From sequence record PZ171032.1: 64,000 bases of DNA, one strand, 5' to 3'. The DNA comes from a phage. Position numbers and translations under genes: made by a program. The notes under the pieces were generated by a model. That model saw nothing but the letters and a program-made list of their open reading frames with translations. It ran no database searches and was not told the origin of the DNA. This document shows, piece by piece, positions 1-64,000 of the stretch; positions within the stretch are counted from its first letter, which is position 1; each line of letters begins with the position of its first letter.

Positions 1-200
1 GGATCGTAAAGGACATTAAGGAGCCTTTTAGGGTAAAAGTTAAGAAGTTTTTTGATTCTAAGATTAACATACTTGCCGTTGTGCTAGGCGTAATTCAACT
101 TCTGTTAATTTTGCACTATCTTGAACTGTTGTTTAAGTAGTGTGCAATAAGGCACAAAGGATGTGCCATAACTAAATAAACTAAGAAAGAGGTAGAGAGA

Positions 201-548
201 ATGCCAAAGATTAAATCGATATTAATGTGGGTAGCTGTTGTAGCTTTTGTAGGATACTGGACTTGGGAAACTGAATTAAAAGATATTGGATATACCAGTC
301 TTGAGAACAAGGCGTGCATTGGCATAACCGATGCATTCAGGCAAAATGCTATGGATCACGAATGTGTCGATGCAGACATAGATGAGAAACTGTCTAAGGA
401 CAAAGACTTCTACCACGGGTATGCTTTGCTTGATAGTGGGGACACTGTAGAGTTCTGGTCGTGGTTCCGTAAAGATGGAACAATAAAAACAGCAGTAAAG
501 ATCTCTAACAAAGAGTTAATGCTGTTGCAGCAGAAGGAGGCTCAATGA
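201..548 (+). CDS. hypothetical small membrane protein (N-terminal TM helix)
   Basis: ORF with upstream AAGAGG RBS; hydrophobic N-terminus WVAVVAFVGYW; first gene of a co-directional array. Confidence 0.6.
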   Translation: MPKIKSILMWVAVVAFVGYWTWETELKDIGYTSLENKACIGITDAFRQNAMDHECVDADIDEKLSKDKDFYHGYALLDSGDTVEFWSWFRKDGTIKTAVKISNKELMLLQQKEAQ

Positions 549-832
549 TCTGGATATCCTATGCTGATGGCACCATGCTGTATACTGCAGGTACCAGATA
601 TGAAGTTCAGGAGAACGATAAAAAATTTATCGTAAGAACATTTGACAAGGACGACAACCTTTTGCTAGAATTAACTTACAAGGTTGGGGATGTATCTAGC
701 ATCCAATTGGATTGTGGTCATAAAGATAACCCCCTCAAAAAACCTGGAATAGGCAAGGCTTCAGAAGAACGTTTGTCTCGTATTGCAGAAAGCGTTTCTA
801 ACCAAAAACCCAAAAAGAGGACCAGAAAATGA
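545..832 (+). CDS. hypothetical protein
   Basis: ATGA stop/start overlap with upstream gene; no recognisable motif. Confidence 0.6.
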   Translation: MIWISYADGTMLYTAGTRYEVQENDKKFIVRTFDKDDNLLLELTYKVGDVSSIQLDCGHKDNPLKKPGIGKASEERLSRIAESVSNQKPKKRTRK

Positions 833-1029
833 GTGACAAAATTCTTAAATTTAATACCTACTACGAGAATGATTTGAACGATCTGTATTATATAGTGCGT
901 AGCGAAAACCCGAATGTAGTGCTGTTTTGCAGAGAACCTTTCAAAAGAGAGGAGATTGAATCTACCATGGATGTGGATCAGATTTCACACCTGCTGCTCC
1001 TTGGATCATTAAAAGAGGCAGTATTCTAA
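829..1029 (+). CDS. hypothetical protein
   Basis: ATGA stop/start coupling; no motif. Confidence 0.55.
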   Translation: MSDKILKFNTYYENDLNDLYYIVRSENPNVVLFCREPFKREEIESTMDVDQISHLLLLGSLKEAVF

Positions 1030-1048
1030 ACCAGGGTGGAGGGTTTTT

Positions 1049-1234
1049 ATGAAGCACTATTGTCTATCTGGTAGAATGGGTGCAGATTGTGATTGGGTTT
1101 TCTTAAAACTTGTCAGCATTCGAGAGTTCATCCCGGAGGAAGAGCAAGAAAGCGAGCTGATGTCATGGATCAACCATTACGGTAACACTTTTCGGCATGT
1201 TAAGGTGGAAGAGTTGCCAAGCGAGGCTGATTGA
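1049..1234 (+). CDS. hypothetical protein
   Basis: GGAGGG RBS upstream of ATG. Confidence 0.55.
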   Translation: MKHYCLSGRMGADCDWVFLKLVSIREFIPEEEQESELMSWINHYGNTFRHVKVEELPSEAD

Positions 1235-1236
1235 CT

Positions 1237-1326
1237 ATGATTGCATCAATATTAACGTTTATGGGCGGCGTGGCATTCGGATTCATTGTTTGCCTGTTTA
1301 TAGTGATTATGTCTATGCGAGGCTGA
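1237..1326 (+). CDS. tiny hydrophobic peptide (29 aa, MIASILTFMGGVAFGFIVCLFIVIMSMRG)
   Basis: short ORF exactly filling the gap between two genes; single predicted TM helix; below the track size cutoff. Confidence 0.3.
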   Translation: MIASILTFMGGVAFGFIVCLFIVIMSMRG

Positions 1327-1329
1327 ATT

Positions 1330-1626
1330 ATGAAACTTTTTGAGTGGTTTAAAAAGTTTAAATATAAAGCTGTAGCCATCGTGCCATGGTCCATTCAATG
1401 GGTGGACGATGAGGGATTACCAATTCCAGGTGATAAAGACACGGGATACTGGATCATGCTTGAAAACGGGTTTGGAAAGCGAAAATATACGTGCACAAAC
1501 TCTACTCGATCTGCACTTAATAGAGTGCCTGGTTACAAACTTATGGTTGTGTGGAAAATGTCAGGCGTGCCTCCAGCTAACGCTCAATTTCTTACTGACA
1601 ATCCAACCACGGTGGAGGGAGATTGA
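1330..1626 (+). CDS. hypothetical protein
   Basis: ORF in packed array. Confidence 0.6.
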   Translation: MKLFEWFKKFKYKAVAIVPWSIQWVDDEGLPIPGDKDTGYWIMLENGFGKRKYTCTNSTRSALNRVPGYKLMVVWKMSGVPPANAQFLTDNPTTVEGD

Positions 1627-1628
1627 CA

Positions 1629-1910
1629 ATGAAAAAGATTAACAGTGGTGAAGTTGAGTTTAAACTTGTCGGGAAAGGCACTTACTGGGAAGTTCGTCAA
1701 AAGGTATATTTGTTCGGTCTTATTCCCTATTGGTCTAAATTCTACTGGGGAGCTAACGAGTTGGGAAGATACGCCACCAAATCAATGGTACTTATTGGTA
1801 TAGCAGAGTACATTGCAGCCAGAGATAGGGTTGGAGACACTTATTACTATACTGCGGACGATATTCGTAACAGTGTTTACGTCCCACAACCACCTGATGG
1901 AGACCGTTGA
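1629..1910 (+). CDS. hypothetical protein
   Basis: track ORF starts at TTG 1623; in-frame ATG at 1629 preceded by GGAGGGAG. Confidence 0.6.
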   Translation: MKKINSGEVEFKLVGKGTYWEVRQKVYLFGLIPYWSKFYWGANELGRYATKSMVLIGIAEYIAARDRVGDTYYYTADDIRNSVYVPQPPDGDR

Positions 1911-2134
1911 TGAAAGTTAAAGTTTTAGATTCAAGCTTCTATATTGGTCAGGAGCCTTTAGTAGGAAAAGTGTTTACTGCTATCCCTAACGAAGATTACC
2001 CTGACCTTTTAAAAATAAAAGGAGCAGATCTTATTGCCGCTGGTGCATCTCAGGACTGCTTTGACAGTCAGTGGACCTACAACTTTGCCCTAGGCGAGGA
2101 TGTAGAGGTAGTGGAGGACGATCATGAAGGTTAA
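1910..2134 (+). CDS. hypothetical protein, small-gene paralogue family A
   Basis: N-terminus MKVKVLDSSFYIGQ is near-identical to the next gene (MKVKILDSNVYLGQ); C-terminal hydrophobic-V-V-E-D motif. Confidence 0.6.
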   Translation: MKVKVLDSSFYIGQEPLVGKVFTAIPNEDYPDLLKIKGADLIAAGASQDCFDSQWTYNFALGEDVEVVEDDHEG

Positions 2135-2378
2135 AATTCTTGATTCTAACGTCTACTTGGGACAATCCTTCCTGAAGGGAAAGGTCGTTCCTGCGGTATA
2201 CTTTGAAGGGTTGCCGTGGGATGATCCTGTGCGGCAACATCACAGTTATGTAGGCCACAACGTGGTGTTTATCTTGGGATCAGACCTGATCACCGCTGGT
2301 GCACCTGAATATTATTTCGGGGAAGAGTCCTATTATGCCTTTGGGGTAGGGTCAGATGCGGATATTGTAGAGCTGTGA
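2124..2378 (+). CDS. hypothetical protein, small-gene paralogue family A
   Basis: paralogue of 1910-2134; C-terminus YAFGVGSDADIVEL resembles FAFVVGSDVEVIEE of 4268-4600. Confidence 0.6.
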   Translation: MKVKILDSNVYLGQSFLKGKVVPAVYFEGLPWDDPVRQHHSYVGHNVVFILGSDLITAGAPEYYFGEESYYAFGVGSDADIVEL

Positions 2379-2390
2379 TGGGTAACCGTT

Positions 2391-2789
2391 GTGAAAAATA
2401 AACTGTTTAAAGTTACAATGAAAATTCGCGGAGCTTGGAGCGTAAAGCAAGGGCGTATTCCGGAATTTGAGAAAGACTTCTACGTAGTCTCCACCTCGGA
2501 GGAGGCTGCATGCTGGCAGGCTGGCTATGCCTATGCAAGAACCTGGTACGAAGGATACCAGACTGGGGGCTATGACGGAGAAATTATCAGCAAGGGTGTA
2601 GAAGAAATTAATGTGTTGACAAGTGAAAAAGTTTTTGTTATAGTGCATCCAGATTCCAGAGTGAAGCATTACTGGAATGCCAGAACAAAAACTTGGACAC
2701 CGTTTGCAGATTCTGCTACACCACTTTTAAACCAAAAAGCTCTTGACTCTGCCCCAAGCTATGGGGTTGTTGAAGAAAAGCTAAACTGA
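2391..2789 (+). CDS. hypothetical protein, paralogue family B
   Basis: shares VHPDSRVKHYWNARTKTWTP-type segment with 4600-4995 (RHPHSNIAYYWDVLNNEWTP); GTG start, uncertain. Confidence 0.6.
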   Translation: MKNKLFKVTMKIRGAWSVKQGRIPEFEKDFYVVSTSEEAACWQAGYAYARTWYEGYQTGGYDGEIISKGVEEINVLTSEKVFVIVHPDSRVKHYWNARTKTWTPFADSATPLLNQKALDSAPSYGVVEEKLN

Positions 2790-2806
2790 AACAGTGAGGT
2801 GTCACT

Positions 2807-3097
2807 ATGATGGATTTAGTTCTGAATATTGATAACGCAGGAGAGGTTAAAGACGATGGTGTAACAAGCATGGACCAACCATGCCCTGCCAAGATTGACT
2901 CAAAATGGACATATAAGTTTGACGGAGAGATCTTTGCAAATGATGAAAAGGTTGTAGATGCTGCAGCCATTTTGAACGCTCTAGGGTACGACCCTGTGAA
3001 TTCTTTGATCAAGGATCCTGTTGAGTTTGCAGAGTATGTTCGAAAAATGGCAGATCTTGCTGTAGATATTTTAGATACTATCGATAATAAGCTGTAA
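2807..3097 (+). CDS. hypothetical protein
   Basis: GAGGTG RBS upstream of ATG. Confidence 0.6.
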   Translation: MMDLVLNIDNAGEVKDDGVTSMDQPCPAKIDSKWTYKFDGEIFANDEKVVDAAAILNALGYDPVNSLIKDPVEFAEYVRKMADLAVDILDTIDNKL

Positions 3098-3103
3098 AAA
3101 CTG

Positions 3104-3132
3104 TTGACACAACGCTTCAGCTATAGTATTAT
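3104..3132 (+). promoter_or_regulatory. sigma70-type promoter (TTGACA-N17-TATTAT) followed by 5'UTR hairpin
   Basis: TTGACA and TATTAT with 17-nt spacer; inverted repeat AGAGAGA/TCTCTCT at about 3142-3167 before the AAGGAG RBS of the HPF-like gene. Confidence 0.6.
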
Positions 3133-3184
3133 TGTTTTCAAAGAGAGATGGTTGTTATTCTCTCTTCCTTAAAAGGAGCACGTT

Positions 3185-3502
3185 ATGCAAATTGAAATCA
3201 CTGGCAACGTAGAAATCACTGAAGGTATGGTGTCTTTCATTTCCCACAAAATGTCTAAGCTGGAGCGTTTGCACCCCTCTGCCAACTATGCACGTGTTAG
3301 TGTAAAAGTTGAAAATGATCACCAGGAAGTTATGGCGTTCATTTTTGACAATTCTGGAAAAGAAGTTATTGCCAAAGCTAAAGGCAGTGATGCTTACGAG
3401 GCAACTGACCGTATGGTAGATGTTGCAGCACGTCAGCTGGCTAAATGCGGTGGAAAGAAAGGTAAGGGGAAAGGCAAAGTAAAGATTGACTTTGGAGAAT
3501 GA
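3185..3502 (+). CDS. ribosome hibernation promoting factor / RaiA (YfiA) family homologue
   Basis: MQIEITGNVEITEGM...KLERL...ARVSVKVEN...GSDAYEATDRMVDVAARQLAK aligns along its length with bacterial HPF (MQLNITGNNVEITEAL...KLEQY...VYVVLKVEK...GQDMYAAIDGLIDKLARQLTK); lysine-rich C-terminal tail. Confidence 0.8.
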   Translation: MQIEITGNVEITEGMVSFISHKMSKLERLHPSANYARVSVKVENDHQEVMAFIFDNSGKEVIAKAKGSDAYEATDRMVDVAARQLAKCGGKKGKGKGKVKIDFGE

Positions 3503-3511
3503 GGTGCTACA

Positions 3512-3613
3512 ATGGGCGTGATTAAGAAATTAGTCCCAAATGTAGAGATTGCATGCTTTGAAATTATGTTTGCAATCGCAGTTGTAGTTAATGTGTTAGG
3601 TTACGGCTATTAA
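3512..3613 (+). CDS. tiny hydrophobic peptide (33 aa)
   Basis: GAGGTG RBS 6 nt upstream of ATG; fills intergenic gap; hydrophobic core FEIMFAIAVVVNVLGY. Confidence 0.3.
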   Translation: MGVIKKLVPNVEIACFEIMFAIAVVVNVLGYGY

Positions 3614-3639
3614 TATCAAATAATTGAGGAGACCTCTAA

Positions 3640-3909
3640 ATGAAAATTAAATTATTCAAAACTGAGCTGGCAGACAAAAATTGTGGTCTGGTTGAAGGCA
3701 TGATTGTTGAAGCACAACCAGTGGACTATATGAAGGTGGTTCGTGATGCCCTGGGTGAAGGTTTTGATCTGATGGAGCCAGCTCTGCGGGAAGATGTTAT
3801 CGAGATGGCTAAAAAGCACACACCTGAAGGTTTGGTGGTGTTTATTGCACCGGGTAACGGAGAAGAGTTGATTGTAACTCCTGATGTGTATGAGATTGTA
3901 GAGGAATAA
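3640..3909 (+). CDS. hypothetical protein (family A-like C-terminus)
   Basis: GAGGAGA RBS; C-terminus VTPDVYEIVEE resembles the family A C-terminal motif. Confidence 0.6.
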   Translation: MKIKLFKTELADKNCGLVEGMIVEAQPVDYMKVVRDALGEGFDLMEPALREDVIEMAKKHTPEGLVVFIAPGNGEELIVTPDVYEIVEE

Positions 3910-3999
3910 TCCTGCTTGTATTAGCATACTTCCTCGATAAGGAAGGTTTGTAATTATTTGTGGGAAAGGAATCCCATCTCTTACCAGAGGTGATACTAT

Positions 4000-4263
4000 A
4001 TGATTGTTTATTTTAAAACTTCAGGTGGATACCCTGATTCTCAAAGCTTGATCGGAAAAACGTGCACAGCATACTCACCTCTTGATGAGGAGGTAAGCGA
4101 TATTCTACGAAATATGTATCGGATTGATCCCCAAGAAGCTTTTGATCAAAACCTTGTATTTGTCAAAGGCTCAGACATGAAGTCTTTGGGAGCATTCCCT
4201 GAAGCAGATGATGATGCCGTTTATTCGTTCATGACCCCTTTTGAAGCTATGGTTGTTGGGTGA
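4000..4263 (+). CDS. hypothetical protein
   Basis: GAGGTG RBS. Confidence 0.6.
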   Translation: MIVYFKTSGGYPDSQSLIGKTCTAYSPLDEEVSDILRNMYRIDPQEAFDQNLVFVKGSDMKSLGAFPEADDDAVYSFMTPFEAMVVG

Positions 4264-4267
4264 TAAT

Positions 4268-4600
4268 ATGAAAGTACGCTTTATTGGTGAAACAATTCCT
4301 GTGCATCTCCGGTCGCCTGAAGATTCTGCGGATCTTGCATCTCAGAAGGCGAGAGGTTATGATAAGAAAGTAATCTCAACCGATGTAGAACTTGAGGCTA
4401 CTAGTCTACCTGACCCTGCTGCATTCTTTAATCATTATGGATACTATTTCAGCAATCTGATGAATATCGGTGAGCTTGTGTTTATTAGTGGTGGAGAAAT
4501 TGTTAGCAAGCTTGGCGGAGATCCGGATGTCTTTCATGAAACCTGTCCTTTTGCATTTGTGGTGGGTTCGGATGTGGAAGTTATTGAGGAGGTGCAGTAA
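4268..4600 (+). CDS. hypothetical protein, paralogue family A
   Basis: track ORF starts at TTG 4241 overlapping upstream gene; ATG at 4268 follows upstream stop; C-terminus FAFVVGSDVEVIEEVQ. Confidence 0.6.
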   Translation: MKVRFIGETIPVHLRSPEDSADLASQKARGYDKKVISTDVELEATSLPDPAAFFNHYGYYFSNLMNIGELVFISGGEIVSKLGGDPDVFHETCPFAFVVGSDVEVIEEVQ

Positions 4601-4995
4601 TGGTAAGCCTATACCGTGTTGAGTATAGCTCAGATACTGTATACAACGTAAGAAGCAAAGATCGCAGCGACAGAGTGCAAGAAATGTATGTTCTTGCCGA
4701 CAGTCCGTTATCTGCAGCGTTCAAGGCAGGGGCTCTTGCATCTCGTTGGAAATTTGAAGGCGGATCTTTCTATGAAGAAACCCTTGAAGATTCTGTTGTT
4801 ATTTCTTCTGTAGAGGTTTCAGATGACTACGAAGGGAAAAAGTTCGTAATGCGGCACCCACACAGCAACATTGCGTACTACTGGGATGTTCTGAACAACG
4901 AGTGGACCCCAGATCTTCAGAAGGCCACTGTGCTAACACCGTTTTTGGCAGATAAGTTCCCACCAGAAGGTAATTTATCCGCACTGTTTCAGTAA
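4600..4995 (+). CDS. hypothetical protein, paralogue family B
   Basis: paralogue of 2391-2789; start overlaps upstream stop. Confidence 0.6.
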   Translation: MVSLYRVEYSSDTVYNVRSKDRSDRVQEMYVLADSPLSAAFKAGALASRWKFEGGSFYEETLEDSVVISSVEVSDDYEGKKFVMRHPHSNIAYYWDVLNNEWTPDLQKATVLTPFLADKFPPEGNLSALFQ

Positions 4996-5013
4996 TTTTC
5001 TTGCACACAGGTG

Positions 5014-5042
5014 TTGACAACACCAACCCTGTGTGAAATAAT
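5014..5042 (+). promoter_or_regulatory. sigma70-type promoter (TTGACA-N17-AATAAT) nested in an inverted repeat
   Basis: TTGACA and AATAAT with 17-nt spacer; flanked by 8-bp inverted repeat CACACAGG / CCTGTGTG (about 5004-5035), operator-like. Confidence 0.55.
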
Positions 5043-5074
5043 ACCTTCATCTTAACAAGACGGGAGACTGATTG

Positions 5075-5332
5075 ATGAAGATTAAACTGAAAAACCTTGA
5101 AATGGCAGAGATTCAGAATGGTGTTGATTTCCGCTCTAAAGATGGTGACATCTTAGAGGTAAATCTTCCAACCTACGAGCTGATTAAAGGTTTTGGCAAC
5201 GTTCAGGAAGAGGATATTCCAGAAATTCTTATGATGTTGATTCTTGACGGAACTGTGTTTGTAGGTGAAGGTGAGAACGCTATTGCAATCCCAGGCCATT
5301 TTTATGAAGTAGTTGACGAAGAGGTGCTGTAA
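5075..5332 (+). CDS. hypothetical protein (family A-like C-terminus)
   Basis: ATG at 5075 preceded by GGGAGA; C-terminus FYEVVDEEVL. Confidence 0.6.
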   Translation: MKIKLKNLEMAEIQNGVDFRSKDGDILEVNLPTYELIKGFGNVQEEDIPEILMMLILDGTVFVGEGENAIAIPGHFYEVVDEEVL

Positions 5333-5683
5333 ATGAAAGTAGAAATTACTGGTTTTGATGTTAGTGTGGTTCCGGAAGATATTTTAGCTAAACTCCCGGA
5401 AGGTTTTGGTAACGGTGTTGTGGTGGATGCTGTTCCTCCTACTAAAGACATTCTGCTGCAGTATGGTGTAGCAGAGGAAGATGTCGATAAAGTTCTTACA
5501 ATGATGGCAATCGATCGTGTTGTCGTTGTTAAAGGTCTCGATAATTTTGAGAGTGATCCTCTGATTATTCGCGGGGATGACTATAAAATCATCGATAATG
5601 AAGGCCAAGAGTTCTATGAGCCTTGTGCAGAAGATATTCTTAACTTATTACTGGAAGCAGGCACCGAAGAGGAGGACGAATAA
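5333..5683 (+). CDS. hypothetical acidic protein
   Basis: start immediately after upstream stop; acidic C-terminus. Confidence 0.6.
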   Translation: MKVEITGFDVSVVPEDILAKLPEGFGNGVVVDAVPPTKDILLQYGVAEEDVDKVLTMMAIDRVVVVKGLDNFESDPLIIRGDDYKIIDNEGQEFYEPCAEDILNLLLEAGTEEEDE

Positions 5684-6012
5684 TGAAGATTGACCCGTTA
5701 CTGAAGGCTCGTGCAGAAAAAGCGTACACCATTAAGCTGACCAACCTGGTTCCTACTTGTCATCCAGATGTAGGTTGGCCTGAAGGTCTGGTAGAGGGGA
5801 CTGTAACAGCTGCATACCTTCCTAACATCAAATACCTTATGGAAATCTTAGAGATGGATGAGGAAACTGCAGAACAGTTCCAGTTGGATATGAAACAGAG
5901 TGGGACTCTGGTTATTCACGGGTGGTATAATACTAAAGATGCAGAAGACCCTCTGGTAACTTCTAATCTGGCATATGAAATCTTAGGGCCTTTGAACCTG
6001 GAGGAAGACTAA
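5683..6012 (+). CDS. hypothetical protein
   Basis: ATGA overlap with upstream gene. Confidence 0.6.
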   Translation: MKIDPLLKARAEKAYTIKLTNLVPTCHPDVGWPEGLVEGTVTAAYLPNIKYLMEILEMDEETAEQFQLDMKQSGTLVIHGWYNTKDAEDPLVTSNLAYEILGPLNLEED

Positions 6013-6299
6013 TGAAAGATCTGGTTAAGATTAAGATTAAAGATACCAATGGGGAGCTCAGCCATTTTGGAATTAATGATGGTGACGAGCTGATCGCACA
6101 CCTGCCTACCAAGGAGGTTGTAAGCAAAGCAGTTGCCGGAGAAGAAGCTGCAATGCAGGCTGCAGGTGTGGATGAAAACTATGTAGCTATGTGCATGTGC
6201 CGAGATCAGGTTGTTCTGTATAAAGCGTATCGACCAAACGGAGCCACGGAGTGGCTTGTATTCCGACCCGAAGGATATGAAATCTTAGAGGCACTATGA
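6012..6299 (+). CDS. hypothetical protein
   Basis: ATGA overlap. Confidence 0.6.
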   Translation: MKDLVKIKIKDTNGELSHFGINDGDELIAHLPTKEVVSKAVAGEEAAMQAAGVDENYVAMCMCRDQVVLYKAYRPNGATEWLVFRPEGYEILEAL

Positions 6300-6379
6300 T
6301 AAATCTTGCCAAGGTTGCAACGGCACTGTTAATTATTTGCTGGTCAGTAACCTTAACACTGTGTCTTGTATTTCAGTGA
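6296..6379 (+). CDS. tiny hydrophobic peptide (27 aa)
   Basis: ATGA overlap with upstream stop; predicted single TM segment LLIICWSVTLTLCLV. Confidence 0.25.
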   Translation: MINLAKVATALLIICWSVTLTLCLVFQ

Positions 6380-6388
6380 GGTGCTTGT

Positions 6389-6652
6389 ATGAACATCCTG
6401 ATGTGGGTTATAGCAGTGGCGTTTGTTGCATGTTTTTGCTGCTGGGTTGTGGTGAGGATTTCTGTAGCTACCCTTCGGAAGTTGGGGTTCTCAGAATGGG
6501 ATATTAATATCCTTTCTTTTCGCAATGAAACAATCTCAGCCGCCCTGCTTTGTAAGAAATTTAAGTGGGAACCTTGTGAGGTCATGAGCTATCTAAGAAC
6601 AGGCGATATCCCTGAAAGATTTAAAAAAGTTCTTGACGGCAAGGATAAATGA
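6389..6652 (+). CDS. hypothetical membrane protein
   Basis: GTGAGGTG RBS; N-terminal TM helix WVIAVAFVACFCCWVVV. Confidence 0.6.
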   Translation: MNILMWVIAVAFVACFCCWVVVRISVATLRKLGFSEWDINILSFRNETISAALLCKKFKWEPCEVMSYLRTGDIPERFKKVLDGKDK

Positions 6653-6680
6653 CAGTATAGTGACTAACAAGAGGTGAGGG

Positions 6681-6821
6681 GTGACTGATTTTACTGAAGC
6701 TTTAATGATGGCCTTGTCTGTTTTAGCGCTATCGGTGTGTTTTGGGGCGTTATTCACATCTCTGGTTAAAGTTTTACATACAGTATTATTACCCAAGGGG
6801 CGCAGTAATGACGAAGATTGA
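6681..6821 (+). CDS. small hydrophobic protein (about 46 aa; GTG start, may start at internal ATG)
   Basis: GAGGTGAGGG RBS then GTG; TM-like LMMALSVLALSVCFGALF; overlaps next gene start. Confidence 0.3.
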   Translation: MTDFTEALMMALSVLALSVCFGALFTSLVKVLHTVLLPKGRSNDED

Positions 6822-7059
6822 CTTGAATGCTGGCGATCATGTTGTTGTCAAATGCATTGGAGATTATCTTGGATTCACAATCGGCAATACTTACGAGGCG
6901 ATAGTGGCGAAGGTTTATCATGATAAAGTCCTCAGTCTTGTATTTGACTGCGATGATGATGGGGATGACCGATACGTCTGTGAGGTGCTGGCACGAGACG
7001 ATAGTGAAGACCAGAAATTTCTGGTTATTGAACTGAACGGTATTTTTGTAGAACGTTAA
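6808..7059 (+). CDS. hypothetical acidic protein
   Basis: track ORF starts at 6742 (non-ATG); first ATG at 6808 (MTKIDLNAG). Confidence 0.6.
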   Translation: MTKIDLNAGDHVVVKCIGDYLGFTIGNTYEAIVAKVYHDKVLSLVFDCDDDGDDRYVCEVLARDDSEDQKFLVIELNGIFVER

Positions 7060-7087
7060 TTTAAAACAACATAAGGAGACTCTTACT

Positions 7088-7393
7088 ATGGCTAAATCTA
7101 AAGTTGAACTGTTCACCTCTCTTCCTTCTGACACTGCAGAGCGTGATCGCCTTCGCAAAACAATCGAAGAACTGGTGGAACTCCAACTTCAGATTAAAGA
7201 TCTGAAAGATGCCATTAAGGATATCATTCTCGTTGAGAAGCAGGATCATCTGTATTCTCCTAAATTCATCAAATCTTTGGTGGCTACAGAGTTTGATATC
7301 CGCTACGAAGCTGAAAAACGTCGCGCTAAGATTGAAGAAGAGGTTGAGCACATGTCTGAGGCAGACATTCTGTTCAAACGCTCTGTAGAATAA
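7088..7393 (+). CDS. hypothetical protein (charged, helical-looking)
   Basis: AAGGAGA RBS; charged helical composition. Confidence 0.6.
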   Translation: MAKSKVELFTSLPSDTAERDRLRKTIEELVELQLQIKDLKDAIKDIILVEKQDHLYSPKFIKSLVATEFDIRYEAEKRRAKIEEEVEHMSEADILFKRSVE

Positions 7394-7398
7394 TATGG

Positions 7399-7428
7399 CA
7401 GAGGGGCTACGGCCCCTCTTTCACTATT
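7399..7428 (+). terminator. rho-independent terminator-like hairpin
   Basis: GAGGGGC-TACG-GCCCCTC stem-loop followed by a T-rich tract, directly after the stop of 7088-7393. Confidence 0.5.
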
Positions 7429-7445
7429 TGCAAAAGGAACCAGCT

Positions 7446-7772
7446 ATGAGAATGCCAATCACTGTGAAAGAGCTAAATGAACGTGATGCAGGTGGTCTAT
7501 GGCCTGCACGAAAAATCCGCTGCGTCTATATGAAAGAGAATCTTGAACACCTTGATCAACAGATCAAGGTCGGTGATATTTTCGAGGTCTTCTATTCCAA
7601 TCGTCGCAACTGGGAAACCATTCAGCCTTCTGGTTTTGTTCTTGCCAAACTTGACACTGGAGAAGTGATTATCCCTGGGTTGGATATTGTCTTCGAAATT
7701 ATCCAGGAGTGGGATCCGGATAAGATTAGATACGAAGAATTATTCGGTAAAGGTATTATCAAACCTGTGTGA
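7446..7772 (+). CDS. hypothetical protein
   Basis: track ORF starts inside the hairpin at 7395; in-frame ATG at 7446 (MRMPITVKE) lies after the hairpin. Confidence 0.6.
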   Translation: MRMPITVKELNERDAGGLWPARKIRCVYMKENLEHLDQQIKVGDIFEVFYSNRRNWETIQPSGFVLAKLDTGEVIIPGLDIVFEIIQEWDPDKIRYEELFGKGIIKPV

Positions 7773-7780
7773 GGTGGATT

Positions 7781-8080
7781 ATGTCTACAAAGGCAGCTAA
7801 ATACTCTTATATGCCATCAACCTCTGCAGAGGTAGACTTTAGTTTCGATGTATTTCCACTGTTTGAGGTGGTTCTGGCATACCCTACAATACTATCTACA
7901 CCTGAATCACTTGTGCCTGTTAAGTTGCAGAACGCTATGCATTCCATGCACTACAACAATAAATGTAGGCACAGATGGTGTCAGGACGAGGAAAAAGATT
8001 TGGATAGTTTGAGGGATTTTGACAGTCACCTTTTGACACCTTTTAGCTACTCCAATCTTGATAAGCCCTCTTGGGTATAG
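7781..8080 (+). CDS. hypothetical protein
   Basis: track start GTG 7769; ATG at 7781 preceded by GTGAGGTG. Confidence 0.55.
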   Translation: MSTKAAKYSYMPSTSAEVDFSFDVFPLFEVVLAYPTILSTPESLVPVKLQNAMHSMHYNNKCRHRWCQDEEKDLDSLRDFDSHLLTPFSYSNLDKPSWV

Positions 8081-8293
8081 CAAAATATCAAATTTAAGAC
8101 ACCTAGGACGCTCTGTGGCGTCCTTTTCTTTATCTGGTGCACGATTGCATACCTTTGACAGATAATCTCATTACAGAGCGTTTAAGAGCTTCCTACAAAC
8201 AAATCTCTCTTTCGAGCGTAGCGAGAACGCACGTCCGTTTTGACCCAAATCACCATACGCTCGGATTTTAACCAAACCCTCGCGGCGTTTCTG

Positions 8294-8322
8294 TTGACAC
8301 ATTACCGCTTCAGTGATAGTAT
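8294..8322 (+). promoter_or_regulatory. sigma70-type promoter (TTGACA-N17-TAGTAT)
   Basis: CTGTTGACACA...CTTCAG...ATAGTAT closely matches the promoter at 3104. Confidence 0.55.
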
Positions 8323-8342
8323 CCACACATAGTTTGGAGAAT

Positions 8343-8444
8343 ATGGAATACACAATGAAAACACTGTCAGAGGTTTTAGTGGTGATCCTGATGATCATTA
8401 CGTCCATAGCAGCTGTTGCCGGAATACTCACGGGTGGAACATGA
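8343..8444 (+). CDS. tiny hydrophobic peptide (33 aa)
   Basis: just downstream of promoter; TM-like VLVVILMIITSIAAVAGIL; ATGA overlap with next gene. Confidence 0.35.
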   Translation: MEYTMKTLSEVLVVILMIITSIAAVAGILTGGT

Positions 8445-8653
8445 TCAACACACATGCATCTGAAGAGATATCCGAAGGAGTGACCATATGTCCCTTGGCT
8501 GAGCTAGGGAAAGAGGAAAACTTCGATTCTGAAGATTCTCCATCTCCGTCCCAGGGAGACCCTGAGGCTGATGACCTAACGTGGGAGGATATCATAGCCA
8601 TCTGGTTCTCTATTATGCCTGAGCACGAAGAGTTCAGAGGTGGGAGACTATGA
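8441..8653 (+). CDS. hypothetical acidic protein
   Basis: ATGA coupling to upstream peptide; acidic. Confidence 0.5.
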   Translation: MINTHASEEISEGVTICPLAELGKEENFDSEDSPSPSQGDPEADDLTWEDIIAIWFSIMPEHEEFRGGRL

Positions 8654-8774
8654 AGCACCGAGCCCACACAGGTTCCTCATGCTTTAGCATGGCCTGAAGA
8701 GGCAAACGTGCATAATTCCTGTGCATTGGAACGTATAAAACCCTGTTCACACTCTCATTTCCAGAGGAGATTTC

Positions 8775-8990
8775 ATGAAAATAGAAATATTTGGTGGGGC
8801 TGACAACACTCGTGGCCTGATTTACCTTGAATTCGATGAATCATACCTGCCAGAGGTGTTAAATATGGACTCTGTTGCTGAGGCTTTGGGGGTAAGTCCT
8901 AAAGAACTCCACTCTTGTGCTGAGATCGATGGTTGGGAAGAGACCATGAACATTGATTTCAGTGAAGTAGGTGATGAACCGCTGGACTGA
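8775..8990 (+). CDS. hypothetical protein
   Basis: GAGGAG RBS upstream of ATG. Confidence 0.55.
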   Translation: MKIEIFGGADNTRGLIYLEFDESYLPEVLNMDSVAEALGVSPKELHSCAEIDGWEETMNIDFSEVGDEPLD

Positions 8991-10489
8991 CACACAATAT
9001 TAGATGTCCGGCTAAAGTGCTGGAAGCACCTATAGCATATCTTTCAACTAAATTTCCTACCACCACAATCACTTACCTCCCACACATGACTGTTTGCTTG
9101 TTTAGTGAGCAGTCATGCCTTGACATTCTTGCCTATCCTGATAAAATTAAGTTCTTCTCTTTTCTTTTACCGAGTAATTCGGGTTTTCTGTTCTCTTCGG
9201 TTTGAAGGGGTATGGAGATACACCTGAGTGAACAGGGTGAACAACCGAACATTCGGCTATGGCATTAGCATGGCGAAGCGAACGGGTGACGAAAGAGGGG
9301 CCGGAGGACACCAGTCACTGCCATATGATATATGGGTGATAACCTGAAGAGTCTGAATAAGTGTTTAAGTACCAGTCAGAGGAAAAGGTGAATGGTAGCC
9401 GAAGGGGGAGGGGGGGTTTCTTGTATCTTTAATTTGTATATTATGTATACACTTGTAAACCAATTTCATCTGAATCTGTTTACCATACAAAGTGGATTGA
9501 GACAAATATTACCTATTAAACTTGAATTATTTATAGAAAATACCACAACACACCTTAAGTCTTTGATTTTACACATAAATCCTACAGATATTCAACCTCC
9601 ATATTTAACATACTTGTAACATATCCTATACCACACCTGCCTGATCAATTTCCCCAACTACATCCTCTATATTTTACCTGCCTGTACTACCCCTGCCCCG
9701 CCGGGAGTCCCGTCATATCTGGCTTTCCAGCAAATATCCCACCAACAAATATCATTGCCTGAAGAGGGTTTCATCCCATAATACATGCCTTATCTGAAGA
9801 GCGCTTCATACACCACGTAAATTTTTTAATTGACCCCTCCCCGCCGCCGGAGAGGTTGGCTTTTCCCACACAGACCTGAAGAGTCAGCCAGAAATATCTG
9901 AATAGGCCCAATTCTACCACGATTTTGACCTGACCTACAGGGAGGCCCGAAGGGTCTAGCTTTCAGCTAGAGTCCTTGCAGGACCTACAGGAGTGCTGCC
10001 AGGCGGACGGAATGGGAATACTTCTCATTTTTATAATAATTCTCAAATATCGAGGCAGTGAGGCAAATTAATAGGTGAGGCCGTTCACACAGTGGCACAA
10101 CATTTGCAACCTATCTTGTGTGGGGGAATGATAATACCTATCATTGTGAGAACCATTATCATTACGGGCAATTTAACATAATACCCATTATGCGCACCAC
10201 TGGCGATACATACAGGGATTGATAACATGAGTTACAGTTTACGCATATAACAATTATATTTCTTATCATTTGTGTGGGATATAGTTAGCAGCCAATAGAT
10301 TAGATATTGACCTGCATACTTCCAACCGTCTAGACGTCTAAACGCCCACACACCAAGGATTATACATACACTCCTGAATGTAAACAGGGCCGCAAAAATG
10401 CTACCATACAAGCTTGTAAATTTTTCATGCAGCACTTGACAAAGAGGAGAAAAACTTGTCTGACATAATGTGACCTAACTGACACAACA

Positions 10490-10590
10490 TGACACTTTTA
10501 CACACCTATTAGTTTACACACTGGATTGTTTACATTCCTGATTGTTCACATGCTAACCATTTACATGATTGACTGTTTACACACCGATAA
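10490..10590. repeat. iteron-like array of short direct repeats (TTTACACAC / TTTACAT, about 15-bp period)
   Basis: at least six copies of TTTACA(C/T) words spaced about 14-16 bp apart within 100 bp of ORF-free DNA. Confidence 0.5.
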
Positions 10591-10593
10591 TCA

Positions 10594-10613
10594 GCCATGC
10601 CATTCGTTTGCAT
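10594..10613. repeat. 20-bp direct repeat GCCATGCCATTCGTTTGCAT, copy 1
   Basis: exact 20-mer repeated at about 10825-10844. Confidence 0.6.
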
Positions 10614-10656
10614 GACAATAATTATACATGACAATAATCGCACTGATTATAATTAG

Positions 10657-10722
10657 CATGACATAATATAAAAGCAGGGCAACTATTAGCAGATCTATAG
10701 TTGCCCTGCTTGTTATGTCATG
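10657..10722. repeat. long imperfect palindrome (perfect 15-bp arms AAGCAGGGCAACTAT / ATAGTTGCCCTGCTT, extended by CATGACATAA arms)
   Basis: reverse-complementary arms around a 9-nt centre, seen directly in the sequence. Confidence 0.6.
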
Positions 10723-10824
10723 ATTAACTAAATACAAGGCAACTATGATCTGATTAATAGTTTGCAGACAAACTATCACGGGGGTGATGGTTACTGCTTT
10801 TATATTATGTCGCGACTCCGTCGC

Positions 10825-10844
10825 GCCATGCCATTCGTTTGCAT
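10825..10844. repeat. 20-bp direct repeat GCCATGCCATTCGTTTGCAT, copy 2
   Basis: exact copy of 10594-10613; preceded by palindromic GTCGCGAC. Confidence 0.6.
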
Positions 10845-11461
10845 AGTTGCCTTATTGTTACAGGTAAAATAATTACATTATTAATTATTTCTTATCTTTC
10901 TCTTAGTCATCTAATGATTCCAGTCAGTATAGTAATGTACAGTAAACATTAGACGACTAAATATTTCTATGCTTATGATAACTTGCCGTGACAATTTCGG
11001 ACTGTTTACGAAAAATGTTGACACCTGGGCGGGTTTATGTTATGCAGTTTACACGAATAATTATTTCATACAGGTATTGACTATTCCGTTATTCTGTGGT
11101 TGGAATAAATACTTTGCAGGCTATAGAATGGTGTGCGTACGTGAATTCTAAGATCTGGCGGCTATAGTTACACCCGATTTTTCACGTAGAACACGCTTTT
11201 TGGTTTGTGTAAGTGTATGACTTATAAAGATTTTTAGTTGTTGACAGGATATTGAAGATGTGCATCAGGTTAAATTTTGTGCAATAGCTGCAGTACGTGC
11301 ATTTTTGGAAGGAAAAACGTGTAAAAATGGTCCTGCTACCACATAATGAAAGATTATGCAATAGCTATTTTATATGTATATTTGTACAGTGTGTGGGATT
11401 GATGGCTCGTCAATTATTCCACTTGCTGGGTGGGGCCGTTTGTGGTAGGAGGAGAGCAGAC

Positions 11462-11486
11462 AAAAAGAAAGGGGCCTAAGCCCCTT
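11462..11486 (-). terminator. rho-independent terminator (minus strand)
   Basis: minus-strand hairpin AGGGGC-TTAG-GCCCCT followed by a T-run, just past the stop of gene ending at 11506. Confidence 0.5.
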
Positions 11487-11505
11487 GATAATGTAAATTG
11501 TTGTA

Positions 11506-11770
11506 TTATTTGTTACTCATCCAGTTTTCCCAAGCTGCCTGATAATCTGCCTCACTGCGGCGGATCTCTTCTTGTTCTTCAAGCCGGATCTCTTCTTCCA
11601 GGTACCCCAAGATATCGGCTTTTTTTGGTCTGGCGTAACATCCAATCATCTTTTTTACGGGTAAAGATCTTATATGCTTTCTCGCAAACCTCTTTTTTGC
11701 TACCTTTTTGGACTTCAAGAACTTTGTAGGCCATGTACTGAACTAGTTTGAGCTGATCAAGACGTTTCAT
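11506..11770 (-). CDS. hypothetical protein, apparently interrupted by a frameshift at a homopolymeric A tract
   Basis: two overlapping track ORFs (11579-11770 and 11506-11718) in different frames; frame switch coincides with an A7 run; fused product would be about 88 aa. Confidence 0.4.
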
Positions 11771-11833
11771 GATGTTTACCTCTTTATGGGGTTCTGGTTT
11801 GGTGTGGGCCTTTTGGCCCGTGTCATTATCTTA

Positions 11834-12106
11834 TTACTTACGGCGGCAAAATTCAAGTGTTTTTAATTGATAATCTTCCTCAGCTTGGAGTACAACCGCC
11901 TCGATCATTTCGTTGGCATTGGTGAAGCCATACCCTTGAGCGAACTCATCCGCGCCACCTTCGTGATCATGTTCTGCGTTCATCGCTTCCACAAAATGGA
12001 ATTCAAGATTGTTGAGGTAAGGGCTTGATGTTCCGTCCTCTTTTTCGATGAGATCCCAGATAGCATTAAAACGTGATTCGACTTCTTGATTAATCCAGCT
12101 TGACAT
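11834..12106 (-). CDS. hypothetical acidic protein
   Basis: ORF with compact spacing; no motif. Confidence 0.6.
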   Translation of the reverse strand: MSSWINQEVESRFNAIWDLIEKEDGTSSPYLNNLEFHFVEAMNAEHDHEGGADEFAQGYGFTNANEMIEAVVLQAEEDYQLKTLEFCRRK

Positions 12107-12318
12107 AATGTTTTCCTCTCTTCTGGTTGTTGTGTGGGCACTTTTGCCCCTTCAAGATAAATGATACCCCCACCACCTGGCAGATGTCAACGGTTTTTAT
12201 AGTTTTTTATATAACAGGCACCCACGGTGATTGTCTCCCCCCGTCGCCAAGTGCCACCCGTGAGACAAGTATACCAAAAAACAGGACCATTGCAAGCCCT
12301 GTTTATAGTCTATAAGGA

Positions 12319-12510
12319 TTATATTTTTTCGCCTATGTAGTCCGGCCTATTCTTTTCGGTCATACGCTTAAGCATTTTTTGCATATGGCTTATAGCTTGT
12401 AATGTATCCTCTTCCAGGGATGAATCTAGATAATCAGGATCATTCTTCACCTTGCAATGATTATGATAACGCAGTACCGCCAGTACTTTTTTAACTTCTT
12501 CCGCTGTCAT
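12319..12510 (-). CDS. hypothetical protein
   Basis: ORF; no motif. Confidence 0.55.
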   Translation of the reverse strand: MTAEEVKKVLAVLRYHNHCKVKNDPDYLDSSLEEDTLQAISHMQKMLKRMTEKNRPDYIGEKI

Positions 12511-12518
12511 TATCGCGC

Positions 12519-12653
12519 CTAAAACAATGAGTTAATATATAACACCAGATCGCTGACTACCAGGACAACATTAATCAGCACATACCTAACCATAAAGGGA
12601 AAGATCGCCAACATTGCCGCCACGATCCCCATGGTAATAATTATCTTTCTCAT
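12519..12653 (-). CDS. tiny hydrophobic peptide (44 aa)
   Basis: ORF filling the gap before 12319-12510; TM-like IIITMGIVAAMLAIFPF and VLINVVLVV. Confidence 0.3.
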   Translation of the reverse strand: MRKIIITMGIVAAMLAIFPFMVRYVLINVVLVVSDLVLYINSLF

Positions 12654-12921
12654 GGTTAACGGTTCACGTAAGTTTTCCCGTTTACGGTTATCGGCAGATC
12701 CTCCAGGTCTGGATCTTCTTTAAGGTCGCGAGCAAGTTCACCGCACCGAACGCCCTCGAATCCGTAGTACTCTGTCGTGCCATCCTGGAAAGTTTTAGCG
12801 GCAAGGCATAGGCGATAAGTAACACCGATTTGATTGACGGCATGGATATCAGTTAGATCTACCTCTTTTGCCAGCTTTTTGGCGCTTACAGGGCCAACCA
12901 GGGGCGCTATTCGTAGGATAG

Positions 12922-12950
12922 AAATAAAAAGCCCCGCACAATGGCGGGGC
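12922..12950 (-). terminator. rho-independent terminator (minus strand)
   Basis: hairpin GCCCCGC-loop-GCGGGGC followed on the minus strand by TTTTTATTT; directly downstream of stop at 12959. Confidence 0.55.
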
Positions 12951-12958
12951 GTTGGTTG

Positions 12959-13156
12959 TTATTTGTCTTTATGGCGGTATCGTTCTGCCTGTCGTTCACG
13001 TTCCAAAAGTAGGCCGGGCAATTTACGATCATAATGGTTACGCCAGATCTTCCCAAACCTTTTTGGCTTATTCAGTTTATTGTTACGCTGGCGGCGTTCT
13101 GGCAGCTCTTCGGAATCATGAGGGCGCTTTACAATTTTCTCGAAATTAATTTTCAT
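12959..13156 (-). CDS. hypothetical highly basic small protein
   Basis: ATG at 13156 preceded by AAGGGGGG RBS (track start 13180 is upstream non-ATG); Arg/Lys-rich. Confidence 0.55.
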   Translation of the reverse strand: MKINFEKIVKRPHDSEELPERRQRNNKLNKPKRFGKIWRNHYDRKLPGLLLERERQAERYRHKDK

Positions 13157-13517
13157 ATATTCCCCCCTTACTGATCTCAATATTTGCCTGAATCGCCCGG
13201 ATACGGCGCTTTATAACTTCCTGATCTGTGTGGTCGTATCCCCAAAAGTCCACAATTTTTGCGCCCCCCGCCTCCAGGCGGTATAGTGTTTCCTGCATTT
13301 TGTAAGCCGGGATCGGTCGCGGTGTTACTTGGTCACCTTCTTTATTTTTATACTTTATAATATAATCTTCGTTATCGTTGAATGTCCAAAATGGATATTC
13401 TGCAAGGGCGGCACTTCCTCTTTCCTTTTTGTCCTGGATCTTATTTACAATTAAAGCCGTAGCAATAGCGCCAATAATAAAACTTGCCCCGCTGATCATG
13501 TTACTTTCTCCTTTCAT
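13146..13517 (-). CDS. hypothetical membrane-anchored protein
   Basis: N-terminal TM helix ISGASFIIGAIATALIV; AAGGAGA RBS. Confidence 0.6.
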   Translation of the reverse strand: MKGESNMISGASFIIGAIATALIVNKIQDKKERGSAALAEYPFWTFNDNEDYIIKYKNKEGDQVTPRPIPAYKMQETLYRLEAGGAKIVDFWGYDHTDQEVIKRRIRAIQANIEISKGGIYEN

Positions 13518-13575
13518 TGTGTTGATAAACTATCTTTATAGATGGCCCTGCTACCAGGACCACCGAAAAAACAGT

Positions 13576-13821
13576 TTATTTGACGATACCGACAAAACAG
13601 ATCCCGCCTTCCCCTATATAGGCAATATCGGTAATTTTATAATTTGTCAAGATCCGCGTGTTCAGCTCATTAATAAAATCGGTCATCGCGTTGGTGTAGT
13701 TGTCTTCCGTATCTAAGGCATAATCCCAGGTGTAAACCTTTTTACGTCCGAAGCCTTTTACCATGATACGGGCGCTTTTGGTGTTAGTAGGGGCATAATA
13801 CTTGGTGATTAGTGCTGCCAT
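13576..13821 (-). CDS. hypothetical protein
   Basis: AAGGAG RBS; downstream of conserved promoter element. Confidence 0.6.
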   Translation of the reverse strand: MAALITKYYAPTNTKSARIMVKGFGRKKVYTWDYALDTEDNYTNAMTDFINELNTRILTNYKITDIAYIGEGGICFVGIVK

Positions 13822-13862
13822 GGTTTTAACTCCTTTGCATTAGTTCAGTGTTAACAGTATAA

Positions 13863-13892
13863 AGTTTACTTTATTGATGGCCCTGGAGTCAA
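13863..13892 (-). promoter_or_regulatory. sigma70-type promoter within conserved repeat (TTGACT-N18-TAAACT), minus strand
   Basis: repeat element GATGGCC...GGCCATC-AATAAAG-TAAACT shared with the copy at 14484-14513; -35 sits in the loop of the inverted repeat. Confidence 0.5.
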
Positions 13893-13911
13893 GGCCATCT
13901 AAAAATAAATT

Positions 13912-14253
13912 TTACTCGTTTTCTTCCAGCTCTGAAAGCTCTTCTTTCACTTCTTCCAGCTCTGTCTGCAATTCCCGGTATTCTTCATCGTCCTCAATAT
14001 CCAGGCTGTCGATGTAGTCGCTAAATCCGCAGCGGTAAGCGATAGGATCTAACTCCTTGAGGATACGCGACGGAAGAAAAGAAATGTTTCCGATCATAAT
14101 TTCGCCGTAGATCTCGTCTAACCATTCATCATAGTTTTCGTCGTACTTGTCCTCGTCGATTTCAAAGTTATCGATCTTGTTCTCAAGGTCTGCGATCTGT
14201 TTTTTCAGCGCGGCGATCTGCATAGCTTTTTCTGCGGCGGTCATAGTAGTCAT
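13912..14253 (-). CDS. hypothetical acidic protein (coiled-coil-like composition)
   Basis: AAGGAGA RBS; highly charged composition. Confidence 0.6.
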   Translation of the reverse strand: MTTMTAAEKAMQIAALKKQIADLENKIDNFEIDEDKYDENYDEWLDEIYGEIMIGNISFLPSRILKELDPIAYRCGFSDYIDSLDIEDDEEYRELQTELEEVKEELSELEENE

Positions 14254-14304
14254 GGTGTTTTCTCCTTTTGTGTGTTCTGGGAAGTTTTCCCGTTTACGTG
14301 TCTA

Positions 14305-14332
14305 AGTATACCGATTTGGGTTAGCTTGTCAA
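14305..14332 (-). promoter_or_regulatory. sigma70-type promoter (TTGACA-N16-TATACT), minus strand
   Basis: hexamers read on minus strand upstream of gene starting at 14253; followed by short hairpin GGGAA-AAC-TTCCC in the leader. Confidence 0.45.
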
Positions 14333-14452
14333 TTAAAAATTTAAGAAAAATTTTGCGACACCGTTGGCGCTACCCATCAACATTTGCGCCAGGATGTACC
14401 CAATGATGCAAACGATGATGGTTACCTTTGTGTGCTGGCGTGTAGTGCTCAT
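14333..14452 (-). CDS. tiny hydrophobic peptide (39 aa)
   Basis: AAAGGAGG RBS then ATG; TM-like VTIIVCIIGYILAQMLM. Confidence 0.3.
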   Translation of the reverse strand: MSTTRQHTKVTIIVCIIGYILAQMLMGSANGVAKFFLNF

Positions 14453-14483
14453 CTTCAAGCCTCCTTTTAGCCTAACTGAGATT

Positions 14484-14513
14484 AGTTTACTTTATTGATG
14501 GCCCTGGTGTCAA
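14484..14513 (-). promoter_or_regulatory. sigma70-type promoter within conserved repeat (TTGACA-N18-TAAACT), minus strand
   Basis: second copy of the about 45-bp element seen at 13863-13892. Confidence 0.5.
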
Positions 14514-14531
14514 GGCCATCTAAAAATAAAC

Positions 14532-14927
14532 TCAATAAGTTTTTAGTACTTTCCCGTCCAATCTGTCAAGCTGGATCTCGATAGCTGCAGAAAACCTATT
14601 GTAAACCACATCACCCAGGGAGTCCAGCCAATCTATGACGTTATATACCTGCTCTTTATTCTTGCAAGTCCGGATCCGTTTCATTACGTAAGACGGATCA
14701 ATATTAGCGCTCTCGTTGTTGTGGTCCTGCGCATGGCCTGCTGCGCTAGTTATAGATTTTACAACCACCTGAAAGGGCTTTAAGGTGCCTTTTGCGTTCA
14801 TCTCACGCGCTTTTGCTGCGCGGTTGTTATATGTTACACAACGGCGGCAAATGTTGACCAAATGCATATCAATAATTTTTTCATCGTTTGCCAGTTCGTT
14901 CATGATGCGGCGTACGTTCTTATTCAT
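14532..14927 (-). CDS. hypothetical protein
   Basis: ORF downstream of promoter 14976-15003; no motif. Confidence 0.6.
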   Translation of the reverse strand: MNKNVRRIMNELANDEKIIDMHLVNICRRCVTYNNRAAKAREMNAKGTLKPFQVVVKSITSAAGHAQDHNNESANIDPSYVMKRIRTCKNKEQVYNVIDWLDSLGDVVYNRFSAAIEIQLDRLDGKVLKTY

Positions 14928-14975
14928 GATCTTTTTCCTTTGTGCTGGCGGGAAACATTCCCGCCTTTTGTGTCT

Positions 14976-15003
14976 AGTTTACTTAAATTTTGCAGCGTGT
15001 CAA
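14976..15003 (-). promoter_or_regulatory. sigma70-type promoter (TTGACA-N16-TAAACT) with leader hairpin, minus strand
   Basis: hexamers on minus strand; hairpin GGCGGGA-loop-TCCCGCC at about 14948-14966 lies in the leader. Confidence 0.45.
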
Positions 15004-15009
15004 TGATTT

Positions 15010-15408
15010 TTATTCGTGGGCGCATGTTACAATGTGTTTTTTATAGCCCAGGTGGTCAGCAAGTGCCGACAAAAACTCTTCTTCGTAGATCCAGCCGTCG
15101 GCAGTGATCCCCATAGCATTTAATGCGCTCTCAAGTGCTGCGTTAGCTTTATCGTAACCGTGACCGCTCGCCTTGCCGCCAGTATAACCGTACTTATTGT
15201 TCTTGTTGTCGTGAATCCAAAACACGCAGTAGTGAGTGTTCCCGCTGGCGGCGGCATAATACCGGATCTCAGCTACTTCGTGCAAATTATTGCCATCGTC
15301 CAGGCCAACCAGATTATAAGCCTTGTAGAATCCACGATCACGGCGGCAGTTCTTGACATCAGAAAAAGAAAAGTCCGCATTATCAAAATTAAAGGTAGTG
15401 GTTTTCAT
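15010..15408 (-). CDS. hypothetical protein
   Basis: ORF; no motif. Confidence 0.6.
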   Translation of the reverse strand: MKTTTFNFDNADFSFSDVKNCRRDRGFYKAYNLVGLDDGNNLHEVAEIRYYAAASGNTHYCVFWIHDNKNNKYGYTGGKASGHGYDKANAALESALNAMGITADGWIYEEEFLSALADHLGYKKHIVTCAHE

Positions 15409-15472
15409 GATTTTATCCTCTTAGTGTCTTTTGTGCTTTTAGTGTATTTGGTGTCGGACTATATGTCAATAC

Positions 15473-15670
15473 TTATTTTTTATTAAACCAGTGGTTGATC
15501 TGGCCTTTTGTCAGGGCGCAACGATTAAGCTGTTGCCGGGTATAGCTCTGACCGCGACGGAATTTATAAAGGCCTTGCCCGTTGTTGATGGTTACGTCCA
15601 CCTGGCAAACCATTTGATCGGTGACGGCCTGGCGAGTGTTGCGACGTACTTTAATTCCGTAGGCGTTCAT
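15473..15670 (-). CDS. hypothetical protein
   Basis: ORF; no motif. Confidence 0.5.
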   Translation of the reverse strand: MNAYGIKVRRNTRQAVTDQMVCQVDVTINNGQGLYKFRRGQSYTRQQLNRCALTKGQINHWFNKK

Positions 15671-15687
15671 GATTTTTATCCTCTCTG

Positions 15688-15930
15688 TTAATTAGTGTGG
15701 TGTTGTTCACCTTGCGAGGATAAGAATAACAGAACTATCCGAGCTGTCAACCATTGGTTAGAATTATTTTTTGGGCAGAATTCTCCAGCCGCCGCCCCTG
15801 CCAGGTTAACCATCATTTTTTCGTACTCTTCTTTATGTTCCAACGCTCCCGCCATAGCCTTTTCAACCAGGGTGATAGCCTCAGCGTCATTAATCGCTAC
15901 ATTTCCCAGGTGAGTAGCATTACCTTTCAT
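15688..15930 (-). CDS. hypothetical protein
   Basis: ORF; no motif. Confidence 0.55.
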   Translation of the reverse strand: MKGNATHLGNVAINDAEAITLVEKAMAGALEHKEEYEKMMVNLAGAAAGEFCPKNNSNQWLTARIVLLFLSSQGEQHHTN

Positions 15931-16087
15931 TTTTGCACCTCCTCTTCAATTGTTTACCCTACAGCATGGGCCTACCAGGTTTGCAAGATTTCACCCTCTC
16001 CCACCTGGTCAGTTAGGTCCTGCCAGGCTGGCCCCGCCAGGTTGCAACGGTTAGCGCATCAGGTTAGAAAAATTTTTTGAAAAGGTG

Positions 16088-16116
16088 TTGACAGCGGCCC
16101 CGCCAGGTGGCACAAT
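16088..16116 (+). promoter_or_regulatory. promoter-like element (TTGACA-N17-CACAAT) of tandem unit 1
   Basis: perfect -35 hexamer, weak -10 with upstream TG; heads the first of two homologous about 80-nt units. Confidence 0.35.
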
Positions 16117-16129
16117 ATACCTATCGAAA

Positions 16130-16350
16130 GGACGGCAGGCACCGGTGACGGGGGAGACAACCACCGGGGATGGGCGCTGCATAAAATGAGAACGGTTATC
16201 ATTATCATTTAAAAATTTATGCAAAAAATCCTTGCCTTCTTTGTCCTGTGTGATACTATAATAACAAGCCGGGGCAACAGGGGCCGGGAGACAATCACCG
16301 GGCCTGCCCGTTATTCTGCAAACGAGAATGATTATCATTCAAAATTCTAA
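16130..16350 (+). ncRNA. candidate pair of tandem small-RNA or regulatory units (no family assigned)
   Basis: two homologous segments (GGGAGACAAYCACCGGG ... GAGAAYGRTTATCATT) each preceded by its own promoter-like element; no convincing ORF. Confidence 0.3.
16232..16259 (+). promoter_or_regulatory. promoter-like element (TTGCCT-N16-TGaTACTAT, extended -10) of tandem unit 2
   Basis: hexamers with extended -10 TG. Confidence 0.4.
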
Positions 16351-16458
16351 ATGAGAACTCCTCGCATTTAATAAATTTAATTAGCACGCTAATTACCCTC
16401 CGTAACAATTTCCTATAAAATAGTATCCACTAAAATATTCCCATATAGAAATTTTAAA

Positions 16459-16633
16459 AATCCATTTCTGAAAACGAAAAATCGATTTCGTCCCCAAAAA
16501 TTTCAGGTCGAGAGCCGGAACGATTTCCAGAAAATCCGATTCAGAAAACGAAAAACAGATCGAGTACTGAGAAATTTATCGAGAAAAATTTTCAGAAAAT
16601 TCAATCTTTGAAACGAAAAACAGATCGAGTACT
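16459..16633. repeat. direct repeats GAAAACGAAAAA(C/T)(A)GATCGAGTACT (three copies, about 70-85 bp apart)
   Basis: 25-mer repeated almost exactly at about 16544 and 16610, partial copy at about 16459; additional AAATCCATTTT words nearby. Confidence 0.5.
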
Positions 16634-16943
16634 TGGAAAGCTGCGCCACAACTTCAAGGTAGTGGTTGGATTATTACTATAAAAGGTCAAGGGTAAGTGG
16701 GGGAAGTTCTAGTAGAAGGGTGTGAGCATGTGCGGGAAATCTGTAATGGTGGTCTGGAATATGGTGCAGACGATAGGATGAGTGGTTCATCTCGTCGTGC
16801 CTGCTCTGAAAAATCCATTTTAGTTTTCGATCCATTTTCTGATTTTCTAAGGATTTTAAAATATCCTGGTAGGTAAAATATCAAAAGGAGGAAATCCATT
16901 TTAGAAATCCTCCTGATCTCTGGCAACCTGATAACTTAAAATA

Positions 16944-17276
16944 TCAGGCTCCCAGTGTGTTCTTTCCTTTATACAACCGTAAGGGTATAGTTTTTGTAAC
17001 AGTCCATCTCCCCAGCCCTTCCCAGTTCCAGTTGTAGGCATGGTACCCGGTTACGCATGCACTGCTGGAGTGATCATAGGCATAAGAGAACGCTATACGC
17101 ACCAAATGAAACCAGTCTTTCCACGGTTGTGGTCCGTAAGCTTTTCTCCAACACCGACACAAGCTAAATGTCTCAAGAATAGGCAGGATAACAAATCCAT
17201 ACACCGCCACCAGAATAGCCAACGCAATGATTGTCAGGAATACATACCCTGCAGTTGAAACGATGATCTCTGTCAT
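16944..17276 (-). CDS. hypothetical membrane protein
   Basis: two predicted TM helices (VFLTIIALAILVAVYGFVILPIL). Confidence 0.55.
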   Translation of the reverse strand: MTEIIVSTAGYVFLTIIALAILVAVYGFVILPILETFSLCRCWRKAYGPQPWKDWFHLVRIAFSYAYDHSSSACVTGYHAYNWNWEGLGRWTVTKTIPLRLYKGKNTLGA

Positions 17277-17476
17277 TTGTCGTCCCCTTTCTTATGGATA
17301 TAGATATGAGAGCCTGCCTGTATATAAATTTCTCGACCATCTTCTGCAAAGATATGAAATACACGATCACCTTCATACTCGATACGAGATATCTTCATAA
17401 TGGTCTTTCCACCTGGGATACGGATCTCGTCCCCCACAGCGATGTTCCATGCAGATTTAAGCTTAAACATCTGCAC
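17273..17476 (-). CDS. hypothetical protein
   Basis: stop/start overlap with neighbour. Confidence 0.5.
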   Translation of the reverse strand: MQMFKLKSAWNIAVGDEIRIPGGKTIMKISRIEYEGDRVFHIFAEDGREIYIQAGSHIYIHKKGDDK

Positions 17477-17708
17477 CCTCCTTTGGGAACTTGAACTCTG
17501 GCATAGCCATATACGCTACAACAGGGTTGTGATCAAAGTAGAACTGACCGTTAATTATCCCGGTTTTACTCACATAGTTACCAGATCCTGCAAGAGCAAC
17601 CTCGCAAGCTCCGAAATCTACATTGCCATCCTCATCAGCCATGGCTACGATATACTTTCCTAGAGGCATGTTTTTAACGCCGTCTACAAATGTCCACCCT
17701 TTGTTCAT
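17463..17708 (-). CDS. hypothetical protein
   Basis: ORF in packed array. Confidence 0.55.
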   Translation of the reverse strand: MNKGWTFVDGVKNMPLGKYIVAMADEDGNVDFGACEVALAGSGNYVSKTGIINGQFYFDHNPVVAYMAMPEFKFPKEGADV

Positions 17709-17728
17709 ACTTTATCTCCTGCACTTTC

Positions 17729-18061
17729 TTAAGGTAACCAGTAAACAATCTCGCCTTTCAGCTTCATGTCGTTTCCAACATAAATTTCCCAGCCATCCAT
17801 CTTAGCAACTGTAGGCCCAAAGTCATCCGCACCCCTTACCTCTTTCCAGGCTCCGTAGTCAGGTTGCCAGATATAGAATCCACCTTCTTTGTCCCATGCT
17901 CCGTACACTACGTTTAACAGGTTTCCCATTGCAACAATGGTGGGCCGTGGGAATAATACATCTACAGATGCGCCACAATTTCGGGTATCTTTTAAGTTGC
18001 AATCCCAAAAGATGTCTGCCAGTGTGGCGGCGATAGCTTTACGTCTTTCCAATGTTACCAT
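17729..18061 (-). CDS. hypothetical protein
   Basis: ORF in packed array. Confidence 0.55.
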   Translation of the reverse strand: MVTLERRKAIAATLADIFWDCNLKDTRNCGASVDVLFPRPTIVAMGNLLNVVYGAWDKEGGFYIWQPDYGAWKEVRGADDFGPTVAKMDGWEIYVGNDMKLKGEIVYWLP

Positions 18062-18071
18062 GGCACGATAC

Positions 18072-18263
18072 TCACTTGTTGTTAATAAGTTCTAAAACTT
18101 TCTGTCTTACTTTGTCAAGGTCTGTTGATTCAAAAACTGTGCGATATCCCCAACTTTGCCCATAGGAGTGACTGCAATCTCCGTAGCACCATTGCTCAAT
18201 TTGATAGTATTCAAGGAAGGGGTGCTGTCTAACTATGATGCCATCCCGGTTAAAAATTACCAT
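18072..18263 (-). CDS. hypothetical protein
   Basis: ORF in packed array. Confidence 0.5.
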   Translation of the reverse strand: MVIFNRDGIIVRQHPFLEYYQIEQWCYGDCSHSYGQSWGYRTVFESTDLDKVRQKVLELINNK

Positions 18264-18326
18264 AATACGTCGCTCTCTGTTAGTCTGTGCGTATATTATA
18301 CACTGTAGTTTTCAGATGTCAATCTT

Positions 18327-18521
18327 TTACAGGTTACTCCAGTATACTCGGCATTTACATTTCGGGCAATGAGGCTCTTTTATGTAATAACCATCAGTCT
18401 TTGGAACACTTTTTGGTGCAGTTTTAAGATTGTACCGAGTAAAACACCGGAAGCAGGTTACCTCTCCAACCTGTTGATCGTTTATCCACTCGCCAGAGTA
18501 AAGCTCTCTCTTGTTTCTCAT
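18327..18521 (-). CDS. hypothetical Cys-rich small protein (CxxC...CxxC)
   Basis: ATG at 18521 preceded by GGGAGAG RBS (track start 18578 is upstream GTG); paired CxxC motifs. Confidence 0.5.
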   Translation of the reverse strand: MRNKRELYSGEWINDQQVGEVTCFRCFTRYNLKTAPKSVPKTDGYYIKEPHCPKCKCRVYWSNL

Positions 18522-18547
18522 AATTCTCTCCCAAATCCTCTGCAATC

Positions 18548-18718
18548 TTATACCAAAATCTCCAGCCAGAAAGCACACGGGAACACTTTGATGATTGAAT
18601 CTTTACCTGGTTCAGCAGTTCTTTTTCCGTAGGGTAGGTAGAAATACCCTCCTGCAGATTCGAACACAGCCCCTTCGGTTGTATCTATCACAGCCAGAAT
18701 TAAGATTTTAGTCTCCAT
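18548..18718 (-). CDS. hypothetical small protein (56 aa)
   Basis: ATG with GAGGGAG RBS in an otherwise unexplained 190-bp gap; below track size cutoff. Confidence 0.4.
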   Translation of the reverse strand: METKILILAVIDTTEGAVFESAGGYFYLPYGKRTAEPGKDSIIKVFPCAFWLEILV

Positions 18719-18771
18719 AGTGCTCCCTCTCTCAATCGTTGTGGTGACTATACCATCTCAAAAACCCGCTG

Positions 18772-19230
18772 TCAACACTTTTTGTACTCCACCACGATAA
18801 TATTCATATCAAAAGTGGCAAGGTTAATAACGTCCTCTACGTGCTCCCACTTCAAACCGCCTATGCCGCACCCGATCTTAGGGATGTAGAATGGTAAAGT
18901 CGATCCACTGAATACCTCATTGACTAGCTCAAAGCCTTTCAGGATTGAGAAATATTCAGCATTAGGTCCTGGGTAGAACTGAGTATACAGATTGATTCCG
19001 TAGACAATACCTCTCGGAGATAAGTGCTCCCATCGGGAGAACGCACCCAGTTTACTTAGGCAACCGTGTCTGGTCTCTTTGTCAGCTGCCAATGCTTGAG
19101 GGAACTCACGGGCAATCTGTTTTGCTATCCCCTTGCCCATTGTGTGGAAGCAGTTACAACCGTGGATCAGGTGACCAGCACCGCTCTTAAAAAGGGAGAT
19201 TAAATCTCCCTCTACAGTATCAATAATCAC
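18772..19230 (-). CDS. macro-domain (ADP-ribose binding / processing) protein
   Basis: HLIHGCNCFHTMGKGIAKQI and IPKIGCGIGGL resemble the macro-domain N-terminal (NAAN...GGGV) and C-terminal (G-x-G-x-x-G) signatures; start moved to GTG at 19230. Confidence 0.5.
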   Translation of the reverse strand: MIIDTVEGDLISLFKSGAGHLIHGCNCFHTMGKGIAKQIAREFPQALAADKETRHGCLSKLGAFSRWEHLSPRGIVYGINLYTQFYPGPNAEYFSILKGFELVNEVFSGSTLPFYIPKIGCGIGGLKWEHVEDVINLATFDMNIIVVEYKKC

Positions 19231-19645
19231 GGTATGCCAGCTCCTCTTCCGCAATTTCAAAAAACTCAGTCCAGCACTGTGGCATATTGGAGTTACCGAA
19301 GTGGCTTTCATAGTAAAGGTTCTCACCACTTGGAAGATAGAAATCTGTTACCTCATAGAATCCACAATCGTCGCACTCGCCTTCTTCAAACTTAGCCTCA
19401 ACCTTAATACCGAGGAAGGTGAAAAGTTTATGGATATCTTCAGTTTCGAACTCCCAGTGAATGTTGTTTTCCGCATCGGTGTAGAACTGGATCAGCAGAC
19501 CATTGTCCAGTTTACCAAAATACTCTGTGAAGTAACTTCCTTCCCAGAAATCTTTATGACAAATAATATCCATGCGTTTGCCCATAATAATGGTGTGAGC
19601 GTTTTGGGCATCGTCACGAATCAGTTTTGGCATTTCATAGATCAT
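19220..19645 (-). CDS. hypothetical protein
   Basis: ORF; no motif. Confidence 0.6.
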   Translation of the reverse strand: MIYEMPKLIRDDAQNAHTIIMGKRMDIICHKDFWEGSYFTEYFGKLDNGLLIQFYTDAENNIHWEFETEDIHKLFTFLGIKVEAKFEEGECDDCGFYEVTDFYLPSGENLYYESHFGNSNMPQCWTEFFEIAEEELAYRDY

Positions 19646-19713
19646 CTTAGTTCTCCGGGTTCAACAGGTGGTGGTGCTACAGGAAGATCATAAAACATGG
19701 CTATCACAGTCTC

Positions 19714-19911
19714 TTACACAGGAATTGCTTCAAACAGGCCGTTATCTATACCATCCTTCAGATAAAGATTATACTCTATGTCGGTATCTGTATAAAGGGC
19801 AGCATCCAGCATTCTATCTGTGAGTCCATCCATTGGGTGGAGAAACCACCACCCACGCCAGTCAAAGTAACAACCTGGTGCATCTTCTCTTACACGGATT
19901 CGATAAATCAT
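19714..19911 (-). CDS. hypothetical protein
   Basis: ORF; no motif. Confidence 0.5.
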   Translation of the reverse strand: MIYRIRVREDAPGCYFDWRGWWFLHPMDGLTDRMLDAALYTDTDIEYNLYLKDGIDNGLFEAIPV

Positions 19912-20007
19912 GGGCAGTGGCCTCCTGTTAGTTATACATCCCAGTTTTCTTCGTTCATCACGTCCTCCCGTTTTATGAAGTTATAATTGCACACCTTTCA
20001 ACCTGTG

Positions 20008-20424
20008 TCAACAGAAAACTTCAACAAATTCTTCCACAGTTTTAATGTCGTGGGAAAAAGGTTTACGGCTATAACGGGCAATAGCACTATCAACCACCGC
20101 CCGGTACTCAAGATCTTCAGAGTATTTCATGAAGCATTGCAGTGTTTCTGGACAGATAGCCAGATAGCTCCACCACCCTTCATCAGATTGATAGTCAAAG
20201 CCCATGCTCTCCAACCATGAAGCATATACTCCAGCACCCTCAAGCCAGTGAGTATTTTCATCCAGAAACTTGTTAACAGACATGTGAGCTTCTAAGCACT
20301 TGTCCAGCTCTTTTCCGTTAACCAGCCACGCACTGACCGTGGCGCATCCAAGGTCTACAGATTGAGTTGACAGGTTGTATTGGTCATAGTTCTCAGGTTT
20401 AACAATGATATCTTCTAATGTCAT
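20008..20424 (-). CDS. hypothetical protein
   Basis: AAGGAG RBS immediately after terminator; no motif. Confidence 0.6.
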   Translation of the reverse strand: MTLEDIIVKPENYDQYNLSTQSVDLGCATVSAWLVNGKELDKCLEAHMSVNKFLDENTHWLEGAGVYASWLESMGFDYQSDEGWWSYLAICPETLQCFMKYSEDLEYRAVVDSAIARYSRKPFSHDIKTVEEFVEVFC

Positions 20425-20443
20425 TTTTCAGATCTCCTTATAC

Positions 20444-20471
20444 AAAAATGCCCCACCCTTTCGGGCAGGGC
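20444..20471 (-). terminator. rho-independent terminator (GNRA-looped hairpin plus U-run), minus strand
   Basis: minus strand GCCCTGCCC-GAAA-GGGTGGGGC followed by ATTTTT; same element recurs at 32073-32100. Confidence 0.6.
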
Positions 20472-20486
20472 TATGTCAGTTAGGTG

Positions 20487-21110
20487 CTAAAAGTATTCAT
20501 AGAGGTATCCATCGGGAGCTGGAATTTTTTCATGAATGTAGTAATCAACACATATTCCGGTTTCTCTTCTACAAGAGTTGTGGGATACCCATTCTTTAAG
20601 AATGTTGCCATTCATGTCCAGCCTCCTTACATTTTTACACCGTCTACCGCTGGTGCTTCTATGCAACAGAATATCCTCCGTCTGCTTGTCTTTATTTTCT
20701 CCCCAGGTCGTTAAACGGATATTATCAAAAGAGTACCCTTTGAAATCATCTATCCTGTCACAAGAAGGCTTTTTCCTTTTGTCGTATCCGCTGGCTACCC
20801 ACTGATCATACAACTCTTTGTAACCGTTTAGGTATAGCCACTCCTTAAACTCTTTTTTGGTGTAAGTCGGAGGAGGGTGACCTCTTTGCTTGCTGTTGCA
20901 CTTTTGAGACTTGTACAGCACGCGTATTACACCTTTTTCTGAAGAGTCGTGGGAAAACTGGTCAGCCTCTCTGCTGGCCTTCTTACAGCACTCTTTGCAC
21001 TTATTAAGATGACCGTCAGCCATCTTTGGATGTTTGTAAAACTCGGAGAGGTTTTTCACCTCTCCGCACTTGATGCACCTCTTACAATGCGTAGATTCTA
21101 CTTTTACCAT
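20487..21110 (-). CDS. Cys-rich zinc-finger protein (CxxC...H...CxxC; possible HNH-like nuclease or DNA-binding regulator)
   Basis: [36 protein letters not shown] treble-clef-like motif at N-terminus. Confidence 0.55.
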
Positions 21111-22353
21111 ATTGCAGACCTACCGGAGCGAAAGGTATGTCATCACAGAAGTCATACTGCGCCGGATTCTGACCCATCGGGTCATCTTCCGCATCATTTA
21201 CAGGAGGAGCGTCTACAGTGTTTTGCTGTGGAGCTGCTTCCTGTTTGGCAGCCTGAGGTTCTTGATGGTCGGTTGACCCAGCACCGTTCTTGATCCAATC
21301 GTACAACGGTTCAGCCAGATTAGTCAAGACATCTTTTGCTTCTGCAGTAATTGCCGCTGCAAAATCATCAACTTTCGTTTTCTTGTCAATACGGCGACAA
21401 GCGTTCAACACCGCATTACCGACACTGGCACCTACTTCATCTTCAGTTCGGTTGGTGGCTTGAGCATACTCTTTCTTAAGCTCAATAGTGACTACGTGTA
21501 GTGTTTTAGCCACTCCTAGTGGGTCGTCTACCTTAAACCCGCGATCCAGGATGATTTGCAACGCATTGATGCTATGCCCCGTTTCCACACCGATAGGGTC
21601 GTAAGAGGATTTACGCTTGCCACCAGAGCCTTGAGTACCGTTCTCTGCCTTAGGAGGATAGGCCTTGAAACCACTGATAATGTTTCCGGTGTCTTTGTCA
21701 ACAATGGCTGCAACACGACCACCTACCACCAGGTCTTTAAGCTGCTCATCAGTTACAACCATAGCACCTTCGCCAATCTTGTGGTCATTAACAGTAACCA
21801 CGTTGCCAACAATCTGAGTCACATCACCATAGATGCGTAAAACGTCCTGATTGGCATTCTGCTGAGGTTTCTGCTTCTGGCCTTGTGATTGTGCACCTTG
21901 TTGCTGTTTTTGCTGCTGAGTCGCTGCTGGAGCCTCTCCTGCACCCAGCTTAACCATCTTAGCCAGTGAGCCTTTGTAGTAGGTCTTACCGTTATGCTCG
22001 TTTGCCTTCAAAGGGATATTTACGATCCATCCTGGCGTTACGGTTTCCCACTTGTCATCAATTTTAACAGAGACAGAGTCTTGATGACCCGGTTTAAGCA
22101 GCTTATCGCCCATACTGATCCAAACTTCTTCACCACCTTGAAGTAGGTTATCAGAGGAATCCAGTTCAGAAATCAGTAAAGAGATGGTGTGGCTGGATTC
22201 AATTTTCTTACCTTGCCACACAGTGGTTTTAATACCTGTTGTAGGATCAGCACCTTTGATAGGCTTGATGCTGACACGTTTAATCATGCCGTGAGCTAGT
22301 AAAACAGTTTCACGCGGATTCATCGGGTTAGCGAATTGTTGAATAACGCTCAT
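21082..22353 (-). CDS. single-stranded DNA-binding protein-like (acidic C-terminal tail DDIPF)
   Basis: C-terminus ...YDFCDDIPF matches the conserved SSB acidic tail; Gln/Lys-rich flexible linker; position in replication module. Confidence 0.6.
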
Positions 22354-22718
22354 TATTTGTCTCCTTGTTCTTCGTTAGTGTTTGCCGTGTGTGCAAACCC
22401 TGCTTGAATTAATTTGTCCTGAACTTGAGCCAACAGGCCCATTGCAAAACTTGTGGTCCCAGAGAGGGCCATCAACATATCTCGTTGTTGAGCTACCCAA
22501 CCTAAGGCATAGTCCAAACGACGATATTTTTCTTCTTCACGCAGAGCCTGAAATAATTGTTCAGCCTCCGGTTGTTGTGTGAGCTCCTGAAGTCTTCCCA
22601 TGAAAGAAGAAAGCACTAGCAAAAGAGACACTTGATCTTTACTTAACCCTAAGAAAAATTCTTGAGGTTGTTCTTGCTCGTTCATCGCAACCGACTCTTG
22701 ATCGTTCATTTGTTCCAT
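22353..22718 (-). CDS. hypothetical protein
   Basis: stop/start overlap with SSB-like gene. Confidence 0.55.
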   Translation of the reverse strand: MEQMNDQESVAMNEQEQPQEFFLGLSKDQVSLLLVLSSFMGRLQELTQQPEAEQLFQALREEEKYRRLDYALGWVAQQRDMLMALSGTTSFAMGLLAQVQDKLIQAGFAHTANTNEEQGDK

Positions 22719-22801
22719 TATGGAATCTCCGATTTTATTTGAACAACATAGAAGGAGACACTATTTTAGCATCCCCTTCTGTAAATTACAATAGGTATTT
22801 G

Positions 22802-23047
22802 TTAGCCAATCACTTCGAAAGTTCCCCAATTCCCGTCCAGCAGGCAGGTGATCGGATCCCCATCGTCGTCAAAGATTTCAAAGTTTTCAGCATCCAGGAT
22901 GTGGCCCTCAAACACAATACTTTCGTCGCCACCACCAGAGATAACAGCGTATTCCTTACCTTGAGTCAAGTTTTGACACCCTTTGCCACCAAAACCTACT
23001 TCAACACAACGTACTTTCTGTCCTGCGCGAGCAACTACTCCAGTCAT
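22802..23047 (-). CDS. hypothetical protein
   Basis: ORF; Gly-rich. Confidence 0.5.
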   Translation of the reverse strand: MTGVVARAGQKVRCVEVGFGGKGCQNLTQGKEYAVISGGGDESIVFEGHILDAENFEIFDDDGDPITCLLDGNWGTFEVIG

Positions 23048-23064
23048 CTTAAGGTCTCCTGATA

Positions 23065-23385
23065 TTAATCGTCAAGTTCAAAATAGATTTTAACAGCTTC
23101 ATCGAAGATTGGAATCCCGATGTTGTTGATAAGCTGCCAAACTACCATATCTTTACCTGGATCTGGGAGAATGTCAACCTTTCTCCATGCGCTGTATACC
23201 CAGTTCGGACCGCCTTCTGCACTAACTGGCAGATTTTCACCAGCCTCCTGTAGATACTTATACAGCAAAAGATATTCTGGATACTCCAGAACACTGTCCT
23301 CTGTAGTATATAGCAGTTCACGGTATACTTTTAAGAACCCTGCTGGGGTGATGTTTTCAGTCTTCATTTGCTGCTTCTCCTGCAT
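23065..23385 (-). CDS. hypothetical protein
   Basis: ORF. Confidence 0.55.
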   Translation of the reverse strand: MQEKQQMKTENITPAGFLKVYRELLYTTEDSVLEYPEYLLLYKYLQEAGENLPVSAEGGPNWVYSAWRKVDILPDPGKDMVVWQLINNIGIPIFDEAVKIYFELDD

Positions 23386-23746
23386 TCATCAGATCTGCCA
23401 TAGCGTCACCCACGAAGAGAACAACCACATCGTTTACCGCGTCAGCATCATCTTTGTTGACGTTGCTGAATTTAGGACACACAGCAATAATCATATAGAC
23501 ACCGTTACCCACCTGAACTGTCCGTGTGGTGCACATCATGGCGGTATTTGTGCCTTCTTTGAAGGCGAAGCCTTGAAGACGCTCCTCTAGAGTGTTACCG
23601 GTAGACTTCAGAAGCGCCAGCTCGTCCAAGGCATAGATGATATCTCCGGAAGTTAGTGTTGCCTTGCCATCAGACACCATAATCACTCCATCAGCACCGT
23701 CAAGCTTAGAGGCTTCAAAGATATCAATATCCCAAATATTTTTCAT
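23357..23746 (-). CDS. hypothetical protein
   Basis: ORF. Confidence 0.55.
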   Translation of the reverse strand: MKNIWDIDIFEASKLDGADGVIMVSDGKATLTSGDIIYALDELALLKSTGNTLEERLQGFAFKEGTNTAMMCTTRTVQVGNGVYMIIAVCPKFSNVNKDDADAVNDVVVLFVGDAMADLMNAGEAANED

Positions 23747-24018
23747 TACGCTTCCTCGTCGTCTAAGTAATCATCAAGAGAGGTGAAGATTTCACCGAAG
23801 TATTCTAAGATTTCTAGCTCACGTGTGGTGCAGCAAACATAATCGCCCTGGTCGTCCTTAATAGTGGCCTCTTTACCCAGAATATCTACTTCAAGTTCAT
23901 CGTTCAACAGGACTGTCCCTGTGTAAACTTTGTCAGCTGTGCAGTCCCGAAAAGCAGAGTCCTTCTCCAGATAGTCTGGCTTAACCTTGGCTTTAATTCG
24001 TTGGTATTGTTTGGTCAT
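23746..24018 (-). CDS. hypothetical protein, paralogue pair C
   Basis: start moved to ATG with AAAGGGGA RBS; shares AF(R/K)DCT motif and length with 24082-24336. Confidence 0.55.
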   Translation of the reverse strand: MTKQYQRIKAKVKPDYLEKDSAFRDCTADKVYTGTVLLNDELEVDILGKEATIKDDQGDYVCCTTRELEILEYFGEIFTSLDDYLDDEEA

Positions 24019-24081
24019 TGTTGTGGTCCCCTTTCGTTTTGATAGGACCATTGTATTAGGTCCTATCGCTGTTGTCAAGTA

Positions 24082-24336
24082 TTAATGTTCAGGTTTTACA
24101 AAAACGACTTCATTAACAGTGCACCAGACAGAGTCTCCTTCATCATCTTTAAAGGTAAGGCACTGTGCTGAGTTTTCCAGCTCATCGATCTCTTCTTGTG
24201 ATAAAGGGGCCCCTTCTTCCAGAAGGGCTTTTACCAGAGGGTTCTCACAAAACTCTGCTTCATAAATTGCACCGACTGTGCAATCTTTAAAAGCTCGGTC
24301 ATTTGCAACGCATTCTGGCTTCAAAGTAATTTTCAT
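24082..24336 (-). CDS. hypothetical protein, paralogue pair C
   Basis: paralogue of 23746-24018 (ERAFKDCTVGAIYEAEF vs DSAFRDCTADKVYTGTV). Confidence 0.55.
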   Translation of the reverse strand: MKITLKPECVANDRAFKDCTVGAIYEAEFCENPLVKALLEEGAPLSQEEIDELENSAQCLTFKDDEGDSVWCTVNEVVFVKPEH

Positions 24337-24412
24337 CTTGGCAGTCTCCTTAGTTATTTAAAAATCACCGATCTGTTTGTGTGAAGCATCTTATATCTAA
24401 TCTTACTTCTTG

Positions 24413-24784
24413 TCAATGGCTATTTTCAATCAGCCACACAGGGTCGAGGTAAATTTGTTGGCGTGTTGCCCAATGACAAACTTCATTGTACATCTGAATC
24501 TCTTTGTCCGTCAGTTCACGAATAGGCTCATCTATACCCTCATTTTTGTGGTAATCCCAGTCGGCATCGATTTCCCACAGCCATGACTTGTTGTCACCAC
24601 GCTTACGCACACAGAAGTCACCGGGACGGCCTGCCAATGCATTTAAGAACTCGTTCTCCGCTCGCTCTTGGAGAATACTAAGGAGCAAAACGTTAGAACA
24701 TGACCGTAGAATATGCTTCAGCTCACAATCATCAATCTCAACTTCAATACGTTGTTTGACTGTGTGGGTACCTTTTACTAACAT
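24413..24784 (-). CDS. hypothetical protein
   Basis: ATG at 24784 with AGAGGAGG RBS (track start 24811 overlaps upstream gene). Confidence 0.55.
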   Translation of the reverse strand: MLVKGTHTVKQRIEVEIDDCELKHILRSCSNVLLLSILQERAENEFLNALAGRPGDFCVRKRGDNKSWLWEIDADWDYHKNEGIDEPIRELTDKEIQMYNEVCHWATRQQIYLDPVWLIENSH

Positions 24785-24794
24785 CCTACCTCCT

Positions 24795-24989
24795 CTAAAC
24801 GAACTCTGCAAGGGTTGTGTTGTTCACTGCACCGCAGTAAATGGAGTATCCCAGCCCATTAGAGTGCAGAAACCACGGCGTGCCGAAATTATCTTTCACG
24901 TAGACATCGCCGTTGCTTGTAAAGGGCCAATATTCTTCACCAAGGGTGAAATACCTACTCATACCCTCAGCCAGATACTTTACTTTCAT
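24795..24989 (-). CDS. hypothetical protein
   Basis: ORF. Confidence 0.5.
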   Translation of the reverse strand: MKVKYLAEGMSRYFTLGEEYWPFTSNGDVYVKDNFGTPWFLHSNGLGYSIYCGAVNNTTLAEFV

Positions 24990-25213
24990 AGGCCCTCTTC
25001 AACAGCTACAAACTTGGCAAGCAGGGTGGTTCCGTAGATATGATACTCACCGTTTGCCAGATGGGAGATAAACCAGGCAATCCCTTCCTCGTCTTTAATC
25101 ATCTTGTTTGCACGATTTTTATCGTAATAAACCTCGTAGGTCTTTCCTTCTTTAAAGAATGACAGGTCTGTCATCTTTTCTTCTACAAAAGTAGCTTTAA
25201 CCAAAGTTGTCAT
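24986..25213 (-). CDS. hypothetical protein
   Basis: stop/start overlap. Confidence 0.5.
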   Translation of the reverse strand: MTTLVKATFVEEKMTDLSFFKEGKTYEVYYDKNRANKMIKDEEGIAWFISHLANGEYHIYGTTLLAKFVAVEEGL

Positions 25214-25494
25214 TGATCGGTCTCCTTCTTGTTAAGTCTGAATACTGCAATAATAGCATTCCCAAGGTGCAGTGTCAAATCATTTCCAAGATACCACAGC
25301 ATTCCACGGTCATCTTTGATGAAAGGGTGACAATCTGGTGCCTTCCAGACATTGTACACTTTCCCAACCTGAAAGAAATCAGGCCCTGTTGGGATTTTAG
25401 TGCCTGGCCACACTTGAGATACCTGAACACACTCCACCTGCATAATAACAGGGATAGTCATGGATGTAAATGTTTTTGTTGGTTCTACTACCAT
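25210..25494 (-). CDS. hypothetical protein
   Basis: ATG at 25494 preceded by AGAGGAGA RBS located just after the polymerase stop (track start 25584 is GTG inside polymerase exon 2). Confidence 0.5.
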   Translation of the reverse strand: MVVEPTKTFTSMTIPVIMQVECVQVSQVWPGTKIPTGPDFFQVGKVYNVWKAPDCHPFIKDDRGMLWYLGNDLTLHLGNAIIAVFRLNKKETDQ

Positions 25495-25543
25495 AAAAGT
25501 CTCCTCTTTGCTCAACAACACTTCCATGTGTTGATAGTTTACA

Positions 25544-25897
25544 TTAGTGACAATCACCCCAATTACGACCACACAGGTATTCACCTGTGATCTGGAACGG
25601 GACGCCCATCATTTTAGAAGCTTGCCAGAAGCAATGCACCACCATTTCACCCACAGGGCTCCAGATAAGTTCAAGCTTTCCGTCATCGTTCAGGATAGGA
25701 TCGTACACCGTGTTTCCGTCTCTGTCAACCACTTCGTTTCCGTCCTCATCCTTGCGTGCCTTTTTGTACTTATGACCGTCGAACACATGAAGTTTGGCCT
25801 CCTGCTCTGCCTTAAATGCTTCCAGTTCTTCAATTGTGTCGAAGGTGTACACAGTCTTATACTTCGGTGTGTCAGGCACTTGAAGTTGGTACTCATC
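25544..25897 (-). CDS. family A DNA polymerase, C-terminal exon (exon 2)
   Basis: reading frame opens with DEYQLQV, supplying the DE of motif C (HDE), and ends ...GRNWGDCH like T7 gp5 (...GPNWAICH) and Klenow (...GENWDQAH); no ATG of its own. Confidence 0.65.
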   Translation of the reverse strand, partial: DEYQLQVPDTPKYKTVYTFDTIEELEAFKAEQEAKLHVFDGHKYKKARKDEDGNEVVDRDGNTVYDPILNDDGKLELIWSPVGEMVVHCFWQASKMMGVPFQITGEYLCGRNWGDCH

Positions 25898-26739
25898 CAA
25901 TAGTTCAGGTAGGTCGTTAAGCTACCCCGCACCATTACGTGCACAGCCATACAGTTTCCTGTATGGATCGGACTATCTCACTACCTTGTTACCAAGGCAC
26001 CTCCCATTTCGACCGCACTTGCTGGCCTACTCTACTCGCTTCTTCGCACCAATTTATGTTGGCGCTATGCTTTCGATAGTCTCTGAACGTTACTACCAGG
26101 TGTAGTTTTTAGAGATATGTTTCCACTGTCTTCTTTGCTTTATGGCTCTGACCGTCTCATAAGGATACCCAAGATCCCTAATCTCGCATTGTCGTAAACC
26201 ACTTTGTAACAGTTCGCAAATCTCCGTTACCTCATCCTCGGTCAGTACAGCGTTGGCATTATACTCACCGACTGGCCTTACTCTGAGGTCATTATCATAA
26301 GCGTGTTTGATATTTCCACCAGGGGTGGTCCATTCAAGGTTCCAGTATGCATTGTTGTATTTGTTTCCGTCCTTATGGTTCACCCATGTGAGCCTTTCAG
26401 GATCAGGGTTTGATACAAAGCATTCAGCAACCAAGTGGTGGACACCTTTTGTGCACTGCTTCCCCTCGATGAACATGGTTACGCAAAGGTAACCTCGACC
26501 ATTATCAAAACAGAACATTGTTGTATGATCACGTTTCGATAAAGGTATTGTTCCATCATCAAACACGGTATATCCGTGATAATCAACTGATCTAGCCATT
26601 TTAACTACACCCCTTTAGTCTTCGCTGCGGATTAGCATATTGAGCTTTTACCATGTTTAGGTGTAAAAGTCAACTTAGCCTTCCCGTCAATTAAAGAGGT
26701 TTTCGACGTGCATCACTGCACGAAGCCACAATGTTATTT
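25898..26739 (-). mobile_element. putative group I intron (842 nt) carrying an HNH homing endonuclease ORF, inserted in motif C of the DNA polymerase gene
   Basis: exon 1 ends CAU (U at -1), intron ends with G, joining restores Y-Y-H-D-E; GNRA-capped hairpin CCATACAG-GAAA-CTGTATGG at about 25947-25966; HNH ORF in separate frame. Confidence 0.6.
26093..26599 (-). CDS. HNH homing endonuclease
   Basis: HHLVAECFVSNPDPERLTWVNHKDGNKYNNAYWNLEW matches the phage HNH_3-type motif (H-x-V-x-E ... VNH-x-DGNK-x-NN ... NLEW). Confidence 0.8.
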   Translation of the reverse strand: MARSVDYHGYTVFDDGTIPLSKRDHTTMFCFDNGRGYLCVTMFIEGKQCTKGVHHLVAECFVSNPDPERLTWVNHKDGNKYNNAYWNLEWTTPGGNIKHAYDNDLRVRPVGEYNANAVLTEDEVTEICELLQSGLRQCEIRDLGYPYETVRAIKQRRQWKHISKNYTW

Positions 26740-29163
26740 ATGGTAATAGATAATACGACGAACACCTTCATCGTACCACCCACGCTTCACCATTTGGTGG
26801 TGCATAAGTATCCCAACTAAGTCACACAGCGATGCACCACCATTCTGTTGGTATGCATTAAGTAAAGAGTGTTTAGATCGGGTCCAGATGGCATGACCAT
26901 CAAAAGAGTAGATAAACTTCTTACCCGTTGCTTCCCAGAATTTCTCCAGATCCTCTTTACGCCCCTTAAGACCAGGGTTGGCATCCCAAAGTGCATCGAT
27001 CACCCTTTGTCCCAACTCTGGAGAGATGTCCAGCATATCTGCAACTTTATCTTTTTGTGCCCCGTACATAACCCCATACGTGATAGGTTTACCGTCGTTA
27101 CGAGACACCTCTCTGCCTGCTACTTTTGTATATGCCTCAGCATTGTTTTGGTGTGCGTCCCCGTTACTTACAACATCATAATACAAGCCGTTGTCGAACT
27201 CAAAGGCACCCCAAGCCCCGATAAGCTGCTCTAAGTTGGACCCGTCAATACCGATCTCAAAGTATCCTGGAGGAACACCCCACAGACTACGCATCTCTTT
27301 ACCCATAACCACTTTAGGAGATGGTTTAGGCATGTTTGCACAAATACTGTGTTTCTGTCTGGAAGTGTTTGTTAATCCAGAGCTTTTAGCAGGAAGCTTA
27401 TGGTCAATCTTCAAACGTGGGTGATTAAGAAGACCAGTATCAACCTTATCCTCCTTAATTGGATCAAGGACCGATCTGCGGTTTCGCAATGATAACCACA
27501 AGACGATATCTTTAGCCATCTCTCCGTTCAATTTTTCAAGATTCGGACATAGGTGTCCAAACGTATCTTTCAGTTGCGGAGAAGTAATAAGTGCTCTGGC
27601 TTTTCTACGTATTTTCCCGAATACTTCCTTTTTAATCCTTTCGGAGTTAGGAAAGCTTCGGAACTTGTGCACGGTTGTCTGGAACTTAGCATCAGTTTTG
27701 TTCCAGAAGTTGATAATCAGGTCACAATACTCTGACTCTAAAAGCTCGTCCATATATGCATATACTCGTGCATCAACATCTGCATCAGGTAGAGCTTTCT
27801 TCTTGCTGTCTTTAGTTACATCCTTAGTTCTCCACATTGTCGGAAGCCAACCAGCACTGATCAGGTATCGCTTAATATCGTCCTGATTGCTGATTTTCAT
27901 AGGTATCTTGCAGTCAGGCATTCGCTTCTGCTGCAGATCGCTTATTGCCTGATCCATCAGCTCTTTAGGTAAAGGTTGTGGTGTGGAGGTGCCCTTAATA
28001 TAACCTCTCAAGAAATCAGCCATCTTGTCTGGGTCTTTGCAGCCCATCTCTTCACACCATTTTATCCCCATTTTACTGACATCTCCTGTGGAGGTAAATG
28101 CTCGCTTAGGTGGGGCTTTGAACTCTAAAGCGCTCATGTCTACAGGATAGCCAAGCTTATCTTTTAACCATTTCCAACCATTATTGGAGATTGTCCCATC
28201 TTGGTTAAACGGCTTTTCAGGGAACTTGGGCCGCTGAGACATTGACAGCTCTTTTAAAGGTAGTTGTGGTTCAACACGATCAGCTATTTCTTTCATCCAC
28301 GCATCGCAACGGTCACGTAAAGCAATAGCCCCGTCTATGTCGAAATACACACCCTGACGGGCCTGCAGCTCCATCAGGAAGTGCTGCAGCATGCCTCGGC
28401 GTAATGCGTTCTTCCAGGTGATCTTCTTGAACCCTTTTGGCTTCTCTTTGGCAGGATCGTACATAAAGTTCTGCATGTCAGATTTGCCGTAGAATACACC
28501 TTTTGATTCCGCTACCAGCTCTTTCCAGAGCAGCTCCTGGATGATAACGTCCTCGAATACACGATCCACATACTTCCACAGCGGAAGATCGCGCCAGTCA
28601 TCAATTTGAACTTTCTGGTTACCAAGAGCGTAGCCCCATGCCATAAGGCCGTGAGGACCAACAGGCTGCATTTTCTTAGTAACCGGGTTGAATACAGAGT
28701 CCGGACAACCTTTTGGTAAAGGGCGATCAGGCCACAAGATTCGGCTCATCGCCAACGTATCGAACAGGTTAACCTGGTGGTCGTTGATAGTCCCCATACA
28801 TTTAGGATCACGGAACATATCAAAATGAATACCGGATAATCTCTCCATCAGCATAAAGTCATAACTGTAGCAGTTATGGCAGTTCAAAGCTGTTGGTGAC
28901 CAGTCGGAATTTCCTGTAAGCCAACCTTCCAACTCCGAAAAATCTGCTATGCGAACTTCAAAATCTTTATAAAGAGTTTTCTTTGCCAGAATAAAGTTCT
29001 TAGCCTTCTCTATATCCTCCTCGGAGTAGTGTGTGCGGTCATTTAGAGGAAGGAACAGCATAAAACGGTTCTTATTCAGCTCTTTAAACAGGCCGCAATG
29101 ATAATAAAGATCTGGGTCTTCCAGCAAACCGGATGACTCAAAATCGAACGACCACATGCTCAT
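26740..29163 (-). CDS. family A DNA polymerase (T7 gp5 / Pol I-like), exon 1 with 3'-5' exonuclease and polymerase motifs A and B
   Basis: Exo I FDFESSG; motif A IGIDGSNLEQL; motif B RNDGKPITYGVMYGAQ; ORF stops at ...IIYYH-K* exactly where motif C HDE is expected. Confidence 0.85.
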
Positions 29164-29221
29164 ATACAGTTCTCCTTAAAGGGGAGGCGGTTGTACTACC
29201 CCTCCCACTCTTTGTTAAACA

Positions 29222-31300
29222 TTAAAAAGGTGTTTCATCATCCTCAAAACCAGGAACATGGTCAGAGGACGGATCATCGTACTGGAGGTCTTCCTGCGTG
29301 TCAACAGGCTTAACAGTAGGAGTTACAACCTTATCAGCCACAACCTTACCCATAGGTGTTTCTACAACTGCATGCTCCTGATCCTCAAACATAGCCTGAG
29401 GTCTCCAAACAACCTCCCCACCTTCTCCATCTGTAAACATTTGCATTTCTTTGTCCCAGTACCAATTACTGGCATCATGGAACTTACCTGTATGTGGGTC
29501 CATAACCAAAGTGTCTGCAATACCTAAAGTTTTTGCTGGACGGTTTTTAAGACCTACCAGTCGGACACGCCCACGAGAACGATCCACCATTTCTTCGGCC
29601 TCGACACCTATGACTACCCAACTCAACTGTTCAAGCCCAGCCGATCCTCGCAAATTCTCTTTTCGCACAGGATACCAGAAAGGTAACGGGTTACCATCCT
29701 TGTCCTTAGGAGGCACAATCTCTGTACGTTTGAGGTGAGCGATCACCAAGATAAACACATTGAACTGCTTACAAAACGCAGCCAGCTGGGTCATAGCCAT
29801 GTCCAGTTCTTTTCGCTCATCCTTAACATTAAGCCCCGAAATTACCATAGACAGGTGATCCAGCACAATATAACGGCAATGGTACAGGCAAACCATTTGC
29901 TTAAGCTTGGTAATCAACTCGTCCACCGGAATAGACCCGAAATGTTTGAACACTTTGATTTTTCCAGCTTTTGCCCATGATTGGTGAATCTCTGCGTGTT
30001 CTTGATCAGTTAAAAACTGGCTAGGATCTTCAACAAACTCTTTAACATCAAACCCTAGCTGGTTTGCATACAAGGAGTTAATTGCTTCCTCTGGGTCCTC
30101 CTCAAGATGGATCATGCATAGACGATCATCCTCTTCATAGTCATCGGCCTTCGGGCATGTCGGGTCCATCAAGTATCTTGCAATACAATGTTCCAGTTTT
30201 TTAGCTACAGTTGTTTTACCGCCCCCTGATGGCCCTGTAAGCATTACGAGTGTCCCTTTGTGCAAGCCTTTTAGCATTTTTTGCAGTTTTGGAAACTCTG
30301 CGCTGATATCTACCCCGTTGGAAGTCTTTTTCCGCAAAGATTCGATAGAGAAGTCTTCTAAATCCGACACAGCATCAGGCACATACTTAACAGGATGCCG
30401 GAACATGTTTACAATATCTTCCAGCTTTTTAGCCTTTAGCATGTCACGGATATCTTTTACACCGTCAGGATCGTTTACCTCACCGGGGTATTCTACGTGG
30501 TAAACGTTATCAGCCATCAAAAATGCTGCGATATTGTGCGTGGCCTCAACACCTTTAATGACGTGTTTTTGCTTCTCTACCTCGTTAGCTGCATCGTTAT
30601 CCATTGCCAGCACAACTGTTCCATAGCTACGGATAAACTTCTCATTGTTTGCAAAAGTATCTACTGCGTTTGCACATCCACAGTTAATTCCAACAAAAGG
30701 CAGGCATGGTTTTCCTGCCAGATCGCCACCGTTGATAACTGCATCGATCCCGTCCTGGACCTCTTTAGCCCACTGTTTCACCTTTGCCGGGGCTTTAGCG
30801 TTGGTGAGAATCCCTTTTACTTGTATCTGATATGCAGCCTGCCATGCTGCAATAACATCACCTTCTCCCTCACAAACGTTAATCTGCTTACGGTTGTTGG
30901 AAGATGCACACAGCTTTTGACCAAACATCTGAGAGTTAGCCTTTACTATGCCAACAACGGAGAAATGGCCTCTTTGCTCTTTAGGAATCGTCCAGTCACG
31001 CTTTTTGAAACCGGACAGATTTCCGTAGCGGTCGTAATATGGGAAATATGTTGCAGTGACTGTCACACCATCTTCTTGGGATAATGCTGATCGCACACCA
31101 AAATATTGTGCAGCCATCAGACCGATATTTTGTTGTGGGACAGGGACAATTTTAGTATTTTCTAAAACAGTCTCTACAGTTTCAACTTCTTTTTCATCAC
31201 GATAGTCTCGTTTCACACTTCCCCCACTTTTATACTTAGTTGCTTTCGGGTTTGGCTCACCGAAACGGTTGTATGCAGATGCCATAAATTTACTTCCCAT
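29222..31300 (-). CDS. primase-helicase (T7 gp4-like: TOPRIM primase plus DnaB-family helicase)
   Basis: TOPRIM-like CEGEGD; Walker A GPSGGGKTT; Walker B-like FILVIAH; 692 aa; adjacent to DNA polymerase. Confidence 0.85.
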   Translation of the reverse strand: MGSKFMASAYNRFGEPNPKATKYKSGGSVKRDYRDEKEVETVETVLENTKIVPVPQQNIGLMAAQYFGVRSALSQEDGVTVTATYFPYYDRYGNLSGFKKRDWTIPKEQRGHFSVVGIVKANSQMFGQKLCASSNNRKQINVCEGEGDVIAAWQAAYQIQVKGILTNAKAPAKVKQWAKEVQDGIDAVINGGDLAGKPCLPFVGINCGCANAVDTFANNEKFIRSYGTVVLAMDNDAANEVEKQKHVIKGVEATHNIAAFLMADNVYHVEYPGEVNDPDGVKDIRDMLKAKKLEDIVNMFRHPVKYVPDAVSDLEDFSIESLRKKTSNGVDISAEFPKLQKMLKGLHKGTLVMLTGPSGGGKTTVAKKLEHCIARYLMDPTCPKADDYEEDDRLCMIHLEEDPEEAINSLYANQLGFDVKEFVEDPSQFLTDQEHAEIHQSWAKAGKIKVFKHFGSIPVDELITKLKQMVCLYHCRYIVLDHLSMVISGLNVKDERKELDMAMTQLAAFCKQFNVFILVIAHLKRTEIVPPKDKDGNPLPFWYPVRKENLRGSAGLEQLSWVVIGVEAEEMVDRSRGRVRLVGLKNRPAKTLGIADTLVMDPHTGKFHDASNWYWDKEMQMFTDGEGGEVVWRPQAMFEDQEHAVVETPMGKVVADKVVTPTVKPVDTQEDLQYDDPSSDHVPGFEDDETPF

Positions 31301-32054
31301 TAATTCTGCTCCTTACTACAGGCTCGTTTGCTAAGAATACGGCTTTTGCCCAGCCACGTGGTGTGAGGCTTCGAATCATCTTCGTTCTTGCACTCTTTCC
31401 ACCCAGCTTGGCGTGTTGCATGGAATACCCGCTAACCACGTCAACTATTTGCGGGACAGGTTTTGTGGCCGGGATTATAAATCCATTACCTATCCAGCCG
31501 CAAGTTATTTTTGGATAGGCATCACGTGGAGCTATAAATTCAGGAAACCATGGGTTTACATCATCTTCCGGTAAATACCCGCCATAGTCAGAAGGATGAA
31601 AACGGTAATCAGGTTTGCGCCACAGTGTGGACATAACACCTACAGGATTCTCTACATGCCACGGGCAATCGTAAATCTCTCCCAGCTCTTCCGCAACCCG
31701 AGCATCCCTTACAGCATTAATTTGGATCATGGGATCCTTAGCCAGCTTTTTCTTAAAATGTGCAGCACCTGATACCGCTAAATGCGTGCACGGAGGAAAT
31801 GCAAGAATAAAGTCTGGAGCTGGGTACATGCAAAAAGTTTCCTGAGGGAACCATGGGTCAATCCAATAATCCACATAGTGAATGTTGGGATGATCGGTTA
31901 TCACCTCTGCATAACTGCCGTGATCAGCACCTTCTGCATTAAAGCACAGGCACAGATACCCAGCTTTTGCCCAGTCAATGACTGCACCACCAGATCCGTC
32001 AAATAGGCTCCACACAACACCTTTGTGGTAGTGTTCTTTGTAGATAAATTTCAA
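31290..32054 (-). CDS. DNA (cytosine-5)-methyltransferase-like protein
   Basis: motif I SLFDGSGG (F-x-G-x-G-G), motif IV FPPC (PC), motif VI HVENPVGV (ENV); start moved to TTG at 32054 with AGGAGA RBS because the track start lies inside a terminator hairpin. Confidence 0.55.
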   Translation of the reverse strand: MKFIYKEHYHKGVVWSLFDGSGGAVIDWAKAGYLCLCFNAEGADHGSYAEVITDHPNIHYVDYWIDPWFPQETFCMYPAPDFILAFPPCTHLAVSGAAHFKKKLAKDPMIQINAVRDARVAEELGEIYDCPWHVENPVGVMSTLWRKPDYRFHPSDYGGYLPEDDVNPWFPEFIAPRDAYPKITCGWIGNGFIIPATKPVPQIVDVVSGYSMQHAKLGGKSARTKMIRSLTPRGWAKAVFLANEPVVRSRINGK

Positions 32055-32072
32055 TTTGCTGTCTCCTAATGC

Positions 32073-32100
32073 AAAAAGCCCCACCCTTTCGGGCAGGGCC
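32073..32100 (-). terminator. rho-independent terminator (second copy of GNRA-looped element), minus strand
   Basis: minus strand GGCCCTGCCC-GAAA-GGGTGGGGC followed by TTTTT; near-identical to 20444-20471. Confidence 0.6.
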
Positions 32101-32105
32101 TAGTG

Positions 32106-32588
32106 TTAAACCCGGATACCTATTGTATACTCGGTGGATACCAATGTCAAATCTAAATTTAAAATTTCTTGCATCTCATAATATGCGTCCAGGGTGAGAT
32201 ACATTTCCCCATCCTTTTCTACATACTTGTCCAAGTGCTTGAGGCATTTCGGATAACTATCGAGTGCAGCTTTCAGACACTCAAACTCTGTGCTGTTGAT
32301 GAGTCCTTCCATCTTGGCTACCCGTTCTGGGGTAACGATAGCACTGTAGTGAGATTTAGCTTCCTGAATGCAATGGGTCCAAGCATCAACTTTCTCTTCG
32401 AAAAGCCCGAAGAATTTCTTTTTGGTGAGCTTCAGATTCTTTAAGTGCTTAAGCACTCGGTTGCCGATCACAGCCACATCACGAAACTTAAGGATCACTT
32501 TGTCGATATCCTCGCGGCCTATTTTCACAAAGCAAGCCTCACACATTTCAGGAGCTGCGTAACCTACTTTCCACATAAAATCTGACAT
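32106..32588 (-). CDS. hypothetical protein
   Basis: ORF; no motif. Confidence 0.55.
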   Translation of the reverse strand: MSDFMWKVGYAAPEMCEACFVKIGREDIDKVILKFRDVAVIGNRVLKHLKNLKLTKKKFFGLFEEKVDAWTHCIQEAKSHYSAIVTPERVAKMEGLINSTEFECLKAALDSYPKCLKHLDKYVEKDGEMYLTLDAYYEMQEILNLDLTLVSTEYTIGIRV

Positions 32589-32600
32589 AACACTATCTCC

Positions 32601-32999
32601 TTATTCTTCCTGAAAAGCAACGATATCATATGAACTTGCAGACGATCCTGGTGAAGAATGACTCCAGTCTAGGTCATCAGAGTAGTCAGCGTACTGTGCA
32701 CCACTACGTAGTTTATATTTTACCCACTTACCTGGTGCAGGGTTTTCACCACCTTCCCATACTTCCCAGCCTTCTGGCAGGCCGTCCTGGGAATAGTCAT
32801 CCACCTCACTAATAATCTTAGGGTTTGGCACCAAGATCCCTGCAGGCTCTTCCTTCCGGATAAGTGTCCACACAACATAGGTGTCTGAGCAGGCGCATGA
32901 TAGCAAAGTATATCCACTATTCAGAACTTCTGCAAGCTCTTTTTCAGCATCTTCCAATTTGGTTAAGTGGTATTGGAGAATCTTCACACCTGTAATCAT
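32601..32999 (-). CDS. hypothetical protein
   Basis: ORF; no motif. Confidence 0.55.
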   Translation of the reverse strand: MITGVKILQYHLTKLEDAEKELAEVLNSGYTLLSCACSDTYVVWTLIRKEEPAGILVPNPKIISEVDDYSQDGLPEGWEVWEGGENPAPGKWVKYKLRSGAQYADYSDDLDWSHSSPGSSASSYDIVAFQEE

Positions 33000-33343
33000 C
33001 AGAAACCTCCCACTTCTTCGGCAAATGCAGCTGCTGTCGTCGCTGCATCCAGATAGGACTCTAGTTCACGGGCTGCACGTTTGTAAATTGAGTGGCGAAT
33101 ATCGTTTGGCAGTTGGTAGAAGTCCACCTCTTCACCGTTGTGGTAAACATGCACATCAGTGATCTGTCTAAATCCGTAATAGTCAACATCAGAATCACGG
33201 CACTCCGGGTCTGGCAACTGGACAACTGCCTGAGCTTCTACAGTGAACATATCGTCAAGTTCGAAATCGATTTCAAAAGTGTATGGTTTATAACGTTTCA
33301 TCATTTGATTGTACTCTTTATTGATCAGACTTATCTTTCGCAA
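32999..33343 (-). CDS. hypothetical protein
   Basis: ORF; start may be at internal ATG (MMKRY). Confidence 0.55.
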   Translation of the reverse strand: MRKISLINKEYNQMMKRYKPYTFEIDFELDDMFTVEAQAVVQLPDPECRDSDVDYYGFRQITDVHVYHNGEEVDFYQLPNDIRHSIYKRAARELESYLDAATTAAAFAEEVGGF

Positions 33344-34643
33344 TTAAGGTCGGGGCAAGTTTGTAATAACGGAAGCCACCACCACCTTGCCAGTTTACAG
33401 ACTTAGAAATACCACCTTGATCTTCCCCATCGATCACTTTTTCCAAGCGCGGAATAATATGGGTATGGCAATGATCACCAATCTCGATGGAGATCCAACG
33501 TCTTTTCATCTTGTGAGCTACAGCGGCAGTAGTTCCCGAACCACCGAATGAATCCAATACCAAATCACCTTCTCGCGTACACATTTCGAAAATCCGCTTC
33601 AAAAGCGCTTCTGGTTTTTTCCCATTTTTGAAACTAACGCCGCCTTCATTTGCTATTCCATTCCAACTAATGTCTGTCCAAACATCAGTTATTAGTTCCG
33701 CAGGTTGCATATCACCGTCAATTTCCAAAAGCCTGTTGGAGTAAAAGACCATTTGCCTACCATTTGCGATATAAAATCCTTCAACATCCTCATTTGGATG
33801 TACATAAACCTTATCCCTATCTTTCTTTGACTTCTCTATAGTTTCTTTTCTCTTTATTTTAGCACCACCACCAATTGCAACAGATTGAAATACACGTTCT
33901 GCATTATCAATTGCAAATTGTGCTAATTCATCATCGAATGTGTCAGGCAGTTTTTTCTTGGCTTCTTTTGCATCTTTATAGCCATTGGCCTTTGCAAACG
34001 CATCGGCAATACCGCACCACGTCCAATTTTTATAATGATCATCCGGGTTTAATAGGTATTTGTTATATCCGGTATCATAACCTTTAGGTATATAGATTTT
34101 GTTAAGCGGTTTCTGGGTGCGATCTTTTGCATATACAAGCAAAAAGTTTGCTGTGGAGAAAACTGTGGCTCCTGTTGCCTTAAATCCCGAAGGGGAATTT
34201 GTGGTCATCGATATGGTATTTAACTGATTTGCACGACCAAAAATCTCGTCCATCAAAACTTTTAAATACGCCATTTCGCAATCATCTAAGTGAACGAATA
34301 TTACCCCGTCATCACTTAGAAGATTACGAATTATTTCTAACCTATCCCTCATTAAGCCCAGCCAAATGGAATGCTCCAGACTATCATCGTAGTGCTCAAA
34401 AGCCCTCCCGGTGTTGAATGGTGGGTCTATGTAAACACACTTCACTTTGCCTGCGTACTCTTGCTCTAGCGCCTTCAATGCTAATAAGTTATCTCCAAAA
34501 ATCAGCTTATTATCAAAAATATCGTTTTCGGTAACTCTCTGGCTGTGGTAAGACTTACTCGAATCTTCTAACAAAATGTGCGGCTCTAATTTTTTGCGCT
34601 CGTTTTTACCTATCCAGGTAAGTTCTAATTTGGTTTTGCTCAT
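33318..34643 (-). CDS. DNA N6-adenine / N4-cytosine methyltransferase (beta-class amino-methyltransferase)
   Basis: catalytic motif IV VYIDPPFNTG (DPPF) in N-terminal part and AdoMet motif I SFGGSGTT near the C-terminus (beta-class order). Confidence 0.75.
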   Translation of the reverse strand: MSKTKLELTWIGKNERKKLEPHILLEDSSKSYHSQRVTENDIFDNKLIFGDNLLALKALEQEYAGKVKCVYIDPPFNTGRAFEHYDDSLEHSIWLGLMRDRLEIIRNLLSDDGVIFVHLDDCEMAYLKVLMDEIFGRANQLNTISMTTNSPSGFKATGATVFSTANFLLVYAKDRTQKPLNKIYIPKGYDTGYNKYLLNPDDHYKNWTWCGIADAFAKANGYKDAKEAKKKLPDTFDDELAQFAIDNAERVFQSVAIGGGAKIKRKETIEKSKKDRDKVYVHPNEDVEGFYIANGRQMVFYSNRLLEIDGDMQPAELITDVWTDISWNGIANEGGVSFKNGKKPEALLKRIFEMCTREGDLVLDSFGGSGTTAAVAHKMKRRWISIEIGDHCHTHIIPRLEKVIDGEDQGGISKSVNWQGGGGFRYYKLAPTLIAKDKSDQ

Positions 34644-34704
34644 CGTTTGGTGCTCTCCTTAGTTTTTTGTGGGGAGGAGGCCTCCCCTTTATACTCACAT
34701 CTTA

Positions 34705-35046
34705 CTACTCAAGGTCTTCAGAGTCAAGCTCAAAAAGAATCAAACTGTGCATGCCTGCAGAGAGATCAACACACCCTGCAACAATAAGGGTCTGATAGTA
34801 AGGTTCAGCACCCTCGATGTCTTCGTTAAAATCCACAACAAGGTAGTCACCTTTGTTAAAGGTGTATTTGTCCGATGTGAATGCAAAACCTGCCCAGTCC
34901 CCTACTGCAGGATCTTTATCAGTCACCTTTGTTAGCAGTAGATCTTTTTCACGAGATCTTTTAGTAAAATCGTGAATCACAACATCCTTCTCTTCAGGAG
35001 TTGGATTGCCACACACGTAGTTAACGATATTTCTCCACAAACTCAT
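34705..35046 (-). CDS. hypothetical protein
   Basis: stop/start overlap with helicase gene. Confidence 0.55.
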   Translation of the reverse strand: MSLWRNIVNYVCGNPTPEEKDVVIHDFTKRSREKDLLLTKVTDKDPAVGDWAGFAFTSDKYTFNKGDYLVVDFNEDIEGAEPYYQTLIVAGCVDLSAGMHSLILFELDSEDLE

Positions 35047-36413
35047 ACGTCCCCCTCTTCGGCTCTGGTTTCAAAATCTTTCCTGACAATTTTGTCTAAG
35101 TCAGGGAATGTTGTATTGTAAAACTCTACGACTCGCGGGTCAACAATAATGTCAACTTCTCTTAGTGGACGCAACAAGTTTATTCCTTGTATTGTCTTAA
35201 CTCTGCTCAAAGCGACATACGTCATCCCAGGAGAGAAAGCTCCGTTCTTTCCAAGGTCTAGGTTGTAACAATCTAGCGTAAGTCCTTGACTTTTATGAGA
35301 TGTTACGGCGTACCCAGATTTCAGAGGAAGTTGCTTGTATGACCCAATCACTACCCTCTCTATAAACTTCTCCATCTTCCTTTCTGCAATGTTGTATCTC
35401 TGAGATGGCTTATACTCGTTATTCTCCCACAACCTCTGCTCTATGTCAACCTGTGTTCCATCTTCAAGCTCTACCACCACCGCCTTGTTCTTAAATTTAA
35501 CAATTGTGGCACGTGTTCCGTTAACATAATAAGGTACTTTGTGCGTCGGGTCAACATCGTTGGCGGTTATCATAACTTTCATGCCAATTTTCAACTTCAT
35601 CTCCTGCTCAACTGGCAGGGTGGAGGGAAACTTACCCTTCATTTCCCCAGTGTATACCTTCTCCGGGGCGTTGATGGCATCATAGAACCTTCTGTTCACT
35701 TCCTCTGCTTGTTTGTTGGTGGCGCAAATTGTGAGAGCGTCTGTTGGTACACCGCCTTTGTAACAGCGAGCATTAAGTTCTGCTACAACCTCTTTTATGC
35801 GACGACCCTCACGAACACAGTTGAGCATTGTGGCAAATCGAATAGACTCCTGTCGGAACTGATCTATTAGGGCTATGTTGTGGAGGTCAAGCTCTTTCCA
35901 AGATTCGGTATAGCAACACAGGTCTGTATGGTAGAAGTTGAAGTAGGCTTCCTTCTCCATAGAAGAGACAACAGGAGGTGCCTGGTAAAAATCGCCAAAC
36001 AATATGACCTGTATGCCTCCGAAAGGTTTGTCATTTTTTCGAAGGAAGCGAAGTTTCCTATCCATCTCTATAAACTTATCAGCACGGATCATAGAGATTT
36101 CATCGATAATCAGGATGGTAAATGCCTTGCTTTTCAAAGGCTTTGCTGTTTTTGCCCTTATTGCGGTCCAGTCTGACTCCATGCTCACACCTGCTGCAAG
36201 ATCGAAGGTTCGGTGTGCTGTTGCTCCATTAACGTTTAAAGCGGCTACCCCTGTCGGGGCAACCGTTATGCAAGAGTCTCCATACATTGACTGGATCATG
36301 TTGATGAGGTACGTCTTCCCACAACCTGCGGGTCCTGAAACGAAGACATTCTCACCGCTCATGATTGCAACGAGGGCAGCATCTGTGCCTACATCATACT
36401 GCCCTTTTTCCAT
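35043..36413 (-). CDS. Dda / RecD-like SF1 DNA helicase
   Basis: Walker A GPAGCGKTY; motif II IIDEISM; FGDFYQAPPV; motif VSHKSQGLTLD near C-terminus. Confidence 0.85.
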   Translation of the reverse strand: MEKGQYDVGTDAALVAIMSGENVFVSGPAGCGKTYLINMIQSMYGDSCITVAPTGVAALNVNGATAHRTFDLAAGVSMESDWTAIRAKTAKPLKSKAFTILIIDEISMIRADKFIEMDRKLRFLRKNDKPFGGIQVILFGDFYQAPPVVSSMEKEAYFNFYHTDLCCYTESWKELDLHNIALIDQFRQESIRFATMLNCVREGRRIKEVVAELNARCYKGGVPTDALTICATNKQAEEVNRRFYDAINAPEKVYTGEMKGKFPSTLPVEQEMKLKIGMKVMITANDVDPTHKVPYYVNGTRATIVKFKNKAVVVELEDGTQVDIEQRLWENNEYKPSQRYNIAERKMEKFIERVVIGSYKQLPLKSGYAVTSHKSQGLTLDCYNLDLGKNGAFSPGMTYVALSRVKTIQGINLLRPLREVDIIVDPRVVEFYNTTFPDLDKIVRKDFETRAEEGDV

Positions 36414-36691
36414 TACGCCTCCTCGTAAAGAATGTCGATAGTGTTACCGTCTCGGTCAACCACGTATTCAATCGGGTCTCCGTCCTTGCGTGCTTCCGGA
36501 GCTACCACAATCTCATAGCGGCATGCACGGCACTTAGCGCTATTGTGTTGGTATGGCACACTAACCACATCTGCAGGGTCAACCATGACAGTCATTACAG
36601 TGCCGTAGCTCTTCGCATACTCTTTGCTGGCGCAGTGTAAGCCATAGGAGCACGCAGCTTCAGGATCATCCTCTACAAAGTTACGAGGCAT
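36413..36691 (-). CDS. hypothetical protein (start uncertain; frame overlaps 3' end of upstream gene)
   Basis: track ORF starts at TTG 36778 overlapping upstream gene by about 100 nt in another frame; first in-frame ATG at 36691. Confidence 0.4.
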   Translation of the reverse strand: MPRNFVEDDPEAACSYGLHCASKEYAKSYGTVMTVMVDPADVVSVPYQHNSAKCRACRYEIVVAPEARKDGDPIEYVVDRDGNTIDILYEEA

Positions 36692-37617
36692 GGATACAAA
36701 AGCACCTTGGTATTGTGGGACTTTACCACTGTGCCAATCCACCCACTTGCTACCGTTAAACTGAACCCTTTGTAGCAAATGATTCGACCATCTTCTGCAA
36801 TCTGAATATCATTGGCCTGCATAAAATCGTAGAGCATGTTTACAGATTTTGCAGAAGGATTGCGTAGCAGGCGAACGAGGAATTTCACATAGCGGTCATC
36901 CAGCGTTCCGTCTGCATAATCTTTCTCAATTTTCTTTGCAATGGTGGATCGCATCTCTACACCGTAGTAGTAGAGCTTACCATCTTTCATGATCAGGTTG
37001 TCTGCAAGTGTGGTGAACTCATTCTTGCGTTCCAGCCAGACAAGGATTTCACCAATTGCCTCGTCATATTCCTGAACAGAGATATGGTCGAAGACTTTCT
37101 GGTAAACTTCCTCACTTTCGCTGCGGCGAATTTCAAAAATGCCTTCGTTGCAGGTGATCTGGAGGAGTTCCCCACAAATAACTACCAAAGGCTCGATGCT
37201 TCGAGTTTGTTGCTGAGACACACTGCTCACCACCTCCAGCACCGGATCTTTGACTTCTACTAAAGGTTCTTCTGACTTGATTGCCACCCCAGTGAACCCC
37301 ACACCGTGAACAACACACAGTGGGTATACCACGCCCCAACGTTTAACGGAACCTTCGCCTAAGTCTAAGATCATGGCGTACTTACCATTATCTTCCAATC
37401 CATAGCGGAATAAACGGGCCTCTTCGCGGGTTTCAAAATCCTCACGGGTGTAGCAGACGCTGTCACGGTCAGGATCGAACAACTCTGGGGCACCCACTGC
37501 CAGTGTCCAGGTTGTGTCGCCTTTCTCAATGGCACATGTGAAACCCTTCTTCTCAAGTTCTGCACGGCGGTCTCGTGCTTCTTTACGGGTTTTGAAATGT
37601 TCGTAGATGAAAATCAT
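36673..37617 (-). CDS. hypothetical protein with two N-terminal about 40-aa repeats
   Basis: repeated module (YEHFKTRKEARDRRAELEKKGF... / YTREDFETREEARLFRYGLEDNGKY...). Confidence 0.55.
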   Translation of the reverse strand: MIFIYEHFKTRKEARDRRAELEKKGFTCAIEKGDTTWTLAVGAPELFDPDRDSVCYTREDFETREEARLFRYGLEDNGKYAMILDLGEGSVKRWGVVYPLCVVHGVGFTGVAIKSEEPLVEVKDPVLEVVSSVSQQQTRSIEPLVVICGELLQITCNEGIFEIRRSESEEVYQKVFDHISVQEYDEAIGEILVWLERKNEFTTLADNLIMKDGKLYYYGVEMRSTIAKKIEKDYADGTLDDRYVKFLVRLLRNPSAKSVNMLYDFMQANDIQIAEDGRIICYKGFSLTVASGWIGTVVKSHNTKVLLYPCLVTL

Positions 37618-37627
37618 CTTGGTCTCC

Positions 37628-39610
37628 TTATTTGATGTTATTCTTTGTATCGATCAGTTCACGGTATTCAATCATAGCAGGAGTGTCCCAATATTTCAAG
37701 CCCACATGCTTCAAAAGTGGATATTTCTTTTCCAATCTTGCAATATAGGCCTTTCCGCACTTAACCCGGTTGGCGATTAAGATTTTGGCACGATGATTTA
37801 GCTCACTGTGCTTCCACGCGGTGTTACCTTCCCACTTGTGGAAATGTGGCCGATAATTTCCAAAATCCTGCATGGGGATAATTTTCCCTAATTGTCTATA
37901 CAGGCTGTCATATGAAGTTTCATTTGCTGCGCGAGTCAGTAAGAATTTCCAGGCGTCCTCTTTCAACAAATGTTCCACATTTTTCTCTGTAACATACTGG
38001 CAATCAGGATCAGTCCAAAGCAGACGGGATTCTGATACCAGGTACAGGTCTTCCCCTTCAGGAATCTGGAGTGCCGCACGCACACGGTCATAATTTTGCT
38101 GGTAGATGTTACTCAGCTGTCCCAGCCAACAACTTCCACGTTGGATATCGCCCTCATAAGGAATGCAGTGCTTAATCTTCTTGAACTCTGCCTTAGTAAT
38201 ACGTTCACGACGGAAGTAACCATCCTTCTCAAGCTTTTTAACCCAATAACCTGGCTCGTAATGAGTTTTTGTTTCACCTTTCTTCGCAGGTCGGCGAGGG
38301 AGCTCTGATAACAATTTGACCGTATCTGCAAAGAACGGGTGGTGTGCCGCTTCTTTAAACTCTTCCACCAAATCCGTGTTACGGCAATAGAAAACGTTGC
38401 GTCCGGTGATCTCGCTTAAGTAGTTACACTTATTTCGGTTATATTTGCCGTCTCCGTCGTTAAACACTAAGTAGACCCCTCGTAAGAACTCCGACTTTCC
38501 GTAGCAGGCGTAACCTATGCGGCCTTTATTTAAGCCGCCAGCGAAGATCTCACAATCTCCCAAACTTCCTAGTCCTGTCTCTTCCCATCGGTCCCACATA
38601 AAATTCTTACCGAAGATGTGCCCGAACACTCCACTGTTCTTCATCATCTCACGTGCTTCTGAGGATGTTTTTGCTGTCTCCAATTCCGCAACAACTTCTG
38701 CCCCACGAAGACGGATACCCTCTTTGACAAAAGCCTCCAACCGCTCTTGGAATCCACCATCGTCGTGCCCCTCTATGGTCCATTCGCGCCCAGGGTTAAT
38801 ATTGCAATCCCCAATAGGGATCTCTACACAGATTGCAGGGTAGTCTGTCAATGTTTCCAGAAACTTAGAGCGGTAAGGTTGGTGTCCCATCACCACACGG
38901 CTCTCATCAGAGCTGGTATAACCTTTCAGGATAGTCATTTTCCAACCATCTTTCTCGTAGCGATACTGCGCCTCAACCTTGTCACCTTCCAGCATCTTAC
39001 TGGTCATAGGGTCGGTAACGGTAAACGGAAACTTTGCATAGCGTAGGCATGACGCAATAGCAGTGCGATATTTCAGAATATGCTCTTTCTTAACATGGAA
39101 CTGAACTTTTACCCCGTTGTGCTCTTCAGTCTTTCGCTCGCGGATCTTGGTAACGTTTGGGATACCCTGATCCAAGAACAATAGATATGTGCTTTCAACA
39201 CCATTGTGTACACTGATCACATCGAAAGTGTCCACCATGCTGAACGGGGCCTTTGAACCAACACCTTTATTACCCACCAGAGCGTTGCTGTTGCGCTTGG
39301 TTGACTCTCCGAGGTTCATGAAAGTGTTGCGGACCATCTCTTCTGACATGCCTAATCCAACGTCCTGCACAAAGAAGTATGGTTCAAGGTCTGTAGGAGA
39401 GTGAATGATGATCGGTACATCGCCCCGTCCAGACTCAACATGAGAGTCCACAGCATTGAAGATTGGTTCACGGCAGCTTGCCAGCACCTTATCTTCGTAA
39501 ATCCCTTTAATGATTAGCCCAAAAGTCTCTTTGTTCAGAGAAATTGAGCCCCTGGTGACCTCCATATTTCCAGTTAGCACTGCTTTAGTTTCATTACTGT
39601 TTACAATCAT
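37628..39610 (-). CDS. GHKL-superfamily ATPase (Bergerat fold; Hsp90/MORC-like N-terminal domain) with about 450-aa C-terminal region of unknown function
   Basis: N-box EPIFNAVDSH, G1-box VQDVGLGM, G2-box GNKGVGSKAPF in correct order and spacing within the first about 130 aa. Confidence 0.6.
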   Translation of the reverse strand: MIVNSNETKAVLTGNMEVTRGSISLNKETFGLIIKGIYEDKVLASCREPIFNAVDSHVESGRGDVPIIIHSPTDLEPYFFVQDVGLGMSEEMVRNTFMNLGESTKRNSNALVGNKGVGSKAPFSMVDTFDVISVHNGVESTYLLFLDQGIPNVTKIRERKTEEHNGVKVQFHVKKEHILKYRTAIASCLRYAKFPFTVTDPMTSKMLEGDKVEAQYRYEKDGWKMTILKGYTSSDESRVVMGHQPYRSKFLETLTDYPAICVEIPIGDCNINPGREWTIEGHDDGGFQERLEAFVKEGIRLRGAEVVAELETAKTSSEAREMMKNSGVFGHIFGKNFMWDRWEETGLGSLGDCEIFAGGLNKGRIGYACYGKSEFLRGVYLVFNDGDGKYNRNKCNYLSEITGRNVFYCRNTDLVEEFKEAAHHPFFADTVKLLSELPRRPAKKGETKTHYEPGYWVKKLEKDGYFRRERITKAEFKKIKHCIPYEGDIQRGSCWLGQLSNIYQQNYDRVRAALQIPEGEDLYLVSESRLLWTDPDCQYVTEKNVEHLLKEDAWKFLLTRAANETSYDSLYRQLGKIIPMQDFGNYRPHFHKWEGNTAWKHSELNHRAKILIANRVKCGKAYIARLEKKYPLLKHVGLKYWDTPAMIEYRELIDTKNNIK

Positions 39611-40107
39611 TTATTGCGCTCCTTGTAGTAGATATGACTCCCGAATTGAGCTGTCCTCTGCATCTTTTTTGCCCATTTCGGTCGTACTTTGGTCGTATGG
39701 TAGTGTGTTGCTCCACCTGTTATATCCATAGCCATGTATGCAACATGGTTGTTATTATAGACCTTTAGAAGCATCTTTGCAAGACTTTTAGCGTGATCCC
39801 ATGAATCTTTTTCTGTCACCTTAAAAGTTTTGCCGTAGTTTGTCCACGAAAACTGATTAGGTTGGTAGACAATCTTTCTTATAGTGTCCGGGTATTTGGG
39901 ATGAGATTTCCTGTTTAGGGTGGCAAACCCAGATGCCAGCATACCCATCGTGCCATCCCCTCTAGCTTCCCTGTAGATATTGCATGCTAGAATGTTTTCC
40001 TTAGTATCTGATGGCTTGCAAGTATGGTATACTTTTTGTTTTGGTGCTGCAACAACAGGCAGCGATAAAAATGCGCTCAAAATAATAGCAAAGATCTTAA
40101 TTTTCAC
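39607..40107 (-). CDS. SleB-like cell wall hydrolase with cleavable signal peptide (endolysin candidate)
   Basis: N-terminal signal peptide MKIKIFAIILSAFLSLPVVA; hydrolase_2 motifs NIYREARGD and VYQPNQFSWTN. Confidence 0.7.
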   Translation of the reverse strand: MKIKIFAIILSAFLSLPVVAAPKQKVYHTCKPSDTKENILACNIYREARGDGTMGMLASGFATLNRKSHPKYPDTIRKIVYQPNQFSWTNYGKTFKVTEKDSWDHAKSLAKMLLKVYNNNHVAYMAMDITGGATHYHTTKVRPKWAKKMQRTAQFGSHIYYKERNK

Positions 40108-40156
40108 AATGACTCCAAATAGAAAATCCCCGCCGAAGCGGGGGAGGTCTTAGAAA

Positions 40157-40537
40157 TTAATCGTAGTGTGCCAAAATCTCTCCATCGTTGCAAGTTCCCT
40201 CTACAAAGTTATGAAGATTCATGCACTCATCTTGATAGAAGAATTTACCGCTTTTCAGCCGTAGGCCAAACAACTCCGCATCTCCACGATGGCAAGCCTC
40301 TACAAGTTCATAGATTTCATACGGCAACTCTCCGTCGTCATGGAAGAATCCAGCCTTATCGTTGACATAAATGAAGAAATAATCACTGCTATCGCAAGCG
40401 TCCAATATTTTAAACCAGATTTCATCTACATCTTTTTCTCGGATATCGATCACGCAAGTGGAGCTGCATTCGTACTCCTTCTCCGGCTCCTCGGTCAATA
40501 CCACCAGGTAGTTTCCCCGCTTACCTACTTTAGCCAT
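40157..40537 (-). CDS. hypothetical protein
   Basis: ORF; no motif. Confidence 0.55.
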   Translation of the reverse strand: MAKVGKRGNYLVVLTEEPEKEYECSSTCVIDIREKDVDEIWFKILDACDSSDYFFIYVNDKAGFFHDDGELPYEIYELVEACHRGDAELFGLRLKSGKFFYQDECMNLHNFVEGTCNDGEILAHYD

Positions 40538-40546
40538 ACAACCCCC

Positions 40547-41731
40547 TTAAGCTTTAGCCAAAATGGCGCTAAACTCTTCACCAAACTCTTTTACAATCTT
40601 CATCAGGTTTGGGTATGCTTTGATCAACTGAGCAACAATCTTGTCACGCCCTTTACCGATAAGCAAGGCATTTCCTAAGGCGTTAGGTTTCATCATCGCC
40701 ATAAAGACTGAGAATACAAAATCTCGGTTCTCGTCCTTGAAATTTTCCCAAAGGAAATCGAGGAAGTTTGCCACACAGCTAACAAGATCTTCGTCGGAGA
40801 TACTTGCATTTTCCATCATATTGCGAATAGCGATACAACCTTCAGATCCAAGAATCCACAAAATGTCTGGCTGCTTAGGACCTACGTATTCTTTGCAGCC
40901 ACCTGCCATAATCCGACCGATTTCCGGTAAATTACGTTTCTTGGTGTGGTAAGTCCAGATCTCTACCGCTGCAGTGTGACCAATAGCACCTTGTAGAAGA
41001 ACACGGGCCATAGCGTCAGAAATAATACCGCTGTCAAAATCGTGCAAGATGTCAGATGCAGCAACCCAAGATCGCGGTGTGGCAAAAGATGGACAATTAA
41101 TCTCAGCCATAGCCTCATAATTATCAATAGCTGAGGGAACTCTTTTCAAATATCCAATTACAGAGGAATGCACCCCATTAAGGAATGCGTAGTCCTCAAT
41201 AAACACCTCTGCATTGCTTGTAACCTCTACAATGATAAAACGGTTAGCCAGAGGGGCTTCGAGCGCCGAAAGAACCGCACCATCTGTAGAACGGTTACCC
41301 GCAGCCACAAAAACAGAACCCTTAGGGAATGCATAGGTGCCGCACTTGTGGTCAAGCATAATTTGCATTGCAACCTTTTGCAGGTAGTTATCTGCATGAG
41401 TGAGCTCATCCAGAAAGATAATTCCGCTCCAGTCAGGATCCGCAGGCCAAAATTCTGGAATTGCAAACACTGTACGTGTAGTTCCATCCGCTTCTACAGG
41501 GATAGGTAGCCCAGATAAGTCGGCAGGATCTTTATCTGACAGTCGCACGTCAACAAGGTTGTCATCTCGCTCACCGAACATATTATCAGCGATCTGCTTC
41601 ATCACCTGGCTTTTACCCACACCCATTGGTCCCAAAATTAGGACAGATCGGCTATGACGTTGGGCAAACTGAATAATAGCTGGCAACTCACGGACAGTGA
41701 TTTGACCACTTTCGAATACGTTTCTTGACAT
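40547..41731 (-). CDS. MoxR/CbbQ-like AAA+ ATPase
   Basis: Walker A LILGPMGVGKS; Walker B IIFLDELTHAD; sensor-1-like VFVAAGN. Confidence 0.75.
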   Translation of the reverse strand: MSRNVFESGQITVRELPAIIQFAQRHSRSVLILGPMGVGKSQVMKQIADNMFGERDDNLVDVRLSDKDPADLSGLPIPVEADGTTRTVFAIPEFWPADPDWSGIIFLDELTHADNYLQKVAMQIMLDHKCGTYAFPKGSVFVAAGNRSTDGAVLSALEAPLANRFIIVEVTSNAEVFIEDYAFLNGVHSSVIGYLKRVPSAIDNYEAMAEINCPSFATPRSWVAASDILHDFDSGIISDAMARVLLQGAIGHTAAVEIWTYHTKKRNLPEIGRIMAGGCKEYVGPKQPDILWILGSEGCIAIRNMMENASISDEDLVSCVANFLDFLWENFKDENRDFVFSVFMAMMKPNALGNALLIGKGRDKIVAQLIKAYPNLMKIVKEFGEEFSAILAKA

Positions 41732-42000
41732 TAGTAAAAGTCCTCTACTTGTGTGTAAGTGTTTTCAAAGTTTTCCAAAACAGATATCACATCGAATCTG
41801 TCAATATCATACGTGACTCTCCAGTTGTACGCAACCCTTTCTGCTGTTGCCTCTTCTGGCGCTAGTCGTCTGCTGGCATAAAAGAGTGTTGGAGTACACT
41901 TTCTTGCTTGCCCTCTAACTTTCCCATAATAATATCTGTGAATATCTTTGTCAAAATTTAACTCTTTTTCTGCACGAAGTTCATATTGCTGGTATAACAT
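41731..42000 (-). CDS. hypothetical protein
   Basis: stop/start overlap. Confidence 0.5.
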   Translation of the reverse strand: MLYQQYELRAEKELNFDKDIHRYYYGKVRGQARKCTPTLFYASRRLAPEEATAERVAYNWRVTYDIDRFDVISVLENFENTYTQVEDFY

Positions 42001-42044
42001 CTCTACTACTCCTTAAGCAGCATCCTTGCCGCCATTCCTGCCCA

Positions 42045-42425
42045 CTAAAATGCAGTCCGAATCCAGACAAGGTTCTTATCTGCCCAATCATAGAGGCAAG
42101 TCATTGCACTATTGAATTGCTCACACGGAGGATAATCTTCTTCCATCTGGCGCATAGCAGAGCCTTGTGGGTAAAGCTCCCGTGCTGCAAACCACGCGTC
42201 GTAGTCATCAACGGTGTCGAAGTAGTATACAACATCCTCTAACTCAGGATCGAACTTTGAACTATCAGGATCCAGTTGTTCAGGGAACTTGGAGCGTAAC
42301 TTGCCAGCTACAATACTTGCCAACTCGCTAACATGCTTATTGTCCCACTCCACTAGCTTCCCGTCTTCAGTGATGCGTCCTAACCACTGATCATGAAGGT
42401 CAACTGTTGTCTTCCACTGGGCCAT
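42045..42425 (-). CDS. hypothetical protein
   Basis: ORF. Confidence 0.55.
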   Translation of the reverse strand: MAQWKTTVDLHDQWLGRITEDGKLVEWDNKHVSELASIVAGKLRSKFPEQLDPDSSKFDPELEDVVYYFDTVDDYDAWFAARELYPQGSAMRQMEEDYPPCEQFNSAMTCLYDWADKNLVWIRTAF

Positions 42426-42427
42426 TA

Positions 42428-42685
42428 TCAGTCCACCTCTTCTTCTCGTTGTAGTTCAAGATACCCGTAGGTCTGGACATCTTCAAGGGTGTGGAACTCC
42501 CCATCTGCCGCTAATGCACGAACAACTTGGCACAAAACCTTATGAGGAACTTCATCCAGACCAAGATTCAGTGCAGGGAACACCTTATCTAAGTCAACAA
42601 AATAAATGAACTGTAGCTCACCAGCTTCAAAAGGTGTATCTTCAATAAACATCTTCTCGGCATTAGTCAAGATCTGCACTTTCAT
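42428..42685 (-). CDS. hypothetical protein
   Basis: ORF. Confidence 0.5.
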   Translation of the reverse strand: MKVQILTNAEKMFIEDTPFEAGELQFIYFVDLDKVFPALNLGLDEVPHKVLCQVVRALAADGEFHTLEDVQTYGYLELQREEEVD

Positions 42686-43041
42686 TATTCTACCTCCTCT
42701 TCTTTTTCTTCGGCATTAGTTTCATGGCTACCCCACTCCGGAGTTTCCACCTCGATAGTAAACTCACGCACTACACGGTAATTGCCCATGAAGCGCTCTA
42801 CTTCGTCAAGGCTTATGGAGAGGCCATTGGCAACCAGGTCTGCAGCACCCTCTTCTACCAGGTAGTCCAGATTGGCTTCCAGAGCCTCAGGTTCAAACCC
42901 TGTCAATGCAATCAGATAACCTTCCCCTTCATCAGGGAGGACAATACAGCCCAATTGATTTTCTTTAAAAAGGCAGTGACCATCATTATTGATTGGGTGT
43001 TCATTGCAGTAAATAGCTGCACGATAAGTAACTTTAGACAT
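42685..43041 (-). CDS. hypothetical acidic protein beginning MSKVTYRA
   Basis: ATG at 43041 preceded by TAAGGAGA RBS; RBS plus first 8 codons lie in a 30-bp repeat shared with 44880-44908. Confidence 0.55.
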   Translation of the reverse strand: MSKVTYRAAIYCNEHPINNDGHCLFKENQLGCIVLPDEGEGYLIALTGFEPEALEANLDYLVEEGAADLVANGLSISLDEVERFMGNYRVVREFTIEVETPEWGSHETNAEEKEEEVE

Positions 43042-43054
43042 CGGTAAGGTCTCC

Positions 43055-43333
43055 TTAGGCAATTGTCATTTTACATTCTTGAAATTTTAACACAAGACGG
43101 TGATTGTGTCTAGTGTCTAAAAAGATTTTTTCAACCATCAGGCACACGGTATAACCGTCCATCTTGTTGACAACAAAATCTCCAGGATGAGGGAGGATGT
43201 CTCCCGGATTGGGGAAACATAGTCCACTCAGAAAGGCATCGTCAGTGGTGGACTTAATAGATTTCCACACACTGTCTGCCTGAACATGTTCACCGACGTA
43301 ATATACATTACCACATGCCTTCATCATAGTCAA
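43055..43333 (-). CDS. hypothetical protein
   Basis: ORF. Confidence 0.5.
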   Translation of the reverse strand: MTMMKACGNVYYVGEHVQADSVWKSIKSTTDDAFLSGLCFPNPGDILPHPGDFVVNKMDGYTVCLMVEKIFLDTRHNHRLVLKFQECKMTIA

Positions 43334-44229
43334 ACCCTCGCATAAATTAAACTTGTATCAGTATACTTCTTTAATGGGTAAATATCCTGTCCATAGATGC
43401 AATCATTAAACACCTCATCTACCCAAAGGCTACACTTATATCCCATCATTTCTAAAACACCCATCTCTTCTTCGGTAAACTTATCACCGCTCTTGCAAGA
43501 TGTCAATACCTCATTCTGAACTCTTGCTACCTCGAAGCGGTTATTGGCAATATCGCTATTGGCGATCAAATACTCACCTAGAGGGTGTGCGGCATTAAAG
43601 ATGCACAGTGGACGGCTGACGTAATAGTCTCCGGGTGTATAAAAATTGTTGAGGTCTTTCACTAGAACATTCTTATCAGTCACTTCATTTATAACATCAT
43701 GCATATCGCACATCTTTATATGTTTGAGGATTCCATCCCCCATCACAAAATAAAAACTTGCTGAGACACTTTCGGCATAGATCTTACTAGATCCGTTGTA
43801 GTTGTATTTTACTCGGATGCTAACGGGGGTTTTTCCTGTCGCGTTAGCCATCATCCAAAGAAATGGCAGCTCATACTTCTCCTCTGAGGAAACAAAAGGT
43901 GAGGTAGCCAGAGATCGAAAACCTCCAGAGAAGTTGAAAGTTACAGAACCGCTCCGGCGGTATGATACCGCGTATTCTACTTTTATATCGACATACCCAT
44001 TGGAATAGGTGTGTCCTTCATTATCTAAATATGTCCACTTATCAGACCCAGATACCAATCTACGCTCAATAACCTTCATCACTATAGGAATTAATGGGTT
44101 GGTACAAACCGCTTTTGAAGTAGCTTTATCATCTAAAGCCTCGTAAATTGCAGAAAGGATGTCCCCAGCTGAAAGATTGGTTGTTATGTCCTGTTTCCAC
44201 CGCGTACTAAAACTGTTAAGATTTGCCAT
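43330..44229 (-). CDS. hypothetical protein
   Basis: first gene of minus-strand array, downstream of divergent promoter. Confidence 0.6.
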   Translation of the reverse strand: MANLNSFSTRWKQDITTNLSAGDILSAIYEALDDKATSKAVCTNPLIPIVMKVIERRLVSGSDKWTYLDNEGHTYSNGYVDIKVEYAVSYRRSGSVTFNFSGGFRSLATSPFVSSEEKYELPFLWMMANATGKTPVSIRVKYNYNGSSKIYAESVSASFYFVMGDGILKHIKMCDMHDVINEVTDKNVLVKDLNNFYTPGDYYVSRPLCIFNAAHPLGEYLIANSDIANNRFEVARVQNEVLTSCKSGDKFTEEEMGVLEMMGYKCSLWVDEVFNDCIYGQDIYPLKKYTDTSLIYARV

Positions 44230-44269
44230 AAGTAAGTGCTCCTATGTTAGTTTTCTTTCGAATGGGTGC

Positions 44270-44298
44270 ACTATATTGTGGAGTTAGAGTAAAGTCAA
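44270..44298 (-). promoter_or_regulatory. sigma70-type promoter (TTGACT-N17-TATAGT), minus strand, divergent
   Basis: hexamers on minus strand about 40 nt upstream of ATG at 44229 with AGGAG RBS. Confidence 0.5.
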
Positions 44299-44311
44299 CA
44301 CGTTTTTGATG

Positions 44312-44340
44312 TTGACATCTGTTGAGACAATTGATACGAT
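44312..44340 (+). promoter_or_regulatory. sigma70-type promoter (TTGACA-N17-TACGAT), plus strand, divergent
   Basis: hexamers; inverted repeat GTCAACA...TGTTGAC spans the two -35 regions. Confidence 0.5.
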
Positions 44341-44371
44341 TTCTTCACTTACAGAGCACGAGAGACGACTC

Positions 44372-45349
44372 ATGAATCTTGAAAAATATTATACACCAGA
44401 AGAGTTAGAGCGCTTGCTCAAAAAATATAGACGCAAACAGAATAACGCACGGAAACGAGATATAGAGTTCGACCTGTCATGGGAAGAATACCTCCTATTT
44501 GGTAAAAAACTTTTAGGAGATGGAGTATGCGACTATACCCTTATACCTTTTGACATGCACACAGATGAAAACGGGCTGGGGAATCCTTTCTACCCATCTC
44601 TGGAGCGGATAGATGATGAAGGTCCTTATGCGGTTGATAACTGTTGTGTGGTGGGATTGAGATGCAACTCTCTAAAGGACTGTCTGGTAGATAAAAAGAC
44701 TGCAGTCTTGATTAAAGACGAAACTGATCGAAAAATTGTCCAGCAGATGATGCTCCACCTGAGCGAAGAGCGTATGGAGAAATTGAAAGGTGATTATACT
44801 TTTGAAGATTTCATCTTGCAATATGGAACGGAAGAGGATAAACTAGCACTCTTTGACGAAGAAGAGGAGGAAGATATGCTACCGATGTCTAAAGTTACTT
44901 ATCGTGCACCCAAGAAGCACATTTCCGACATTGTAAACGAGCCTATCACAGAAGAGATTGAAGAAATGACGCAACAGGTGCATGAAGAGGAAAAAGAGAC
45001 TCAGGAGGTCGAAGAGGAGATTACAGAAGAGGTTCCTGCACTACCTGATGATGTTGAGATTGCCAAAGCTTACACTTTCTATTGTCAAACGTTCTACGAT
45101 GTAGGTATGAAAGTTGATCTGTCGTTCAGCCAATTTAAGAGTTCGTATATTCGCAAATGCTGTGCTTTAACTGGTGAACGTCTTGGAGCTGGACTTAAAC
45201 CCCTGTTGGTGACCGACTGGAATAAAGGTTTCACTAAAGGAAACTTTATGGTAGTATCTCCAATTATGGAGAAAGCTATGACAGATCTTATGAAGACCAC
45301 CCGCATGACAATGACCGAGTTGGCAGGTATTTTCAAACACGTTAAATAA
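44372..45349 (+). CDS. hypothetical acidic two-part protein (internal MSKVTYRA segment)
   Basis: track ORF starts at TTG 44306 inside the promoter; first ATG at 44372; contains internal copy of the 30-bp repeat. Confidence 0.6.
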   Translation: MNLEKYYTPEELERLLKKYRRKQNNARKRDIEFDLSWEEYLLFGKKLLGDGVCDYTLIPFDMHTDENGLGNPFYPSLERIDDEGPYAVDNCCVVGLRCNSLKDCLVDKKTAVLIKDETDRKIVQQMMLHLSEERMEKLKGDYTFEDFILQYGTEEDKLALFDEEEEEDMLPMSKVTYRAPKKHISDIVNEPITEEIEEMTQQVHEEEKETQEVEEEITEEVPALPDDVEIAKAYTFYCQTFYDVGMKVDLSFSQFKSSYIRKCCALTGERLGAGLKPLLVTDWNKGFTKGNFMVVSPIMEKAMTDLMKTTRMTMTELAGIFKHVK

Positions 45350-45382
45350 TGACAGGGGCCAATGGCCCCTTCTGGAGTTTTA

Positions 45383-46843
45383 ATGGATAGCAGAAGTTCA
45401 GAAATCATTGCCTCGCAGAAAGATGATGCCCTGAGAATGTTGCAGGCTGCACGTATGTATCTCCTTGAAAAGCTGCCGTTTTATGGCACACTACTGTCAG
45501 GGTTGCAGTTCGTAGAAAACCACACATGGTGCTCCACCATGGCAACCGACCATAAACGCATCTATTACAGTCCTGAGTTCATTATGGGATTGGCTGATGA
45601 GCGCAAGGCTATTCTTAAGGCTTCTCTAACTGACGAGCAGTTTGAGATGGCTGAAGTTTTCTATTCCCCAAAATCTGTGAAAGAGGTGGCCTTCCTTCTG
45701 TCACATGAGGTGGGGCATATTATCTGTGATCATCTAGTCCGTGGTAAAAGCTTTGAGCCGGAACTGTTCAATATTGCTTGTGATCACGTTATCAACACAG
45801 GCCTTGTGGTTGACTTTAGCAAACCTCCTTGTGTTTTCTTCCCGAAGGGGAAAAGCACTACGTTCATGAAAGGTAAGCCTTTTGGCTTCTTAGCCAGCTG
45901 CTACTGTGACATGAGGTTTCATGGATGGATTGCTGAGAACGTTTATGCAGTTCTTGATAAGCAAAGAGATCAGAATAACGGTAAAAGTAAGAACGGTAAA
46001 GGTGAGAACTCTCAAAGTGATAAGCGACAAACCGATGATCACATGAGTGGGAACGGTGGCACCAGTGATAATCTTGGAAAGGCTATGGGGTATGATCAGC
46101 CACAACCTGTAATCAGCCAATCTGATAAAGATCAGGCCATGCAGGACTCTGGTGATATGCTGGAGGCAGCAATGCAAGCTTCCGGAGGTCGTTGCCCTGA
46201 GGCGGTGCGTGAGTTTGTCAAGAACAGGGGTAAGCCTGTAATCAACTATATAGACATCATTAAGCAACGCATGTTGTCTAAACGAAAGGCTGAACTGACC
46301 TACAGAAAACCTGGTCGCCGATCTGGGTCTTTGACCAGCACAATGCGAAAAGTTGGGGCTATAAACAAGAACCAGCACGTTATTGTTCCCGGTCGTAATC
46401 CGGAAAACACCATAGATATTGTTGTAGCTTTAGACGTTTCTGGCTCGATCTCTCAAAGAACTTTAAAGAAAATGTTCAATGAAATCACCGGATTGTGCAA
46501 TCTGTATAAAGAGTTTAAGGTTACAATGTTCTGTTGGTCAACTGAGGTTGGAGAGGTTAAAGTATACACTCGCGGTAACATAGATGAGATGATCAACTAT
46601 GAGGTCCACTCAACATGGGGCACAACAGCTGCTTGCGTGTTCGAGTATCTAGATGCCAACATACCAAATGCAAAAGATGTCATCGTATTGACCGACCTAT
46701 ACTTTGAGCATAACTTTGAACAAAAGGCTGTTGACAACAAGTGGAAAAAGTACGATACTTTATGGGTTCTCACCGAAGGGTATAATAAAAATTATATCCC
46801 TAGCTTTGGGAAAACTGTGGAATTAATCGAGTACGCTAAGTAA
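45383..46843 (+). CDS. vWA-domain protein with N-terminal putative metallopeptidase-like domain (HExxH)
   Basis: HEVGH motif in N-terminal half; MIDAS-like D-x-S-G-S (VVALDVSGSIS) in C-terminal half; start moved to ATG 45383 with GGAG RBS, alternative ATG at 45362. Confidence 0.7.
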   Translation: MDSRSSEIIASQKDDALRMLQAARMYLLEKLPFYGTLLSGLQFVENHTWCSTMATDHKRIYYSPEFIMGLADERKAILKASLTDEQFEMAEVFYSPKSVKEVAFLLSHEVGHIICDHLVRGKSFEPELFNIACDHVINTGLVVDFSKPPCVFFPKGKSTTFMKGKPFGFLASCYCDMRFHGWIAENVYAVLDKQRDQNNGKSKNGKGENSQSDKRQTDDHMSGNGGTSDNLGKAMGYDQPQPVISQSDKDQAMQDSGDMLEAAMQASGGRCPEAVREFVKNRGKPVINYIDIIKQRMLSKRKAELTYRKPGRRSGSLTSTMRKVGAINKNQHVIVPGRNPENTIDIVVALDVSGSISQRTLKKMFNEITGLCNLYKEFKVTMFCWSTEVGEVKVYTRGNIDEMINYEVHSTWGTTAACVFEYLDANIPNAKDVIVLTDLYFEHNFEQKAVDNKWKKYDTLWVLTEGYNKNYIPSFGKTVELIEYAK

Positions 46844-46858
46844 GAGAGGAGGTTATTT

Positions 46859-47122
46859 ATGGCAACAGAGTTAAAATTTGCATCAAACCGTAAAACTAAG
46901 AAGTATCTGTCCTCAGTAGCTCCAGGCACTGTGGTGATGTTTGTTGATGAACTTGGGGATGTGAATACAGCACTTGTTGTAAAATCACATCCTGCAAACA
47001 TATATGTTGGGGTATTTGACCTGTTCAGAAAGGTGTTTGTAGAACTGCCTCACAGTTTGGTTGTTACAGAAATGGATGCCTGCATAGAAATTCTTGGCGA
47101 AGTTATGGTGGAGGAACAATAA
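46859..47122 (+). CDS. hypothetical protein, tandem paralogue 1 of 4
   Basis: four consecutive about 87-aa ORFs with shared pattern (K..GTVV...D.......V...ELD..I.ILGE). Confidence 0.6.
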   Translation: MATELKFASNRKTKKYLSSVAPGTVVMFVDELGDVNTALVVKSHPANIYVGVFDLFRKVFVELPHSLVVTEMDACIEILGEVMVEEQ

Positions 47123-47385
47123 TGGCTACCAGCATTGTATTCAATTCTAAGGTGAAGAACAAAAAGCGTGCAGACAGTTTTCCGTGTGGGACCGTGGTAA
47201 GTTGCGACGGAGACGGCATTCAAAACATAGTTATGATTGTCAAAACAGGAGAACATTGTGTGTGGGGGTTCGATTTAGAAAATAATGAGTTGTACGATCT
47301 GCCGCCAAACATGAAAGTTACAGAGCTTGACACCAAAATTACCATCCTTGGAGAGACAAGCTATTCAAAAGAAGGAGGAGAATAA
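47122..47385 (+). CDS. hypothetical protein, tandem paralogue 2 of 4
   Basis: paralogue; ATGA overlap. Confidence 0.6.
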   Translation: MATSIVFNSKVKNKKRADSFPCGTVVSCDGDGIQNIVMIVKTGEHCVWGFDLENNELYDLPPNMKVTELDTKITILGETSYSKEGGE

Positions 47386-47648
47386 TGACCACAAAAATCA
47401 CTATCGCAGAACCGAAAGCTAACACTCAGCCTATCGAAAAGTTTAAGTGCGGTGAGGTGGTAACATTCACACCAGATAATGAAGATGCTAAGATTTTCGC
47501 AATGGTCACAGCTGAGTGGATGTGTGACAACACCACACAGGTTCTGCGTTTTGACACCTATCTTACCGATGAAATCAGGAACGACAAGATTGTGACTGGT
47601 GTGGATACTGAGATTGTTTTCTACAAGAGCTTTTTAGAGGGTTTCTGA
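47385..47648 (+). CDS. hypothetical protein, tandem paralogue 3 of 4
   Basis: paralogue; ATGA overlap. Confidence 0.6.
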   Translation: MTTKITIAEPKANTQPIEKFKCGEVVTFTPDNEDAKIFAMVTAEWMCDNTTQVLRFDTYLTDEIRNDKIVTGVDTEIVFYKSFLEGF

Positions 47649-47649
47649 T

Positions 47650-47883
47650 ATGGCAAAAATTAGAAAATTATCTAGCAATCAGGTTGTGAAAGACTTCGAA
47701 TCTGGAGAGATTCTTTATGTTCGTGATGCAGATGACGAAGGTGAAGATCTCGTTATGTTGGTGGGGCACGCTGAGGACGGATGCATCCAAGCTGTTTTTC
47801 TTGAAACAGCTATGGTGCACTGGATAGAGCTGGACCTGAAAGCACGAAAACCTAAAGCAGAAATCCTGATTTACGAAGATTAA
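47650..47883 (+). CDS. hypothetical protein, tandem paralogue 4 of 4
   Basis: paralogue, more divergent. Confidence 0.55.
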   Translation: MAKIRKLSSNQVVKDFESGEILYVRDADDEGEDLVMLVGHAEDGCIQAVFLETAMVHWIELDLKARKPKAEILIYED

Positions 47884-47899
47884 CAAAAAGGAGATAGCC

Positions 47900-48349
47900 G
47901 TGTTGAGCAAACGTGAATGCGACAGCATTAGCCTGAATTCTTATAAGAAACAATGGTTTGGGGTGGAAGTTTGCCGACTGCGGCTAGGCTCCTACCTGAA
48001 CTTCGTTTATTATGAGAGTGACAGTCGTATCGTTTCTTATGAAGTGTTCTACACTAAGAACACATTCGAACTGCGCCGTAAAGTAGATGGCGGGAGAACT
48101 ACCCCCCAGAATAATTGGGAAACTATTCTGCCTCCAGATGTTATAGGAAGTCCCCTGAATGTATCTGAAGATGAAAATCTTATGGTTCATGCTATGATGG
48201 GACTTGACAGCTTAGAGCTGGCAATCTATGATATGTCCATCGAAGCAGTTAAGCTGGACTACATCGAAAACACTTTAGAGGAAGGTATCAAGAAGTTTCT
48301 CAGTGAGAAATTAAAAGACCACTTTCATAAGGAGCTATATCTGTTATGA
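47900..48349 (+). CDS. hypothetical protein
   Basis: AAGGAGA RBS then GTG start. Confidence 0.55.
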   Translation: MLSKRECDSISLNSYKKQWFGVEVCRLRLGSYLNFVYYESDSRIVSYEVFYTKNTFELRRKVDGGRTTPQNNWETILPPDVIGSPLNVSEDENLMVHAMMGLDSLELAIYDMSIEAVKLDYIENTLEEGIKKFLSEKLKDHFHKELYLL

Positions 48350-48591
48350 AGACCCGTAAAGAACGTAACAAAATTTTACCTGGAGCTCTCGAACACCTGA
48401 TGAAGTGCAGATCTATTTGGCACTCTGCCAAGGAAGGGCAGAAGGTGGTTGTGGTTAGTGACAATACCAACCCGTTTGGAGATTATACCACCATGATGGC
48501 CCCATATGTCCGTGATGGCGTTGTAGAAGTGGTCCCTTACAACGGTTTGCATGAACGGCACTTTGAAAGCACTTTGCTAGTGGAGCTATAG
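48346..48591 (+). CDS. hypothetical protein
   Basis: ATGA overlap. Confidence 0.5.
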   Translation: MKTRKERNKILPGALEHLMKCRSIWHSAKEGQKVVVVSDNTNPFGDYTTMMAPYVRDGVVEVVPYNGLHERHFESTLLVEL

Positions 48592-48593
48592 TC

Positions 48594-49160
48594 ATGGCGG
48601 TCAATGTGGCTTACAACACAGGAAAGCTTGACAGAGACATTGGGTGTCTTGTCCTTTCAGATACAGAAGAGTATTGGGGTTATGGGTTGCTGTCAGACCC
48701 ACACCCGAGCAACCTTGTATCAACAGTGCTATACCGCTACGACCCTGTGCCAACGGTACACGACAAAGACATTCACGACCTTCGGATCAAGTGTCTGGAA
48801 GATCTGCTGAACAATGGTTGCAACGATCTGCGGGTAGCCAAGGAGAAGCTTACAAACATTCACAAAGAGGAAGTGATGAGTACCCTCAGTAAAAGATCAG
48901 TGCACAAAAAGATGATGCTGAACTTTGCAATGGGTATCTACATGGATGGGTATAAGGGAGGGGATCCGATCCTCAAGCTTCGCTGCCCGACACTGTGGGA
49001 AAGAGTGGTTGACAGTAAGGACGGTACTGCCCTGCTCGAACTCCACACTGCAGGTTGGATTTGGCGGTATGTAGACGGATACCCTCTGTGGGCATGTGGA
49101 CCTGGGGAATTTGTTGACAGACCTAGCGCGGTGGTGGACTTACTATTGCAGTTTGAATAA
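48594..49160 (+). CDS. hypothetical protein
   Basis: ORF. Confidence 0.55.
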   Translation: MAVNVAYNTGKLDRDIGCLVLSDTEEYWGYGLLSDPHPSNLVSTVLYRYDPVPTVHDKDIHDLRIKCLEDLLNNGCNDLRVAKEKLTNIHKEEVMSTLSKRSVHKKMMLNFAMGIYMDGYKGGDPILKLRCPTLWERVVDSKDGTALLELHTAGWIWRYVDGYPLWACGPGEFVDRPSAVVDLLLQFE

Positions 49161-49217
49161 AAAGGTGAGTTATAAGGTATTCATACACCTACCAACAATA
49201 CAACAGGAGAGACTAAG

Positions 49218-49493
49218 ATGACGAAAGAAGAGGCCGACGTATTAGATTTTGCACTAGAGGCTACGCAGGAGGCTTTGGTGTTAGCTTGGAAAATGAACCA
49301 GCGTGCTGCAGAATGCAACCGCCGCATCAATGAGATCTTGGGCATGTCTATGTATGATTTCACCATGCATGCCGGAGAGATTCCTGAATTAACTGCCGAG
49401 ATGAATGATCTTGACGATAAAATTAATATCATTCTGAAGACAGCAGAAACAACTCACCAAACCGCCCGTAAATTTATCAACGAGAAGGTGTGA
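49218..49493 (+). CDS. hypothetical protein
   Basis: AGGAGAGA RBS. Confidence 0.5.
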   Translation: MTKEEADVLDFALEATQEALVLAWKMNQRAAECNRRINEILGMSMYDFTMHAGEIPELTAEMNDLDDKINIILKTAETTHQTARKFINEKV

Positions 49494-49960
49494 ATATGGA
49501 CTACAGCTACTGCGGGGAAGAAGTCCCTTTTAATTACAGCAATCTTACCACGAGCAATCCATATGAGACTCGCCACGGCACGCACATCATTGCCATCGAC
49601 TTTGATGGAACGTTTAATGCGAGCCCTTTCATCTTCTCCCGCCTGATCAGGGATCTGAAGAAGGAGGGGTGGACAGTCTACCTTGTGACTTTCCGATTCA
49701 TTACTCAAGACAATGTAGACATTGAGTATTGGCGCAAGGAGCTCGATGTTGGTGTGTTCTACACAGGTGGTGTTCAGAAGGCAGCCTACCTGGCGCAGTT
49801 TGATATCTACCCAGATATCTGGATTGATGATTCTCCGGCATGTATTCCGGCTAAGAATCAGTTAGAGTTTGCAATGAAGGAGATTGAGTATAAGTCTGAG
49901 GCTAAGCGGAACGGATGGCCCTTTATTATTGAAGATTACCCAGATCCTGAACCGGAGTAA
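49490..49960 (+). CDS. HAD-superfamily phosphatase-like protein (possible nucleotidase)
   Basis: HAD motif I IAIDFDGT (DxDG[T/V]) and later WIDDS acidic motif. Confidence 0.45.
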   Translation: MNMDYSYCGEEVPFNYSNLTTSNPYETRHGTHIIAIDFDGTFNASPFIFSRLIRDLKKEGWTVYLVTFRFITQDNVDIEYWRKELDVGVFYTGGVQKAAYLAQFDIYPDIWIDDSPACIPAKNQLEFAMKEIEYKSEAKRNGWPFIIEDYPDPEPE

Positions 49961-49965
49961 GAGCC

Positions 49966-50136
49966 ATGAGGCGAAGATATCATTACCTGATGTGGAAGTT
50001 ATATCAAAATGCTGCCAAAGCCTATCATACCATGTTTGGCAATGACGATCACTACATCATGTTACATCTCACCGCTATTGAGCATCACAATGAGTGGATT
50101 CATGCAATCGTGGCAGGTGATAAAGACTTTAAGTAA
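49966..50136 (+). CDS. hypothetical small protein (56 aa, His-rich)
   Basis: ATG with GGAG RBS directly after upstream stop; below track size cutoff. Confidence 0.35.
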   Translation: MRRRYHYLMWKLYQNAAKAYHTMFGNDDHYIMLHLTAIEHHNEWIHAIVAGDKDFK

Positions 50137-50186
50137 AGTATACCTCAAAAACGTATAGTGCGGCTTTCTAGACGGAGACTGATTAA

Positions 50187-50567
50187 ATGTGCAAGTGTAA
50201 ATCCTATAATTGGAAAGTGAAAGGTGCCAATCATCCAAATGTTATCGTTGATGTGCCTAAAAATCTTCGTGACGGCAAAAAACGTGTGTGCCTTGATAAG
50301 TGTATGGCTAAGCCTATCATGAGTTTGTGGGCAGCAGGTTTGAAAACGCTAAACTGCTGCTGTGGTCATAACAAAGATATTCCAAGCATCATTATCCCAG
50401 AAGATGCAGATCCTAAAGCTTATGCCAAAATACTGACCCGCTATCCCAGCACCTTCCTGATCGGAAAATGGTGTCACGATGAACTCCAATGGTGGATAGC
50501 CTATGGTAGTATAGGCACTACTTTTGGCTTCCCAGCTTTGTCAGAGCGCTATGTCAAAGTGTCATAA
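50187..50567 (+). CDS. hypothetical Cys-rich protein
   Basis: CKCK...CLDKC...NCCCGH cysteine cluster. Confidence 0.55.
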   Translation: MCKCKSYNWKVKGANHPNVIVDVPKNLRDGKKRVCLDKCMAKPIMSLWAAGLKTLNCCCGHNKDIPSIIIPEDADPKAYAKILTRYPSTFLIGKWCHDELQWWIAYGSIGTTFGFPALSERYVKVS

Positions 50568-50671
50568 TAGAATTTAAGGCCTCAAACGAGGCCTGTGCCT
50601 TCATAAATTTCCCCACCCTGTGCGATTGCCTTCCTGAATAAAATACCCTCTCAGATCTCTTAAAATTAAGC

Positions 50672-50700
50672 TTGACACCACCACCAGATCTATATATAAT
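50672..50700 (+). promoter_or_regulatory. consensus sigma70 promoter (TTGACA-N17-TATAAT)
   Basis: perfect -35 and -10 hexamers with 17-nt spacer, about 30 nt upstream of GAGGAG RBS of 50733. Confidence 0.65.
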
Positions 50701-50732
50701 TCTCACCAACCAACCAAACAGAGGAGATCGTC

Positions 50733-51140
50733 ATGGATAATCTTGCAGATGTAAATGTCGAAATTGTTAAACTAAAGTTCTTGGGCTTTCGGGACCCTTA
50801 TTCTTTAACAGCCATACTAATGGATACTCACTTCACACCAGGTAAAGAGTACACTGCCTTCCGTTATATTTGCGGAGATCACGAATCAGCTTACAGTGTG
50901 AATACAAACCTCGGCGAGGGATATTTCATCAGAGATATCACAGATCACTTGTGGGGCATGTGGGAGTTGGTGGAGGAAGAGAATAAATCCCTTCCTAAAG
51001 AGATTTGGGTGCACACCTTCCACACAGGTAAGTTTGGAGGTACGGAACATAAGTCTATCCACTATGATGAAGAAAGTGCCATCAAACAACAAGCTGTGCT
51101 TGGTGGATCTATAGAAAAATTTGTTAAATGCGAGGACTGA
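50733..51140 (+). CDS. hypothetical protein
   Basis: GAGGAG RBS. Confidence 0.55.
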   Translation: MDNLADVNVEIVKLKFLGFRDPYSLTAILMDTHFTPGKEYTAFRYICGDHESAYSVNTNLGEGYFIRDITDHLWGMWELVEEENKSLPKEIWVHTFHTGKFGGTEHKSIHYDEESAIKQQAVLGGSIEKFVKCED

Positions 51141-51143
51141 GAA

Positions 51144-51344
51144 ATGGCTGATTTTTGTAAAGATTGCTCTGAAGAGTTGTTTGGCTTTGACTGCAAAGAT
51201 TTGGAAGGTCTGATCACTGAGGATCAGTGGAAGGAAGGCTATGCAGCACCTGTTATTTGTGAAGGTTGTGGCTATACCTATGTTGACCATAAAGGTAAGC
51301 GCGTCAAGCCGTCTGAAGATGGGGCATGTTGGGAGTATTACTAA
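51144..51344 (+). CDS. hypothetical zinc-ribbon-like protein
   Basis: CKDC...CEGCG paired CxxC motifs. Confidence 0.5.
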   Translation: MADFCKDCSEELFGFDCKDLEGLITEDQWKEGYAAPVICEGCGYTYVDHKGKRVKPSEDGACWEYY

Positions 51345-51353
51345 CTATAAAAA

Positions 51354-51382
51354 GAAAGGGGCCGTTTGGCCCCTTTTTATTT
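51354..51382. terminator. bidirectional rho-independent terminator between convergent transcription units
   Basis: hairpin AGGGGCC-GTTT-GGCCCCT flanked by A-run upstream and T-run downstream, so a U-tract follows the hairpin on either strand. Confidence 0.6.
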
Positions 51383-51391
51383 ACCCCCTTG

Positions 51392-54300
51392 TTAACGAGA
51401 AAAGGTTGCGTAGGCTTCTAGACGATACTGCTGGTCACCAGGGAACATAACACCTATAGAGGCTGTCCCTAGAATCCTGCCTTCCTTTCCAGACTCCATT
51501 CTGAACCCTACCCATCCTGAACTCCTTGCAGCCTCGATGTTGTCGCTATACCCGAAAGTGGCAAGATCGTCAACACCAGCCCCAAACAGCAACTGAAGCT
51601 GACTTCTCGGAAGCCCTATAATTTCAGGAATATACGCACCAAAGTACACCATCTGCCCTACCTTAGGACCGCTGCCGTACTCCATCGGTTTGCTTGTAGA
51701 GAAAGTCTTCATACCAGAAGTACCTGCCGGATTAGGGTATGCCCCGTTTGTTGCTGTACCTATCCACATTCTCCACTGTGGTGCCATCTGTTTGACAGTA
51801 AAAGATGTTGAAGACGTTTTGCGCCCTGCATCATCTGTAACTACAAACTTTATGGTGACATTCCCAGTAGCTTTAAATGTTACCAGTCCTGTGGTGGCAT
51901 CCACTGTTGCAATGTTGGTATTACTACTTTCCCAAGTCTTTCTAATCCCGGATACGTTGGAAGGGGTAATAGAAGGTTCCTGCATCTGCAGTTTACCGCC
52001 CACAATCCCTATGCCGTTGCCAGGATTATACAGTGCACCAACCTCGTCTATAATGTTCCCTGCTTTGAGACTATACTTCCTTGAGAAATTGTAGGTTCCG
52101 TTATAAGTGTGTGTCCCTGAGAAGGTGACATCTGCCTTCCCGTAAGAGATGCAAACCAACGCATACTTCCTGTCAGGCAACGTTTCTCCAGTCTCTGGGT
52201 GAGTTTTACCTACCTGGAACACACTCGGGTCAGTAGAGTCGTGACTATCACTAACGGAGCTTGGACCGCCCATCAACTGTGACAAACAATTCCTTACCCA
52301 TGTCCAGTTATTATCGCTGGAGAAGTCCACAGTCAAATCAAACACAACCCACTCATTTGGCTTCCACACAGGTGTTGTAATGGACTTGCCTACACCACCT
52401 CCTTGGAGTGTTGCCGACTGTTCAGTGATCAGGGCCGCATAGGCCAGAGTTCCTAAACTCAGAGTCTGGCTTGCTGTCCTCACTACCTTAGAATCAGCAT
52501 CTGTGAAGTTGTTGATGATTTGGAATGTGCCATAAGTGTTTTTACAGGTAATTCTGGCGTTCAGTGTGTCAATCTTCCTCACATCTGCCATAGCAGTGTT
52601 AGACACAGAGAAGTCAGAAGCTTTAGCTGAGTTTGCCGCAACAGCAGGATCAACGTTAAGAGTTGCGTTGAACTGACAAGCAGGAGTAACCAGTAGCTTG
52701 TTATCACCTATTTGCTTCCATGAAACACTTTGAACAGGGAGATTCCATTTAATACCTGAGAAAACCTTAGCAACCCTTGGCCCCAAAGCTCCAGTCCTGT
52801 TGTCTTTACAGCACATAGACATGGTGATCGTTGACGGAGTGGCCTGACCAAATAATTGCTGTGCTTTTGCAGAGGACATAGTGTAGAAATTGTCCTTAAC
52901 AAACTCATCAGCAGCTAAAGATCCATCAGCTCTCCACCACTGAACCTGATACCCTGTTTTGTCCCAACCACCGACCTGCTTCAAGTCCTCCCAGGAGATT
53001 TCCAGATCCCCGGTGGTAGGATTGATTGCAGCAGTTCCTGGTGTTCCAGATGACCATATTGGAATATCGAACCACGCTGGTTTAACCGACTGCACTGCGC
53101 TGGGACCTATTGCGGCAGCAAGTTGCTGGCCCATCAATACGCGAGCATCTTTCACCAGACCCCACTCAATCATAGACCCAGAGTAACCTTCTTTCTTGTA
53201 GGCTGAGGATCCGTTCAAATGGATGAGTCGGCTTGTGCCAAAGTTATGTGCTCCACCACCGTTGTCGTCTGCAAAATTGGTTATGATTCTGTCCCTGATA
53301 TTTTTCCATGCCCTGCCTCCAATCTCGTAGTCATGGTCATAACATCTTTGCAGTGTTGTCCAGCAAATGATCGCCATCCTTCTACCATTGCTGAAGCCAA
53401 AGGCCTGATCGTTAAGCTCTCTCCACAAGTAGCAGTTGGTGGTCCACATGGCCCTATGAATGTTAAACCAGTTTATAGATTTGGCTGAGTTGTTCCACTG
53501 AGTCCCAGGTAATTCAGGCCATACTGCATTAACCAGCATGTCTTCTGTTCCTGCATCAACCAGGAACCCTCTCACCTTCTTACCCATGCCTACCCTATCT
53601 TTTGCAATCCAACTGCCAAACAATCTCAGTTTTGGACCGTAGACAACATCTTCCGGATGCTCAAAAGAAATATATTTTAGGTATATTGTAGGGTCACCAT
53701 AGGTGCCATCACAAACAGCTTTGTGCATGTTCTCACCAAGGTCTAGACGAAGTCCTGTTACAACTCTAGACGTGTCGGTGAATTTGTCTGTTAAATCAAA
53801 CTCATACCACCACCAACCTGCACCCAACAATACTTTCTTACAACGCTGTGCATCTGTATCAGATATTCTCTTATCGCCTGCAAAAGGTGAGTCAGCAAAC
53901 TGATAGTGCAGAGCAACCTCAAAAGGATGTGTGGATGTCCCGTTTTCTGCAAGAACTTGTTTACCTATCAGGTCGCACTTAATGATCATCACAACACGTT
54001 TGTATCCGTTTGTTACCGGAATTTGCATGGACATGGATGTCCCATCCATGTTTGATCTCAGTGCAGTCATGATGATATAAGGGTCAACGGCATTGCCCAA
54101 AGTCTCAGGACCGGGGATTATCTTATACTTCTTGACCTGCCCCATGATGTAGTCACTTGCGTAAGTTGCCTCATTCAAGCAAGATCCTCCACCAGGTAAC
54201 TCACCAGGTCCCCAGAAAAATGCGCCGTAACAGTTGTAGAACCACTTGTTAGGATCGTATTTATTCTTGAAGGTCTGAACCTCGTTGGCCTGTTTTGTCA

Positions 54301-57028
54301 AGAAAACCTGCGTGTCTGTGAAGATTGCAGGGTTTACTCTCGCCTGTCTTGGAGGGTAACCTGTAGTTTGGTTAAACCACAAATTACAAGAGTAATCCCT
54401 CATATAGTCATAATCAGAGTATTTGTTTACATCTTCGTTCCAACACATGTTTAGGTTGGTACCGCCCATGCATACAATATATTCTGCGACATACTTATCA
54501 CTTCTGGTAGGAATACCTATGAACCATCTGTTAACAGGCTCATCCCAAGCTGTGCGCTCATCTTTAACGCAGATAGCAATCCAGTCATGTGTTCCTGTTT
54601 TCTTGCACACATCTCGCTTCATACCATAGTAGAACTCTTTAGTATTCGGCTCAGGTGCATTTATCAGGTAACTCCATGCCTGATTTGCATAAGTTCCATT
54701 GGTGCGTGGATCATGATCAAAGGCATACATGATGATCCTTTCCCCACCAAGATGTTCGCCAAGAGTAACTTTGACATTCACATCGCCGTAACCATTGCGA
54801 ACAACATCCATATTGTCAATAGAGATGCCTCTGGGAGTGTAGGCAATCTTCAGCGAGTTATCCTCACTAGTGCCACCAAGTGTAATCCCTATGTTGTTTG
54901 TTGTCCCGTCGGCATATCTTACTGTGGCTTCCCAGCGTATTCCGAAATATCCTGCATCATGGCTAACAATTTTCAGTGTACGAGCACCAGAGTTAGGTTT
55001 TCCAGGATCAGGCCAAGGATTTGGATGTTCATGGACAGTCAACGATGTCCCGTTTTGCTCGTTGACCTGCAACATTTTACCGCCTCTGCCGTTAGGGTTG
55101 AACTCCCACAAGGCTTGTGTTTTCACAATATTGTCATACGTGGTACGTCTCTGATCGTAGATCTCCTGAGTCACATCGTAGGTTACAGACCCGGCATCCA
55201 TTCTATGGAGTCGTACTATATACGATGTATCGCCTTCTACAGCAGGTTGAGCTGCGTTAAGCCCGAAGTATACAGTATCGTTGACATGGAACTGTTTGTT
55301 TCTACCGACAGTATGCCACTTGCCGTTGGACGGGTACGCTGGGACGATAGTGTTCCAGTTCAAAGTCCTTGTTGTGTGGGTTCTGCCTGTGCCATGTTTG
55401 TCATGATAGGTTATTTTTACAGAGTACAGTCCACGTCTGTTAACATTTCTGTTATATTGGGTAACAACAACTTCGTTGGCCCCGCCGTGGTTCCAGTTGG
55501 TGGAGAATTGGTAATTTGCATCTGTAACAACCGTGCCTGCAGCATTTACCAGTTCAATCTTGTCAATAATGAACGTAGCCCCCTCTGGCTGAGGCTTCAA
55601 TTTCATCTTGACCGTGTCACCAATGTAAATATTGCTAACGCTGCTAACACCGTTAACTTCGAAAATATAATCAACACCCCAACTGTCTACTGGGACATTT
55701 TTATACCAATTCTCAGGAACCTCTGTGAACCCCTGGCTATTAAGTCTGCCGCCAAACAGGTTGTTAGATCCTGCAAAACTTCCCCTTGGGATGCCTGACC
55801 ACCAAAGTTTACCATTAACAACAGTAAAGGTTCCTAAGAAACCTTCTCTGTGGATGCCTTGGAAATAAACACTCTCTGTCCAGCTAACTGGCAGGCGTTG
55901 CTCAACATATTTAGCTGTAGCAAGAGCTTGATAGTGGATAAAATTAGCCCTAGGGCTATTGTTTGCAGATTGTGCACCAATATCATTACACAAGTTGCGA
56001 GAGAATCCACGATACTGTTTAGTGCCATTATTGAAGAAAATGCCACTTGTGCCATATCCACGAGCCATTATCACCTCATGGGTGTAGGTGATATTTAAGG
56101 AACGCCATGTGTCATCTCCCCAGACGTCTTGCCCGTAGAATACGTTAACAAGCTGCTGGTCATTGGGTTTGTGCATCCTCTGTGTGGCAATTATTGCCCC
56201 GTTAGGGCCACACATAAACCCTTTCCACTCCTCATCTGCAGGAATGCCCCTCAAATCGTTACGAGTAATCTGCACAGGGGGCCAAACAAGGTCGTTTCTA
56301 CTGTTATTTCTCAGAAAGTCGTATCCAGCAATCCAGAAACCCCTAGGACCACCGAAAATAACAGAGTTGTCATGCACCTCACAGTTGATGCTTGGGTTTT
56401 TCCAAGGGCCTGTTTCAGGATTTTCCGATGTCTCACCAATCTTTACAGGGGTTGCATGCTGATTTTTATCTACATGCAAAGATCCGTAGGTGTTGTTACC
56501 AGATCCATACAGGTTAAGTATGCCAGTACCTTCTGCCTCTGCAATAACCCAGACAGTGTTGTTAATACCGCCCATCACCTCAATAAGGCGTTCTGGGTGG
56601 GTGTCAAGGTGCAATCCTTTAACAATCTGCTCTGGGAGTGGTGTCCACTCGTTTACGCAAACATCATTACCGCCTGCCGCAGTGGATCCGATAAGACCTG
56701 CAGTGCAGCCGATGTAGAAAAACTGGTTATCAAAAGTCCGGATCACAAACGCGCGGTCTGCTCTCCACACATGATCAACATTCCAGGCTGTTTCGCTCGG
56801 ATAGTTTATAGGGCTACGATCCCCAGTGCGGCACTCTCCGAACTTGTTATAGCCAGTAATATTAAGCTGACCATCATCAAAAAGTATAGCTAAGCTATTT
56901 ACATAGGATACTGTGTTGCTTGTACCATCACTGTTGTCTATTGGGTATGACAGAACAGCAAGTTCCTTAATTCCACCCCTCTTATCGAGGAAATGACGAC
57001 CAAGTTTTAGCAAAGGGATTGGAAGCAT
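51392..57028 (-). CDS. giant tail fibre / host-recognition protein (1878 aa) with Big_2 Ig-like domain
   Basis: size and position in tail-fibre module; Big_2-like segment WESSNTNIATVDATTGLVTFKATGNVTIKFVVTDDAGRKTSSTSFTV; GGAG RBS. Confidence 0.7.
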   Translation of the reverse strand: MLPIPLLKLGRHFLDKRGGIKELAVLSYPIDNSDGTSNTVSYVNSLAILFDDGQLNITGYNKFGECRTGDRSPINYPSETAWNVDHVWRADRAFVIRTFDNQFFYIGCTAGLIGSTAAGGNDVCVNEWTPLPEQIVKGLHLDTHPERLIEVMGGINNTVWVIAEAEGTGILNLYGSGNNTYGSLHVDKNQHATPVKIGETSENPETGPWKNPSINCEVHDNSVIFGGPRGFWIAGYDFLRNNSRNDLVWPPVQITRNDLRGIPADEEWKGFMCGPNGAIIATQRMHKPNDQQLVNVFYGQDVWGDDTWRSLNITYTHEVIMARGYGTSGIFFNNGTKQYRGFSRNLCNDIGAQSANNSPRANFIHYQALATAKYVEQRLPVSWTESVYFQGIHREGFLGTFTVVNGKLWWSGIPRGSFAGSNNLFGGRLNSQGFTEVPENWYKNVPVDSWGVDYIFEVNGVSSVSNIYIGDTVKMKLKPQPEGATFIIDKIELVNAAGTVVTDANYQFSTNWNHGGANEVVVTQYNRNVNRRGLYSVKITYHDKHGTGRTHTTRTLNWNTIVPAYPSNGKWHTVGRNKQFHVNDTVYFGLNAAQPAVEGDTSYIVRLHRMDAGSVTYDVTQEIYDQRRTTYDNIVKTQALWEFNPNGRGGKMLQVNEQNGTSLTVHEHPNPWPDPGKPNSGARTLKIVSHDAGYFGIRWEATVRYADGTTNNIGITLGGTSEDNSLKIAYTPRGISIDNMDVVRNGYGDVNVKVTLGEHLGGERIIMYAFDHDPRTNGTYANQAWSYLINAPEPNTKEFYYGMKRDVCKKTGTHDWIAICVKDERTAWDEPVNRWFIGIPTRSDKYVAEYIVCMGGTNLNMCWNEDVNKYSDYDYMRDYSCNLWFNQTTGYPPRQARVNPAIFTDTQVFLTKQANEVQTFKNKYDPNKWFYNCYGAFFWGPGELPGGGSCLNEATYASDYIMGQVKKYKIIPGPETLGNAVDPYIIMTALRSNMDGTSMSMQIPVTNGYKRVVMIIKCDLIGKQVLAENGTSTHPFEVALHYQFADSPFAGDKRISDTDAQRCKKVLLGAGWWWYEFDLTDKFTDTSRVVTGLRLDLGENMHKAVCDGTYGDPTIYLKYISFEHPEDVVYGPKLRLFGSWIAKDRVGMGKKVRGFLVDAGTEDMLVNAVWPELPGTQWNNSAKSINWFNIHRAMWTTNCYLWRELNDQAFGFSNGRRMAIICWTTLQRCYDHDYEIGGRAWKNIRDRIITNFADDNGGGAHNFGTSRLIHLNGSSAYKKEGYSGSMIEWGLVKDARVLMGQQLAAAIGPSAVQSVKPAWFDIPIWSSGTPGTAAINPTTGDLEISWEDLKQVGGWDKTGYQVQWWRADGSLAADEFVKDNFYTMSSAKAQQLFGQATPSTITMSMCCKDNRTGALGPRVAKVFSGIKWNLPVQSVSWKQIGDNKLLVTPACQFNATLNVDPAVAANSAKASDFSVSNTAMADVRKIDTLNARITCKNTYGTFQIINNFTDADSKVVRTASQTLSLGTLAYAALITEQSATLQGGGVGKSITTPVWKPNEWVVFDLTVDFSSDNNWTWVRNCLSQLMGGPSSVSDSHDSTDPSVFQVGKTHPETGETLPDRKYALVCISYGKADVTFSGTHTYNGTYNFSRKYSLKAGNIIDEVGALYNPGNGIGIVGGKLQMQEPSITPSNVSGIRKTWESSNTNIATVDATTGLVTFKATGNVTIKFVVTDDAGRKTSSTSFTVKQMAPQWRMWIGTATNGAYPNPAGTSGMKTFSTSKPMEYGSGPKVGQMVYFGAYIPEIIGLPRSQLQLLFGAGVDDLATFGYSDNIEAARSSGWVGFRMESGKEGRILGTASIGVMFPGDQQYRLEAYATFSR

Positions 57029-57040
57029 TGTGTTCTCCAG

Positions 57041-57070
57041 ATAAGAAAACCGCCCCGTCAGGAGCGGTTA
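57041..57070 (-). terminator. terminator-like hairpin (minus strand)
   Basis: minus strand CCGCTCC-TGAC-GGGGCGG followed by TTTTCTT. Confidence 0.45.
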
Positions 57071-57076
57071 GATATA

Positions 57077-58822
57077 TTAACGTTGTGCAATTACTACGTC
57101 TACAATATCACCAACACCACAATATGTTAATTGCAGCAGGGTAACACTGTTAGCCTTGTTGTTAATAACAGGTGTTGCCGACAGGATAGCATACTTATCG
57201 TGCAAAGTCACGTTGTGACCTACAGCATCCTGAATGACATAGATAACTGCAGTGAATGGATAAGGTTTATCTTCCGCTGATGTCCCAGGCCACTGCCCTA
57301 TTGTAAAATCCCCTTTAGCGTGGACAACATACATACTGGCCTGCCCGTTAGGTGTCCATGTCCCACTAGATGCGTCAACCTCCTCTAAGTCAAAGTCTAC
57401 TTTTCCTGCATGGAAAGAAGGGGCGGTGATAGTTTTACCTGCCTCGATCTCTTGTGAGGTGGTTATCTTGCCACTAGAGTTGATACCATTACAGACAAAG
57501 TTAACATTAGAGAAATCTGGCAACCACCCTGTCACTGTGCCAGAAATCTCAAGGTTATGCAGGCGTGTTGTTCCTGTGCCGTTGTCATTTAAGCTAACAT
57601 CACCATTTACCTGCAAGTTTCTGGTAACGTTGCAGTTTTCAGAGTTTGCAGTTGTTGCAGTTAAAGTGGTTGTTGTCAGCTCGGTAATTATGCCTTTGTT
57701 GGCTGTAAGACCTTCCCCTTCAAAAGTTGCACGCTCATTGACTCTCAGGGTATTCAGAGCTATGTTTTGGATAGAGGCTGTACCTCGAATAACTACAGAC
57801 CCGCCAACCTCTAAATCGCCATTTACCAATGCATCGCCCGTGCTTTCAATGTAGCTAGGGTAGATCATGGTGCCATCGACAGAGTAGGTTATCCCTGTAA
57901 CGGTGCCTGTCACCTCAAGGTTCTTAACCCTAGCGGTCCCATCGACCTGCAATGTCGGTTCGGTTGCTGCCTTCATGGCATTGCCACGAATGTACACGTA
58001 GTCAAAAAAGTTATTACCCAGACCATCAAAATGCACATCGTTATTATTAGCCACTGGTTTCCCAGAAGTTATAGTGTCAGCTATAATCCTGTGGGTGGAC
58101 ACTTCATGAGGTTGCAGCTCTGTGCTTCTCCAGTCTGCATGCTTAGGATCGCTCCACGCAAAAGTAAGTGTAGAAGTATTTGCCGTGAGGATCAGGTTCC
58201 TGAAGCGTGCATTGGAATCTGCTCCATTAACAGGCCCATGTAAGGTAAGTGTGCCCCCAACTATGGTGTTGGCAAGTTCTGTAAGACCTTTTACCACCAA
58301 AGACCCTACAGTAACTTTCATCCCCTCCATGGCTTTAAATATACTATCTACATAGTCAACAACAAACTCTGTGTTTGCTATAGACTCAGACTTATCGTCC
58401 ATTGGAGGAGTAGGTACTCGCGGGTCACCTTCGAACCTTGGGCTGTTAAGTTTTGCGTAGTATTTTGCCATTACTGCAGAGTCGGTGTATAATCTCCAGT
58501 TTGGAGATTGTGAAGGATCTGCTGGCATTCTAACCGGGTTAGATTTTGATGCTGCGGGAGCGTACCACCACTGAGGGCCTGTGTCCCCTTTAAACTCATA
58601 CAACTGGTTAAAAACTGTTGTGGATGCACCATACGCCCAAGGGATTGGTGGCGTTTTAAAATAAAGGGTGTCAAGCATGGCTTTTCGTACCGTAGGGATA
58701 GTGGTCCCATCCTCTACGACAACTTCATCCACAGCGTTACCGTTGACAATCAAGTGCAAACGTTCAGAATCAACAATTACTTGATCTACCGCCTGCTCGA
58801 AGCTTGTCATGTCTTGCGCCAT
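57077..58822 (-). CDS. tail fibre / tailspike protein (581 aa, repetitive beta-rich central region)
   Basis: repeated G-T-x-T-G / N-L-E-(I/V)-(S/T)-G-T-V-T-G segments typical of beta-helical or fibrous tail proteins; location. Confidence 0.6.
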   Translation of the reverse strand: MAQDMTSFEQAVDQVIVDSERLHLIVNGNAVDEVVVEDGTTIPTVRKAMLDTLYFKTPPIPWAYGASTTVFNQLYEFKGDTGPQWWYAPAASKSNPVRMPADPSQSPNWRLYTDSAVMAKYYAKLNSPRFEGDPRVPTPPMDDKSESIANTEFVVDYVDSIFKAMEGMKVTVGSLVVKGLTELANTIVGGTLTLHGPVNGADSNARFRNLILTANTSTLTFAWSDPKHADWRSTELQPHEVSTHRIIADTITSGKPVANNNDVHFDGLGNNFFDYVYIRGNAMKAATEPTLQVDGTARVKNLEVTGTVTGITYSVDGTMIYPSYIESTGDALVNGDLEVGGSVVIRGTASIQNIALNTLRVNERATFEGEGLTANKGIITELTTTTLTATTANSENCNVTRNLQVNGDVSLNDNGTGTTRLHNLEISGTVTGWLPDFSNVNFVCNGINSSGKITTSQEIEAGKTITAPSFHAGKVDFDLEEVDASSGTWTPNGQASMYVVHAKGDFTIGQWPGTSAEDKPYPFTAVIYVIQDAVGHNVTLHDKYAILSATPVINNKANSVTLLQLTYCGVGDIVDVVIAQR

Positions 58823-58831
58823 GATTTCTCC

Positions 58832-59098
58832 TTAAGCTTTTTGCTCTTCGTTTTTAACGTGGTCAGGGTGCTGGCAACCCCACCGGAGCGAGATGAATTT
58901 GCTAATAAGCTGGGGGCAGGCTACTGAAGGTGCATATATCCACGCATACCATTCAGGAAGCGTATCATTATACCCCATATGAATAAACACCCCAGTCATC
59001 ACCGCCATGCCTATGTTCGACCATAGCTTAGATTGGGATACTTTCGTAGGGTCATCAGATGCCGCAACCAGTCCCCATAAAAACTGAGTTAGTTTCAT
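58832..59098 (-). CDS. small membrane protein (two predicted TM segments; holin-like or fibre-associated)
   Basis: hydrophobic stretches FLWGLVAA / IGMAVMTGVFIHMG and charged C-terminus. Confidence 0.5.
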   Translation of the reverse strand: MKLTQFLWGLVAASDDPTKVSQSKLWSNIGMAVMTGVFIHMGYNDTLPEWYAWIYAPSVACPQLISKFISLRWGCQHPDHVKNEEQKA

Positions 59099-59109
59099 TT
59101 ACCCTCTTT

Positions 59110-60156
59110 TTAAGCATAAGATATAGTGATCCATTGACCGTTTACAAGTTTTTGGATAGCACCTGTCCAGTAATCACCTTGATAAGGGTGTTTATAAGCG
59201 TAGTTACCAGAGCACATCACATGTCCAGGGTAGACTCTTGACTCTCTGTAGGTGGTTTTGAAACGGTTCGCTATCCTTACATCGTCAACCCCTCTACTGG
59301 GCATAGGGACAGTAAGGTTACCACTACCGTCTGCGCTGTTACCGTTTACCCTGCGGACCACGTTTCTTCCACCAACGGTTGCATATTGGCCTCTAACGGT
59401 TTCATCGTTACAATCAACTCTTCCACCTATTTGAGCGCTTCCGCAGGATTGTTGTCCGTTAACAGTGGCTCTTGGTATCGTGACCGCATTGGCATTTGCA
59501 GAGGAACTTTTTGCATCGTTGCATTCAAGATTTCCTTGGATAGCCAGTCTTGCACGGTTGGCAGTTATAGCATTGAGCTTCATAGCCGAAAACACAGTCT
59601 GCCCACCAGAAGGTTGAAATCTCCAACGGAACCCGTCTATTTGGTGAGAAGGATCATCAAGGTCTGTGCCGTCAGCACCACCGATGTTGTCCATAATCCA
59701 GAAGTCCATCGTCGTCTTGTCTGGAGTTATGGTGGTATATATTGCCGCATTGTCTGTTGACGCAGATGCAAACTCGATTCTTTGAAGGCCTAAAGTTTGA
59801 GTCTGAGTCATTATGTCTCCAGACTTGTCAACATACAGATCGTCCATTTCTTCAGGCGAGTATACATTGAGAACTTGACGTGCAGCAGCTTTGTCTGGAA
59901 CGTCTGCTAGATTATTAGTGACCCTTAAGAATCTATTATCCCATCCTGGGACAACATCTTCTGTTAAATGCTTTAACCACGCAGAAAGCATGTGAAGTTC
60001 AAAGTTAACAACTTCACATGCCACTCTTTGTGTCATATCCCAACCTTTCAATCTCTCTTCTTTTTTTGGTTGAGACTTATTCAACTCTCCCGTATTTTCA
60101 AGCACAACATCCTGATTGGCCCAAATATCAAGAGGGATAACTGGTTTAGTCATCAC
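59110..60156 (-). CDS. tail fibre protein, paralogue 1 (348 aa)
   Basis: collinear similarity with 61168-62208 (shared N-terminus P(L)(D/E)IWA, shared C-terminus QKLVNGQWIT(I/V)(S/N)YA). Confidence 0.65.
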   Translation of the reverse strand: MMTKPVIPLDIWANQDVVLENTGELNKSQPKKEERLKGWDMTQRVACEVVNFELHMLSAWLKHLTEDVVPGWDNRFLRVTNNLADVPDKAAARQVLNVYSPEEMDDLYVDKSGDIMTQTQTLGLQRIEFASASTDNAAIYTTITPDKTTMDFWIMDNIGGADGTDLDDPSHQIDGFRWRFQPSGGQTVFSAMKLNAITANRARLAIQGNLECNDAKSSSANANAVTIPRATVNGQQSCGSAQIGGRVDCNDETVRGQYATVGGRNVVRRVNGNSADGSGNLTVPMPSRGVDDVRIANRFKTTYRESRVYPGHVMCSGNYAYKHPYQGDYWTGAIQKLVNGQWITISYA

Positions 60157-60242
60157 GTTCTCCTGAGAAAATTCCTTAGGACTATTTTAACACTTTAGGG
60201 AACAAAATGCAAGAACGGAGTCCTTTCCGTTCTGACCTTTGT

Positions 60243-60557
60243 TTACCTTTTACTATGCTCTACGAGCATGTGCAAAATCTTTTGTACATCGGCTCTGATG
60301 CCGGAGACATCTGTCCTGACATCCTGCTTAAGGTCGTTAATATCGGCCTCTAGCTTGCTTAACCGGGTCTCTATAACGGAATCAAGTTTATCTTTTGTAA
60401 CCATACTGTTTTTCACTAAGATGAGGTCTTTCTCCAGCTCATCCAACCTCTTGGAAATGCCTTTCCATTTGGTGTGCCACTGGTTGAAAGCCCATACACA
60501 GATCGGGACAACGGTACCCATGCAGATACCGTACAATGCCGCCAAATCCAACTCCAC
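60243..60557 (-). CDS. membrane-anchored protein with charged helical ectodomain
   Basis: single N-terminal TM (LYGICMGTVVPICVWAF) followed by charged heptad-like sequence. Confidence 0.5.
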   Translation of the reverse strand: MELDLAALYGICMGTVVPICVWAFNQWHTKWKGISKRLDELEKDLILVKNSMVTKDKLDSVIETRLSKLEADINDLKQDVRTDVSGIRADVQKILHMLVEHSKR

Positions 60558-60568
60558 AACACCTCCTC

Positions 60569-61153
60569 TTAGAGGGTAGGTCGCTCCGGGAAGAAAATGT
60601 CAGGGGCTTTAGATGTATCTATTTCAAGAAGTTTTACCCTGTACATTTTCAAATCTCTGATGTTACGTTTCTGGTCATCAGTAAGATCATATTCAAGGTC
60701 AATCATGTCTTGATAGGCACCAATTCTAGCAGTAGCCCAAGCAAGTTCTGTCTCTATGACACCCTCTGCCTGTTGAACAAAGAATTCATTATCTGTGACA
60801 AATTCATCACCAACTAAACGCAAAGCGTCGTGGTGAAGCATAATGTTTTCTGGTACCTCTTCTTTTTTGGCGATAACCACACGAAGACCTGGAGCAGGCC
60901 ATAAGGCATCAGGTTCTTCTGTAGATGTCTTAAGAATTCCCTTCTCGTCAACAAGTAGGAAGATACAACCCGGATTTTCTTGTCGCAATGTTCGTGACTG
61001 CACATACCAATCGCCATCATCATTACGTAAAAAATACCCAGTGTATGCGGTGTAATCCTCAACCTCTTGAGGGGTCAGCTCCTTGGTTTCCTTGTTGGCG
61101 TGGTATTCGCCAGATCCCGGTTGGTAAAGTTTAAACTCTTTAAGTATTTTCAT
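60569..61153 (-). CDS. tail fibre assembly chaperone (Tfa-like)
   Basis: C-terminal signature ...LKMYRVKLLEIDTSKAPDIFFPERP matches the conserved Tfa motif (W/K-x-YR-x-x-L-x-x-VDTS-x-APDI-x-WP); immediately downstream of a tail fibre gene. Confidence 0.75.
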   Translation of the reverse strand: MKILKEFKLYQPGSGEYHANKETKELTPQEVEDYTAYTGYFLRNDDGDWYVQSRTLRQENPGCIFLLVDEKGILKTSTEEPDALWPAPGLRVVIAKKEEVPENIMLHHDALRLVGDEFVTDNEFFVQQAEGVIETELAWATARIGAYQDMIDLEYDLTDDQKRNIRDLKMYRVKLLEIDTSKAPDIFFPERPTL

Positions 61154-61167
61154 GCTAGTCCTCCGAT

Positions 61168-62208
61168 CTATGCATAATTAACAGTGATCCATTGACCATT
61201 TACAAGTTTTTGTAAAGGTCCTGCCCAGTAAGTTGAACCACGCATCTCTTTTTTGTCACCGAAATGCCAGCCTGTGACAACGTAGCCGTTGCGGATTGGA
61301 GATTCAGAAACGCCGTCCACAAGTCTTGCACCGATTCTGATGTCTTGCACACCCGTCTGCGGGATAGTGATCGTTACATCACCGTTACCGTTAGCCGTCA
61401 CTCCGTTCACAGAGCGAACCACATTTCTGTTACCTACAACACAGTGCTGGCTTCTTACAACCATACTGTCACAACTTGCACCACCATTAACATATACTGA
61501 CCCAGCCGTCAACTGACTAGCCACATTACAGTTGGTGAATGTTGCGGTATTGCTGATAGTAAGGTTATTGCACCTCATGTTATCGACAACTTCAACATTG
61601 CCTACCACTTTCAACAGCGCACGGTTAGCCGTGATCGCGTTAAGGTACATCAAAGTGAACTCTGGATTAATATCCGGCTGAGTTGGCTGGAATCTCCAAC
61701 GAAACGCATCTATTGTAGATGTGCCACCATCATCAAACGACCCAAAATTATCACTTAACCCAAAGTCGAGAGTTGTCTTATCTGGGCCAATAGTTGTCTC
61801 TATCCAAGCCTTATCTGTCTCGGCAGCTTTAAAGTTGATACGTTGCAAACCCAATGGGCCTGTCATTGTATCACCTGTAACTTTTACATACCTAGCGTCT
61901 GCCTCTTCCTTAGTAATAATCCCAAGGTTTCTACGGGCAACAGGAATGTTCAAAAGATCACTCAAGTTATTATCACGTACCAGATAACGGCCTTCTTGAG
62001 CGGGGATCTGCTCGTCAGCAATGTATTTTGCCCAAGTCCCGAGCATATTGAAAATATAGTTAAGCTCTTCGCATGAGGGCTTTTGACCAAGATCCCAACC
62101 TTTTCTCCACAAATCATCAATCGGGCGTAGCCTGTTCTGTCTGTGGGTGTTAGGCAGAACCTGATCCTCCTCTGCCCAAATCTCTAATGGAAAACTAGGT
62201 TTTGACAT
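61168..62208 (-). CDS. tail fibre protein, paralogue 2 (346 aa)
   Basis: paralogue of 59110-60156; followed by Tfa-like chaperone. Confidence 0.65.
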   Translation of the reverse strand: MSKPSFPLEIWAEEDQVLPNTHRQNRLRPIDDLWRKGWDLGQKPSCEELNYIFNMLGTWAKYIADEQIPAQEGRYLVRDNNLSDLLNIPVARRNLGIITKEEADARYVKVTGDTMTGPLGLQRINFKAAETDKAWIETTIGPDKTTLDFGLSDNFGSFDDGGTSTIDAFRWRFQPTQPDINPEFTLMYLNAITANRALLKVVGNVEVVDNMRCNNLTISNTATFTNCNVASQLTAGSVYVNGGASCDSMVVRSQHCVVGNRNVVRSVNGVTANGNGDVTITIPQTGVQDIRIGARLVDGVSESPIRNGYVVTGWHFGDKKEMRGSTYWAGPLQKLVNGQWITVNYA

Positions 62209-62220
62209 TTTATCTCCTGA

Positions 62221-63972
62221 TTATGAGAAGTCTGGCGGGACAACATCTTCTACATACCCTTTCAGAGCAACCTGCCCCATATGAAGCACGGTAGAATCTC
62301 TAGCGGTAACAGTGATGCTGTCAGACATTACTTGCGGGTATGCCCACACATACTGTTTTACCTCAGGGTATCTATACTCTATAGTTGCCATGTTTCCGCA
62401 AATACATCTCCATAAAAATTCTTGGTAATTCCTAGTTGGGTCGTAGCCATATACCGGAGCAAGCTCTTTACTAGGAACGAACCCTGCAAGGTATTGTATT
62501 TCAGACGGTTGCCAACCTAACTTAACGATAGGTATGTTTACAGACTCTTTTGCCTTTTCAATACCTCCCTGCATCACCCAATCGTAGCACTCAGTGCAGA
62601 AGAAATCAAGAGCACCTGCTTCCTTTTTATATTGGTCAGCAAGGTTCAGCTTTTGCGTAAGCTCGGTTTCCATAATGGTTGGGAAAAACAGCAAAGCTGT
62701 CATCTGAGCTGATGCAGCGTGTGCTTTTATTGCCTTTGAAATAGCCGCAATACGAGCGCCAAGCTTACCACGACAAAATGCTACATACTTGTCGTAAACA
62801 CCGCCAGTTTTAGGATCGTCAATAGTCCCAATATCTAATGCATACTCGCCTGTCTCATCATAAAACGCCTGTTTTGTAGGGTAATCATAAATACAAGGTC
62901 TACGAGTATCGGTATTGTACCACCACCACGGTTCACCAACCTGCATAATCACTGGCAGGTTGTTTCTCATAGCGGCTGATGCAAAATTCTTAAATACTGC
63001 AGTAAGGAAATTCATACCCTCTTCAATGGTTGGAGACAGGAGGTAGCTACAAGGTGTATACCCTGTTTTAGCGTAGTTATCGTTCCAGTCTCTTTGGGTC
63101 CATTCCAACGGGCAGGCGTCGCTGAAAAGCTCAAAACTTACAGATTGCATAACGTCGAAGTTATGTCGTTTGGCATTGTACATAAAATCATCATGCCATT
63201 TATAAGCTGCAGCGTTTAGCGCTCCTGTTCTGTTTATAGACCATTGGGTTCCTGACCATGTGTAGTCATAATAATGACTCATACCAACATAATGGTTTAT
63301 GGTTCCGGTATAGCCCAGACGCTTGATATTGTTCAACACCCTTAAAGGAGACACGTTCCACATATCGTCATATGCGGTGCAGATCCCAACATCGTGCTCT
63401 TTAACCTGAATATTGTTAAGTTGCATCATTTTCCAGCCTGTGTCTGGCTGGAGCAGATCTAGGCGCAACTCACACTCTACATTTTCCGTTCTCGGGTCTG
63501 TGCTATTACTTACCCAGTCTTTAGGCATGAGCGGTATTAAAATCCTTCTCACCTGCCGAGGATCAACACCCATCATGTTGTTGTTCTGGTCCATCCCGAC
63601 GCAGTCCTCAAAATCAATATGAATTTCTGCAACATTCTTATCCTCTGAGATGCTGACAGCATATTGAGCTAAAGGAACATAGATGATTGTGCCATCAACA
63701 AGGTCTACAGTCATAATCATCTTTTCAGGAGTGGAGAAGTTGCTGGCGTTGGTTATTGACATTCTGAACCAAAGCTTGGTGTTTCTCATCTCATAGTGAT
63801 CATCAAACCCAATACCGAAATGGTCATACTTGTCAACTGTTTCCCAAATGCACCCAGCCATACCCCCATATGTTCTTGACACTAAACGGTTAATACAACA
63901 GTTGTTATCTGCAACAATACAGGTACTTTCAGTCTGCTGAGTAGTTGTAACCCAATACCTTGGGTGAAACAT
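62221..63972 (-). CDS. hypothetical structural protein (583 aa; possible tail/baseplate component)
   Basis: large ORF at upstream end of tail-fibre module with GAGGAG RBS; no catalytic motif recognised. Confidence 0.5.
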   Translation of the reverse strand: MFHPRYWVTTTQQTESTCIVADNNCCINRLVSRTYGGMAGCIWETVDKYDHFGIGFDDHYEMRNTKLWFRMSITNASNFSTPEKMIMTVDLVDGTIIYVPLAQYAVSISEDKNVAEIHIDFEDCVGMDQNNNMMGVDPRQVRRILIPLMPKDWVSNSTDPRTENVECELRLDLLQPDTGWKMMQLNNIQVKEHDVGICTAYDDMWNVSPLRVLNNIKRLGYTGTINHYVGMSHYYDYTWSGTQWSINRTGALNAAAYKWHDDFMYNAKRHNFDVMQSVSFELFSDACPLEWTQRDWNDNYAKTGYTPCSYLLSPTIEEGMNFLTAVFKNFASAAMRNNLPVIMQVGEPWWWYNTDTRRPCIYDYPTKQAFYDETGEYALDIGTIDDPKTGGVYDKYVAFCRGKLGARIAAISKAIKAHAASAQMTALLFFPTIMETELTQKLNLADQYKKEAGALDFFCTECYDWVMQGGIEKAKESVNIPIVKLGWQPSEIQYLAGFVPSKELAPVYGYDPTRNYQEFLWRCICGNMATIEYRYPEVKQYVWAYPQVMSDSITVTARDSTVLHMGQVALKGYVEDVVPPDFS

Positions 63973-64000
63973 TCTCTCCTCAACAGTATCCCAAGATATC

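Follow-up and report, generated by a model that had tools for sequence, protein, structure and literature searches.

The family A DNA polymerase gene of the phage described here, a Vequintavirus (rV5-like E. coli myophage), is very probably interrupted within motif C by a mobile group I intron of the IA2 type, 842 nt in length, that carries an HNH endonuclease gene. This reading was drawn from sequence comparisons centered on the 64,000-nt stretch of DNA that was analyzed (sequence record PZ171032.1, hereafter the window), which is 98.6% identical to phage isim and has 123 related records. The motif C polymerase intron is real but ordinary, and is already known: it is annotated in near-identical phages, and a homologous intron splices.

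The interrupted polymerase gene

Exon 1 of the polymerase gene (26740-29163, minus strand, as are all features below; 2424 nt) consists of 808 codons that encode the exonuclease domain and motifs A and B, and ends in ...IIYYH, with U as its last base. The open reading frame to which it belongs (26734-29163) terminates as ...RRIIYYHK followed by a stop, the His codon CAU ending at 26740. Exon 2 (25544-25897; 354 nt) encodes DEYQLQV...GRNWGDCH and a stop codon, the Asp-Glu of motif C being its first residues. In motif C (HDE), the insertion point separates the His codon from the Asp codon, and each exon length is divisible by 3. The initial annotation had proposed a split exactly at this motif; its coordinates and sequences, for the exons as well as for the 842-nt insert, hold to the base, and alignment with the HDE of T7 DNA polymerase places the break as it had been described.

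Joining of the exons generates a 925-aa protein that reads ...IIYYHDEYQL... at the junction, and only in this form are motifs A, B and C present in one polypeptide. The predicted spliced RNA is ...UACCAU/GAUGAG... (the slash indicates the junction here and below), corresponding to TATTACCAT/GATGAGTAC at the DNA level, and the junction-spanning stretch of the protein is R-IIYYHDEYQLQVPDTPK, which includes YYHDEYQ. The joined polymerase matches T7 DNA polymerase with E=1.4e-13, its YYHDE being aligned with the WVHDE(IQV) of T7 motif C and its motif A, GIDGSNLE, with T7 GIDASGLE. The Pfam DNA_pol_A match covers residues 620-742 before joining and 620-822 after it, its score of 31.8 bits being below the cut-off of 34.3.

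Joining after the His codon at the Asp codon had been suggested to restore YYHDE, and the junction protein indeed aligns as one tblastn piece, at 100% identity, with polymerases of sister phages that have no interruption, so that the arrangement is not due to chance. Uninterrupted polymerases identical to the spliced protein occur in typing phage 14, slur16, JES2013 and B9-1. A comparison with intron-less alleles had also been proposed initially; these were found in sister phages, read TATTACCAT/GACGAATAT at the junction exactly as predicted, and include the types GACGAATATCAG (typing phage 14) and GATGAGTACCAA (Murica).

Architecture of the intron

The insert (25898-26739; AAAUAAC...CUAUUG) is assigned to the IA2 group I introns through a full-length match to Rfam family RF00028, covariation, and the existence of intron-less and ORF-less alleles. 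P1 (26726-26743) associates exon CCAU (26740-26743) and intron AA with the guide UUGUGG (26726-26731), in keeping with the pairing of guide and exon end that had been foreseen; it places a U.G wobble, invariant in 10/10 diverged copies, precisely at the position predicted for the 5' splice site. It is followed by the P2 hairpin CGUGCA-GUGA-UGCACG (26707-26722), with compensatory changes in six of six pairs, and by the P3 5' strand ACCUCUU (26694-26700), whose partner GGGAGGU (25999-26005) is supported by covariation, three of the six P3 pairs being compensatory. P4-P5-P5a and P4'/P6 (26624-26692), as deduced from the Rfam alignment and the single-sequence fold, include the P element AAUUGACGGGAAGG and the Q element AAUCCGCAGC. 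The P6a 5' strand ACUAAAGGGGUGUAG (26605-26619) holds the Shine-Dalgarno sequence of the HNH gene and forms a duplex with the 3' strand CUACACCUGGUAGU (26092-26105), which corresponds to the last codons and stop of that same gene; closure of P6a over the Shine-Dalgarno sequence is seen in all seven ORF-containing copies.

The R element, J6/7 and P7 5' strand GUUCAGAGACUAUC (26075-26088) pair, in a pseudoknot with one compensatory pair, with the S element and P7 3' strand GAGAUAGUCCGA (25968-25979), the latter being identified by Rfam alignment and covariation. The two hairpins that define the IA2 type, P7.1 (26046-26065; single-sequence fold) and P7.2 (26011-26027; covariation-supported), follow the P7 5' strand and precede the P3 3' strand. 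In the copies of Seunavirus, Certrevirus and MaxTheCat, P7.1 amounts to no more than a short GNRA hairpin. P8 (25983-25998) displays compensatory changes in six of seven pairs, and P9 (GAAA loop), P9.1 and P9.2 (25908-25966) are supported by RNAalifold and covariation. The P, Q, R and S elements, AAUUGACGGGAAGG, AAUCCGCAGC, GUUCAGAGACUA and GAUAGUCC, align to the Rfam model consensus, and the R-element pattern occurs once in the window. The GNRA-capped hairpin of the initial annotation can be recognized both in P9 (GAAA, 25947-25966) and in P2 (GUGA). The insert had also been said to end in G; this terminal (omega) G at the 3' splice site (25898), which directly adjoins exon 2 in ...CUAUUG/GAUGAG, is a G in every copy examined. 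Inspection by eye revealed no convincing P10 helix by which exon 2 (GAUGAG) would pair with the P1 loop (AUAACA).

Support for the ribozyme fold

The covariance-model search that had been put forward as a check gave a match of Rfam Intron_gpI (RF00028) to 25948-26749 that covers the model from end to end (1-253/253), at 40 bits and E=1e-6 for the whole window. At the Rfam gathering threshold the whole-window scan gave no match, and the intron was found only with an E-value threshold. Its score lies below the curated gathering score of 50 bits, probably because the model must skip the 510-nt ORF in P6; natural ORF-less alleles reach 72.5 (JLBYU08), 64.7 (MaxTheCat) and 91.2 bits (18-1-2), and the core of the window copy is 86-100% identical, by segment, to the JLBYU08 allele. 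The whole-window E-value scan gave this single match, and thus no second group I intron, such as the rV5-type terminase intron.

RNAalifold, unaided, recovers P1, P2, P3, P6, P7.2, P8, P9, P9.1 and P9.2. Covariation was counted in ten diverged intron copies over 58 pairs, with P7 added to the RNAalifold consensus and the P4 pairs past the first two left out because MAFFT misplaces a one-base bulge there. Over all helices from P1 to P9.2, the P7 pseudoknot among them, bases pair in 98.6% of cells, as compared to 35-43% in slid controls, and compensatory changes are present in 30/58 pairs, a count reached by none of 500 shuffles. P7 itself is 100% paired, with a switch from U-A to C-G in three copies. 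The single-sequence fold of the intron has a z-score of -2.7. These data, together with the P1 wobble and the intron-less alleles, support the initial reading of the insert as a group I intron.

The endonuclease gene

The ORF looped out of P6a (26093-26599) encodes a 168-aa HNH homing endonuclease similar to I-HmuI. It had been annotated as an HNH_3-type endonuclease in a frame different from that of the polymerase; the frame (offset 2) and the endonuclease identity stand, through matches to PHROG 59 (E=9e-38) and to I-HmuI (1U3E; E=4.5e-6 over residues 12-100), but the match to Pfam HNH_3 is weak (E=0.0028, 17.7 bits against a cut-off of 24.8). The motif HK..K.NN...NL.W.T..N is invariant across six orthologues (47-72% identity). 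One motif position is Asn here (VNHKDGN) and Asp in I-HmuI and in the Certrevirus and Seunavirus orthologues, a replacement with which full nuclease activity is an assumption. The conserved TATTACCAT/GAYGAR region is presumably the target of the enzyme. The exon flanks bear no clean co-conversion or resistance signature, exon 2 being present as three synonymous haplotypes, because intron-less phages possess both the 'intron-type' and the other exon 2 haplotype.

Distribution and mobility

Vequintavirus alleles of the polymerase gene exist in three states, intron-less, with an ORF-less intron, and with an ORF-containing intron, their exons being 90-99% identical. In a spread sample of 60 among 117 Vequintavirus records, ~28 alleles are intron-less, 16 have an ORF-less intron (276 or 329 nt) and ~15 have the 842-nt form. 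The ORF-less alleles retain the complete ribozyme (276-329 nt) and no further sequence. The 842-nt form is found, in an identical arrangement, in ~30 independently isolated, viable lytic phages; an assembly artefact was also considered, and is ruled out by these independent genomes. At least six further groups of phages have the same intron at this very site, and carriers include Seunavirus, Certrevirus, Avunavirus, Pakpunavirus, an Aeromonas phage and Pectobacterium phage CB7. Presence or absence at one site among close relatives is the hallmark by which, on the compared alleles, the intron qualifies as mobile.

Comparison with known introns

Among the closest described cases is that of Bas58 HeinrichReichert (MZ501073), which is 97.9% identical over the whole locus and whose polymerase CDS, joined from two pieces, spans 3620 nt (2778 + 842) and encloses a 'putative homing endonuclease'. 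Bas57 MaxTheCat (MZ501094), unlike the window with its 842-nt copy, carries a 276-nt intron that is ORF-less and mosaic. The GenBank records of the BASEL collection already give the polymerase as a joined CDS (PMC8594841). Most other GenBank relatives, including the closest (isim), list the polymerase pieces as separate CDSs, and the founding paper on rV5 mentions the terminase intron alone, with no polymerase intron.

The CB7 intron CB7_50 has a homologous core and occupies the same insertion site, TATTACCAT/AAGTAACATTGTGG ... CTTTTG/GATGAATAC; RT-PCR and Sanger sequencing have shown that it splices in vivo, and that one HNH-associated insertion in the same phage failed to splice (PMC7344957). 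The CB7 copy differs from that of the window in that its HNH gene is another, shorter one with its start in the P5 loop, whereas the window HNH gene is in the P6a loop. Copies of this intron can be sorted by what they hold: an I-HmuI-like HNH gene in P6a, the stem of which locks away the ribosome-binding site of the gene, the shorter HNH gene starting in the P5 loop with its own sigma70-like promoter, or no ORF, some cores being mosaic.

Self-splicing IA2 introns that encode the HNH enzyme I-TslI are reported from the T7-like phages phiI and W31 (AY769989 and AY769990), where they are inserted at 'site 881' (numbering of E. coli Pol I; Bonocora & Shub 2004, as described in PMC3428280). They resemble the window intron in that they interrupt the gene for a family A polymerase in an enterobacterial phage, in being IA2 introns with P7.1/P7.2, and in having an HNH ORF in P6a with the ribosome-binding site within the structure. 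They differ from it in that the phage is a podovirus and the polymerase is distantly related. Site 881 is taken here to be the His of the motif C HDE, and hence a homologous position.

The introns of SPO1, SP82 and Bastille (with I-HmuI, I-HmuII and I-BasI) are also group I introns in family A polymerase genes of phages, but are inserted at site 674, in the fingers subdomain, and belong to phages of Gram-positive hosts. I-HmuI (1U3E) is the closest solved structure to the window HNH protein, and PHROG 59, the family of the latter, is found in polymerase introns of Bastillevirinae. I-HmuI is a nicking enzyme and cuts intron-containing DNA as well, two properties that the window protein is not known to share. 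The T4 introns in td, nrdB and nrdD (sunY) are of the IA2 type; their ORF loops out from one of the peripheral helices, and RNA structure sequesters the ribosome-binding site of the endonuclease. They share these three traits with the window intron and differ in their host genes and in their endonucleases, which are GIY-YIG I-TevI/II and HNH I-TevIII.

Alternative explanations

It is very unlikely that the gene is simply split, with a free-standing HNH cassette between two polypeptides (809 aa and 118 aa) that assemble into the enzyme without splicing. Such an arrangement reportedly exists in Aeromonas phage Aeh1, where NrdA is split by mobE and assembled from separately translated polypeptides. 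Two separate polymerase CDSs are indeed listed in many GenBank records, a TTG start at 25900 would be usable for the downstream piece, and the CB7 insertion that did not splice offers a precedent. Against these points, however, the insert contains a complete group I core kept by compensatory changes across genera, the break falls between adjacent active-site residues of motif C, ORF-less alleles that retain the full ribozyme would be senseless without splicing, and the homologous CB7 intron does splice (PMC7344957). A comparably low likelihood is attached to decay of the intron, by which the window copy would have lost ribozyme activity and the polymerase would be defective or dependent on a trans-acting factor: the window sequence itself pairs every consensus helix, its core closely resembles the well-scoring JLBYU08 allele, and the 842-nt form persists in ~30 independent viable lytic phages, in which the polymerase is essential, all of which outweighs the Rfam score below gathering and the lack of a clear P10. 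Removal of the insert at the protein or translation level, by an intein or by programmed frameshifting or bypass, has a negligible likelihood and nothing in its favor other than the interruption of the gene; the initial annotation had excluded an intein on the grounds of the stop codon and the change of frame, and its argument is upheld, since in the frame of exon 1 a UAA stands two codons into the insert, with several additional stops after it, the HNH gene uses a different frame, a search for Hint or intein domains gave none, and RNA structure already explains the insert.

Proposed course of splicing and homing, and significance

For the group I intron, the following course of events is proposed. 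The whole gene would be transcribed into one pre-mRNA; no terminator-like site was found between the exons, nor any promoter-like site just upstream of the HNH gene. The intron RNA folds into P1-P9.2, as covariation shows. By analogy with the family, an external guanosine would then attack 3' of the U in ...UACCAU, held as U.G by the guide UUGUGG, and the freed end of exon 1 would attack after the terminal G, yielding an mRNA that encodes the 925-aa polymerase with HDE intact; intron-less alleles show where the junction falls and that it is exact. On unspliced RNA, translation would stop two codons into the intron, as read directly from the sequence, leaving a protein devoid of motif C. As for homing, the HNH enzyme, like those of the I-HmuI type, presumably nicks or cuts intron-less polymerase alleles at co-infection, and repair of the cut allele would copy the intron in. 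Burial of the ribosome-binding site in the P6a stem, for which the pairing with the 3'-terminal part of the HNH ORF is evident, should limit HNH translation once the ribozyme has folded.

A broader and rather improbable reading sees in the motif C intron more than a passive parasite, namely a circulating lineage with swapped modules and a switch on the polymerase. One ribozyme lineage fixed at His/Asp may move among the unrelated Vequintavirinae, Pakpunavirus and an Aeromonas phage, T7-like phages are probably also carriers, and the intron center and the endonuclease appear to be modules that are exchanged independently of each other. Were this reading true, splicing and the truncated, exonuclease-only product of unspliced RNA would act on the polymerase as a switch that times its activity or senses GTP.

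The polymerase intron locus opens no new biological question. Its value for annotation is that most Vequintavirus GenBank records give a truncated 'DNA polymerase' and a 'hypothetical protein', when the correct entry is one joined 925-aa gene. The natural series of intron-less, ORF-less and ORF-containing alleles, which includes two endonucleases in different loops of one ribozyme, is useful for the study of homing, ORF loss and intron mosaicism, and is found in coliphages used for therapy and biocontrol.

The interrupted polymerase gene

The window derives from a Vequintavirus, an rV5-like myophage of E. coli; its 3.9-kb polymerase region matches 123 phage records, with phage isim at 98.6% identity. 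On the minus strand, the locus comprises an exon-1 ORF of 809 codons (26734-29163(-)) whose product ends in ...RRIIYYHK*, an ORF for a 168-aa HNH protein (26093-26599(-)), and a downstream polymerase frame of 118 codons (25544-25900(-)) that reads (M)DEYQLQV...GRNWGDCH*. The initial annotation had proposed that the polymerase gene is split at motif C, and its coordinates and sequence statements were all right when ORFs, cut sites and insert were rechecked: cuts after the His codon (26740) and before the Asp codon (25897) define an insert of exactly 842 nt, both exon lengths are divisible by three, and together the exons encode 925 aa.

The predicted exon junction is real, since intron-less sister polymerases match across it in one piece: a 235-aa query spanning the junction gave a single 705-nt tblastn piece per sister phage (98.7-100% identity) in the uninterrupted genes of E. 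coli O157 typing phage 14, slur16, JES2013 and B9-1. The comparison with intron-less alleles that had been suggested at the outset shows the gene joined at the predicted site, the DNA of typing phage 14 reading TATTACCAT and then GACGAATATCAG, with zero nucleotides in between. An alignment of the joined protein to T7 DNA polymerase (E=1.4e-13) runs through both motif A (GIDGSNLE in the window, GIDASGLE in T7) and motif C (YYHDEYQL and WVHDEIQV, respectively), and joining extends the Pfam DNA_pol_A match from residues 620-742 to 620-822; the insert therefore separates His from Asp within the catalytic HDE. An intein, already discounted in the initial annotation, and translational bypass are both ruled out by the stop codons and the frame change.

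A group I ribozyme core

Rfam at its gathering threshold returned zero matches in the whole window. With an E-value threshold, the group I model RF00028 aligns over its entire length (1-253 of 253) to 25948-26749(-) with 40 bits (E=1.9e-8 in the local search, 1e-6 against the whole window), passing over 510 nt in P6 that correspond to the HNH ORF. Natural ORF-less alleles provide a control for the effect of the ORF on this score: those of JLBYU08 (329 nt), MaxTheCat (276 nt) and Avunavirus 18-1-2 (317 nt) reach 72.5, 64.7 and 91.2 bits, above the gathering score of 50. The covariance search thus bears out the group I assignment, and the anticipated guide pairing with the end of exon 1 is present as well, P1 in the model pairing exon CCAU and intron AA with UUGUGG, with its U.G wobble exactly on the predicted 5' splice site; the last intron base is G. 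As expected of an IA2 intron, P7.1 and P7.2 follow P7 and precede the P3 3' strand. The ORF-deleted core of the window folds as a single sequence with z=-2.7, and its centroid fold includes P1, P2, P5, P7.1, P7.2, P8, P9 and P9.1.

In an alignment of ten intron cores from diverged copies, in which the P6 loop was replaced by GAAA, RNAalifold found P1, P2, P3, P6, P7.2, P8, P9, P9.1 and P9.2 unaided, with compensatory changes in 29 of 60 pairs. Once the P7 pseudoknot had been put into the consensus by hand, standard pairs occupied 98.6% of 580 cells, as against 35-43% when partners were slid by 1-3 columns, and in 30 of 58 pairs both partners had changed. These values were not reached in any of 500 column shuffles. 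Compensatory pairs are found in P2 (6/6), P8 (6/7) and P3 (3/6), and P7 switches from U-A to C-G in three copies.

The HNH endonuclease gene

The 168-aa protein matches PHROG 59 'HNH endonuclease' (E=9e-38), the family that occurs within polymerase introns of Bastillevirinae (PMC11878797), and Pfam HNH_3 weakly; its sole significant solved structure is 1U3E, I-HmuI of the SPO1 polymerase intron (E=4.5e-6). Where I-HmuI has a metal-binding Asp (VDHKDGN), the window protein has Asn (VNHKDGN). Both the motif HK..K.NN...NL.W.T..N and a C-terminal region are conserved in six orthologues from homologous introns (47-72% identity), indicating that the gene is under selection.

In all seven ORF-containing introns, P6a is closed by pairing of the Shine-Dalgarno region with the last ORF codons, so that the stem closes over a loop of ~500 nt; in some copies its 5' region also includes the start codon. 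The two paired strands in the window are ACUA..GGUGUAG and CUACACC..UAGU, and between-genus changes preserve the pairing. Neither a promoter-like site ahead of the HNH ORF nor a terminator-like site between the exons was found, which makes polymerase pre-mRNA the probable message for endonuclease translation. By analogy with T4 introns, ribozyme folding should turn off this translation.

Distribution, mobility and alternative readings

A 300-nt probe across the intron-less junction matches 117 Vequintavirus records. Of 60 of these, sampled at even intervals, ~28 are intron-less, 16 have an ORF-less intron (276 or ~329 nt) and ~15 the 842-nt form, with exon identities of 90-99% among the three. 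The same intron is present at the identical site (...TAC CAT, intron, GAY GAR...) in Seunavirus GEC_vB_MG, Certrevirus CR9 and CB7, the unclassified Vequintavirinae phage LTH01, Avunavirus Av-05 and 18-1-2, Pseudomonas Pakpunavirus SPA01 and Aeromonas phage TS9. Such a pattern, in which the intron is present or absent within one genus and recurs at one site among unrelated phage groups, marks a homing element.

Three observations contradict a split gene that does not splice, in the style of Aeh1 NrdA/mobE: compensatory evolution maintains the ribozyme core, ORF-less alleles keep the ribozyme alone, and the insertion falls between adjacent catalytic residues. An intron that has lost activity is unlikely, as all helices pair in the window copy, its core is 86-100% identical, segment by segment, to the allele scoring 72.5 bits, and dozens of viable lytic isolates have the 842-nt form. 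RF00028, covariation and the alleles thus support the proposal of a group I intron with an HNH homing endonuclease, and more precisely a typical mobile IA2 intron.

The first 12 nt of exon 2 (25886-25897(-)), compared with the matching positions of six relatives' loci (L005, L015-L019), occur as three synonymous haplotypes, GACGAATATCAG, GATGAATATCAG and GATGAGTACCAA. No simple target-immunity signature is readable there; intron-less phages have both the 'intron-type' and another haplotype. The intron-less Murica and rV5_ev156 share the haplotype of the intron-containing window, a hint of exact loss of the intron or of co-conversion over very short tracts.

Previous annotation of the intron

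In E. coli Pol I, His881-Asp882-Glu883 is the HDE of motif C, and for this reason site 881 is homologous to that of the window. At polymerase 'site 881' (E. coli numbering), T7-like phages phiI and W31 have IA2 introns that self-splice and contain an HNH ORF in P6a, according to the account of Bonocora & Shub (2004) given in PMC3428280. Near-identical genomes already have the intron annotated, and a homologue has been validated by experiment. HeinrichReichert (Bas58), 97.9% identical over the locus, has its polymerase deposited as a 3620-nt CDS joined from two pieces (2778 + 842), with a nested 'putative homing endonuclease'; that of MaxTheCat (Bas57) is also joined, and the BASEL paper used comparative genomics to annotate intron boundaries (PMC8594841). 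RT-PCR and Sanger sequencing demonstrated in vivo splicing of the CB7 intron, which holds CB7_50 and separates polymerase pieces CB7_51 and CB7_49 (PMC7344957); this intron shares with that of the window an identical insertion site and a homologous core.

The original rV5 paper described the terminase intron alone and gave the polymerase as a 775-aa protein (PMC3606486). In most public records, among them those of isim, FFH2, FV3 and navn, exon 1 is entered as a complete 'DNA polymerase' and exon 2 as a 'hypothetical protein' in its own right, read from a fortuitous TTG at 25900. This separate-piece annotation is a widespread error, and the main value of the finding is its correction. Some 16-21 GenBank MG0656xx records are labelled 'Campylobacter phage', host Campylobacter jejuni; over the polymerase locus they share 88-97% identity with E. 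coli Vequintavirus genomes, and the host assignment looks doubtful.

Intron variants and modules in relatives

The 276-nt ORF-less intron of MaxTheCat (L004 2855-3130), also present in RudolfGeigy, phita32 and others, is 84% identical to the window intron in P1-P3, 98% from P9.1 to the end and ~43% in the P4-P8 centre; it is thus a mosaic relative to the window intron, which suggests that intron lineages in competition for a single site have recombined. CB7 (L020 19851-20489(-)) and TS9 (L012 960-1698) have the same ribozyme at the same His/Asp site with a different, shorter HNH gene (38% identity across only 53 aa), whose ORF starts in the P5 loop and runs through P5', P4' and P6, downstream of a sigma70-like TTGACA-N17-TATAAT/TATGAT. 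The endonuclease module appears to have been gained independently of the ribozyme.

GEC_vB_MG, Av-05, 18-1-2 and CB7 have three-piece polymerase genes, with a second insertion further upstream that carries its own ORF (L006 1821-2503; L010 437-1152; L009 437-1155; L020 20811-21523), annotated as HNH in GEC_vB_MG and CB7; the window gene is without it. In FFH2 (L003 638-1372) and some other relatives, the primase/helicase and polymerase genes are separated by a free-standing HNH endonuclease gene. The window does not have this gene, and its gap at 29164-29221 is intergenic. A 78-nt stretch within the gene for the terminase large subunit, or close to it, in other Vequintavirus genomes (for example KP869112 40063-40140 and JohannBauhin 1215-1292) is 85% identical to P5-P4'-P6 of the polymerase intron and is presumably the rV5 terminase intron; the window has no terminase-type element. 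Introns with related cores, sharing Q/R or P9.1-P9.2 segments, occur elsewhere in different phage polymerase genes, in Meda (Salmonella, Felixounavirus; L014 ~1450-1700), where the gene is annotated as a join, and in the unverified phage S.Kent 1-2-1 (L013 ~850-1575).

Follow-up and report, generated by a model that had tools for sequence, protein, structure and literature searches.

Two solitary DNA methyltransferase genes in the replication module of an rV5-like coliphage: a minimal C5-cytosine enzyme and a truncated relative of an Escherichia coli Type III Mod protein

Organization of the methyltransferase locus

The analyzed DNA (hereafter the window) is a stretch of 64,000 nt from an rV5-like coliphage, and two methyltransferase (MTase) ORFs were found on its minus strand (Table 1). 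A preliminary description of the sequence had proposed two DNA MTases of different chemistry, and both ORFs were confirmed by profile matches and motifs, the assignments being well beyond chance (PF01555, E 1.6e-42; PADLOC MTase_III, E 6.8e-205; phrog_757, E 5.6e-87). The pair is already known, as it is named in curated public records. As first described it is also routine, since it is known that several orphan methyltransferases can be found in any one rV5-like phage.

The spacing between the two genes, put at about 1.3 kb in the preliminary description, measured 1,263 bp from the TTG start of the smaller gene and 1,233 bp from its GTG start. Because the flanking genes encode a PIF1/Dda-like helicase, a primase/helicase and a DNA polymerase, the earlier placement of the pair in the replication module is correct. 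The three small ORFs between the MTase genes are kept across Vequintavirus and are not parts of the MTases; the PHROGs that they matched all lack an assigned function, and no match to them was obtained in Pfam, NCBIfam or PADLOC.

No cognate restriction endonuclease had been recognized before, and our searches agree: no homologue was found in the window by tblastn with the E. coli Res as query, and the only endonucleases annotated across the full genome of Bas51, a close relative, are of the homing type, with no restriction endonuclease among them. Both genes thus encode orphan MTases, that is, phage MTases lacking a cognate restriction endonuclease.

Table 1. Position of the two methyltransferase genes and of the associated features in the window.
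Feature	Position	Strand	Basis
Minimal C5-cytosine DNA methyltransferase ("Dcm-like"), 254 aa	31290..32054	-	TTG start after AGGAG ribosome-binding site
C5 enzyme, motif VI ENP, residues 135-137, ENV-type Glu	31644..31652	-	Invariant in alignment; equals E128 of K42 Dcm
C5 enzyme, motif IV FPPC, residues 86-89, catalytic C89	31788..31799	-	Invariant in 25/25 aligned homologues
C5 enzyme, motif I FDGSGG, SAM-binding, residues 18-23	31986..32003	-	Aligned with motif I of DNMT3B and M.HaeIII
Terminator-like hairpin, 11-bp stem with 7 GC pairs, then T run	32076..32101	-	Between the 160-aa ORF and the C5-MTase start
Three small ORFs between the MTase genes (160 aa, 132 aa, ~101 aa)	32106..33304	-	PHROGs 12900, 11995, 4240
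Block matching the 1.35-kb 5' part of a chromosomal E. coli Type III mod at ~93.5% DNA identity	33309..34656	-	blastn
Truncation point, 11-bp deletion relative to E. coli mod, frame shifted to ...KDK-SDQ-stop	33318..33332	-	DNA alignment
Orphan Type III Mod-like beta-class amino-MTase, 441 aa, predicted N6-adenine	33318..34643	-	PF01555, E 1.6e-42
Mod-like enzyme, motif I FGGSGTT, SAM-binding, residues 366-372	33528..33548	-	Downstream of motif IV
Mod-like enzyme, motif IV DPPF, catalytic, residues 73-76	34416..34427	-	Aligned with DPPY of EcoP15I Mod and 6k0w

The minimal C5-cytosine methyltransferase

The mechanical ORF of the smaller gene (31290..32084, 264 aa) begins with a GTG that sits within the terminator-like hairpin. 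The TTG at 32054, with AGGAG just upstream, yields a protein of 254 aa, and the curated BASEL records take the same start. Motifs I, IV and VI follow each other in the order that characterizes C5-MTases. Motifs I and IV occur as previously described, whereas the motif VI read earlier as ENV is in fact ENP. C89 and E135 do not vary among 25 homologues, nor do FDGSG, PPC and ENP across the same alignment. A conserved WRKPD may replace motif VIII (QxRxR). Motif IX (RSLTPRG) is present, and the C-terminus follows about 20 residues on, with no recognizable motif X (GN[AS]V).

A profile search had been suggested for settling the class of this protein. PF00145 matched 18 of the 25 family members (best E 1.3e-06), but gave no match to the window protein itself even at E <= 10, and no Pfam threshold was reached. 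The protein has the C5-methyltransferase fold, and by this fold and by its family membership it is a true C5-methyltransferase homologue. In comparison to M.HhaI, M.HaeIII and the catalytic domain of DNMT3A/B (PF00145), it is distinguished by the absence of a recognizable motif X, a very small recognition region and a sub-threshold Pfam score, and it is ~70-100 residues shorter than the bacterial enzymes.

The closest biochemical guide is the Dcm of phage K42/KarlJaspers (Drexlerviridae), the trigger of retron Ec86 (Eco1). Dcm of this type raises 5mC in msDNA as measured by LC-MS, and no such rise was seen with the C82A/E128A/K175A/K176A mutant (bioRxiv 10.1101/2023.08.16.553469). The K42 and window proteins belong to the same family of minimal size (236 and 254 aa), share 53% identity, and have the catalytic Cys, Glu and Lys in common: C82, E128 and K175 of K42 are all matched, C82, one of the four residues jointly mutated in the inactive variant, by C89. 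By analogy with K42, the window enzyme would make 5-methylcytosine in DNA, with Cys89 (PPC) and Glu135 (ENP) driving the standard covalent mechanism. There are differences as well: the host phages belong to different families, Lys176 of K42 is Ile183 here, and the loop between motifs VIII and IX reads GYSxQHxKLGG in the window protein and DxNPGWxKxGG in K42. The target may be CCWGG, as assumed for the K42 relative. This site was assigned to K42 Dcm by analogy and is backed only by msDNA mutagenesis; for this reason, and due to the different VIII-IX loop subtype, the CCWGG specificity is not transferable to the window enzyme.

The unusual shortness of the C5-like enzyme had led to the suggestion that it belongs to a base-modification pathway. 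In such a scenario the protein would not methylate but would take part in hypermodification, for instance as a carboxymethyltransferase using host carboxy-SAM. The example is CmoX of Synechococcus phage S-B43, a DNA cytosine C5-carboxymethyltransferase with an SPPC motif, a carboxylate-binding Arg350 and cmoA/cmoY as neighbors. We regard this as scarcely probable. A length of 225-260 aa is usual in the very large phage family of this protein (present in 1505 of 50,697 phage records), which removes the argument from size. CmoX candidates are defined by SPPC together with Arg at the position of M.HhaI Asn304, but the window protein reads FPPC and lacks a motif X segment, and in the annotation of Bas51 there is no cmoA, CmoY-type ligase or other modification gene. 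In addition, 5mC was detected by LC-MS for the 53%-identical family member, and the strong restriction of Vequintavirinae by EcoRI and EcoRV is unlike the behavior of hypermodified DNA.

The Type III Mod-like methyltransferase

The assignment of the 441-aa protein to the beta-class amino-MTases stood: DPPF is N-terminal to FGGSGTT, with an insertion of ~100 residues relative to the PF01555 profile. The PADLOC MTase_III model (PDLC03636) covers the protein at model positions 2-444 of 575, and among proteins of known structure its best matches are the Mod subunits 6k0w and EcoP15I (4zcf). It retains the N-terminal domain (NTD), the MTase core and the inserted target recognition domain (TRD), but the C-terminal Res-docking domain (CTD) is gone. 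Thus, the four-domain architecture of Type III Mods is incomplete, and there is no adjacent res gene. EcoP15I Mod (PDB 4ZCF), the prototype structure for methylation subunits of Type III systems, has the same beta-class order and the same arrangement of NTD, MTase domain and inserted TRD (phmmer E 2.7e-24 for the phage protein). It differs in belonging to another subfamily, with low identity and another PADLOC model, in its Res-binding CTD (residues 539-644), missing in the phage protein, and in its own recognition site, CAGCAG.

Judging from motif and family, the predicted product is far more likely N6-methyladenine than N4-methylcytosine, because of the DPPF motif and because the best matches of known structure are adenine-specific Mods. 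The gene is called bamHIM in some GenBank and UniProt records, and the label "modification methylase BamHI" would make the protein an N4-cytosine methyltransferase. PF01555 indeed spans both N6A and N4C enzymes, and over the motif I region there are weak matches to M.PvuII and to rotifer N4C methyltransferases. Even so, we consider the N4-cytosine assignment very improbable. N4C enzymes such as M.PvuII typically carry Ser in motif IV, where the phage protein has the Asp of DPPF; adenine-specific Type III Mods are by far the best matches; and to our knowledge every characterized Type III Mod makes m6A. The abundant m6A in Bas51 DNA also speaks for adenine, as a measurement of whole virion DNA rather than of single enzymes.

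All relatives examined carry an intact copy of the gene, and dN/dS is 0.02-0.18 among the phage mod copies and between these and E. coli mod. This purifying selection suggests that the function of the gene has been retained.

Origin of the mod gene and its truncation

The 441-aa protein is 96% identical over residues 1-437 to a Mod of E. coli (cluster P0273, WP_213054361, APEC E16002). At the nucleotide level, phage mod and E. coli mod are 93.5-94.5% identical. A single blastn block joins the phage region and locus L008 (93.5% identity, 1363 columns); it begins 13 nt before the ATG and ends ~10 nt beyond the stop codon of the phage gene. The two proteins share the NTD, DPPF, the TRD, FGGSGTT and the same PADLOC MTase_III model. 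The E. coli protein has 567-568 aa with an alpha/beta C-terminal domain and is followed by res, whereas the phage copy has 441 aa and neither CTD nor res. In E. coli, mod is directly followed by the gene for a 912-aa Res (PADLOC REase_III, E 8.8e-191; Pfam ResIII), and the mod-res pairing is also found in relatives from Pseudomonas and Acinetobacter. The donor-type mod was present in 24-29 of 5426 complete E. coli genomes; at about 0.5%, the donor-type mod-res is an odd target for a gene that is genus-wide in the phages.

In the model of the full-length E. coli Mod, residues ~440-540 form a folded alpha/beta domain, and the model aligns end to end with 4zcf_A and 6k0w_A (Foldseek E 1.2e-20 to EcoP15I). 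Phage residue 439 aligns with residue ~522 of EcoP15I Mod, whose MTase domain extends to 516 and whose CTD begins at 539. On this alignment the truncation falls in the linker that joins these two domains in Type III Mods. No homologue of the missing CTD was found in the window; the ORF that follows mod does not encode it, nor is that ORF shared by L009, the other phage context.

In EcoP15I, Res is contacted extensively by the CTD of ModA, the NTD and MTase domains mediate dimerization, and Mod2 is a stand-alone adenine methylase (PMC4490356). Since the NTD dimerization helices, the MTase core and the TRD are all kept, the phage protein is expected to form a Mod2 dimer and to N6-methylate adenine at the site of the E. 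coli Mod. Given the 96% identity, this recognition site is presumably the same; it is probably short and asymmetric. The 441-aa protein would then represent the methylating half of a Type III restriction-modification (R-M) system from a host.

With a dS of about 0.2, it is conceivable, although we would give it somewhat less than an even chance, that mod was captured recently from a host Type III system and cut at the hinge before the Res-docking domain, so as to become a "Res-blind" copier of the host self-mark that does not bring in the host nuclease and may also titrate host Mod into dimers with a single docking domain. The E. coli allele is nearer to the mod allele of the window phage than another Vequintavirus allele is, and the captured gene has possibly been refreshed more than once by recombination. 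Copies of mod that lack the CTD and end in different tails are present in other phage contexts, and, taken with the closeness of the E. coli allele, this suggests that trimming of the docking domain may be general for phage-captured Type III Mods. The clean loss of this domain makes the phage protein a naturally occurring separation-of-function variant of Type III Mods.

Methylation in the relative Bas51

The Bas51 orthologues of the two proteins are 98.9% and 99.2% identical to those of the window. Nanopore m6A calls for Bas51 virion DNA, which describe the whole DNA and not individual enzymes, covered 1405 of 1406 GATC adenines and 509 of 516 GTAC adenines, with 349-576 further calls at other positions. 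The GTAC methylation is phage-made, since the host does not make this pattern. Modification of virion DNA beyond the host pattern, the absence of which was to have spoken against the preliminary description, was therefore observed in this relative. Two other orphan MTases from the same phage genus, bas51_0176 and bas51_0200, resemble the window pair in being solitary, but they are unrelated to it in sequence and their genes lie outside the window. The former, a third enzyme of 177 aa, is a GATC adenine methylase and the source of the GATC activity; methylation of the phage genome by this enzyme has been demonstrated, as has its triggering of retrons Asa1 and Squ1. The Bas51 genome thus holds four different methyltransferases.

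Possible role of the two methyltransferases

Overall, the two proteins are probably active, solitary DNA MTases, expressed with the replication genes and methylating newly made phage DNA at two short motifs that differ from each other. Most likely, both pre-mark phage DNA against matching host restriction. We infer activity, target sites and anti-restriction benefit from two bodies of evidence: the fold and family assignments, the origin of the mod gene, its truncation point, the purifying selection and the absence of a nuclease, all observed in the present analysis; and, from the work of others on relatives, the 5mC produced by a family member and the phage-made m6A in Bas51 virion DNA. As the Res-docking CTD is missing, phage DNA could be protected from the host Type III enzyme without arming Res. 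Vequintavirinae were found to be exceptionally sensitive to six tested R-M systems, two of Type III among them (PMC8594841), so that whatever protection the enzymes give must be narrow and tied to specific sites.

The same sensitivity could mean that the MTases serve no anti-restriction role at all and instead regulate replication, packaging or the timing of transcription, or are nearly neutral passengers. The location of the genes within the replication module and the rarity of the donor R-M system in E. coli are in line with this, and the BASEL authors saw no simple link between MTase genes and restriction resistance in Drexlerviridae (PMC8594841). We nevertheless consider it unlikely: the near-identity to the host Mod and the precise loss of the docking domain are hard to explain except as mimicry of a protective mark, a dN/dS well below 1 excludes neutrality, and four different methyltransferases in one genome fit a multi-target shield.

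It is also quite improbable that the truncated Mod is mainly a decoy, whose heterodimers with the host Mod poison Mod2Res1 assembly, with DNA methylation being secondary. The EcoP15I-type dimer interface (NTD and MTase domains) is kept while the Res-docking CTD is lost, and mixed dimers are plausible at 96% identity to the host protein. However, all catalytic motifs and the TRD, dispensable for a pure decoy, are under strong purifying selection, and only one CTD per EcoP15I dimer contacts Res (PMC4490356), so that a heterodimer could still bind it. A decoy effect is compatible with protective methylation rather than exclusive of it.

If the protective role holds, the near-identity to the host Mod pairs a phage counter-defense with the one bacterial system that it should defeat, and the phage methylome could reveal the recognition site of that host Type III system. 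Phage MTases also carry a cost, since they are sensed by retrons (PMC12548924; bioRxiv 10.1101/2023.08.16.553469). Both enzyme types are sensed in this way, the Dcm-like type by Ec86 and a Vequintavirus adenine methylase by Asa1 and Squ1, and these genes would therefore influence the host range of a therapeutic rV5-like phage.

Genomic setting of the methyltransferase pair

The window belongs to a Vequintavirus (rV5-like myovirus), and the 4 kb around its two methyltransferase genes share 99.9% identity with Escherichia phage JES2013 and O157 typing phage 4; a total of 118 phage records have this region at 90% identity or more. The two methyltransferase ORFs of the preliminary description are both located on the minus strand (see the table), and the length of 254 aa for the C5-cytosine enzyme is borne out by the TTG start used in curated BASEL records. 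The genes are separated by three small ORFs of unknown function and are flanked by genes for a PIF1/Dda-like helicase, a primase/helicase and DNA polymerase. The pair is an ordinary finding, already annotated in public records as “Dcm-like C5 cytosine methyltransferase” and “putative N6 adenine methyltransferase” or [quoted passage not shown] What our analysis adds to this annotation is a host-derived, “Res-blind” Mod, i.e., one without the putative Res-docking C-terminal domain (CTD).

Sixteen unannotated GenBank records named “Campylobacter phage” (MG065644-MG065690, host C. jejuni) were 97.7–98.3% identical to this coliphage region; these entries are likely mislabelled or contaminated.

Features of the methyltransferase region and of neighbouring genes
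Feature	Coordinates	Strand	Remarks
DNA polymerase region	26093..29163	-	polymerase ORF ends at 809 aa
168-aa ORF	26093..26599	-	follows the polymerase ORF
C5-methyltransferase ORF, longest form	31290..32084	-	GTG start
C5-methyltransferase, 254 aa	31290..32054	-	start 32054; TTG preceded by AGGAG ribosome-binding site
Terminator-like hairpin	32076..32101	-	strong; encloses GTG of the longer C5 ORF; just before the C5-methyltransferase ribosome-binding site
Sigma-70-like promoter match	32122..32150	-	TTGACA, 17 nt, TACAAT; 11/12 positions
ORF directly downstream of mod	32999..33343	-	
441-aa Mod ORF	33318..34643	-	
Perfect GC-rich hairpin	34671..34687		GGGGAGG-CCT-CCTCCCC
rIIB	36413..37617	-	two overlapping ORFs, 36673..37617 and 36413..36778

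Truncation of the phage Mod

The 441-aa protein matched the Pfam family N6_N4_Mtase (PF01555; E 1.6e-42) and carries DPPF (residues 73–76) N-terminal to FGGSGTT (residues 366–372), which is the beta-class order. Its top solved relatives are the Type III Mod subunits 6k0w, EcoP15I (4zcf) and Mbo45V, and the PADLOC model for Type III methyltransferases was matched with an E value of 6.8e-205, at positions 2–444 of 575 only. The 90% identity cluster of the protein includes an E. coli chromosomal protein of 567–568 aa, with 96% identity across the shared part; at the DNA level, the mod genes of the phage and E. coli are 93.5–94.5% identical. The homology forms a single block, from 13 nt 5′ of the ATG to approximately 10 nt past the phage stop codon. 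According to the DNA alignment, 11 bp are deleted from the phage gene after ...AAAGATAAGT, the frame moves into SDQ-stop, and the similarity is gone approximately 25 nt after the frameshift. Neither the missing ~130 C-terminal residues nor Res has a counterpart anywhere in the window. The earlier observation of two orphan methyltransferases is confirmed.

The ORF directly downstream of mod was considered as the missing CTD and rejected, since the old frame is left only as a 12-residue remnant (INKEYN). It was also rejected as a travelling partner of mod, because an unrelated ORF takes its place in another phage context.

The Mod of EcoP15I consists of an N-terminal domain (NTD, residues 14–60), a methyltransferase domain (62–262 and 390–516), a target-recognition domain (263–384) and the CTD (539–644); the dimer interface is formed by the NTD and methyltransferase domains, Mod2 by itself is a competent methylase, and extensive contacts with Res are made by the CTD of ModA (PMC4490356). 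The last aligned residue of the phage protein, 439, corresponds to approximately residue 522 of EcoP15I, in the linker ahead of the CTD. Given this end point and the domain roles in EcoP15I, the phage Mod is predicted to retain all parts needed for dimerisation, DNA recognition and methylation, with the nuclease-docking module gone. In its AlphaFold model, the full-length E. coli Mod has a folded alpha/beta domain at approximately residues 440–540, and the model aligns over its full length with 4zcf_A and 6k0w_A (E ~1e-20). That the CTD of this Mod subfamily binds Res we infer from its position and the architecture, no sequence homology having been detected. We found no description of CTD-less phage Mods in the literature.

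Probable host origin and possible exchange of mod alleles

Among 5426 complete E. coli genomes, 24–29 have the E. coli mod gene; sequenced carrier strains include CFSAN004176 and 2014C-3011. In strain APEC E16002 the gene is followed, after a 21 bp gap, by the gene for a 912-aa protein matching both REase_III of PADLOC (E 8.8e-191) and ResIII of Pfam. The locus (NZ_CP126944, 915984-920450) is a bona fide mod-res operon within a defence island, and the full-length relatives of Mod in Pseudomonas and Acinetobacter show the same mod-res pairing. The GC content of mod, ~40% in phage and E. coli alike, is uninformative on the direction of transfer.

The dN/dS values of mod were 0.02–0.04 among close phage copies, 0.07 in comparison to E. 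coli and 0.14–0.18 in comparison to a more distant phage copy, values that argue for a retained function of the truncated protein. The substitutions between the phage and E. coli Mod are few, conservative and mostly outside the motifs, so that the two proteins probably share the same specificity. The dS to the window mod was 0.23 for the E. coli allele (locus L008, 8998..10704), about half of the 0.47 found for another Vequintavirus-type copy (locus L012, 6001..7344). The L012 Mod stops six residues later and has a different tail, yet joins the same downstream ORF, and a third, mosaic CTD-less copy has another location, with phoH and clpP as neighbours, in a different phage. Taken together, these sequence comparisons suggest that phage and host mod alleles have been exchanged repeatedly, never bringing in the CTD.

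A DrmD-like SNF2 helicase (~950 aa) was always found upstream of full-length mod-res, in E. coli (L008, 3106..13464), Pseudomonas (L013, 1..9538) and Acinetobacter (L014, 366..9571). The cassette between the helicase and mod-res is variable (AbiD with AbiU/AIPR, an SMC-like ATPase with AIPR, or AAA_21 with DUF4276), and the E. coli locus has a mad1-like HTH gene upstream. The mod-res loci thus resemble a conserved array in which one position is a hot spot for insertions, not a plain two-gene Type III system.

Class and chemistry of the C5 protein

The C5 class assigned to the 254-aa protein from its motifs was upheld by fold comparison but not by sequence profiles: searches of Pfam, NCBIfam and PADLOC gave no match, and the C5-methyltransferase matches among PDB sequences (phmmer and profile) were all sub-threshold (best profile E 0.058), so that sequence searches were insufficient for the placement. 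According to a preprint, retron Ec86 is triggered by the Dcm of phage K42, whose gene is 711 bp long; K42 itself shares 95.4% identity with KarlJaspers. In LC-MS, K42 Dcm raises 5mC in msDNA, whereas no such rise is seen with its C82A/E128A/K175A/K176A mutant (10.1101/2023.08.16.553469). KarlJaspers and other Hanriverviruses have 711-bp genes for 236-aa proteins in which C82, E128, K175 and K176 occur at exactly these positions, and Dcm of this type is 53% identical to the window protein. The LC-MS result, together with these matching proteins, argues that the family consists of genuine 5mC DNA methyltransferases. For K42 Dcm, CCWGG was assumed as the site from the analogy with host Dcm and is backed only by msDNA mutation (10.1101/2023.08.16.553469). 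Compared with K42 Dcm, the window protein has another subtype of the loop lying between motif VIII and motif IX, so CCWGG cannot be transferred to it.

The preliminary description raised a base-modification pathway as an alternative for this short enzyme. Among natural C5-methyltransferase homologues, CmoX is the only one known to transfer a non-methyl group; its hallmarks are SPPC, Arg at the position of M.HhaI Asn304 and cmoA/cmoY neighbours (PMC12783734). The 254-aa protein, in contrast, has FPPC and stops before any motif X; no cmoA/cmoY-type genes are annotated in the genus, and Vequintavirinae are strongly restricted by EcoRI and EcoRV. A CmoX-like hypermodification role is thus highly improbable.

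Methylation of Bas51 DNA

Phage Bas51 (WalterGehring; MZ501111) encodes orthologues of both window methyltransferases (98.9% and 99.2% identical) and two more adenine methyltransferases, both outside the window region. Nanopore m6A calls in Bas51 numbered 1405 at GATC, 509 at GTAC and 576 elsewhere (PMC12548924 supplement S4), and those in the T83P mutant 35, 511 and 349, respectively (PMC12548924 supplement). As the genome has 703 GATC and 258 GTAC sites, methylation of the two motifs is virtually complete on either strand; m6A occupies 509 of the 516 GTAC adenines in virion DNA, independently of the GATC enzyme bas51_0176. The latter (177 aa) is the enzyme mutated in T83P, being the sole protein with D69, D79 and T83. 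Orthology of the 441-aa protein to the Bas51 enzyme published as “N6 adenine methyltransferase” (GATC, retron trigger) was therefore rejected; bas51_0176 is missing from the window.

The GTAC mark and the ~349 m6A calls in neither motif were left without comment by the authors (PMC12548924). The residual 349 calls are of the order of magnitude that an asymmetric 5-bp site would give over 141 kb, an agreement that is not evidence for such a site, and word counts relative to expectation (GTAC 0.58, CCWGG ~0.7) are too unspecific for site assignment. GTAC methylation is not known from K-12, so the GTAC m6A of Bas51 must be made by bas51_0200 or by the Mod orthologue. Since known Type III Mods have asymmetric recognition sites, bas51_0200, which has no match in Pfam or PDB, is the favoured candidate for the GTAC enzyme. 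No methylome study of rV5 itself was found in the literature.

Proposed role

Protection from host restriction, as suggested initially, is supported as the best reading of the data: the phage would methylate its own DNA in advance, at specific sites, to counter the host restriction enzymes that match them. Mod is a near-copy of the methylation subunit of an E. coli mod-res system and would protect phage DNA from the very system from which it was copied. Two caveats apply to the protective role, namely, the exceptional R-M sensitivity of these phages in BASEL phenotyping (PMC8594841) and the rarity of the donor mod-res operon in E. coli. The benefit is further qualified by the exposure of phages to retron sensing through their methyltransferases (10.1101/2023.08.16.553469; PMC12548924).

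Additional observations

A promoter scan of the region gave 11 matches vs. 10.3 in shuffled controls, i.e., no excess. One near-consensus sigma-70-like match lies within the 3′ end of a 160-aa ORF and is followed by the terminator-like hairpin and then by the C5-methyltransferase ribosome-binding site. In the 61-nt gap that immediately precedes the mod ribosome-binding site, the perfect hairpin has an A run 3′ of it on the coding strand and so scores as a terminator for the opposite strand only; in L012, a similar hairpin occurs 3′ of the mod stop codon.

An indel near 36768 splits the rIIB gene: where JES2013 and the BASEL phages, whose 1206-nt gene is intact, read AAAGGGG, the window reads AAAGGG and is one G short. 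This may reflect either a sequencing error in the homopolymer or a real frameshift. JES2013 and Bas51 have an HNH gene separating polymerase from primase, which is missing from the corresponding position here. In Bas51, the polymerase gene is split by a homing endonuclease encoded in an intron (bas51_0077 joined, bas51_0078); the 168-aa ORF after the polymerase ORF of the window corresponds to this endonuclease in size and position.

Follow-up and report, generated by a model that had tools for sequence, protein, structure and literature searches.

The locus at 37,628 to 39,610 raises the question of whether a large reading frame carrying a GHKL (Bergerat-fold) ATPase domain encodes a novel, stand-alone enzyme of the replication module, as a preliminary description made from the sequence had proposed, or a phage gene of known type. 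The question was addressed within the whole stretch of phage DNA in sequence record PZ171032.1 (64,000 nucleotides), referred to here as the window. The reading frame and its translation signal were delineated as follows.

37628..39610, minus strand: rIIA coding sequence, stop codon included (660 aa, ATG start), from the ORF call, PHROG 612 and annotation in relatives
39619..39624, minus strand: AAGGAG ribosome-binding site, 8 nt 5' of the rIIA ATG and within the end of the hydrolase gene, read from the sequence

The stop codon of the hydrolase gene and the start codon of rIIA read as an ATGA overlap, coupling rIIA to the gene that precedes it. The profile PHROG 612 "RIIA lysis inhibitor" (phrog_612) was matched at E=4.6e-125 by residues 1-658 of the protein against positions 1-724 of 725. 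Membership in the rIIA family is indicated by this full-length similarity, by a GHKL N-terminal domain that has its homologue in T4 RIIA and retains the motif residues, by an adjacent and co-oriented rIIB (frameshifted in this window) and by a C-terminal region of the RIIA type, as found with a C-terminal-only model against BFVD. Very probably, the reading frame represents rIIA of a phage belonging to Vequintavirus (rV5-like myoviruses of E. coli) and has an accessory counter-defence role that it exerts together with rIIB.

The window belongs to Vequintavirus, and its rIIB-rIIA segment (36300-39700) is 98.2% identical to that of phage isim (species Vequintavirus murica), while some 120 deposited genomes share at least 90% identity with it. 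In many of these relatives, isim included, the gene adjoins rIIB and is annotated under such names as rIIA, "RIIA lysis inhibitor" and "membrane integrity protector", and several of their records begin numbering at rIIA, as does T4. Across Vequintavirus (rV5, Murica, isim, EdH4, BASEL Bas5x), rIIA is of equal length, lies in the same gene order and shows 90-98% nucleotide identity to the gene described here; the differences in rIIA are only allelic (best identity 97.8%). The proposal of a novel factor is contradicted by these data: the protein is RIIA from end to end and, far from being a new DNA-handling factor, is the product of a long-known gene. Sixteen unannotated MG0656xx "Campylobacter phage" records (host given as Campylobacter jejuni) are also 95-98% identical to the rIIB-rIIA segment; this host label looks doubtful, or the records may represent contaminating coliphages.

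Comparison with T4, whose RIIA (725 aa) and RIIB protect against prophage (lambda RexAB)-induced exclusion, places the two RIIA proteins in the same family by full-length profile. Pairwise similarity is concentrated in the N-terminus, with 28% identity over 198 aa (BLASTP, E=3e-21), whereas past residue ~200 no pairwise sequence similarity is detectable between the two, and the protein described here is 65 aa shorter. The T4 protein shares the invariant residues E47, N51, D54, D81, G83, G85, G117, G120, G122, Y244, R278 and E279. In T4, as here, rIIB lies directly downstream of rIIA on the circular map, while the other neighbours of the rII genes differ, being a helicase and a SleB hydrolase in this window and the topoisomerase gene 60 and denB in T4.

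The ATPase character of the N-terminus, which had been recognised from its motifs by eye, was borne out at the positions originally given for them.

39041..39535, minus strand: Bergerat-fold (GHKL) ATP-binding domain, aa ~26-190, from Pfam, PDB profile matches and hhalign

The N-box reads E48-x3-N52-x2-D55, the G1 box D83-x-G85-x-G87 and the G2 box G113-x2-G116-x-G118. A search with HATPase_c-type profiles, suggested earlier as a check, was significant, with Pfam HATPase_c_3 matching the N-terminus at E=1.8e-8 and scoring 34.9 bits, above the curated threshold of 25 bits. These nine motif residues, together with Y246, R275 and E276, are invariant in 31 aligned RIIA sequences including T4, and the predicted GHKL active site is intact as judged from them. 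The further suggestion that the motif spellings lean towards Hsp90 also held up. A profile built from 30 homologues matched Hsp90-family chains in the PDB at E~1e-8, and all of the best 60 matches shown were Hsp90, TRAP1, Grp94 or HtpG. By hhalign, residues 28-199 aligned with residues 15-210 of E. coli HtpG at a probability of 96.6%, and NCBIfam returned sub-threshold "HSP90 family" matches with this protein and T4 RIIA alike. RIIA thus carries a Bergerat N-domain with Hsp90 motifs: it shares with HtpG, TRAP1, Grp94 and Hsp82 the spellings RE-x3-NA-x-DA, D-x-G-x-GM and G-x2-G-x-G and an S-TK segment, with HMMER pairing the ESTKR segment at residues 102-106 with "KSGTK" of Hsp90. Judged by its sequence, the ATPase core leans clearly towards Hsp90 as its nearest relative. 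Identity to Hsp90 proteins amounts to ~14-20%.

Beyond the ATP-binding domain, a second domain was delineated, within which an invariant residue pair may be relevant to catalysis.

38741..39040, minus strand: second domain of GHL transducer or Hsp90-middle type, aa ~191-290
38783..38788, minus strand: codons of the invariant R275-E276, including a candidate catalytic-loop arginine (R278-E279 in T4 RIIA; HMMER against HtpG)

Outside the ATP pocket, the residues invariant in 31 of 31 aligned sequences are Y246, R275 and E276 (Y244, R278 and E279 in T4). HMMER aligned the RIIA segment "iGdldvnpsRE" with "SSDLPLNVSRE" of HtpG, placing R275-E276 opposite R336-E337; this pairing was not confirmed by hhalign, whose alignment stops at residue 199. 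In Hsp90, the middle-domain loop arginine (R380 in yeast) touches the gamma-phosphate of ATP, and the equivalence of R275 to this arginine is proposed provisionally. The likeness to the Hsp90 middle domain is not significant by sequence alone, and a profile restricted to the second domain gave no significant match in the PDB. Structure prediction, also suggested earlier, gave full-length TRAP1 as the best structural match, extending over 297 residues, and left residues 291-660 without a match among solved structures.

The remaining part of the protein had been described as having no recognisable motif.

37631..38740, minus strand: RIIA C-terminal region, aa 291-660, mixed alpha/beta with long helices, basic (pI 8.9)

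The model of these 370 residues matched no solved structure, no DNA-enzyme fold and no part of Hsp90, and the C-terminal dimerisation domain of Hsp90 is absent. The region does resemble the C-termini of other RIIA proteins: searched alone against BFVD, the model recovered RIIA of 44RR2.8t (E=2.9e-8) and KVP40 (E=1.3e-7), with further RIIA matches in Marfa, Arno18, Bmoc and others, so that the fold is akin to that in T4-like phages. The TM-scores of these matches were low (0.2-0.37), and the likeness is therefore one of segments and not of a rigid whole. The C-terminal sequence itself is confined to this phage lineage. A weak match (E=5.4e-3) was also seen to BFVD entry L7TK51, a protein of 932 aa from Halorubrum sodomense tailed virus 2 labelled "Chaperone protein HTPG domain", a hint that tailed viruses of archaea, too, encode RIIA-like proteins and that such proteins at times carry an Hsp90-like label. 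No transmembrane helix was predicted in RIIA; its association with the membrane, if any, would therefore be peripheral or mediated by partners.

These domain assignments bear directly on the original proposal of a stand-alone GHKL enzyme of the replication module that manipulates DNA in the manner of a topoisomerase, MutL or MORC. Pfam detected no Toprim domain, no MutL C-terminal domain and no CW or coiled-coil module of the MORC type, and the likeness to GyrB, ParE and gp39 is one of fold and covers only the first two domains. None of the other GHL ATPases (GyrB/ParE/gp39, MutL, MORC, SMCHD1 or Topo VI-B) appeared among the 60 best profile-to-PDB matches shown, a scan of neighbouring and large ORFs in the window revealed no topoisomerase gene, and T4 has topoisomerase II genes of its own (39 and 60) beside rIIA, which indicates that RIIA is not the ATPase of a phage topoisomerase. 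Together with the RIIA match over the full length, the C-terminal model and the published absence of any effect of knock-downs without RexAB (PMC11879866), these results render a DNA-manipulating role nearly excluded and the original proposal extremely improbable.

The view of the protein as an orphan ATPase without a partner was likewise in error, since rIIB lies directly downstream; it had been overlooked because a topoisomerase subunit was sought.

36413..37617, minus strand: rIIB, split into two overlapping ORFs at 36673..37617 (314 aa) and 36413..36778 (121 aa), PHROG 609
36766..36768, minus strand: 1-bp deletion in rIIB, the coding strand reading GGG in place of GGGG (plus strand CCC), with a change of frame past codon ~283

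Co-oriented with rIIA, rIIB begins 10 nt past its stop codon, and the two ORFs match consecutive positions, 806-973 and 957-1046, of PHROG 609 "RIIB". In relatives the gene is intact as a single reading frame of 401 aa (312 aa in T4), and the intact Vequintavirus protein aligns with T4 RIIB over 204 aa at 37% identity (E=4e-39). In two distant metagenome homologues of RIIA (18-21% identity), a RIIB-family gene is again directly downstream, which indicates that the two-gene module is conserved. Along the 1055 positions of the PHROG 609 profile, ~10-302 correspond to RIIA-type N-terminal sequence and 806-1046 to RIIB, and this arrangement suggests that natural RIIA-RIIB fusions may occur in some phages; such fusions, if present, would support a physical cooperation of both proteins. 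At the N-terminus of Vequintavirus RIIB (37400-37617, aa 1 to ~100), a pair of similar "F-x-T-R-x-E-A-R" segments was observed together with a match to the SPOR domain that is weak and below threshold (E~1e-3), while the T4 RIIB N-terminus gave weak helix-turn-helix matches; the N-terminal module of RIIB may differ between lineages.

The deletion is peculiar to this window when compared with the 30 best-matching Vequintavirus relatives listed, in all 30 of which the rIIB region measures 1206 nt as opposed to 1205 nt here. Over these 1206 nt, the missing G is the sole difference from isim, and no other isolated homopolymer indel occurs in the 15.4 kb aligned to that phage, so that the deletion does not belong to a general error pattern. 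The frameshift removes the C-terminal ~118 aa of RIIB, the portion best conserved with T4. A programmed frameshift was considered and is unlikely, given that no slippery heptamer lies in frame at the shift site and that all listed relatives are uninterrupted. The deletion represents either a single sequencing error or a natural frameshift mutation, in which case the isolate may be a natural rIIB mutant and hence RexAB-sensitive. If the sequence is right, the isolate is predicted to be excluded by RexAB and to fail to grow on lambda lysogens, which would be relevant if the phage were considered for therapy or typing.

Further observations were made in the surroundings of the module. Within 36413-39610, rIIB is 99.9% identical to both isim and O157 typing phage 4, the deletion being the only difference, while the adjacent rIIA is 97.1% identical to isim and 94.8% to O157 typing phage 4 and has its best matches in BP9 and VB-EcoM-WM; this mosaic pattern suggests a putative recombination boundary between the two genes. 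An 89-aa ORF (41731-42000) just upstream of a MoxR-type ATPase gene occupies the position of a gene that isim also labels "MoxR ATPase", and it may represent an N-terminal fragment of MoxR that has been split off or mis-annotated. On the plus strand, ORF 44306-45349, called "anti-sigma factor" in isim and matched in PHROGs to an HNH endonuclease and weakly to a "decoy of host sigma70", contains at 44866-44982 a short, indel-rich patch that is highly divergent from isim. Positions 1-18700 of the window hold only small ORFs (none of at least 150 aa) and no tRNA genes, and strand polarity switches near 8 kb by GC skew; the first ~18 kb look like a block of small early genes.

The role of the module in infection is best viewed in the light of published work. 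Adler et al. 2025 (PMC11879866) knocked down RIIA or RIIB in T4, MM02, EdH4, SUSP1 and N4, and saw an effect, lowered plating, on hosts expressing lambda RexAB and none on Rex-free E. coli; EdH4 belongs to Vequintavirus murica, the species of isim, the closest relative of the window. By HIDEN-SEQ, T4 rIIA and rIIB were found to be conditionally essential against RexAB, and the RIIA/RIIB orthologues of Bas37 were implicated in clinical isolates, while the rIIA/B homologues of Bas63 are reported in the PhageMaP preprint to act against QatABCD. In addition, a bacterial gasdermin/CARD system senses RIIB as its trigger, and RIIB is regarded as a transcription factor by Iyer et al. The family match and the RexAB-dependent knock-downs (PMC11879866) indicate that the counter-defence function suggested in the preliminary description was right. 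The way in which RIIA and RIIB neutralise RexAB is stated to be unknown in those papers (including PMC11879866).

In the reading that we favour, RIIA and RIIB very probably form an accessory module, dispensable on naive hosts and required against RexAB-type abortive infection that depolarises the membrane. RIIA would bind ATP in its Bergerat pocket, close the ATP lid and clamp, probably as a dimer, in the manner of Hsp90 and GHL ATPases, with R275 of the second domain completing the active site. Through the lineage-specific C-terminal region, the ATP cycle would then perform conformational work whose target is RIIB, host defence proteins or both, and this action would prevent or reverse membrane collapse. 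The details of the clamp and of R275 are drawn by analogy and are tentative, with somewhat less than an even chance of being correct. That RIIA is a true Hsp90-type split ATPase, in which the middle-domain R275 (R278 in T4) completes the N-domain pocket for the ATP-dependent remodelling of RIIB or host abortive-infection proteins, is possible and rather doubtful.

The same literature can be read differently: RIIA and RIIB might be general membrane integrity protectors or factors of lysis timing (the classical r phenotype), in which case resistance to RexAB would be a by-product and not the specific inhibition of a defence protein. The widespread annotations as "membrane integrity protector" or "lysis inhibitor" agree with such generic protection, as do the reported importance of rII homologues against RexAB and QatABCD and in clinical isolates and the sensing of RIIB itself by the gasdermin/CARD system; RIIA nevertheless lacks a transmembrane segment, and the knock-downs had no phenotype on Rex-free hosts, and we regard this explanation as somewhat unlikely. 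Alternatively, RIIA may act as a chaperone of the Hsp90 kind that chiefly serves a phage protein or a replication or assembly complex, counter-defence being secondary. The Hsp90-like N-domain with its possible catalytic loop would suit such a role, and a MoxR-type AAA+ ATPase (394 aa) is encoded three genes upstream of rIIA in the 40547-42000 region; the weak helix-turn-helix matches of T4 RIIB and the transcription-factor view of Iyer et al. point in the same direction. Against it stand the missing Hsp90 dimerisation domain and the dispensability of the genes on Rex-free hosts, which counts against an essential folding or assembly role, and a phage client as the main target is quite improbable.

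The main value of the finding for the scan is one of correction: the preliminary description was sound in calling the protein a Hsp90-leaning GHKL ATPase with a counter-defence function and mistaken in calling it orphan, novel and partner-less, the flagged ORF being classical rIIA. The architecture of a GHKL domain with a variable C-terminus is in the literature beforehand, and the Hsp90-like ATPase, the second GHL-type domain with the invariant R275-E276 and the description of the C-terminal 370 aa are new details; the candidate catalytic loop of Hsp90 type and the rIIB frameshift are modest, testable additions. The residual value is mechanistic and concerns how RIIA and RIIB defeat RexAB, for which the Hsp90-like core and the invariant R-E pair suggest point mutants that can be tested, at E48 and R275 in this protein and at E47 and R278 in T4. 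If the split-ATPase reading were true, RIIA would be a phage-encoded relative of Hsp90, and the 70-year-old rII/Rex problem would gain a concrete, mutable catalytic mechanism.

Follow-up and report, generated by a model that had tools for sequence, protein, structure and literature searches.

The 64,000-nucleotide stretch of phage DNA analysed here (the window), which derives from a Vequintavirus (rV5-like), encodes on its minus strand a SleB-like hydrolase that is a dispensable accessory enzyme and not the endolysin of the phage. With a probability of roughly 0.7, we regard the protein as an accessory, Sec-exported SleB/Hydrolase_2 enzyme that would cleave peptidoglycan, is coupled to rIIA and does not serve as the lysis enzyme. 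A sequence-only reading had noticed a signal-bearing SleB-like hydrolase at 39607..40107, an observation that is confirmed here; its interpretation, in which a secreted hydrolase could dispense with a holin, act during entry or be a recently acquired host gene, is partly supported overall. The gene itself is already known: more than 100 near-identical genomes list it as "SleB / cell wall hydrolase", and earlier papers report the signal peptide, the location in the replication region and a layout of 'two endolysins, one in the replication module' (PMC7344957, PMC12210895). The gene and its parts are located as follows.

39607..40107, minus strand: coding sequence of the exported SleB-family (Hydrolase_2) peptidoglycan hydrolase, 166 aa, assigned from the open reading frame, Pfam, PHROG and PDB matches, structure and 98-99% identical orthologues.
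40113..40116, minus strand: Shine-Dalgarno sequence GGAG, separated by 5 nt from the hydrolase GTG start, read from the sequence and unchanged in Bas48 and Bas54.
40048..40107, minus strand: Sec-type signal peptide MKIKIFAIILSAFLSLPVVA, codons 1-20, with a cut predicted before A21 by manual analysis of the n-, h- and c-regions and the -3/-1 residues.
39625..39996, minus strand: SleB-type catalytic domain, residues 38-161, supported by Pfam, phmmer against the PDB, the structure match and invariant residues.

The open reading frame has exactly the limits given above and begins with GTG. Its orthologues include rV5 'SleB', bas48_0065, bas54_0065, PVP-SE1 gp243, CB7_83 and CR3_087; the protein is identical to its Bas54 counterpart at 164 of 166 residues (99%), the window copy differing by F13L and Y91H. 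Membership of the SleB/Hydrolase_2 family, as the sequence-only reading had proposed, holds on several lines of evidence. Residues 51-161 match Pfam Hydrolase_2 (PF07486, the SleB-CwlJ catalytic domain) at E=4e-19, with 69.5 bits where the cut-off is 27, and the match spans positions 2-100 of the 100-position profile; PHROG 938 'endolysin' also matches (E=3.6e-27). The only PDB matches obtained with phmmer are the SleB catalytic domains 4F55 and 4FET, whose YGESRG motif aligns to YREARG of the hydrolase; E47 (codon at 39967-39969) is therefore assigned as the catalytic Glu of a Y-x-E-[AS]-R-G motif. E47, R66 and W145 are invariant across 54 homologues. An AlphaFold2 model, built from an alignment that left out the T5 sequence, has a pLDDT of 94.6, and its only structural matches are again 4F55 and 4FET (probability 1.00, target-normalised TM 0.75-0.79).

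These two structures come from Bacillus SleB, a germination-specific spore-cortex lytic transglycosylase that shares the fold and the catalytic Glu motif with the phage hydrolase and is likewise synthesised as a signal-peptide precursor. The two proteins are only 24% identical, the N-terminal peptidoglycan-binding domain of SleB is missing from the phage protein, and SleB operates in germination whereas the phage protein operates in infection. Bacillus SleB needs muramic-delta-lactam, which the E. coli wall does not contain. Because this substrate determinant is absent there, it is an assumption that the hydrolase acts on E. coli peptidoglycan and which bond it would cleave; by analogy with SleB the bond would be that of a lytic transglycosylase. 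We found no enzymatic assay of phage SleB-like members in the literature; one orthologue is described, with data not shown, as toxic to E. coli cells that express it (PMC7344957).

The N-terminus has the anatomy of a Sec (type I) signal peptide, in agreement with the earlier proposal. By manual rules, which are heuristic, it comprises a charged n-region (MKIK, +2), an h-region within the 7-15 residue range (IFAIILSAFLSL, Kyte-Doolittle values up to 2.6 per 11-residue window) and a c-region, PVVA, without a lipobox. V at -3 and A at -1 are small residues, and the cut is therefore predicted between A20 and A21. In the AlphaFold2 model, residues 3-14 form a helix separate from the globular domain. 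An N-terminal hydrophobic segment recurs in 143 of 161 scanned sequences (the query and 160 homologues), so that, judged from sequence, export appears to be the norm for the family; T5.083, the T5 orthologue, likewise begins with a signal peptide, MKAALLLVAALTFSFSSQA, cut before SH. Cysteines in the family occur as covarying pairs, either C30+C42 or C39+C77, a pattern that fits periplasmic disulfides. We infer that the mature enzyme is probably periplasmic. A lipoprotein was discarded because the lipobox is absent, and a SAR endolysin because of the composition of the N-terminus. A SAR domain escapes cleavage and has a high content of Gly, Ala, Ser and Thr; the segment here is strongly hydrophobic at 10 of 17 positions, lacks Gly, carries Pro in its c-region and has a plausible cleavage site.

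The surroundings of the gene are of early or replication type, and its placement inside a replication module, as originally described, is roughly right.

39607..39610, minus strand: ATGA overlap of the hydrolase TGA stop and the rIIA ATG start, read from the sequence and unchanged in Bas48 and Bas54.
37628..39610, minus strand: rIIA, 660 aa, directly downstream of the hydrolase (PHROG 612, E=4.6e-125; annotation in relatives).
36413..37617, minus strand: rIIB, interrupted in the window by the loss of 1 nt from a C-run near 36765.
40118..40143, minus strand: intrinsic-terminator-like hairpin CCCCGCTTCGGCGGGG + ATTTTCTATT between the hypothetical gene and the hydrolase, from a sequence scan, with the hairpin itself at 40128-40143.
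40157..40537, minus strand: conserved hypothetical gene upstream of the hydrolase, 126 aa, PHROG 12370.
40547..41731, minus strand: MoxR-type AAA ATPase, two genes upstream of the hydrolase (Pfam and PHROG profiles, annotation of relatives).

The immediate neighbours of the hydrolase are thus the hypothetical gene and rIIA, and no lysis cassette; further downstream, beyond rIIA and rIIB, lie a helicase, methyltransferases, a primase and DNA polymerase. The 4-nt ATGA overlap implies translational coupling and co-transcription of the hydrolase with rIIA. The hairpin upstream is invariant in three phages and is annotated as a terminator in phage HdK5 (-16.3 kcal/mol). A sigma-70 scan returned 20 sites against 16 expected, none convincingly between the terminator-like hairpin and the hydrolase start, and the strict pattern TTGAC-N16-20-TATAAT occurs at 2 sites, neither of them near that start. 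A literature search yielded no usable transcriptome for Vequintavirus or for the PaP1 homologue. Expression is probably early or middle.

The lysis genes of this phage group lie elsewhere. In near-identical relatives the canonical endolysin is a lambda-R-type lysozyme, missed by a Pfam search and identified by phmmer against the PDB (1AM7, E=1e-56). It is encoded at about 127 kb, some 68 kb from the SleB-like gene and beyond the part of the genome that the window covers, and at least 81 phage records carry it at 90% identity or more. The enzyme is LysECP26, which is muralytic in vitro by experiment (PMC9728275). A tblastn search of the window with the Bas48 endolysin, 'putative holin', glycosidase, baseplate lysin candidates and spanins found no match, in line with the earlier remark that no endolysin/holin pair is evident there; synteny attributes this to endolysin and spanin genes lying beyond the window and to the 'holin' belonging to a 5-kb segment that is missing here. 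The sequence-only reading had named a canonical endolysin/holin cassette elsewhere in the genome as evidence against itself. Most of this contrary evidence exists: endolysin and spanins are both present in the relatives, where the spanins adjoin the terminase. The lysis genes do not form one contiguous cassette.

Transposon sequencing of Bas54 separates the two enzymes. The endolysin bas54_0202 was hit at 0 of 24 TA sites, the i-spanin at 0 of 29 and the o-spanin at 0 of 19, and all three are classed 'Essential'; SleB-like bas54_0065 was hit at 32 of 36 sites and is classed 'Non-essential', as is the annotated 'putative holin' bas54_0115, which is absent from the window. An endolysin is expected to be needed for lysis and plaques, and by these literature data the 99%-identical orthologue of the hydrolase is dispensable. 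The idea that the hydrolase replaces a holin-dependent endolysin is contradicted by this dispensability together with the separate lambda-R-type enzyme. T5.083 has similarly been called 'Not fit' by CRISPRi-ART, its knock-down having no effect on fitness; this class of call includes false negatives. Non-essentiality of the SleB-like gene is equally compatible with roles unrelated to lysis.

Despite its dispensable orthologue, the gene is under purifying selection (dN/dS ~0.04). Orthologues are present in all Vequintavirinae genera (PMC7344957). They are as long as the window hydrolase, carry the signal peptide and likewise precede rIIA or a helicase, at 98-99% identity within Vequintavirus and 40-53% in Seunavirus, Certrevirus and Septuagintavirus. 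Homologues also occur in T5-like, Stephanstirmvirinae and Pakpunavirus phages. T5 T5.083, Stephanstirmvirinae 'alia' gp051, PaP1 gp029 and PA5oct gp447 resemble the window hydrolase in having an N-terminal signal or anchor, a single Hydrolase_2 domain and a place amid early or DNA-metabolism genes; they differ from it in being 35-41% identical, in using the C39+C77-type pair and in not lying beside rII genes. Phage T5 has a separate canonical endolysin that coexists with T5.083, and Phapecoctavirus LNA4 also encodes one alongside a small exported Hydrolase_2 protein.

Taken as an accessory exported enzyme, the hydrolase would carry a cleavable Sec signal peptide when synthesised, reach the periplasm without any holin, fold there probably with a C30-C42 disulfide, and attack the host sacculus by means of the conserved Glu47. 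The gene is co-transcribed with rIIA and rIIB, and translationally coupled to them, in a leftward block that is probably early or middle, and is not expressed as part of a lysis cassette. Host lysis relies on the cytoplasmic lambda-R-type endolysin and the spanins, whose genes lie elsewhere in the genome. The physiological role of the hydrolase may lie in loosening or reshaping the wall from within the periplasm, with a conditional fitness gain that would go unseen on E. coli K-12 in rich medium.

Sister genera suggest a different history, in which the hydrolase is the enzyme half of a second, secretory lysis system whose class II or pinholin-like partner was lost in Vequintavirus, so that the hydrolase would persist there as a redundant auxiliary lysin. 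The SleB-like gene of Septuagintavirus A73 is followed, with an ATGA overlap, by a gene whose 70-aa product has two hydrophobic stretches and ends in a charged C-terminus; the CB7 paper describes the same layout in Certrevirus, with CB7_82 as class II holin candidate, and PcCB7V carries a disrupted version of the small partner. A neighbour with two transmembrane segments is, however, confined to sister genera: neither the window nor 130 kb of Bas48 contains a detectable homologue of the small partner, which belongs to no PHROG family, rIIA takes the downstream place in both Vequintavirus and Seunavirus, and the small proteins are themselves putative holins only. We consider this history doubtful for the present phage.

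A comparably doubtful proposal makes the hydrolase an envelope-directed counter-defence or host-range factor, needed only with certain wall modifications or envelope-acting defences. The gene sits within a run of non-essential accessory genes and is under strong purifying selection though dispensable in the laboratory; T4 rIIA and rIIB counter RexAB, and two genes upstream of the hydrolase lies the conditionally essential MoxR ATPase, whose orthologue bas54_0063 is reportedly needed against the predicted host defence system DS-28 (bioRxiv 10.1101/2025.11.20.689424). Guilt by association is nevertheless the sole argument, and a wall hydrolase that counters a defence system is not known. In one clinical-isolate comparison, insertions in the gene were not depleted (log2FC -0.88, adjusted p = 1).

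That the hydrolase is the real endolysin of the phage, secreted and holin-independent so that no canonical holin/endolysin pair is needed, is highly improbable and, given the Bas54 data, largely refuted. A signal peptide and a muralytic domain do occur in one protein here, many records and the name of PHROG 938 carry the label 'endolysin', the annotated 'putative holin' is both non-essential and missing from the window, and an orthologue is toxic on expression. Sec-dependent, holin-independent muralytic delivery has precedents in Lys44 of Oenococcus phage fOg44 and, with pinholins, in P1 Lyz and phage 21 R, which are sole essential endolysins, holin-adjacent and of other folds. The window hydrolase differs from such exported and SAR endolysins in its strongly hydrophobic N-terminus, its A-x-A-type cleavage site and its dispensability. 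Against the proposal stand the lambda-R-type endolysin, which tolerates zero insertions, is active in vitro and is widespread at high identity, and the many insertions tolerated by the SleB-like gene.

Recent acquisition of a host gene (a moron) without phage-specific function, which had also been suggested, is hardly credible. The family is very large in bacteria, with 11,111 cluster representatives at E<=0.001 in an exhaustive representative search (a word-indexed protein search had found just 10 relatives), and the GC content of the gene lies slightly under the mean of the window. At 0.41 against 0.44 +/- 0.03 that value is nonetheless within 1 sd and unremarkable, the nearest non-identical relatives are merely 39-55% identical, and position and sequence are conserved in four Vequintavirinae genera, with homologues in unrelated virulent phages and a dN/dS of 0.04. 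Least credible of all is a virion-associated lysin for DNA entry, a role that wall hydrolases do fill in phages and that distance from the lysis genes would permit, because virion assembly takes place in the cytoplasm, which the protein leaves under the direction of its signal peptide, so that it cannot be packaged, and further because the gene is non-essential and outside the structural module, these phages have separate baseplate lysin candidates, the CB7 paper, with its 26-protein virion proteome, mentions CB7_83 in its lysis section only, and PA5oct gp447 was undetected in virions.

For phage biology at large these results change little: annotation of the gene is routine, earlier papers have commented on its signal peptide and unusual location, and a genome-wide transposon screen already shows the SleB-like gene to be dispensable and the conventional endolysin essential. 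Database 'endolysin' labels for the SleB-like protein are misleading for anyone who picks endolysins by annotation. Tentatively, and with a probability that we place low, the hydrolase may be either a conditional envelope-directed factor, co-expressed early with rIIA and rIIB and with no part in lysis, or what is left of an ancestral secreted-lysin/pinholin system. In the first case the phage might require it where the host modifies its peptidoglycan or has defence or exclusion systems that act at the envelope; in the second, the ancestral system would still be intact in Certrevirus and Septuagintavirus. Either would explain strong purifying selection on such a gene in many unrelated large virulent phages that also have a separate, essential endolysin. 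An exported SleB-type enzyme of small size is kept under purifying selection, apart from the lysis genes, in rV5-like, T5-like, phAPEC8-like and PAK_P1-like phages and in some jumbo phages, and the reason for keeping it would bear on lysis control in large virulent phages of Gram-negative bacteria.

The product of the SleB-like gene carries the domain and the predicted fold of a SleB-type hydrolase. It matches Pfam Hydrolase_2 at 69.5 bits (cut-off 27) and also PHROG 938, and the only hits of a sequence search among solved structures were the catalytic domains of SleB (4F55 and 4FET), whose catalytic-glutamate motif, YGESRG, aligns to YREARG here and points to E47. An AlphaFold2 model built from an alignment of 54 homologues has a mean pLDDT of 94.6, and a structure search with this model again gave SleB as the sole match (target-normalised TM 0.75–0.79). 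E47, R66 and W145 are invariant across the homologue alignment.

By classical rules the N terminus is a signal peptide, with an n-region of MKIK, an h-region of 12 strongly hydrophobic residues and a Pro-containing c-region in which V occupies −3 and A occupies −1; cleavage is predicted between A20 and A21. Neither a lipobox nor SAR-type Gly/Ser-rich composition is present there. In a crude scan of the query and 160 homologues from an exhaustive search, 143 of 161 sequences have an N-terminal hydrophobic segment, which is signal-peptide-like in 109 of those. Cysteines in the homologues are nearly always paired (22 sequences have C30 and C42, 25 have C39 and C77 and 3 have all four; 3 lack cysteine and 1 has a lone Cys), a pattern that looks like that of disulfide-bonded periplasmic proteins. 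Together, the domain, fold and signal-peptide evidence confirms the sequence-only reading that the gene encodes a SleB-type hydrolase with a signal peptide. The interpretation placed on that observation stands only in part: the identity of the enzyme holds, and the proposals that it is an endolysin substitute, an entry enzyme or a recent host acquisition are not supported.

The gene and the signals around it are as follows.

39607..40107, minus strand: SleB-like gene, a single ORF filling the interval, 166 aa, GTG start
5 nt upstream of the GTG start, minus strand: GGAG sequence
40143..40128, minus strand: G+C-rich hairpin with T-tract, directly before the GGAG

The hairpin is annotated as a terminator in the phage HdK5 record, and promoter scans of the window found no clear promoter for the gene downstream of it. 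We found no Vequintavirus transcriptome in the literature. The gene's stop codon and the start codon of rIIA (PHROG 612, E=4.6e-125), next downstream, share an ATGA overlap. The SleB-like gene also contains, some 150 nt before rIIA begins, a sigma-70-like site (TTGCAA-17-TATAAT, 10/12; 39754-39782, minus strand). It could be an internal rIIA promoter, or the match may be due to chance, as the scan gave 20 sites against 16 expected. Further on, rIIB (36413-37617, minus strand) is broken into ORFs of 314 and 121 aa, against 401 aa in phage Bas48, owing to a single nucleotide missing from a C-run near 36765, which is either a true frameshift or a homopolymer sequencing error; this region is more divergent than its surroundings (~8% mismatches).

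Both the gene and its odd location are already known from the published record. More than 100 Vequintavirus (rV5-like) phages share the 1.7 kb around the gene at 98% identity, their records label it 'cell wall hydrolase', 'SleB' or 'endolysin', and the Certrevirus CB7 paper reports homologues with a signal peptide in every Vequintavirinae genus, toxic upon expression in E. coli (PMC7344957). Annotations of the gene are widespread, and its family is a known one. Apart from a 5-kb deletion and two small insertions, the window runs collinear with Bas48 (CarlMeissner) between ~34.9 kb and 103.3 kb of that genome. The insertions (640 bp and 843 bp) each hold one ORF (20487-21110 and 26093-26599, minus strand) that looks like a homing endonuclease candidate; an HNH-like motif occurs in the second, which adjoins the DNA polymerase gene (26734-29163).

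The SleB-like protein had been proposed to stand in for a canonical endolysin, a role we reject. A 156-aa Bas48 protein at 127.1 kb matches lambda lysozyme 1AM7 (E=1e-56). Its counterpart in an rV5-like phage, LysECP26, lyses Gram-negative cells as a purified enzyme once their outer membrane has been permeabilised (PMC9728275). By tblastn the Bas48 endolysin occurs at ≥90% identity in at least 81 phage records, including vB_EcoM-Pr121LW, whose own SleB-like protein is 99.4% identical to that of the window, and i- and o-spanin genes adjoin terminase in near-identical relatives. Endolysin and spanins have no tblastn match in the window; lying outside it, they were invisible to the sequence-only reading. 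Transposon-insertion sequencing of the Vequintavirus Bas54 (MaxBurger) is decisive. Its locus has the same gene order and lengths, and its SleB-like protein is identical at 164 of 166 residues.

Essentiality in Bas54 (TA sites hit; supplementary data of bioRxiv 10.1101/2025.11.20.689424)
bas54_0202, lambda-type endolysin: 0/24, Essential
bas54_0001, i-spanin: 0/29, Essential
bas54_0002, o-spanin: 0/19, Essential
bas54_0115, 'putative holin': 27/28, Non-essential
bas54_0065, SleB-like gene: 32/36, Non-essential
bas54_0066, rIIA: 90/101, Non-essential
bas54_0067, rIIB: 56/59, Non-essential

Knock-down of the T5 orthologue T5.083, which also has a signal peptide, had no fitness effect in a CRISPRi-ART screen, a method with false negatives.

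At the junction ~12874-12892 the window lacks a 5-kb Bas48 segment (record 84480-89537) that includes the 'putative holin' bas48_0115, which is unlikely to be the true holin because its Bas54 orthologue is non-essential. The gene directly after the tail fibre chaperone (60243-60557, minus strand; PHROG 5345) encodes a 104-aa protein whose N terminus holds a transmembrane segment and whose tail is a coiled coil. Its position recalls that of T4 holin t behind gene 38. The protein may be a candidate holin or serve in fibre assembly, and its orthologue bas54_0037 is essential (1/20 TA sites hit; bioRxiv 10.1101/2025.11.20.689424). Small predicted membrane proteins at 16944-17276 (minus; two transmembrane segments), 13146-13517 (minus) and 6389-6652 (plus), of PHROGs 2531, 12734 and 13956, carry no lysis annotation.

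The SleB-like protein most likely acts in the periplasm as an accessory muralytic enzyme that needs no holin and is produced along with rIIA/rIIB; laboratory growth on K-12 does not require it, yet selection maintains it. Such an enzyme would weaken or remodel the sacculus from the outer side of the membrane. Its ancestry may lie in a secreted-lysin/pinholin pair whose membrane partner, matched by nothing in the window or in 130 kb of Bas48, is missing in Vequintavirus. Septuagintavirus A73 and Certrevirus CB7 have next to the SleB-like gene an ATGA-overlapping gene (A73_74; CB7_82 in the literature) for a 65–70-aa product, which resembles a class II holin or pinholin in its two hydrophobic segments and charged tail. 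Enzyme and small protein together look, in these sister genera, like a lysin paired with such a holin.

L011 4007-4219 (phage A73): two-transmembrane-segment partner, ATGA overlap with the SleB-like gene
L007 4029-4226 (phage PcCB7V): two-transmembrane-segment partner, appears frameshifted

The enzyme may also be an envelope-directed host-range or counter-defence factor, although this is less likely; the reading is suggested by its gene's position in a stretch of accessory genes that are non-essential, among them rIIA/rIIB and a MoxR ATPase with a reported anti-defence role (bioRxiv 10.1101/2025.11.20.689424). This MoxR-type AAA ATPase (40547-41731, minus strand) lies two genes upstream, and its Bas54 orthologue is reported to be conditionally essential (log2FC −7.2; same preprint) in a clinical E. 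coli isolate, against the predicted defence system DS-28. A role in entry is unlikely, as virions are put together in the cytoplasm, out of reach of a protein exported through Sec, the CB7 paper with its 26-protein virion proteome names the orthologue CB7_83 in the lysis section only (PMC7344957), and the PA5oct homologue was undetected in virions.

Recent acquisition from a host likewise fails. Orthologues built the same way are found in Seunavirus (PVP-SE1 gp243, with gp244 and rIIA next in order), Certrevirus, Septuagintavirus, Stephanstirmvirinae, T5-like phages and Pakpunavirus, and in every case their neighbours are early or DNA-metabolism genes. Comparison within Vequintavirus gives 11–12 synonymous differences against 2 non-synonymous (dN/dS ~0.04), and GC content is within 1 standard deviation of the window. 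Exported SleB-like enzymes are conserved across many virulent phage lineages.
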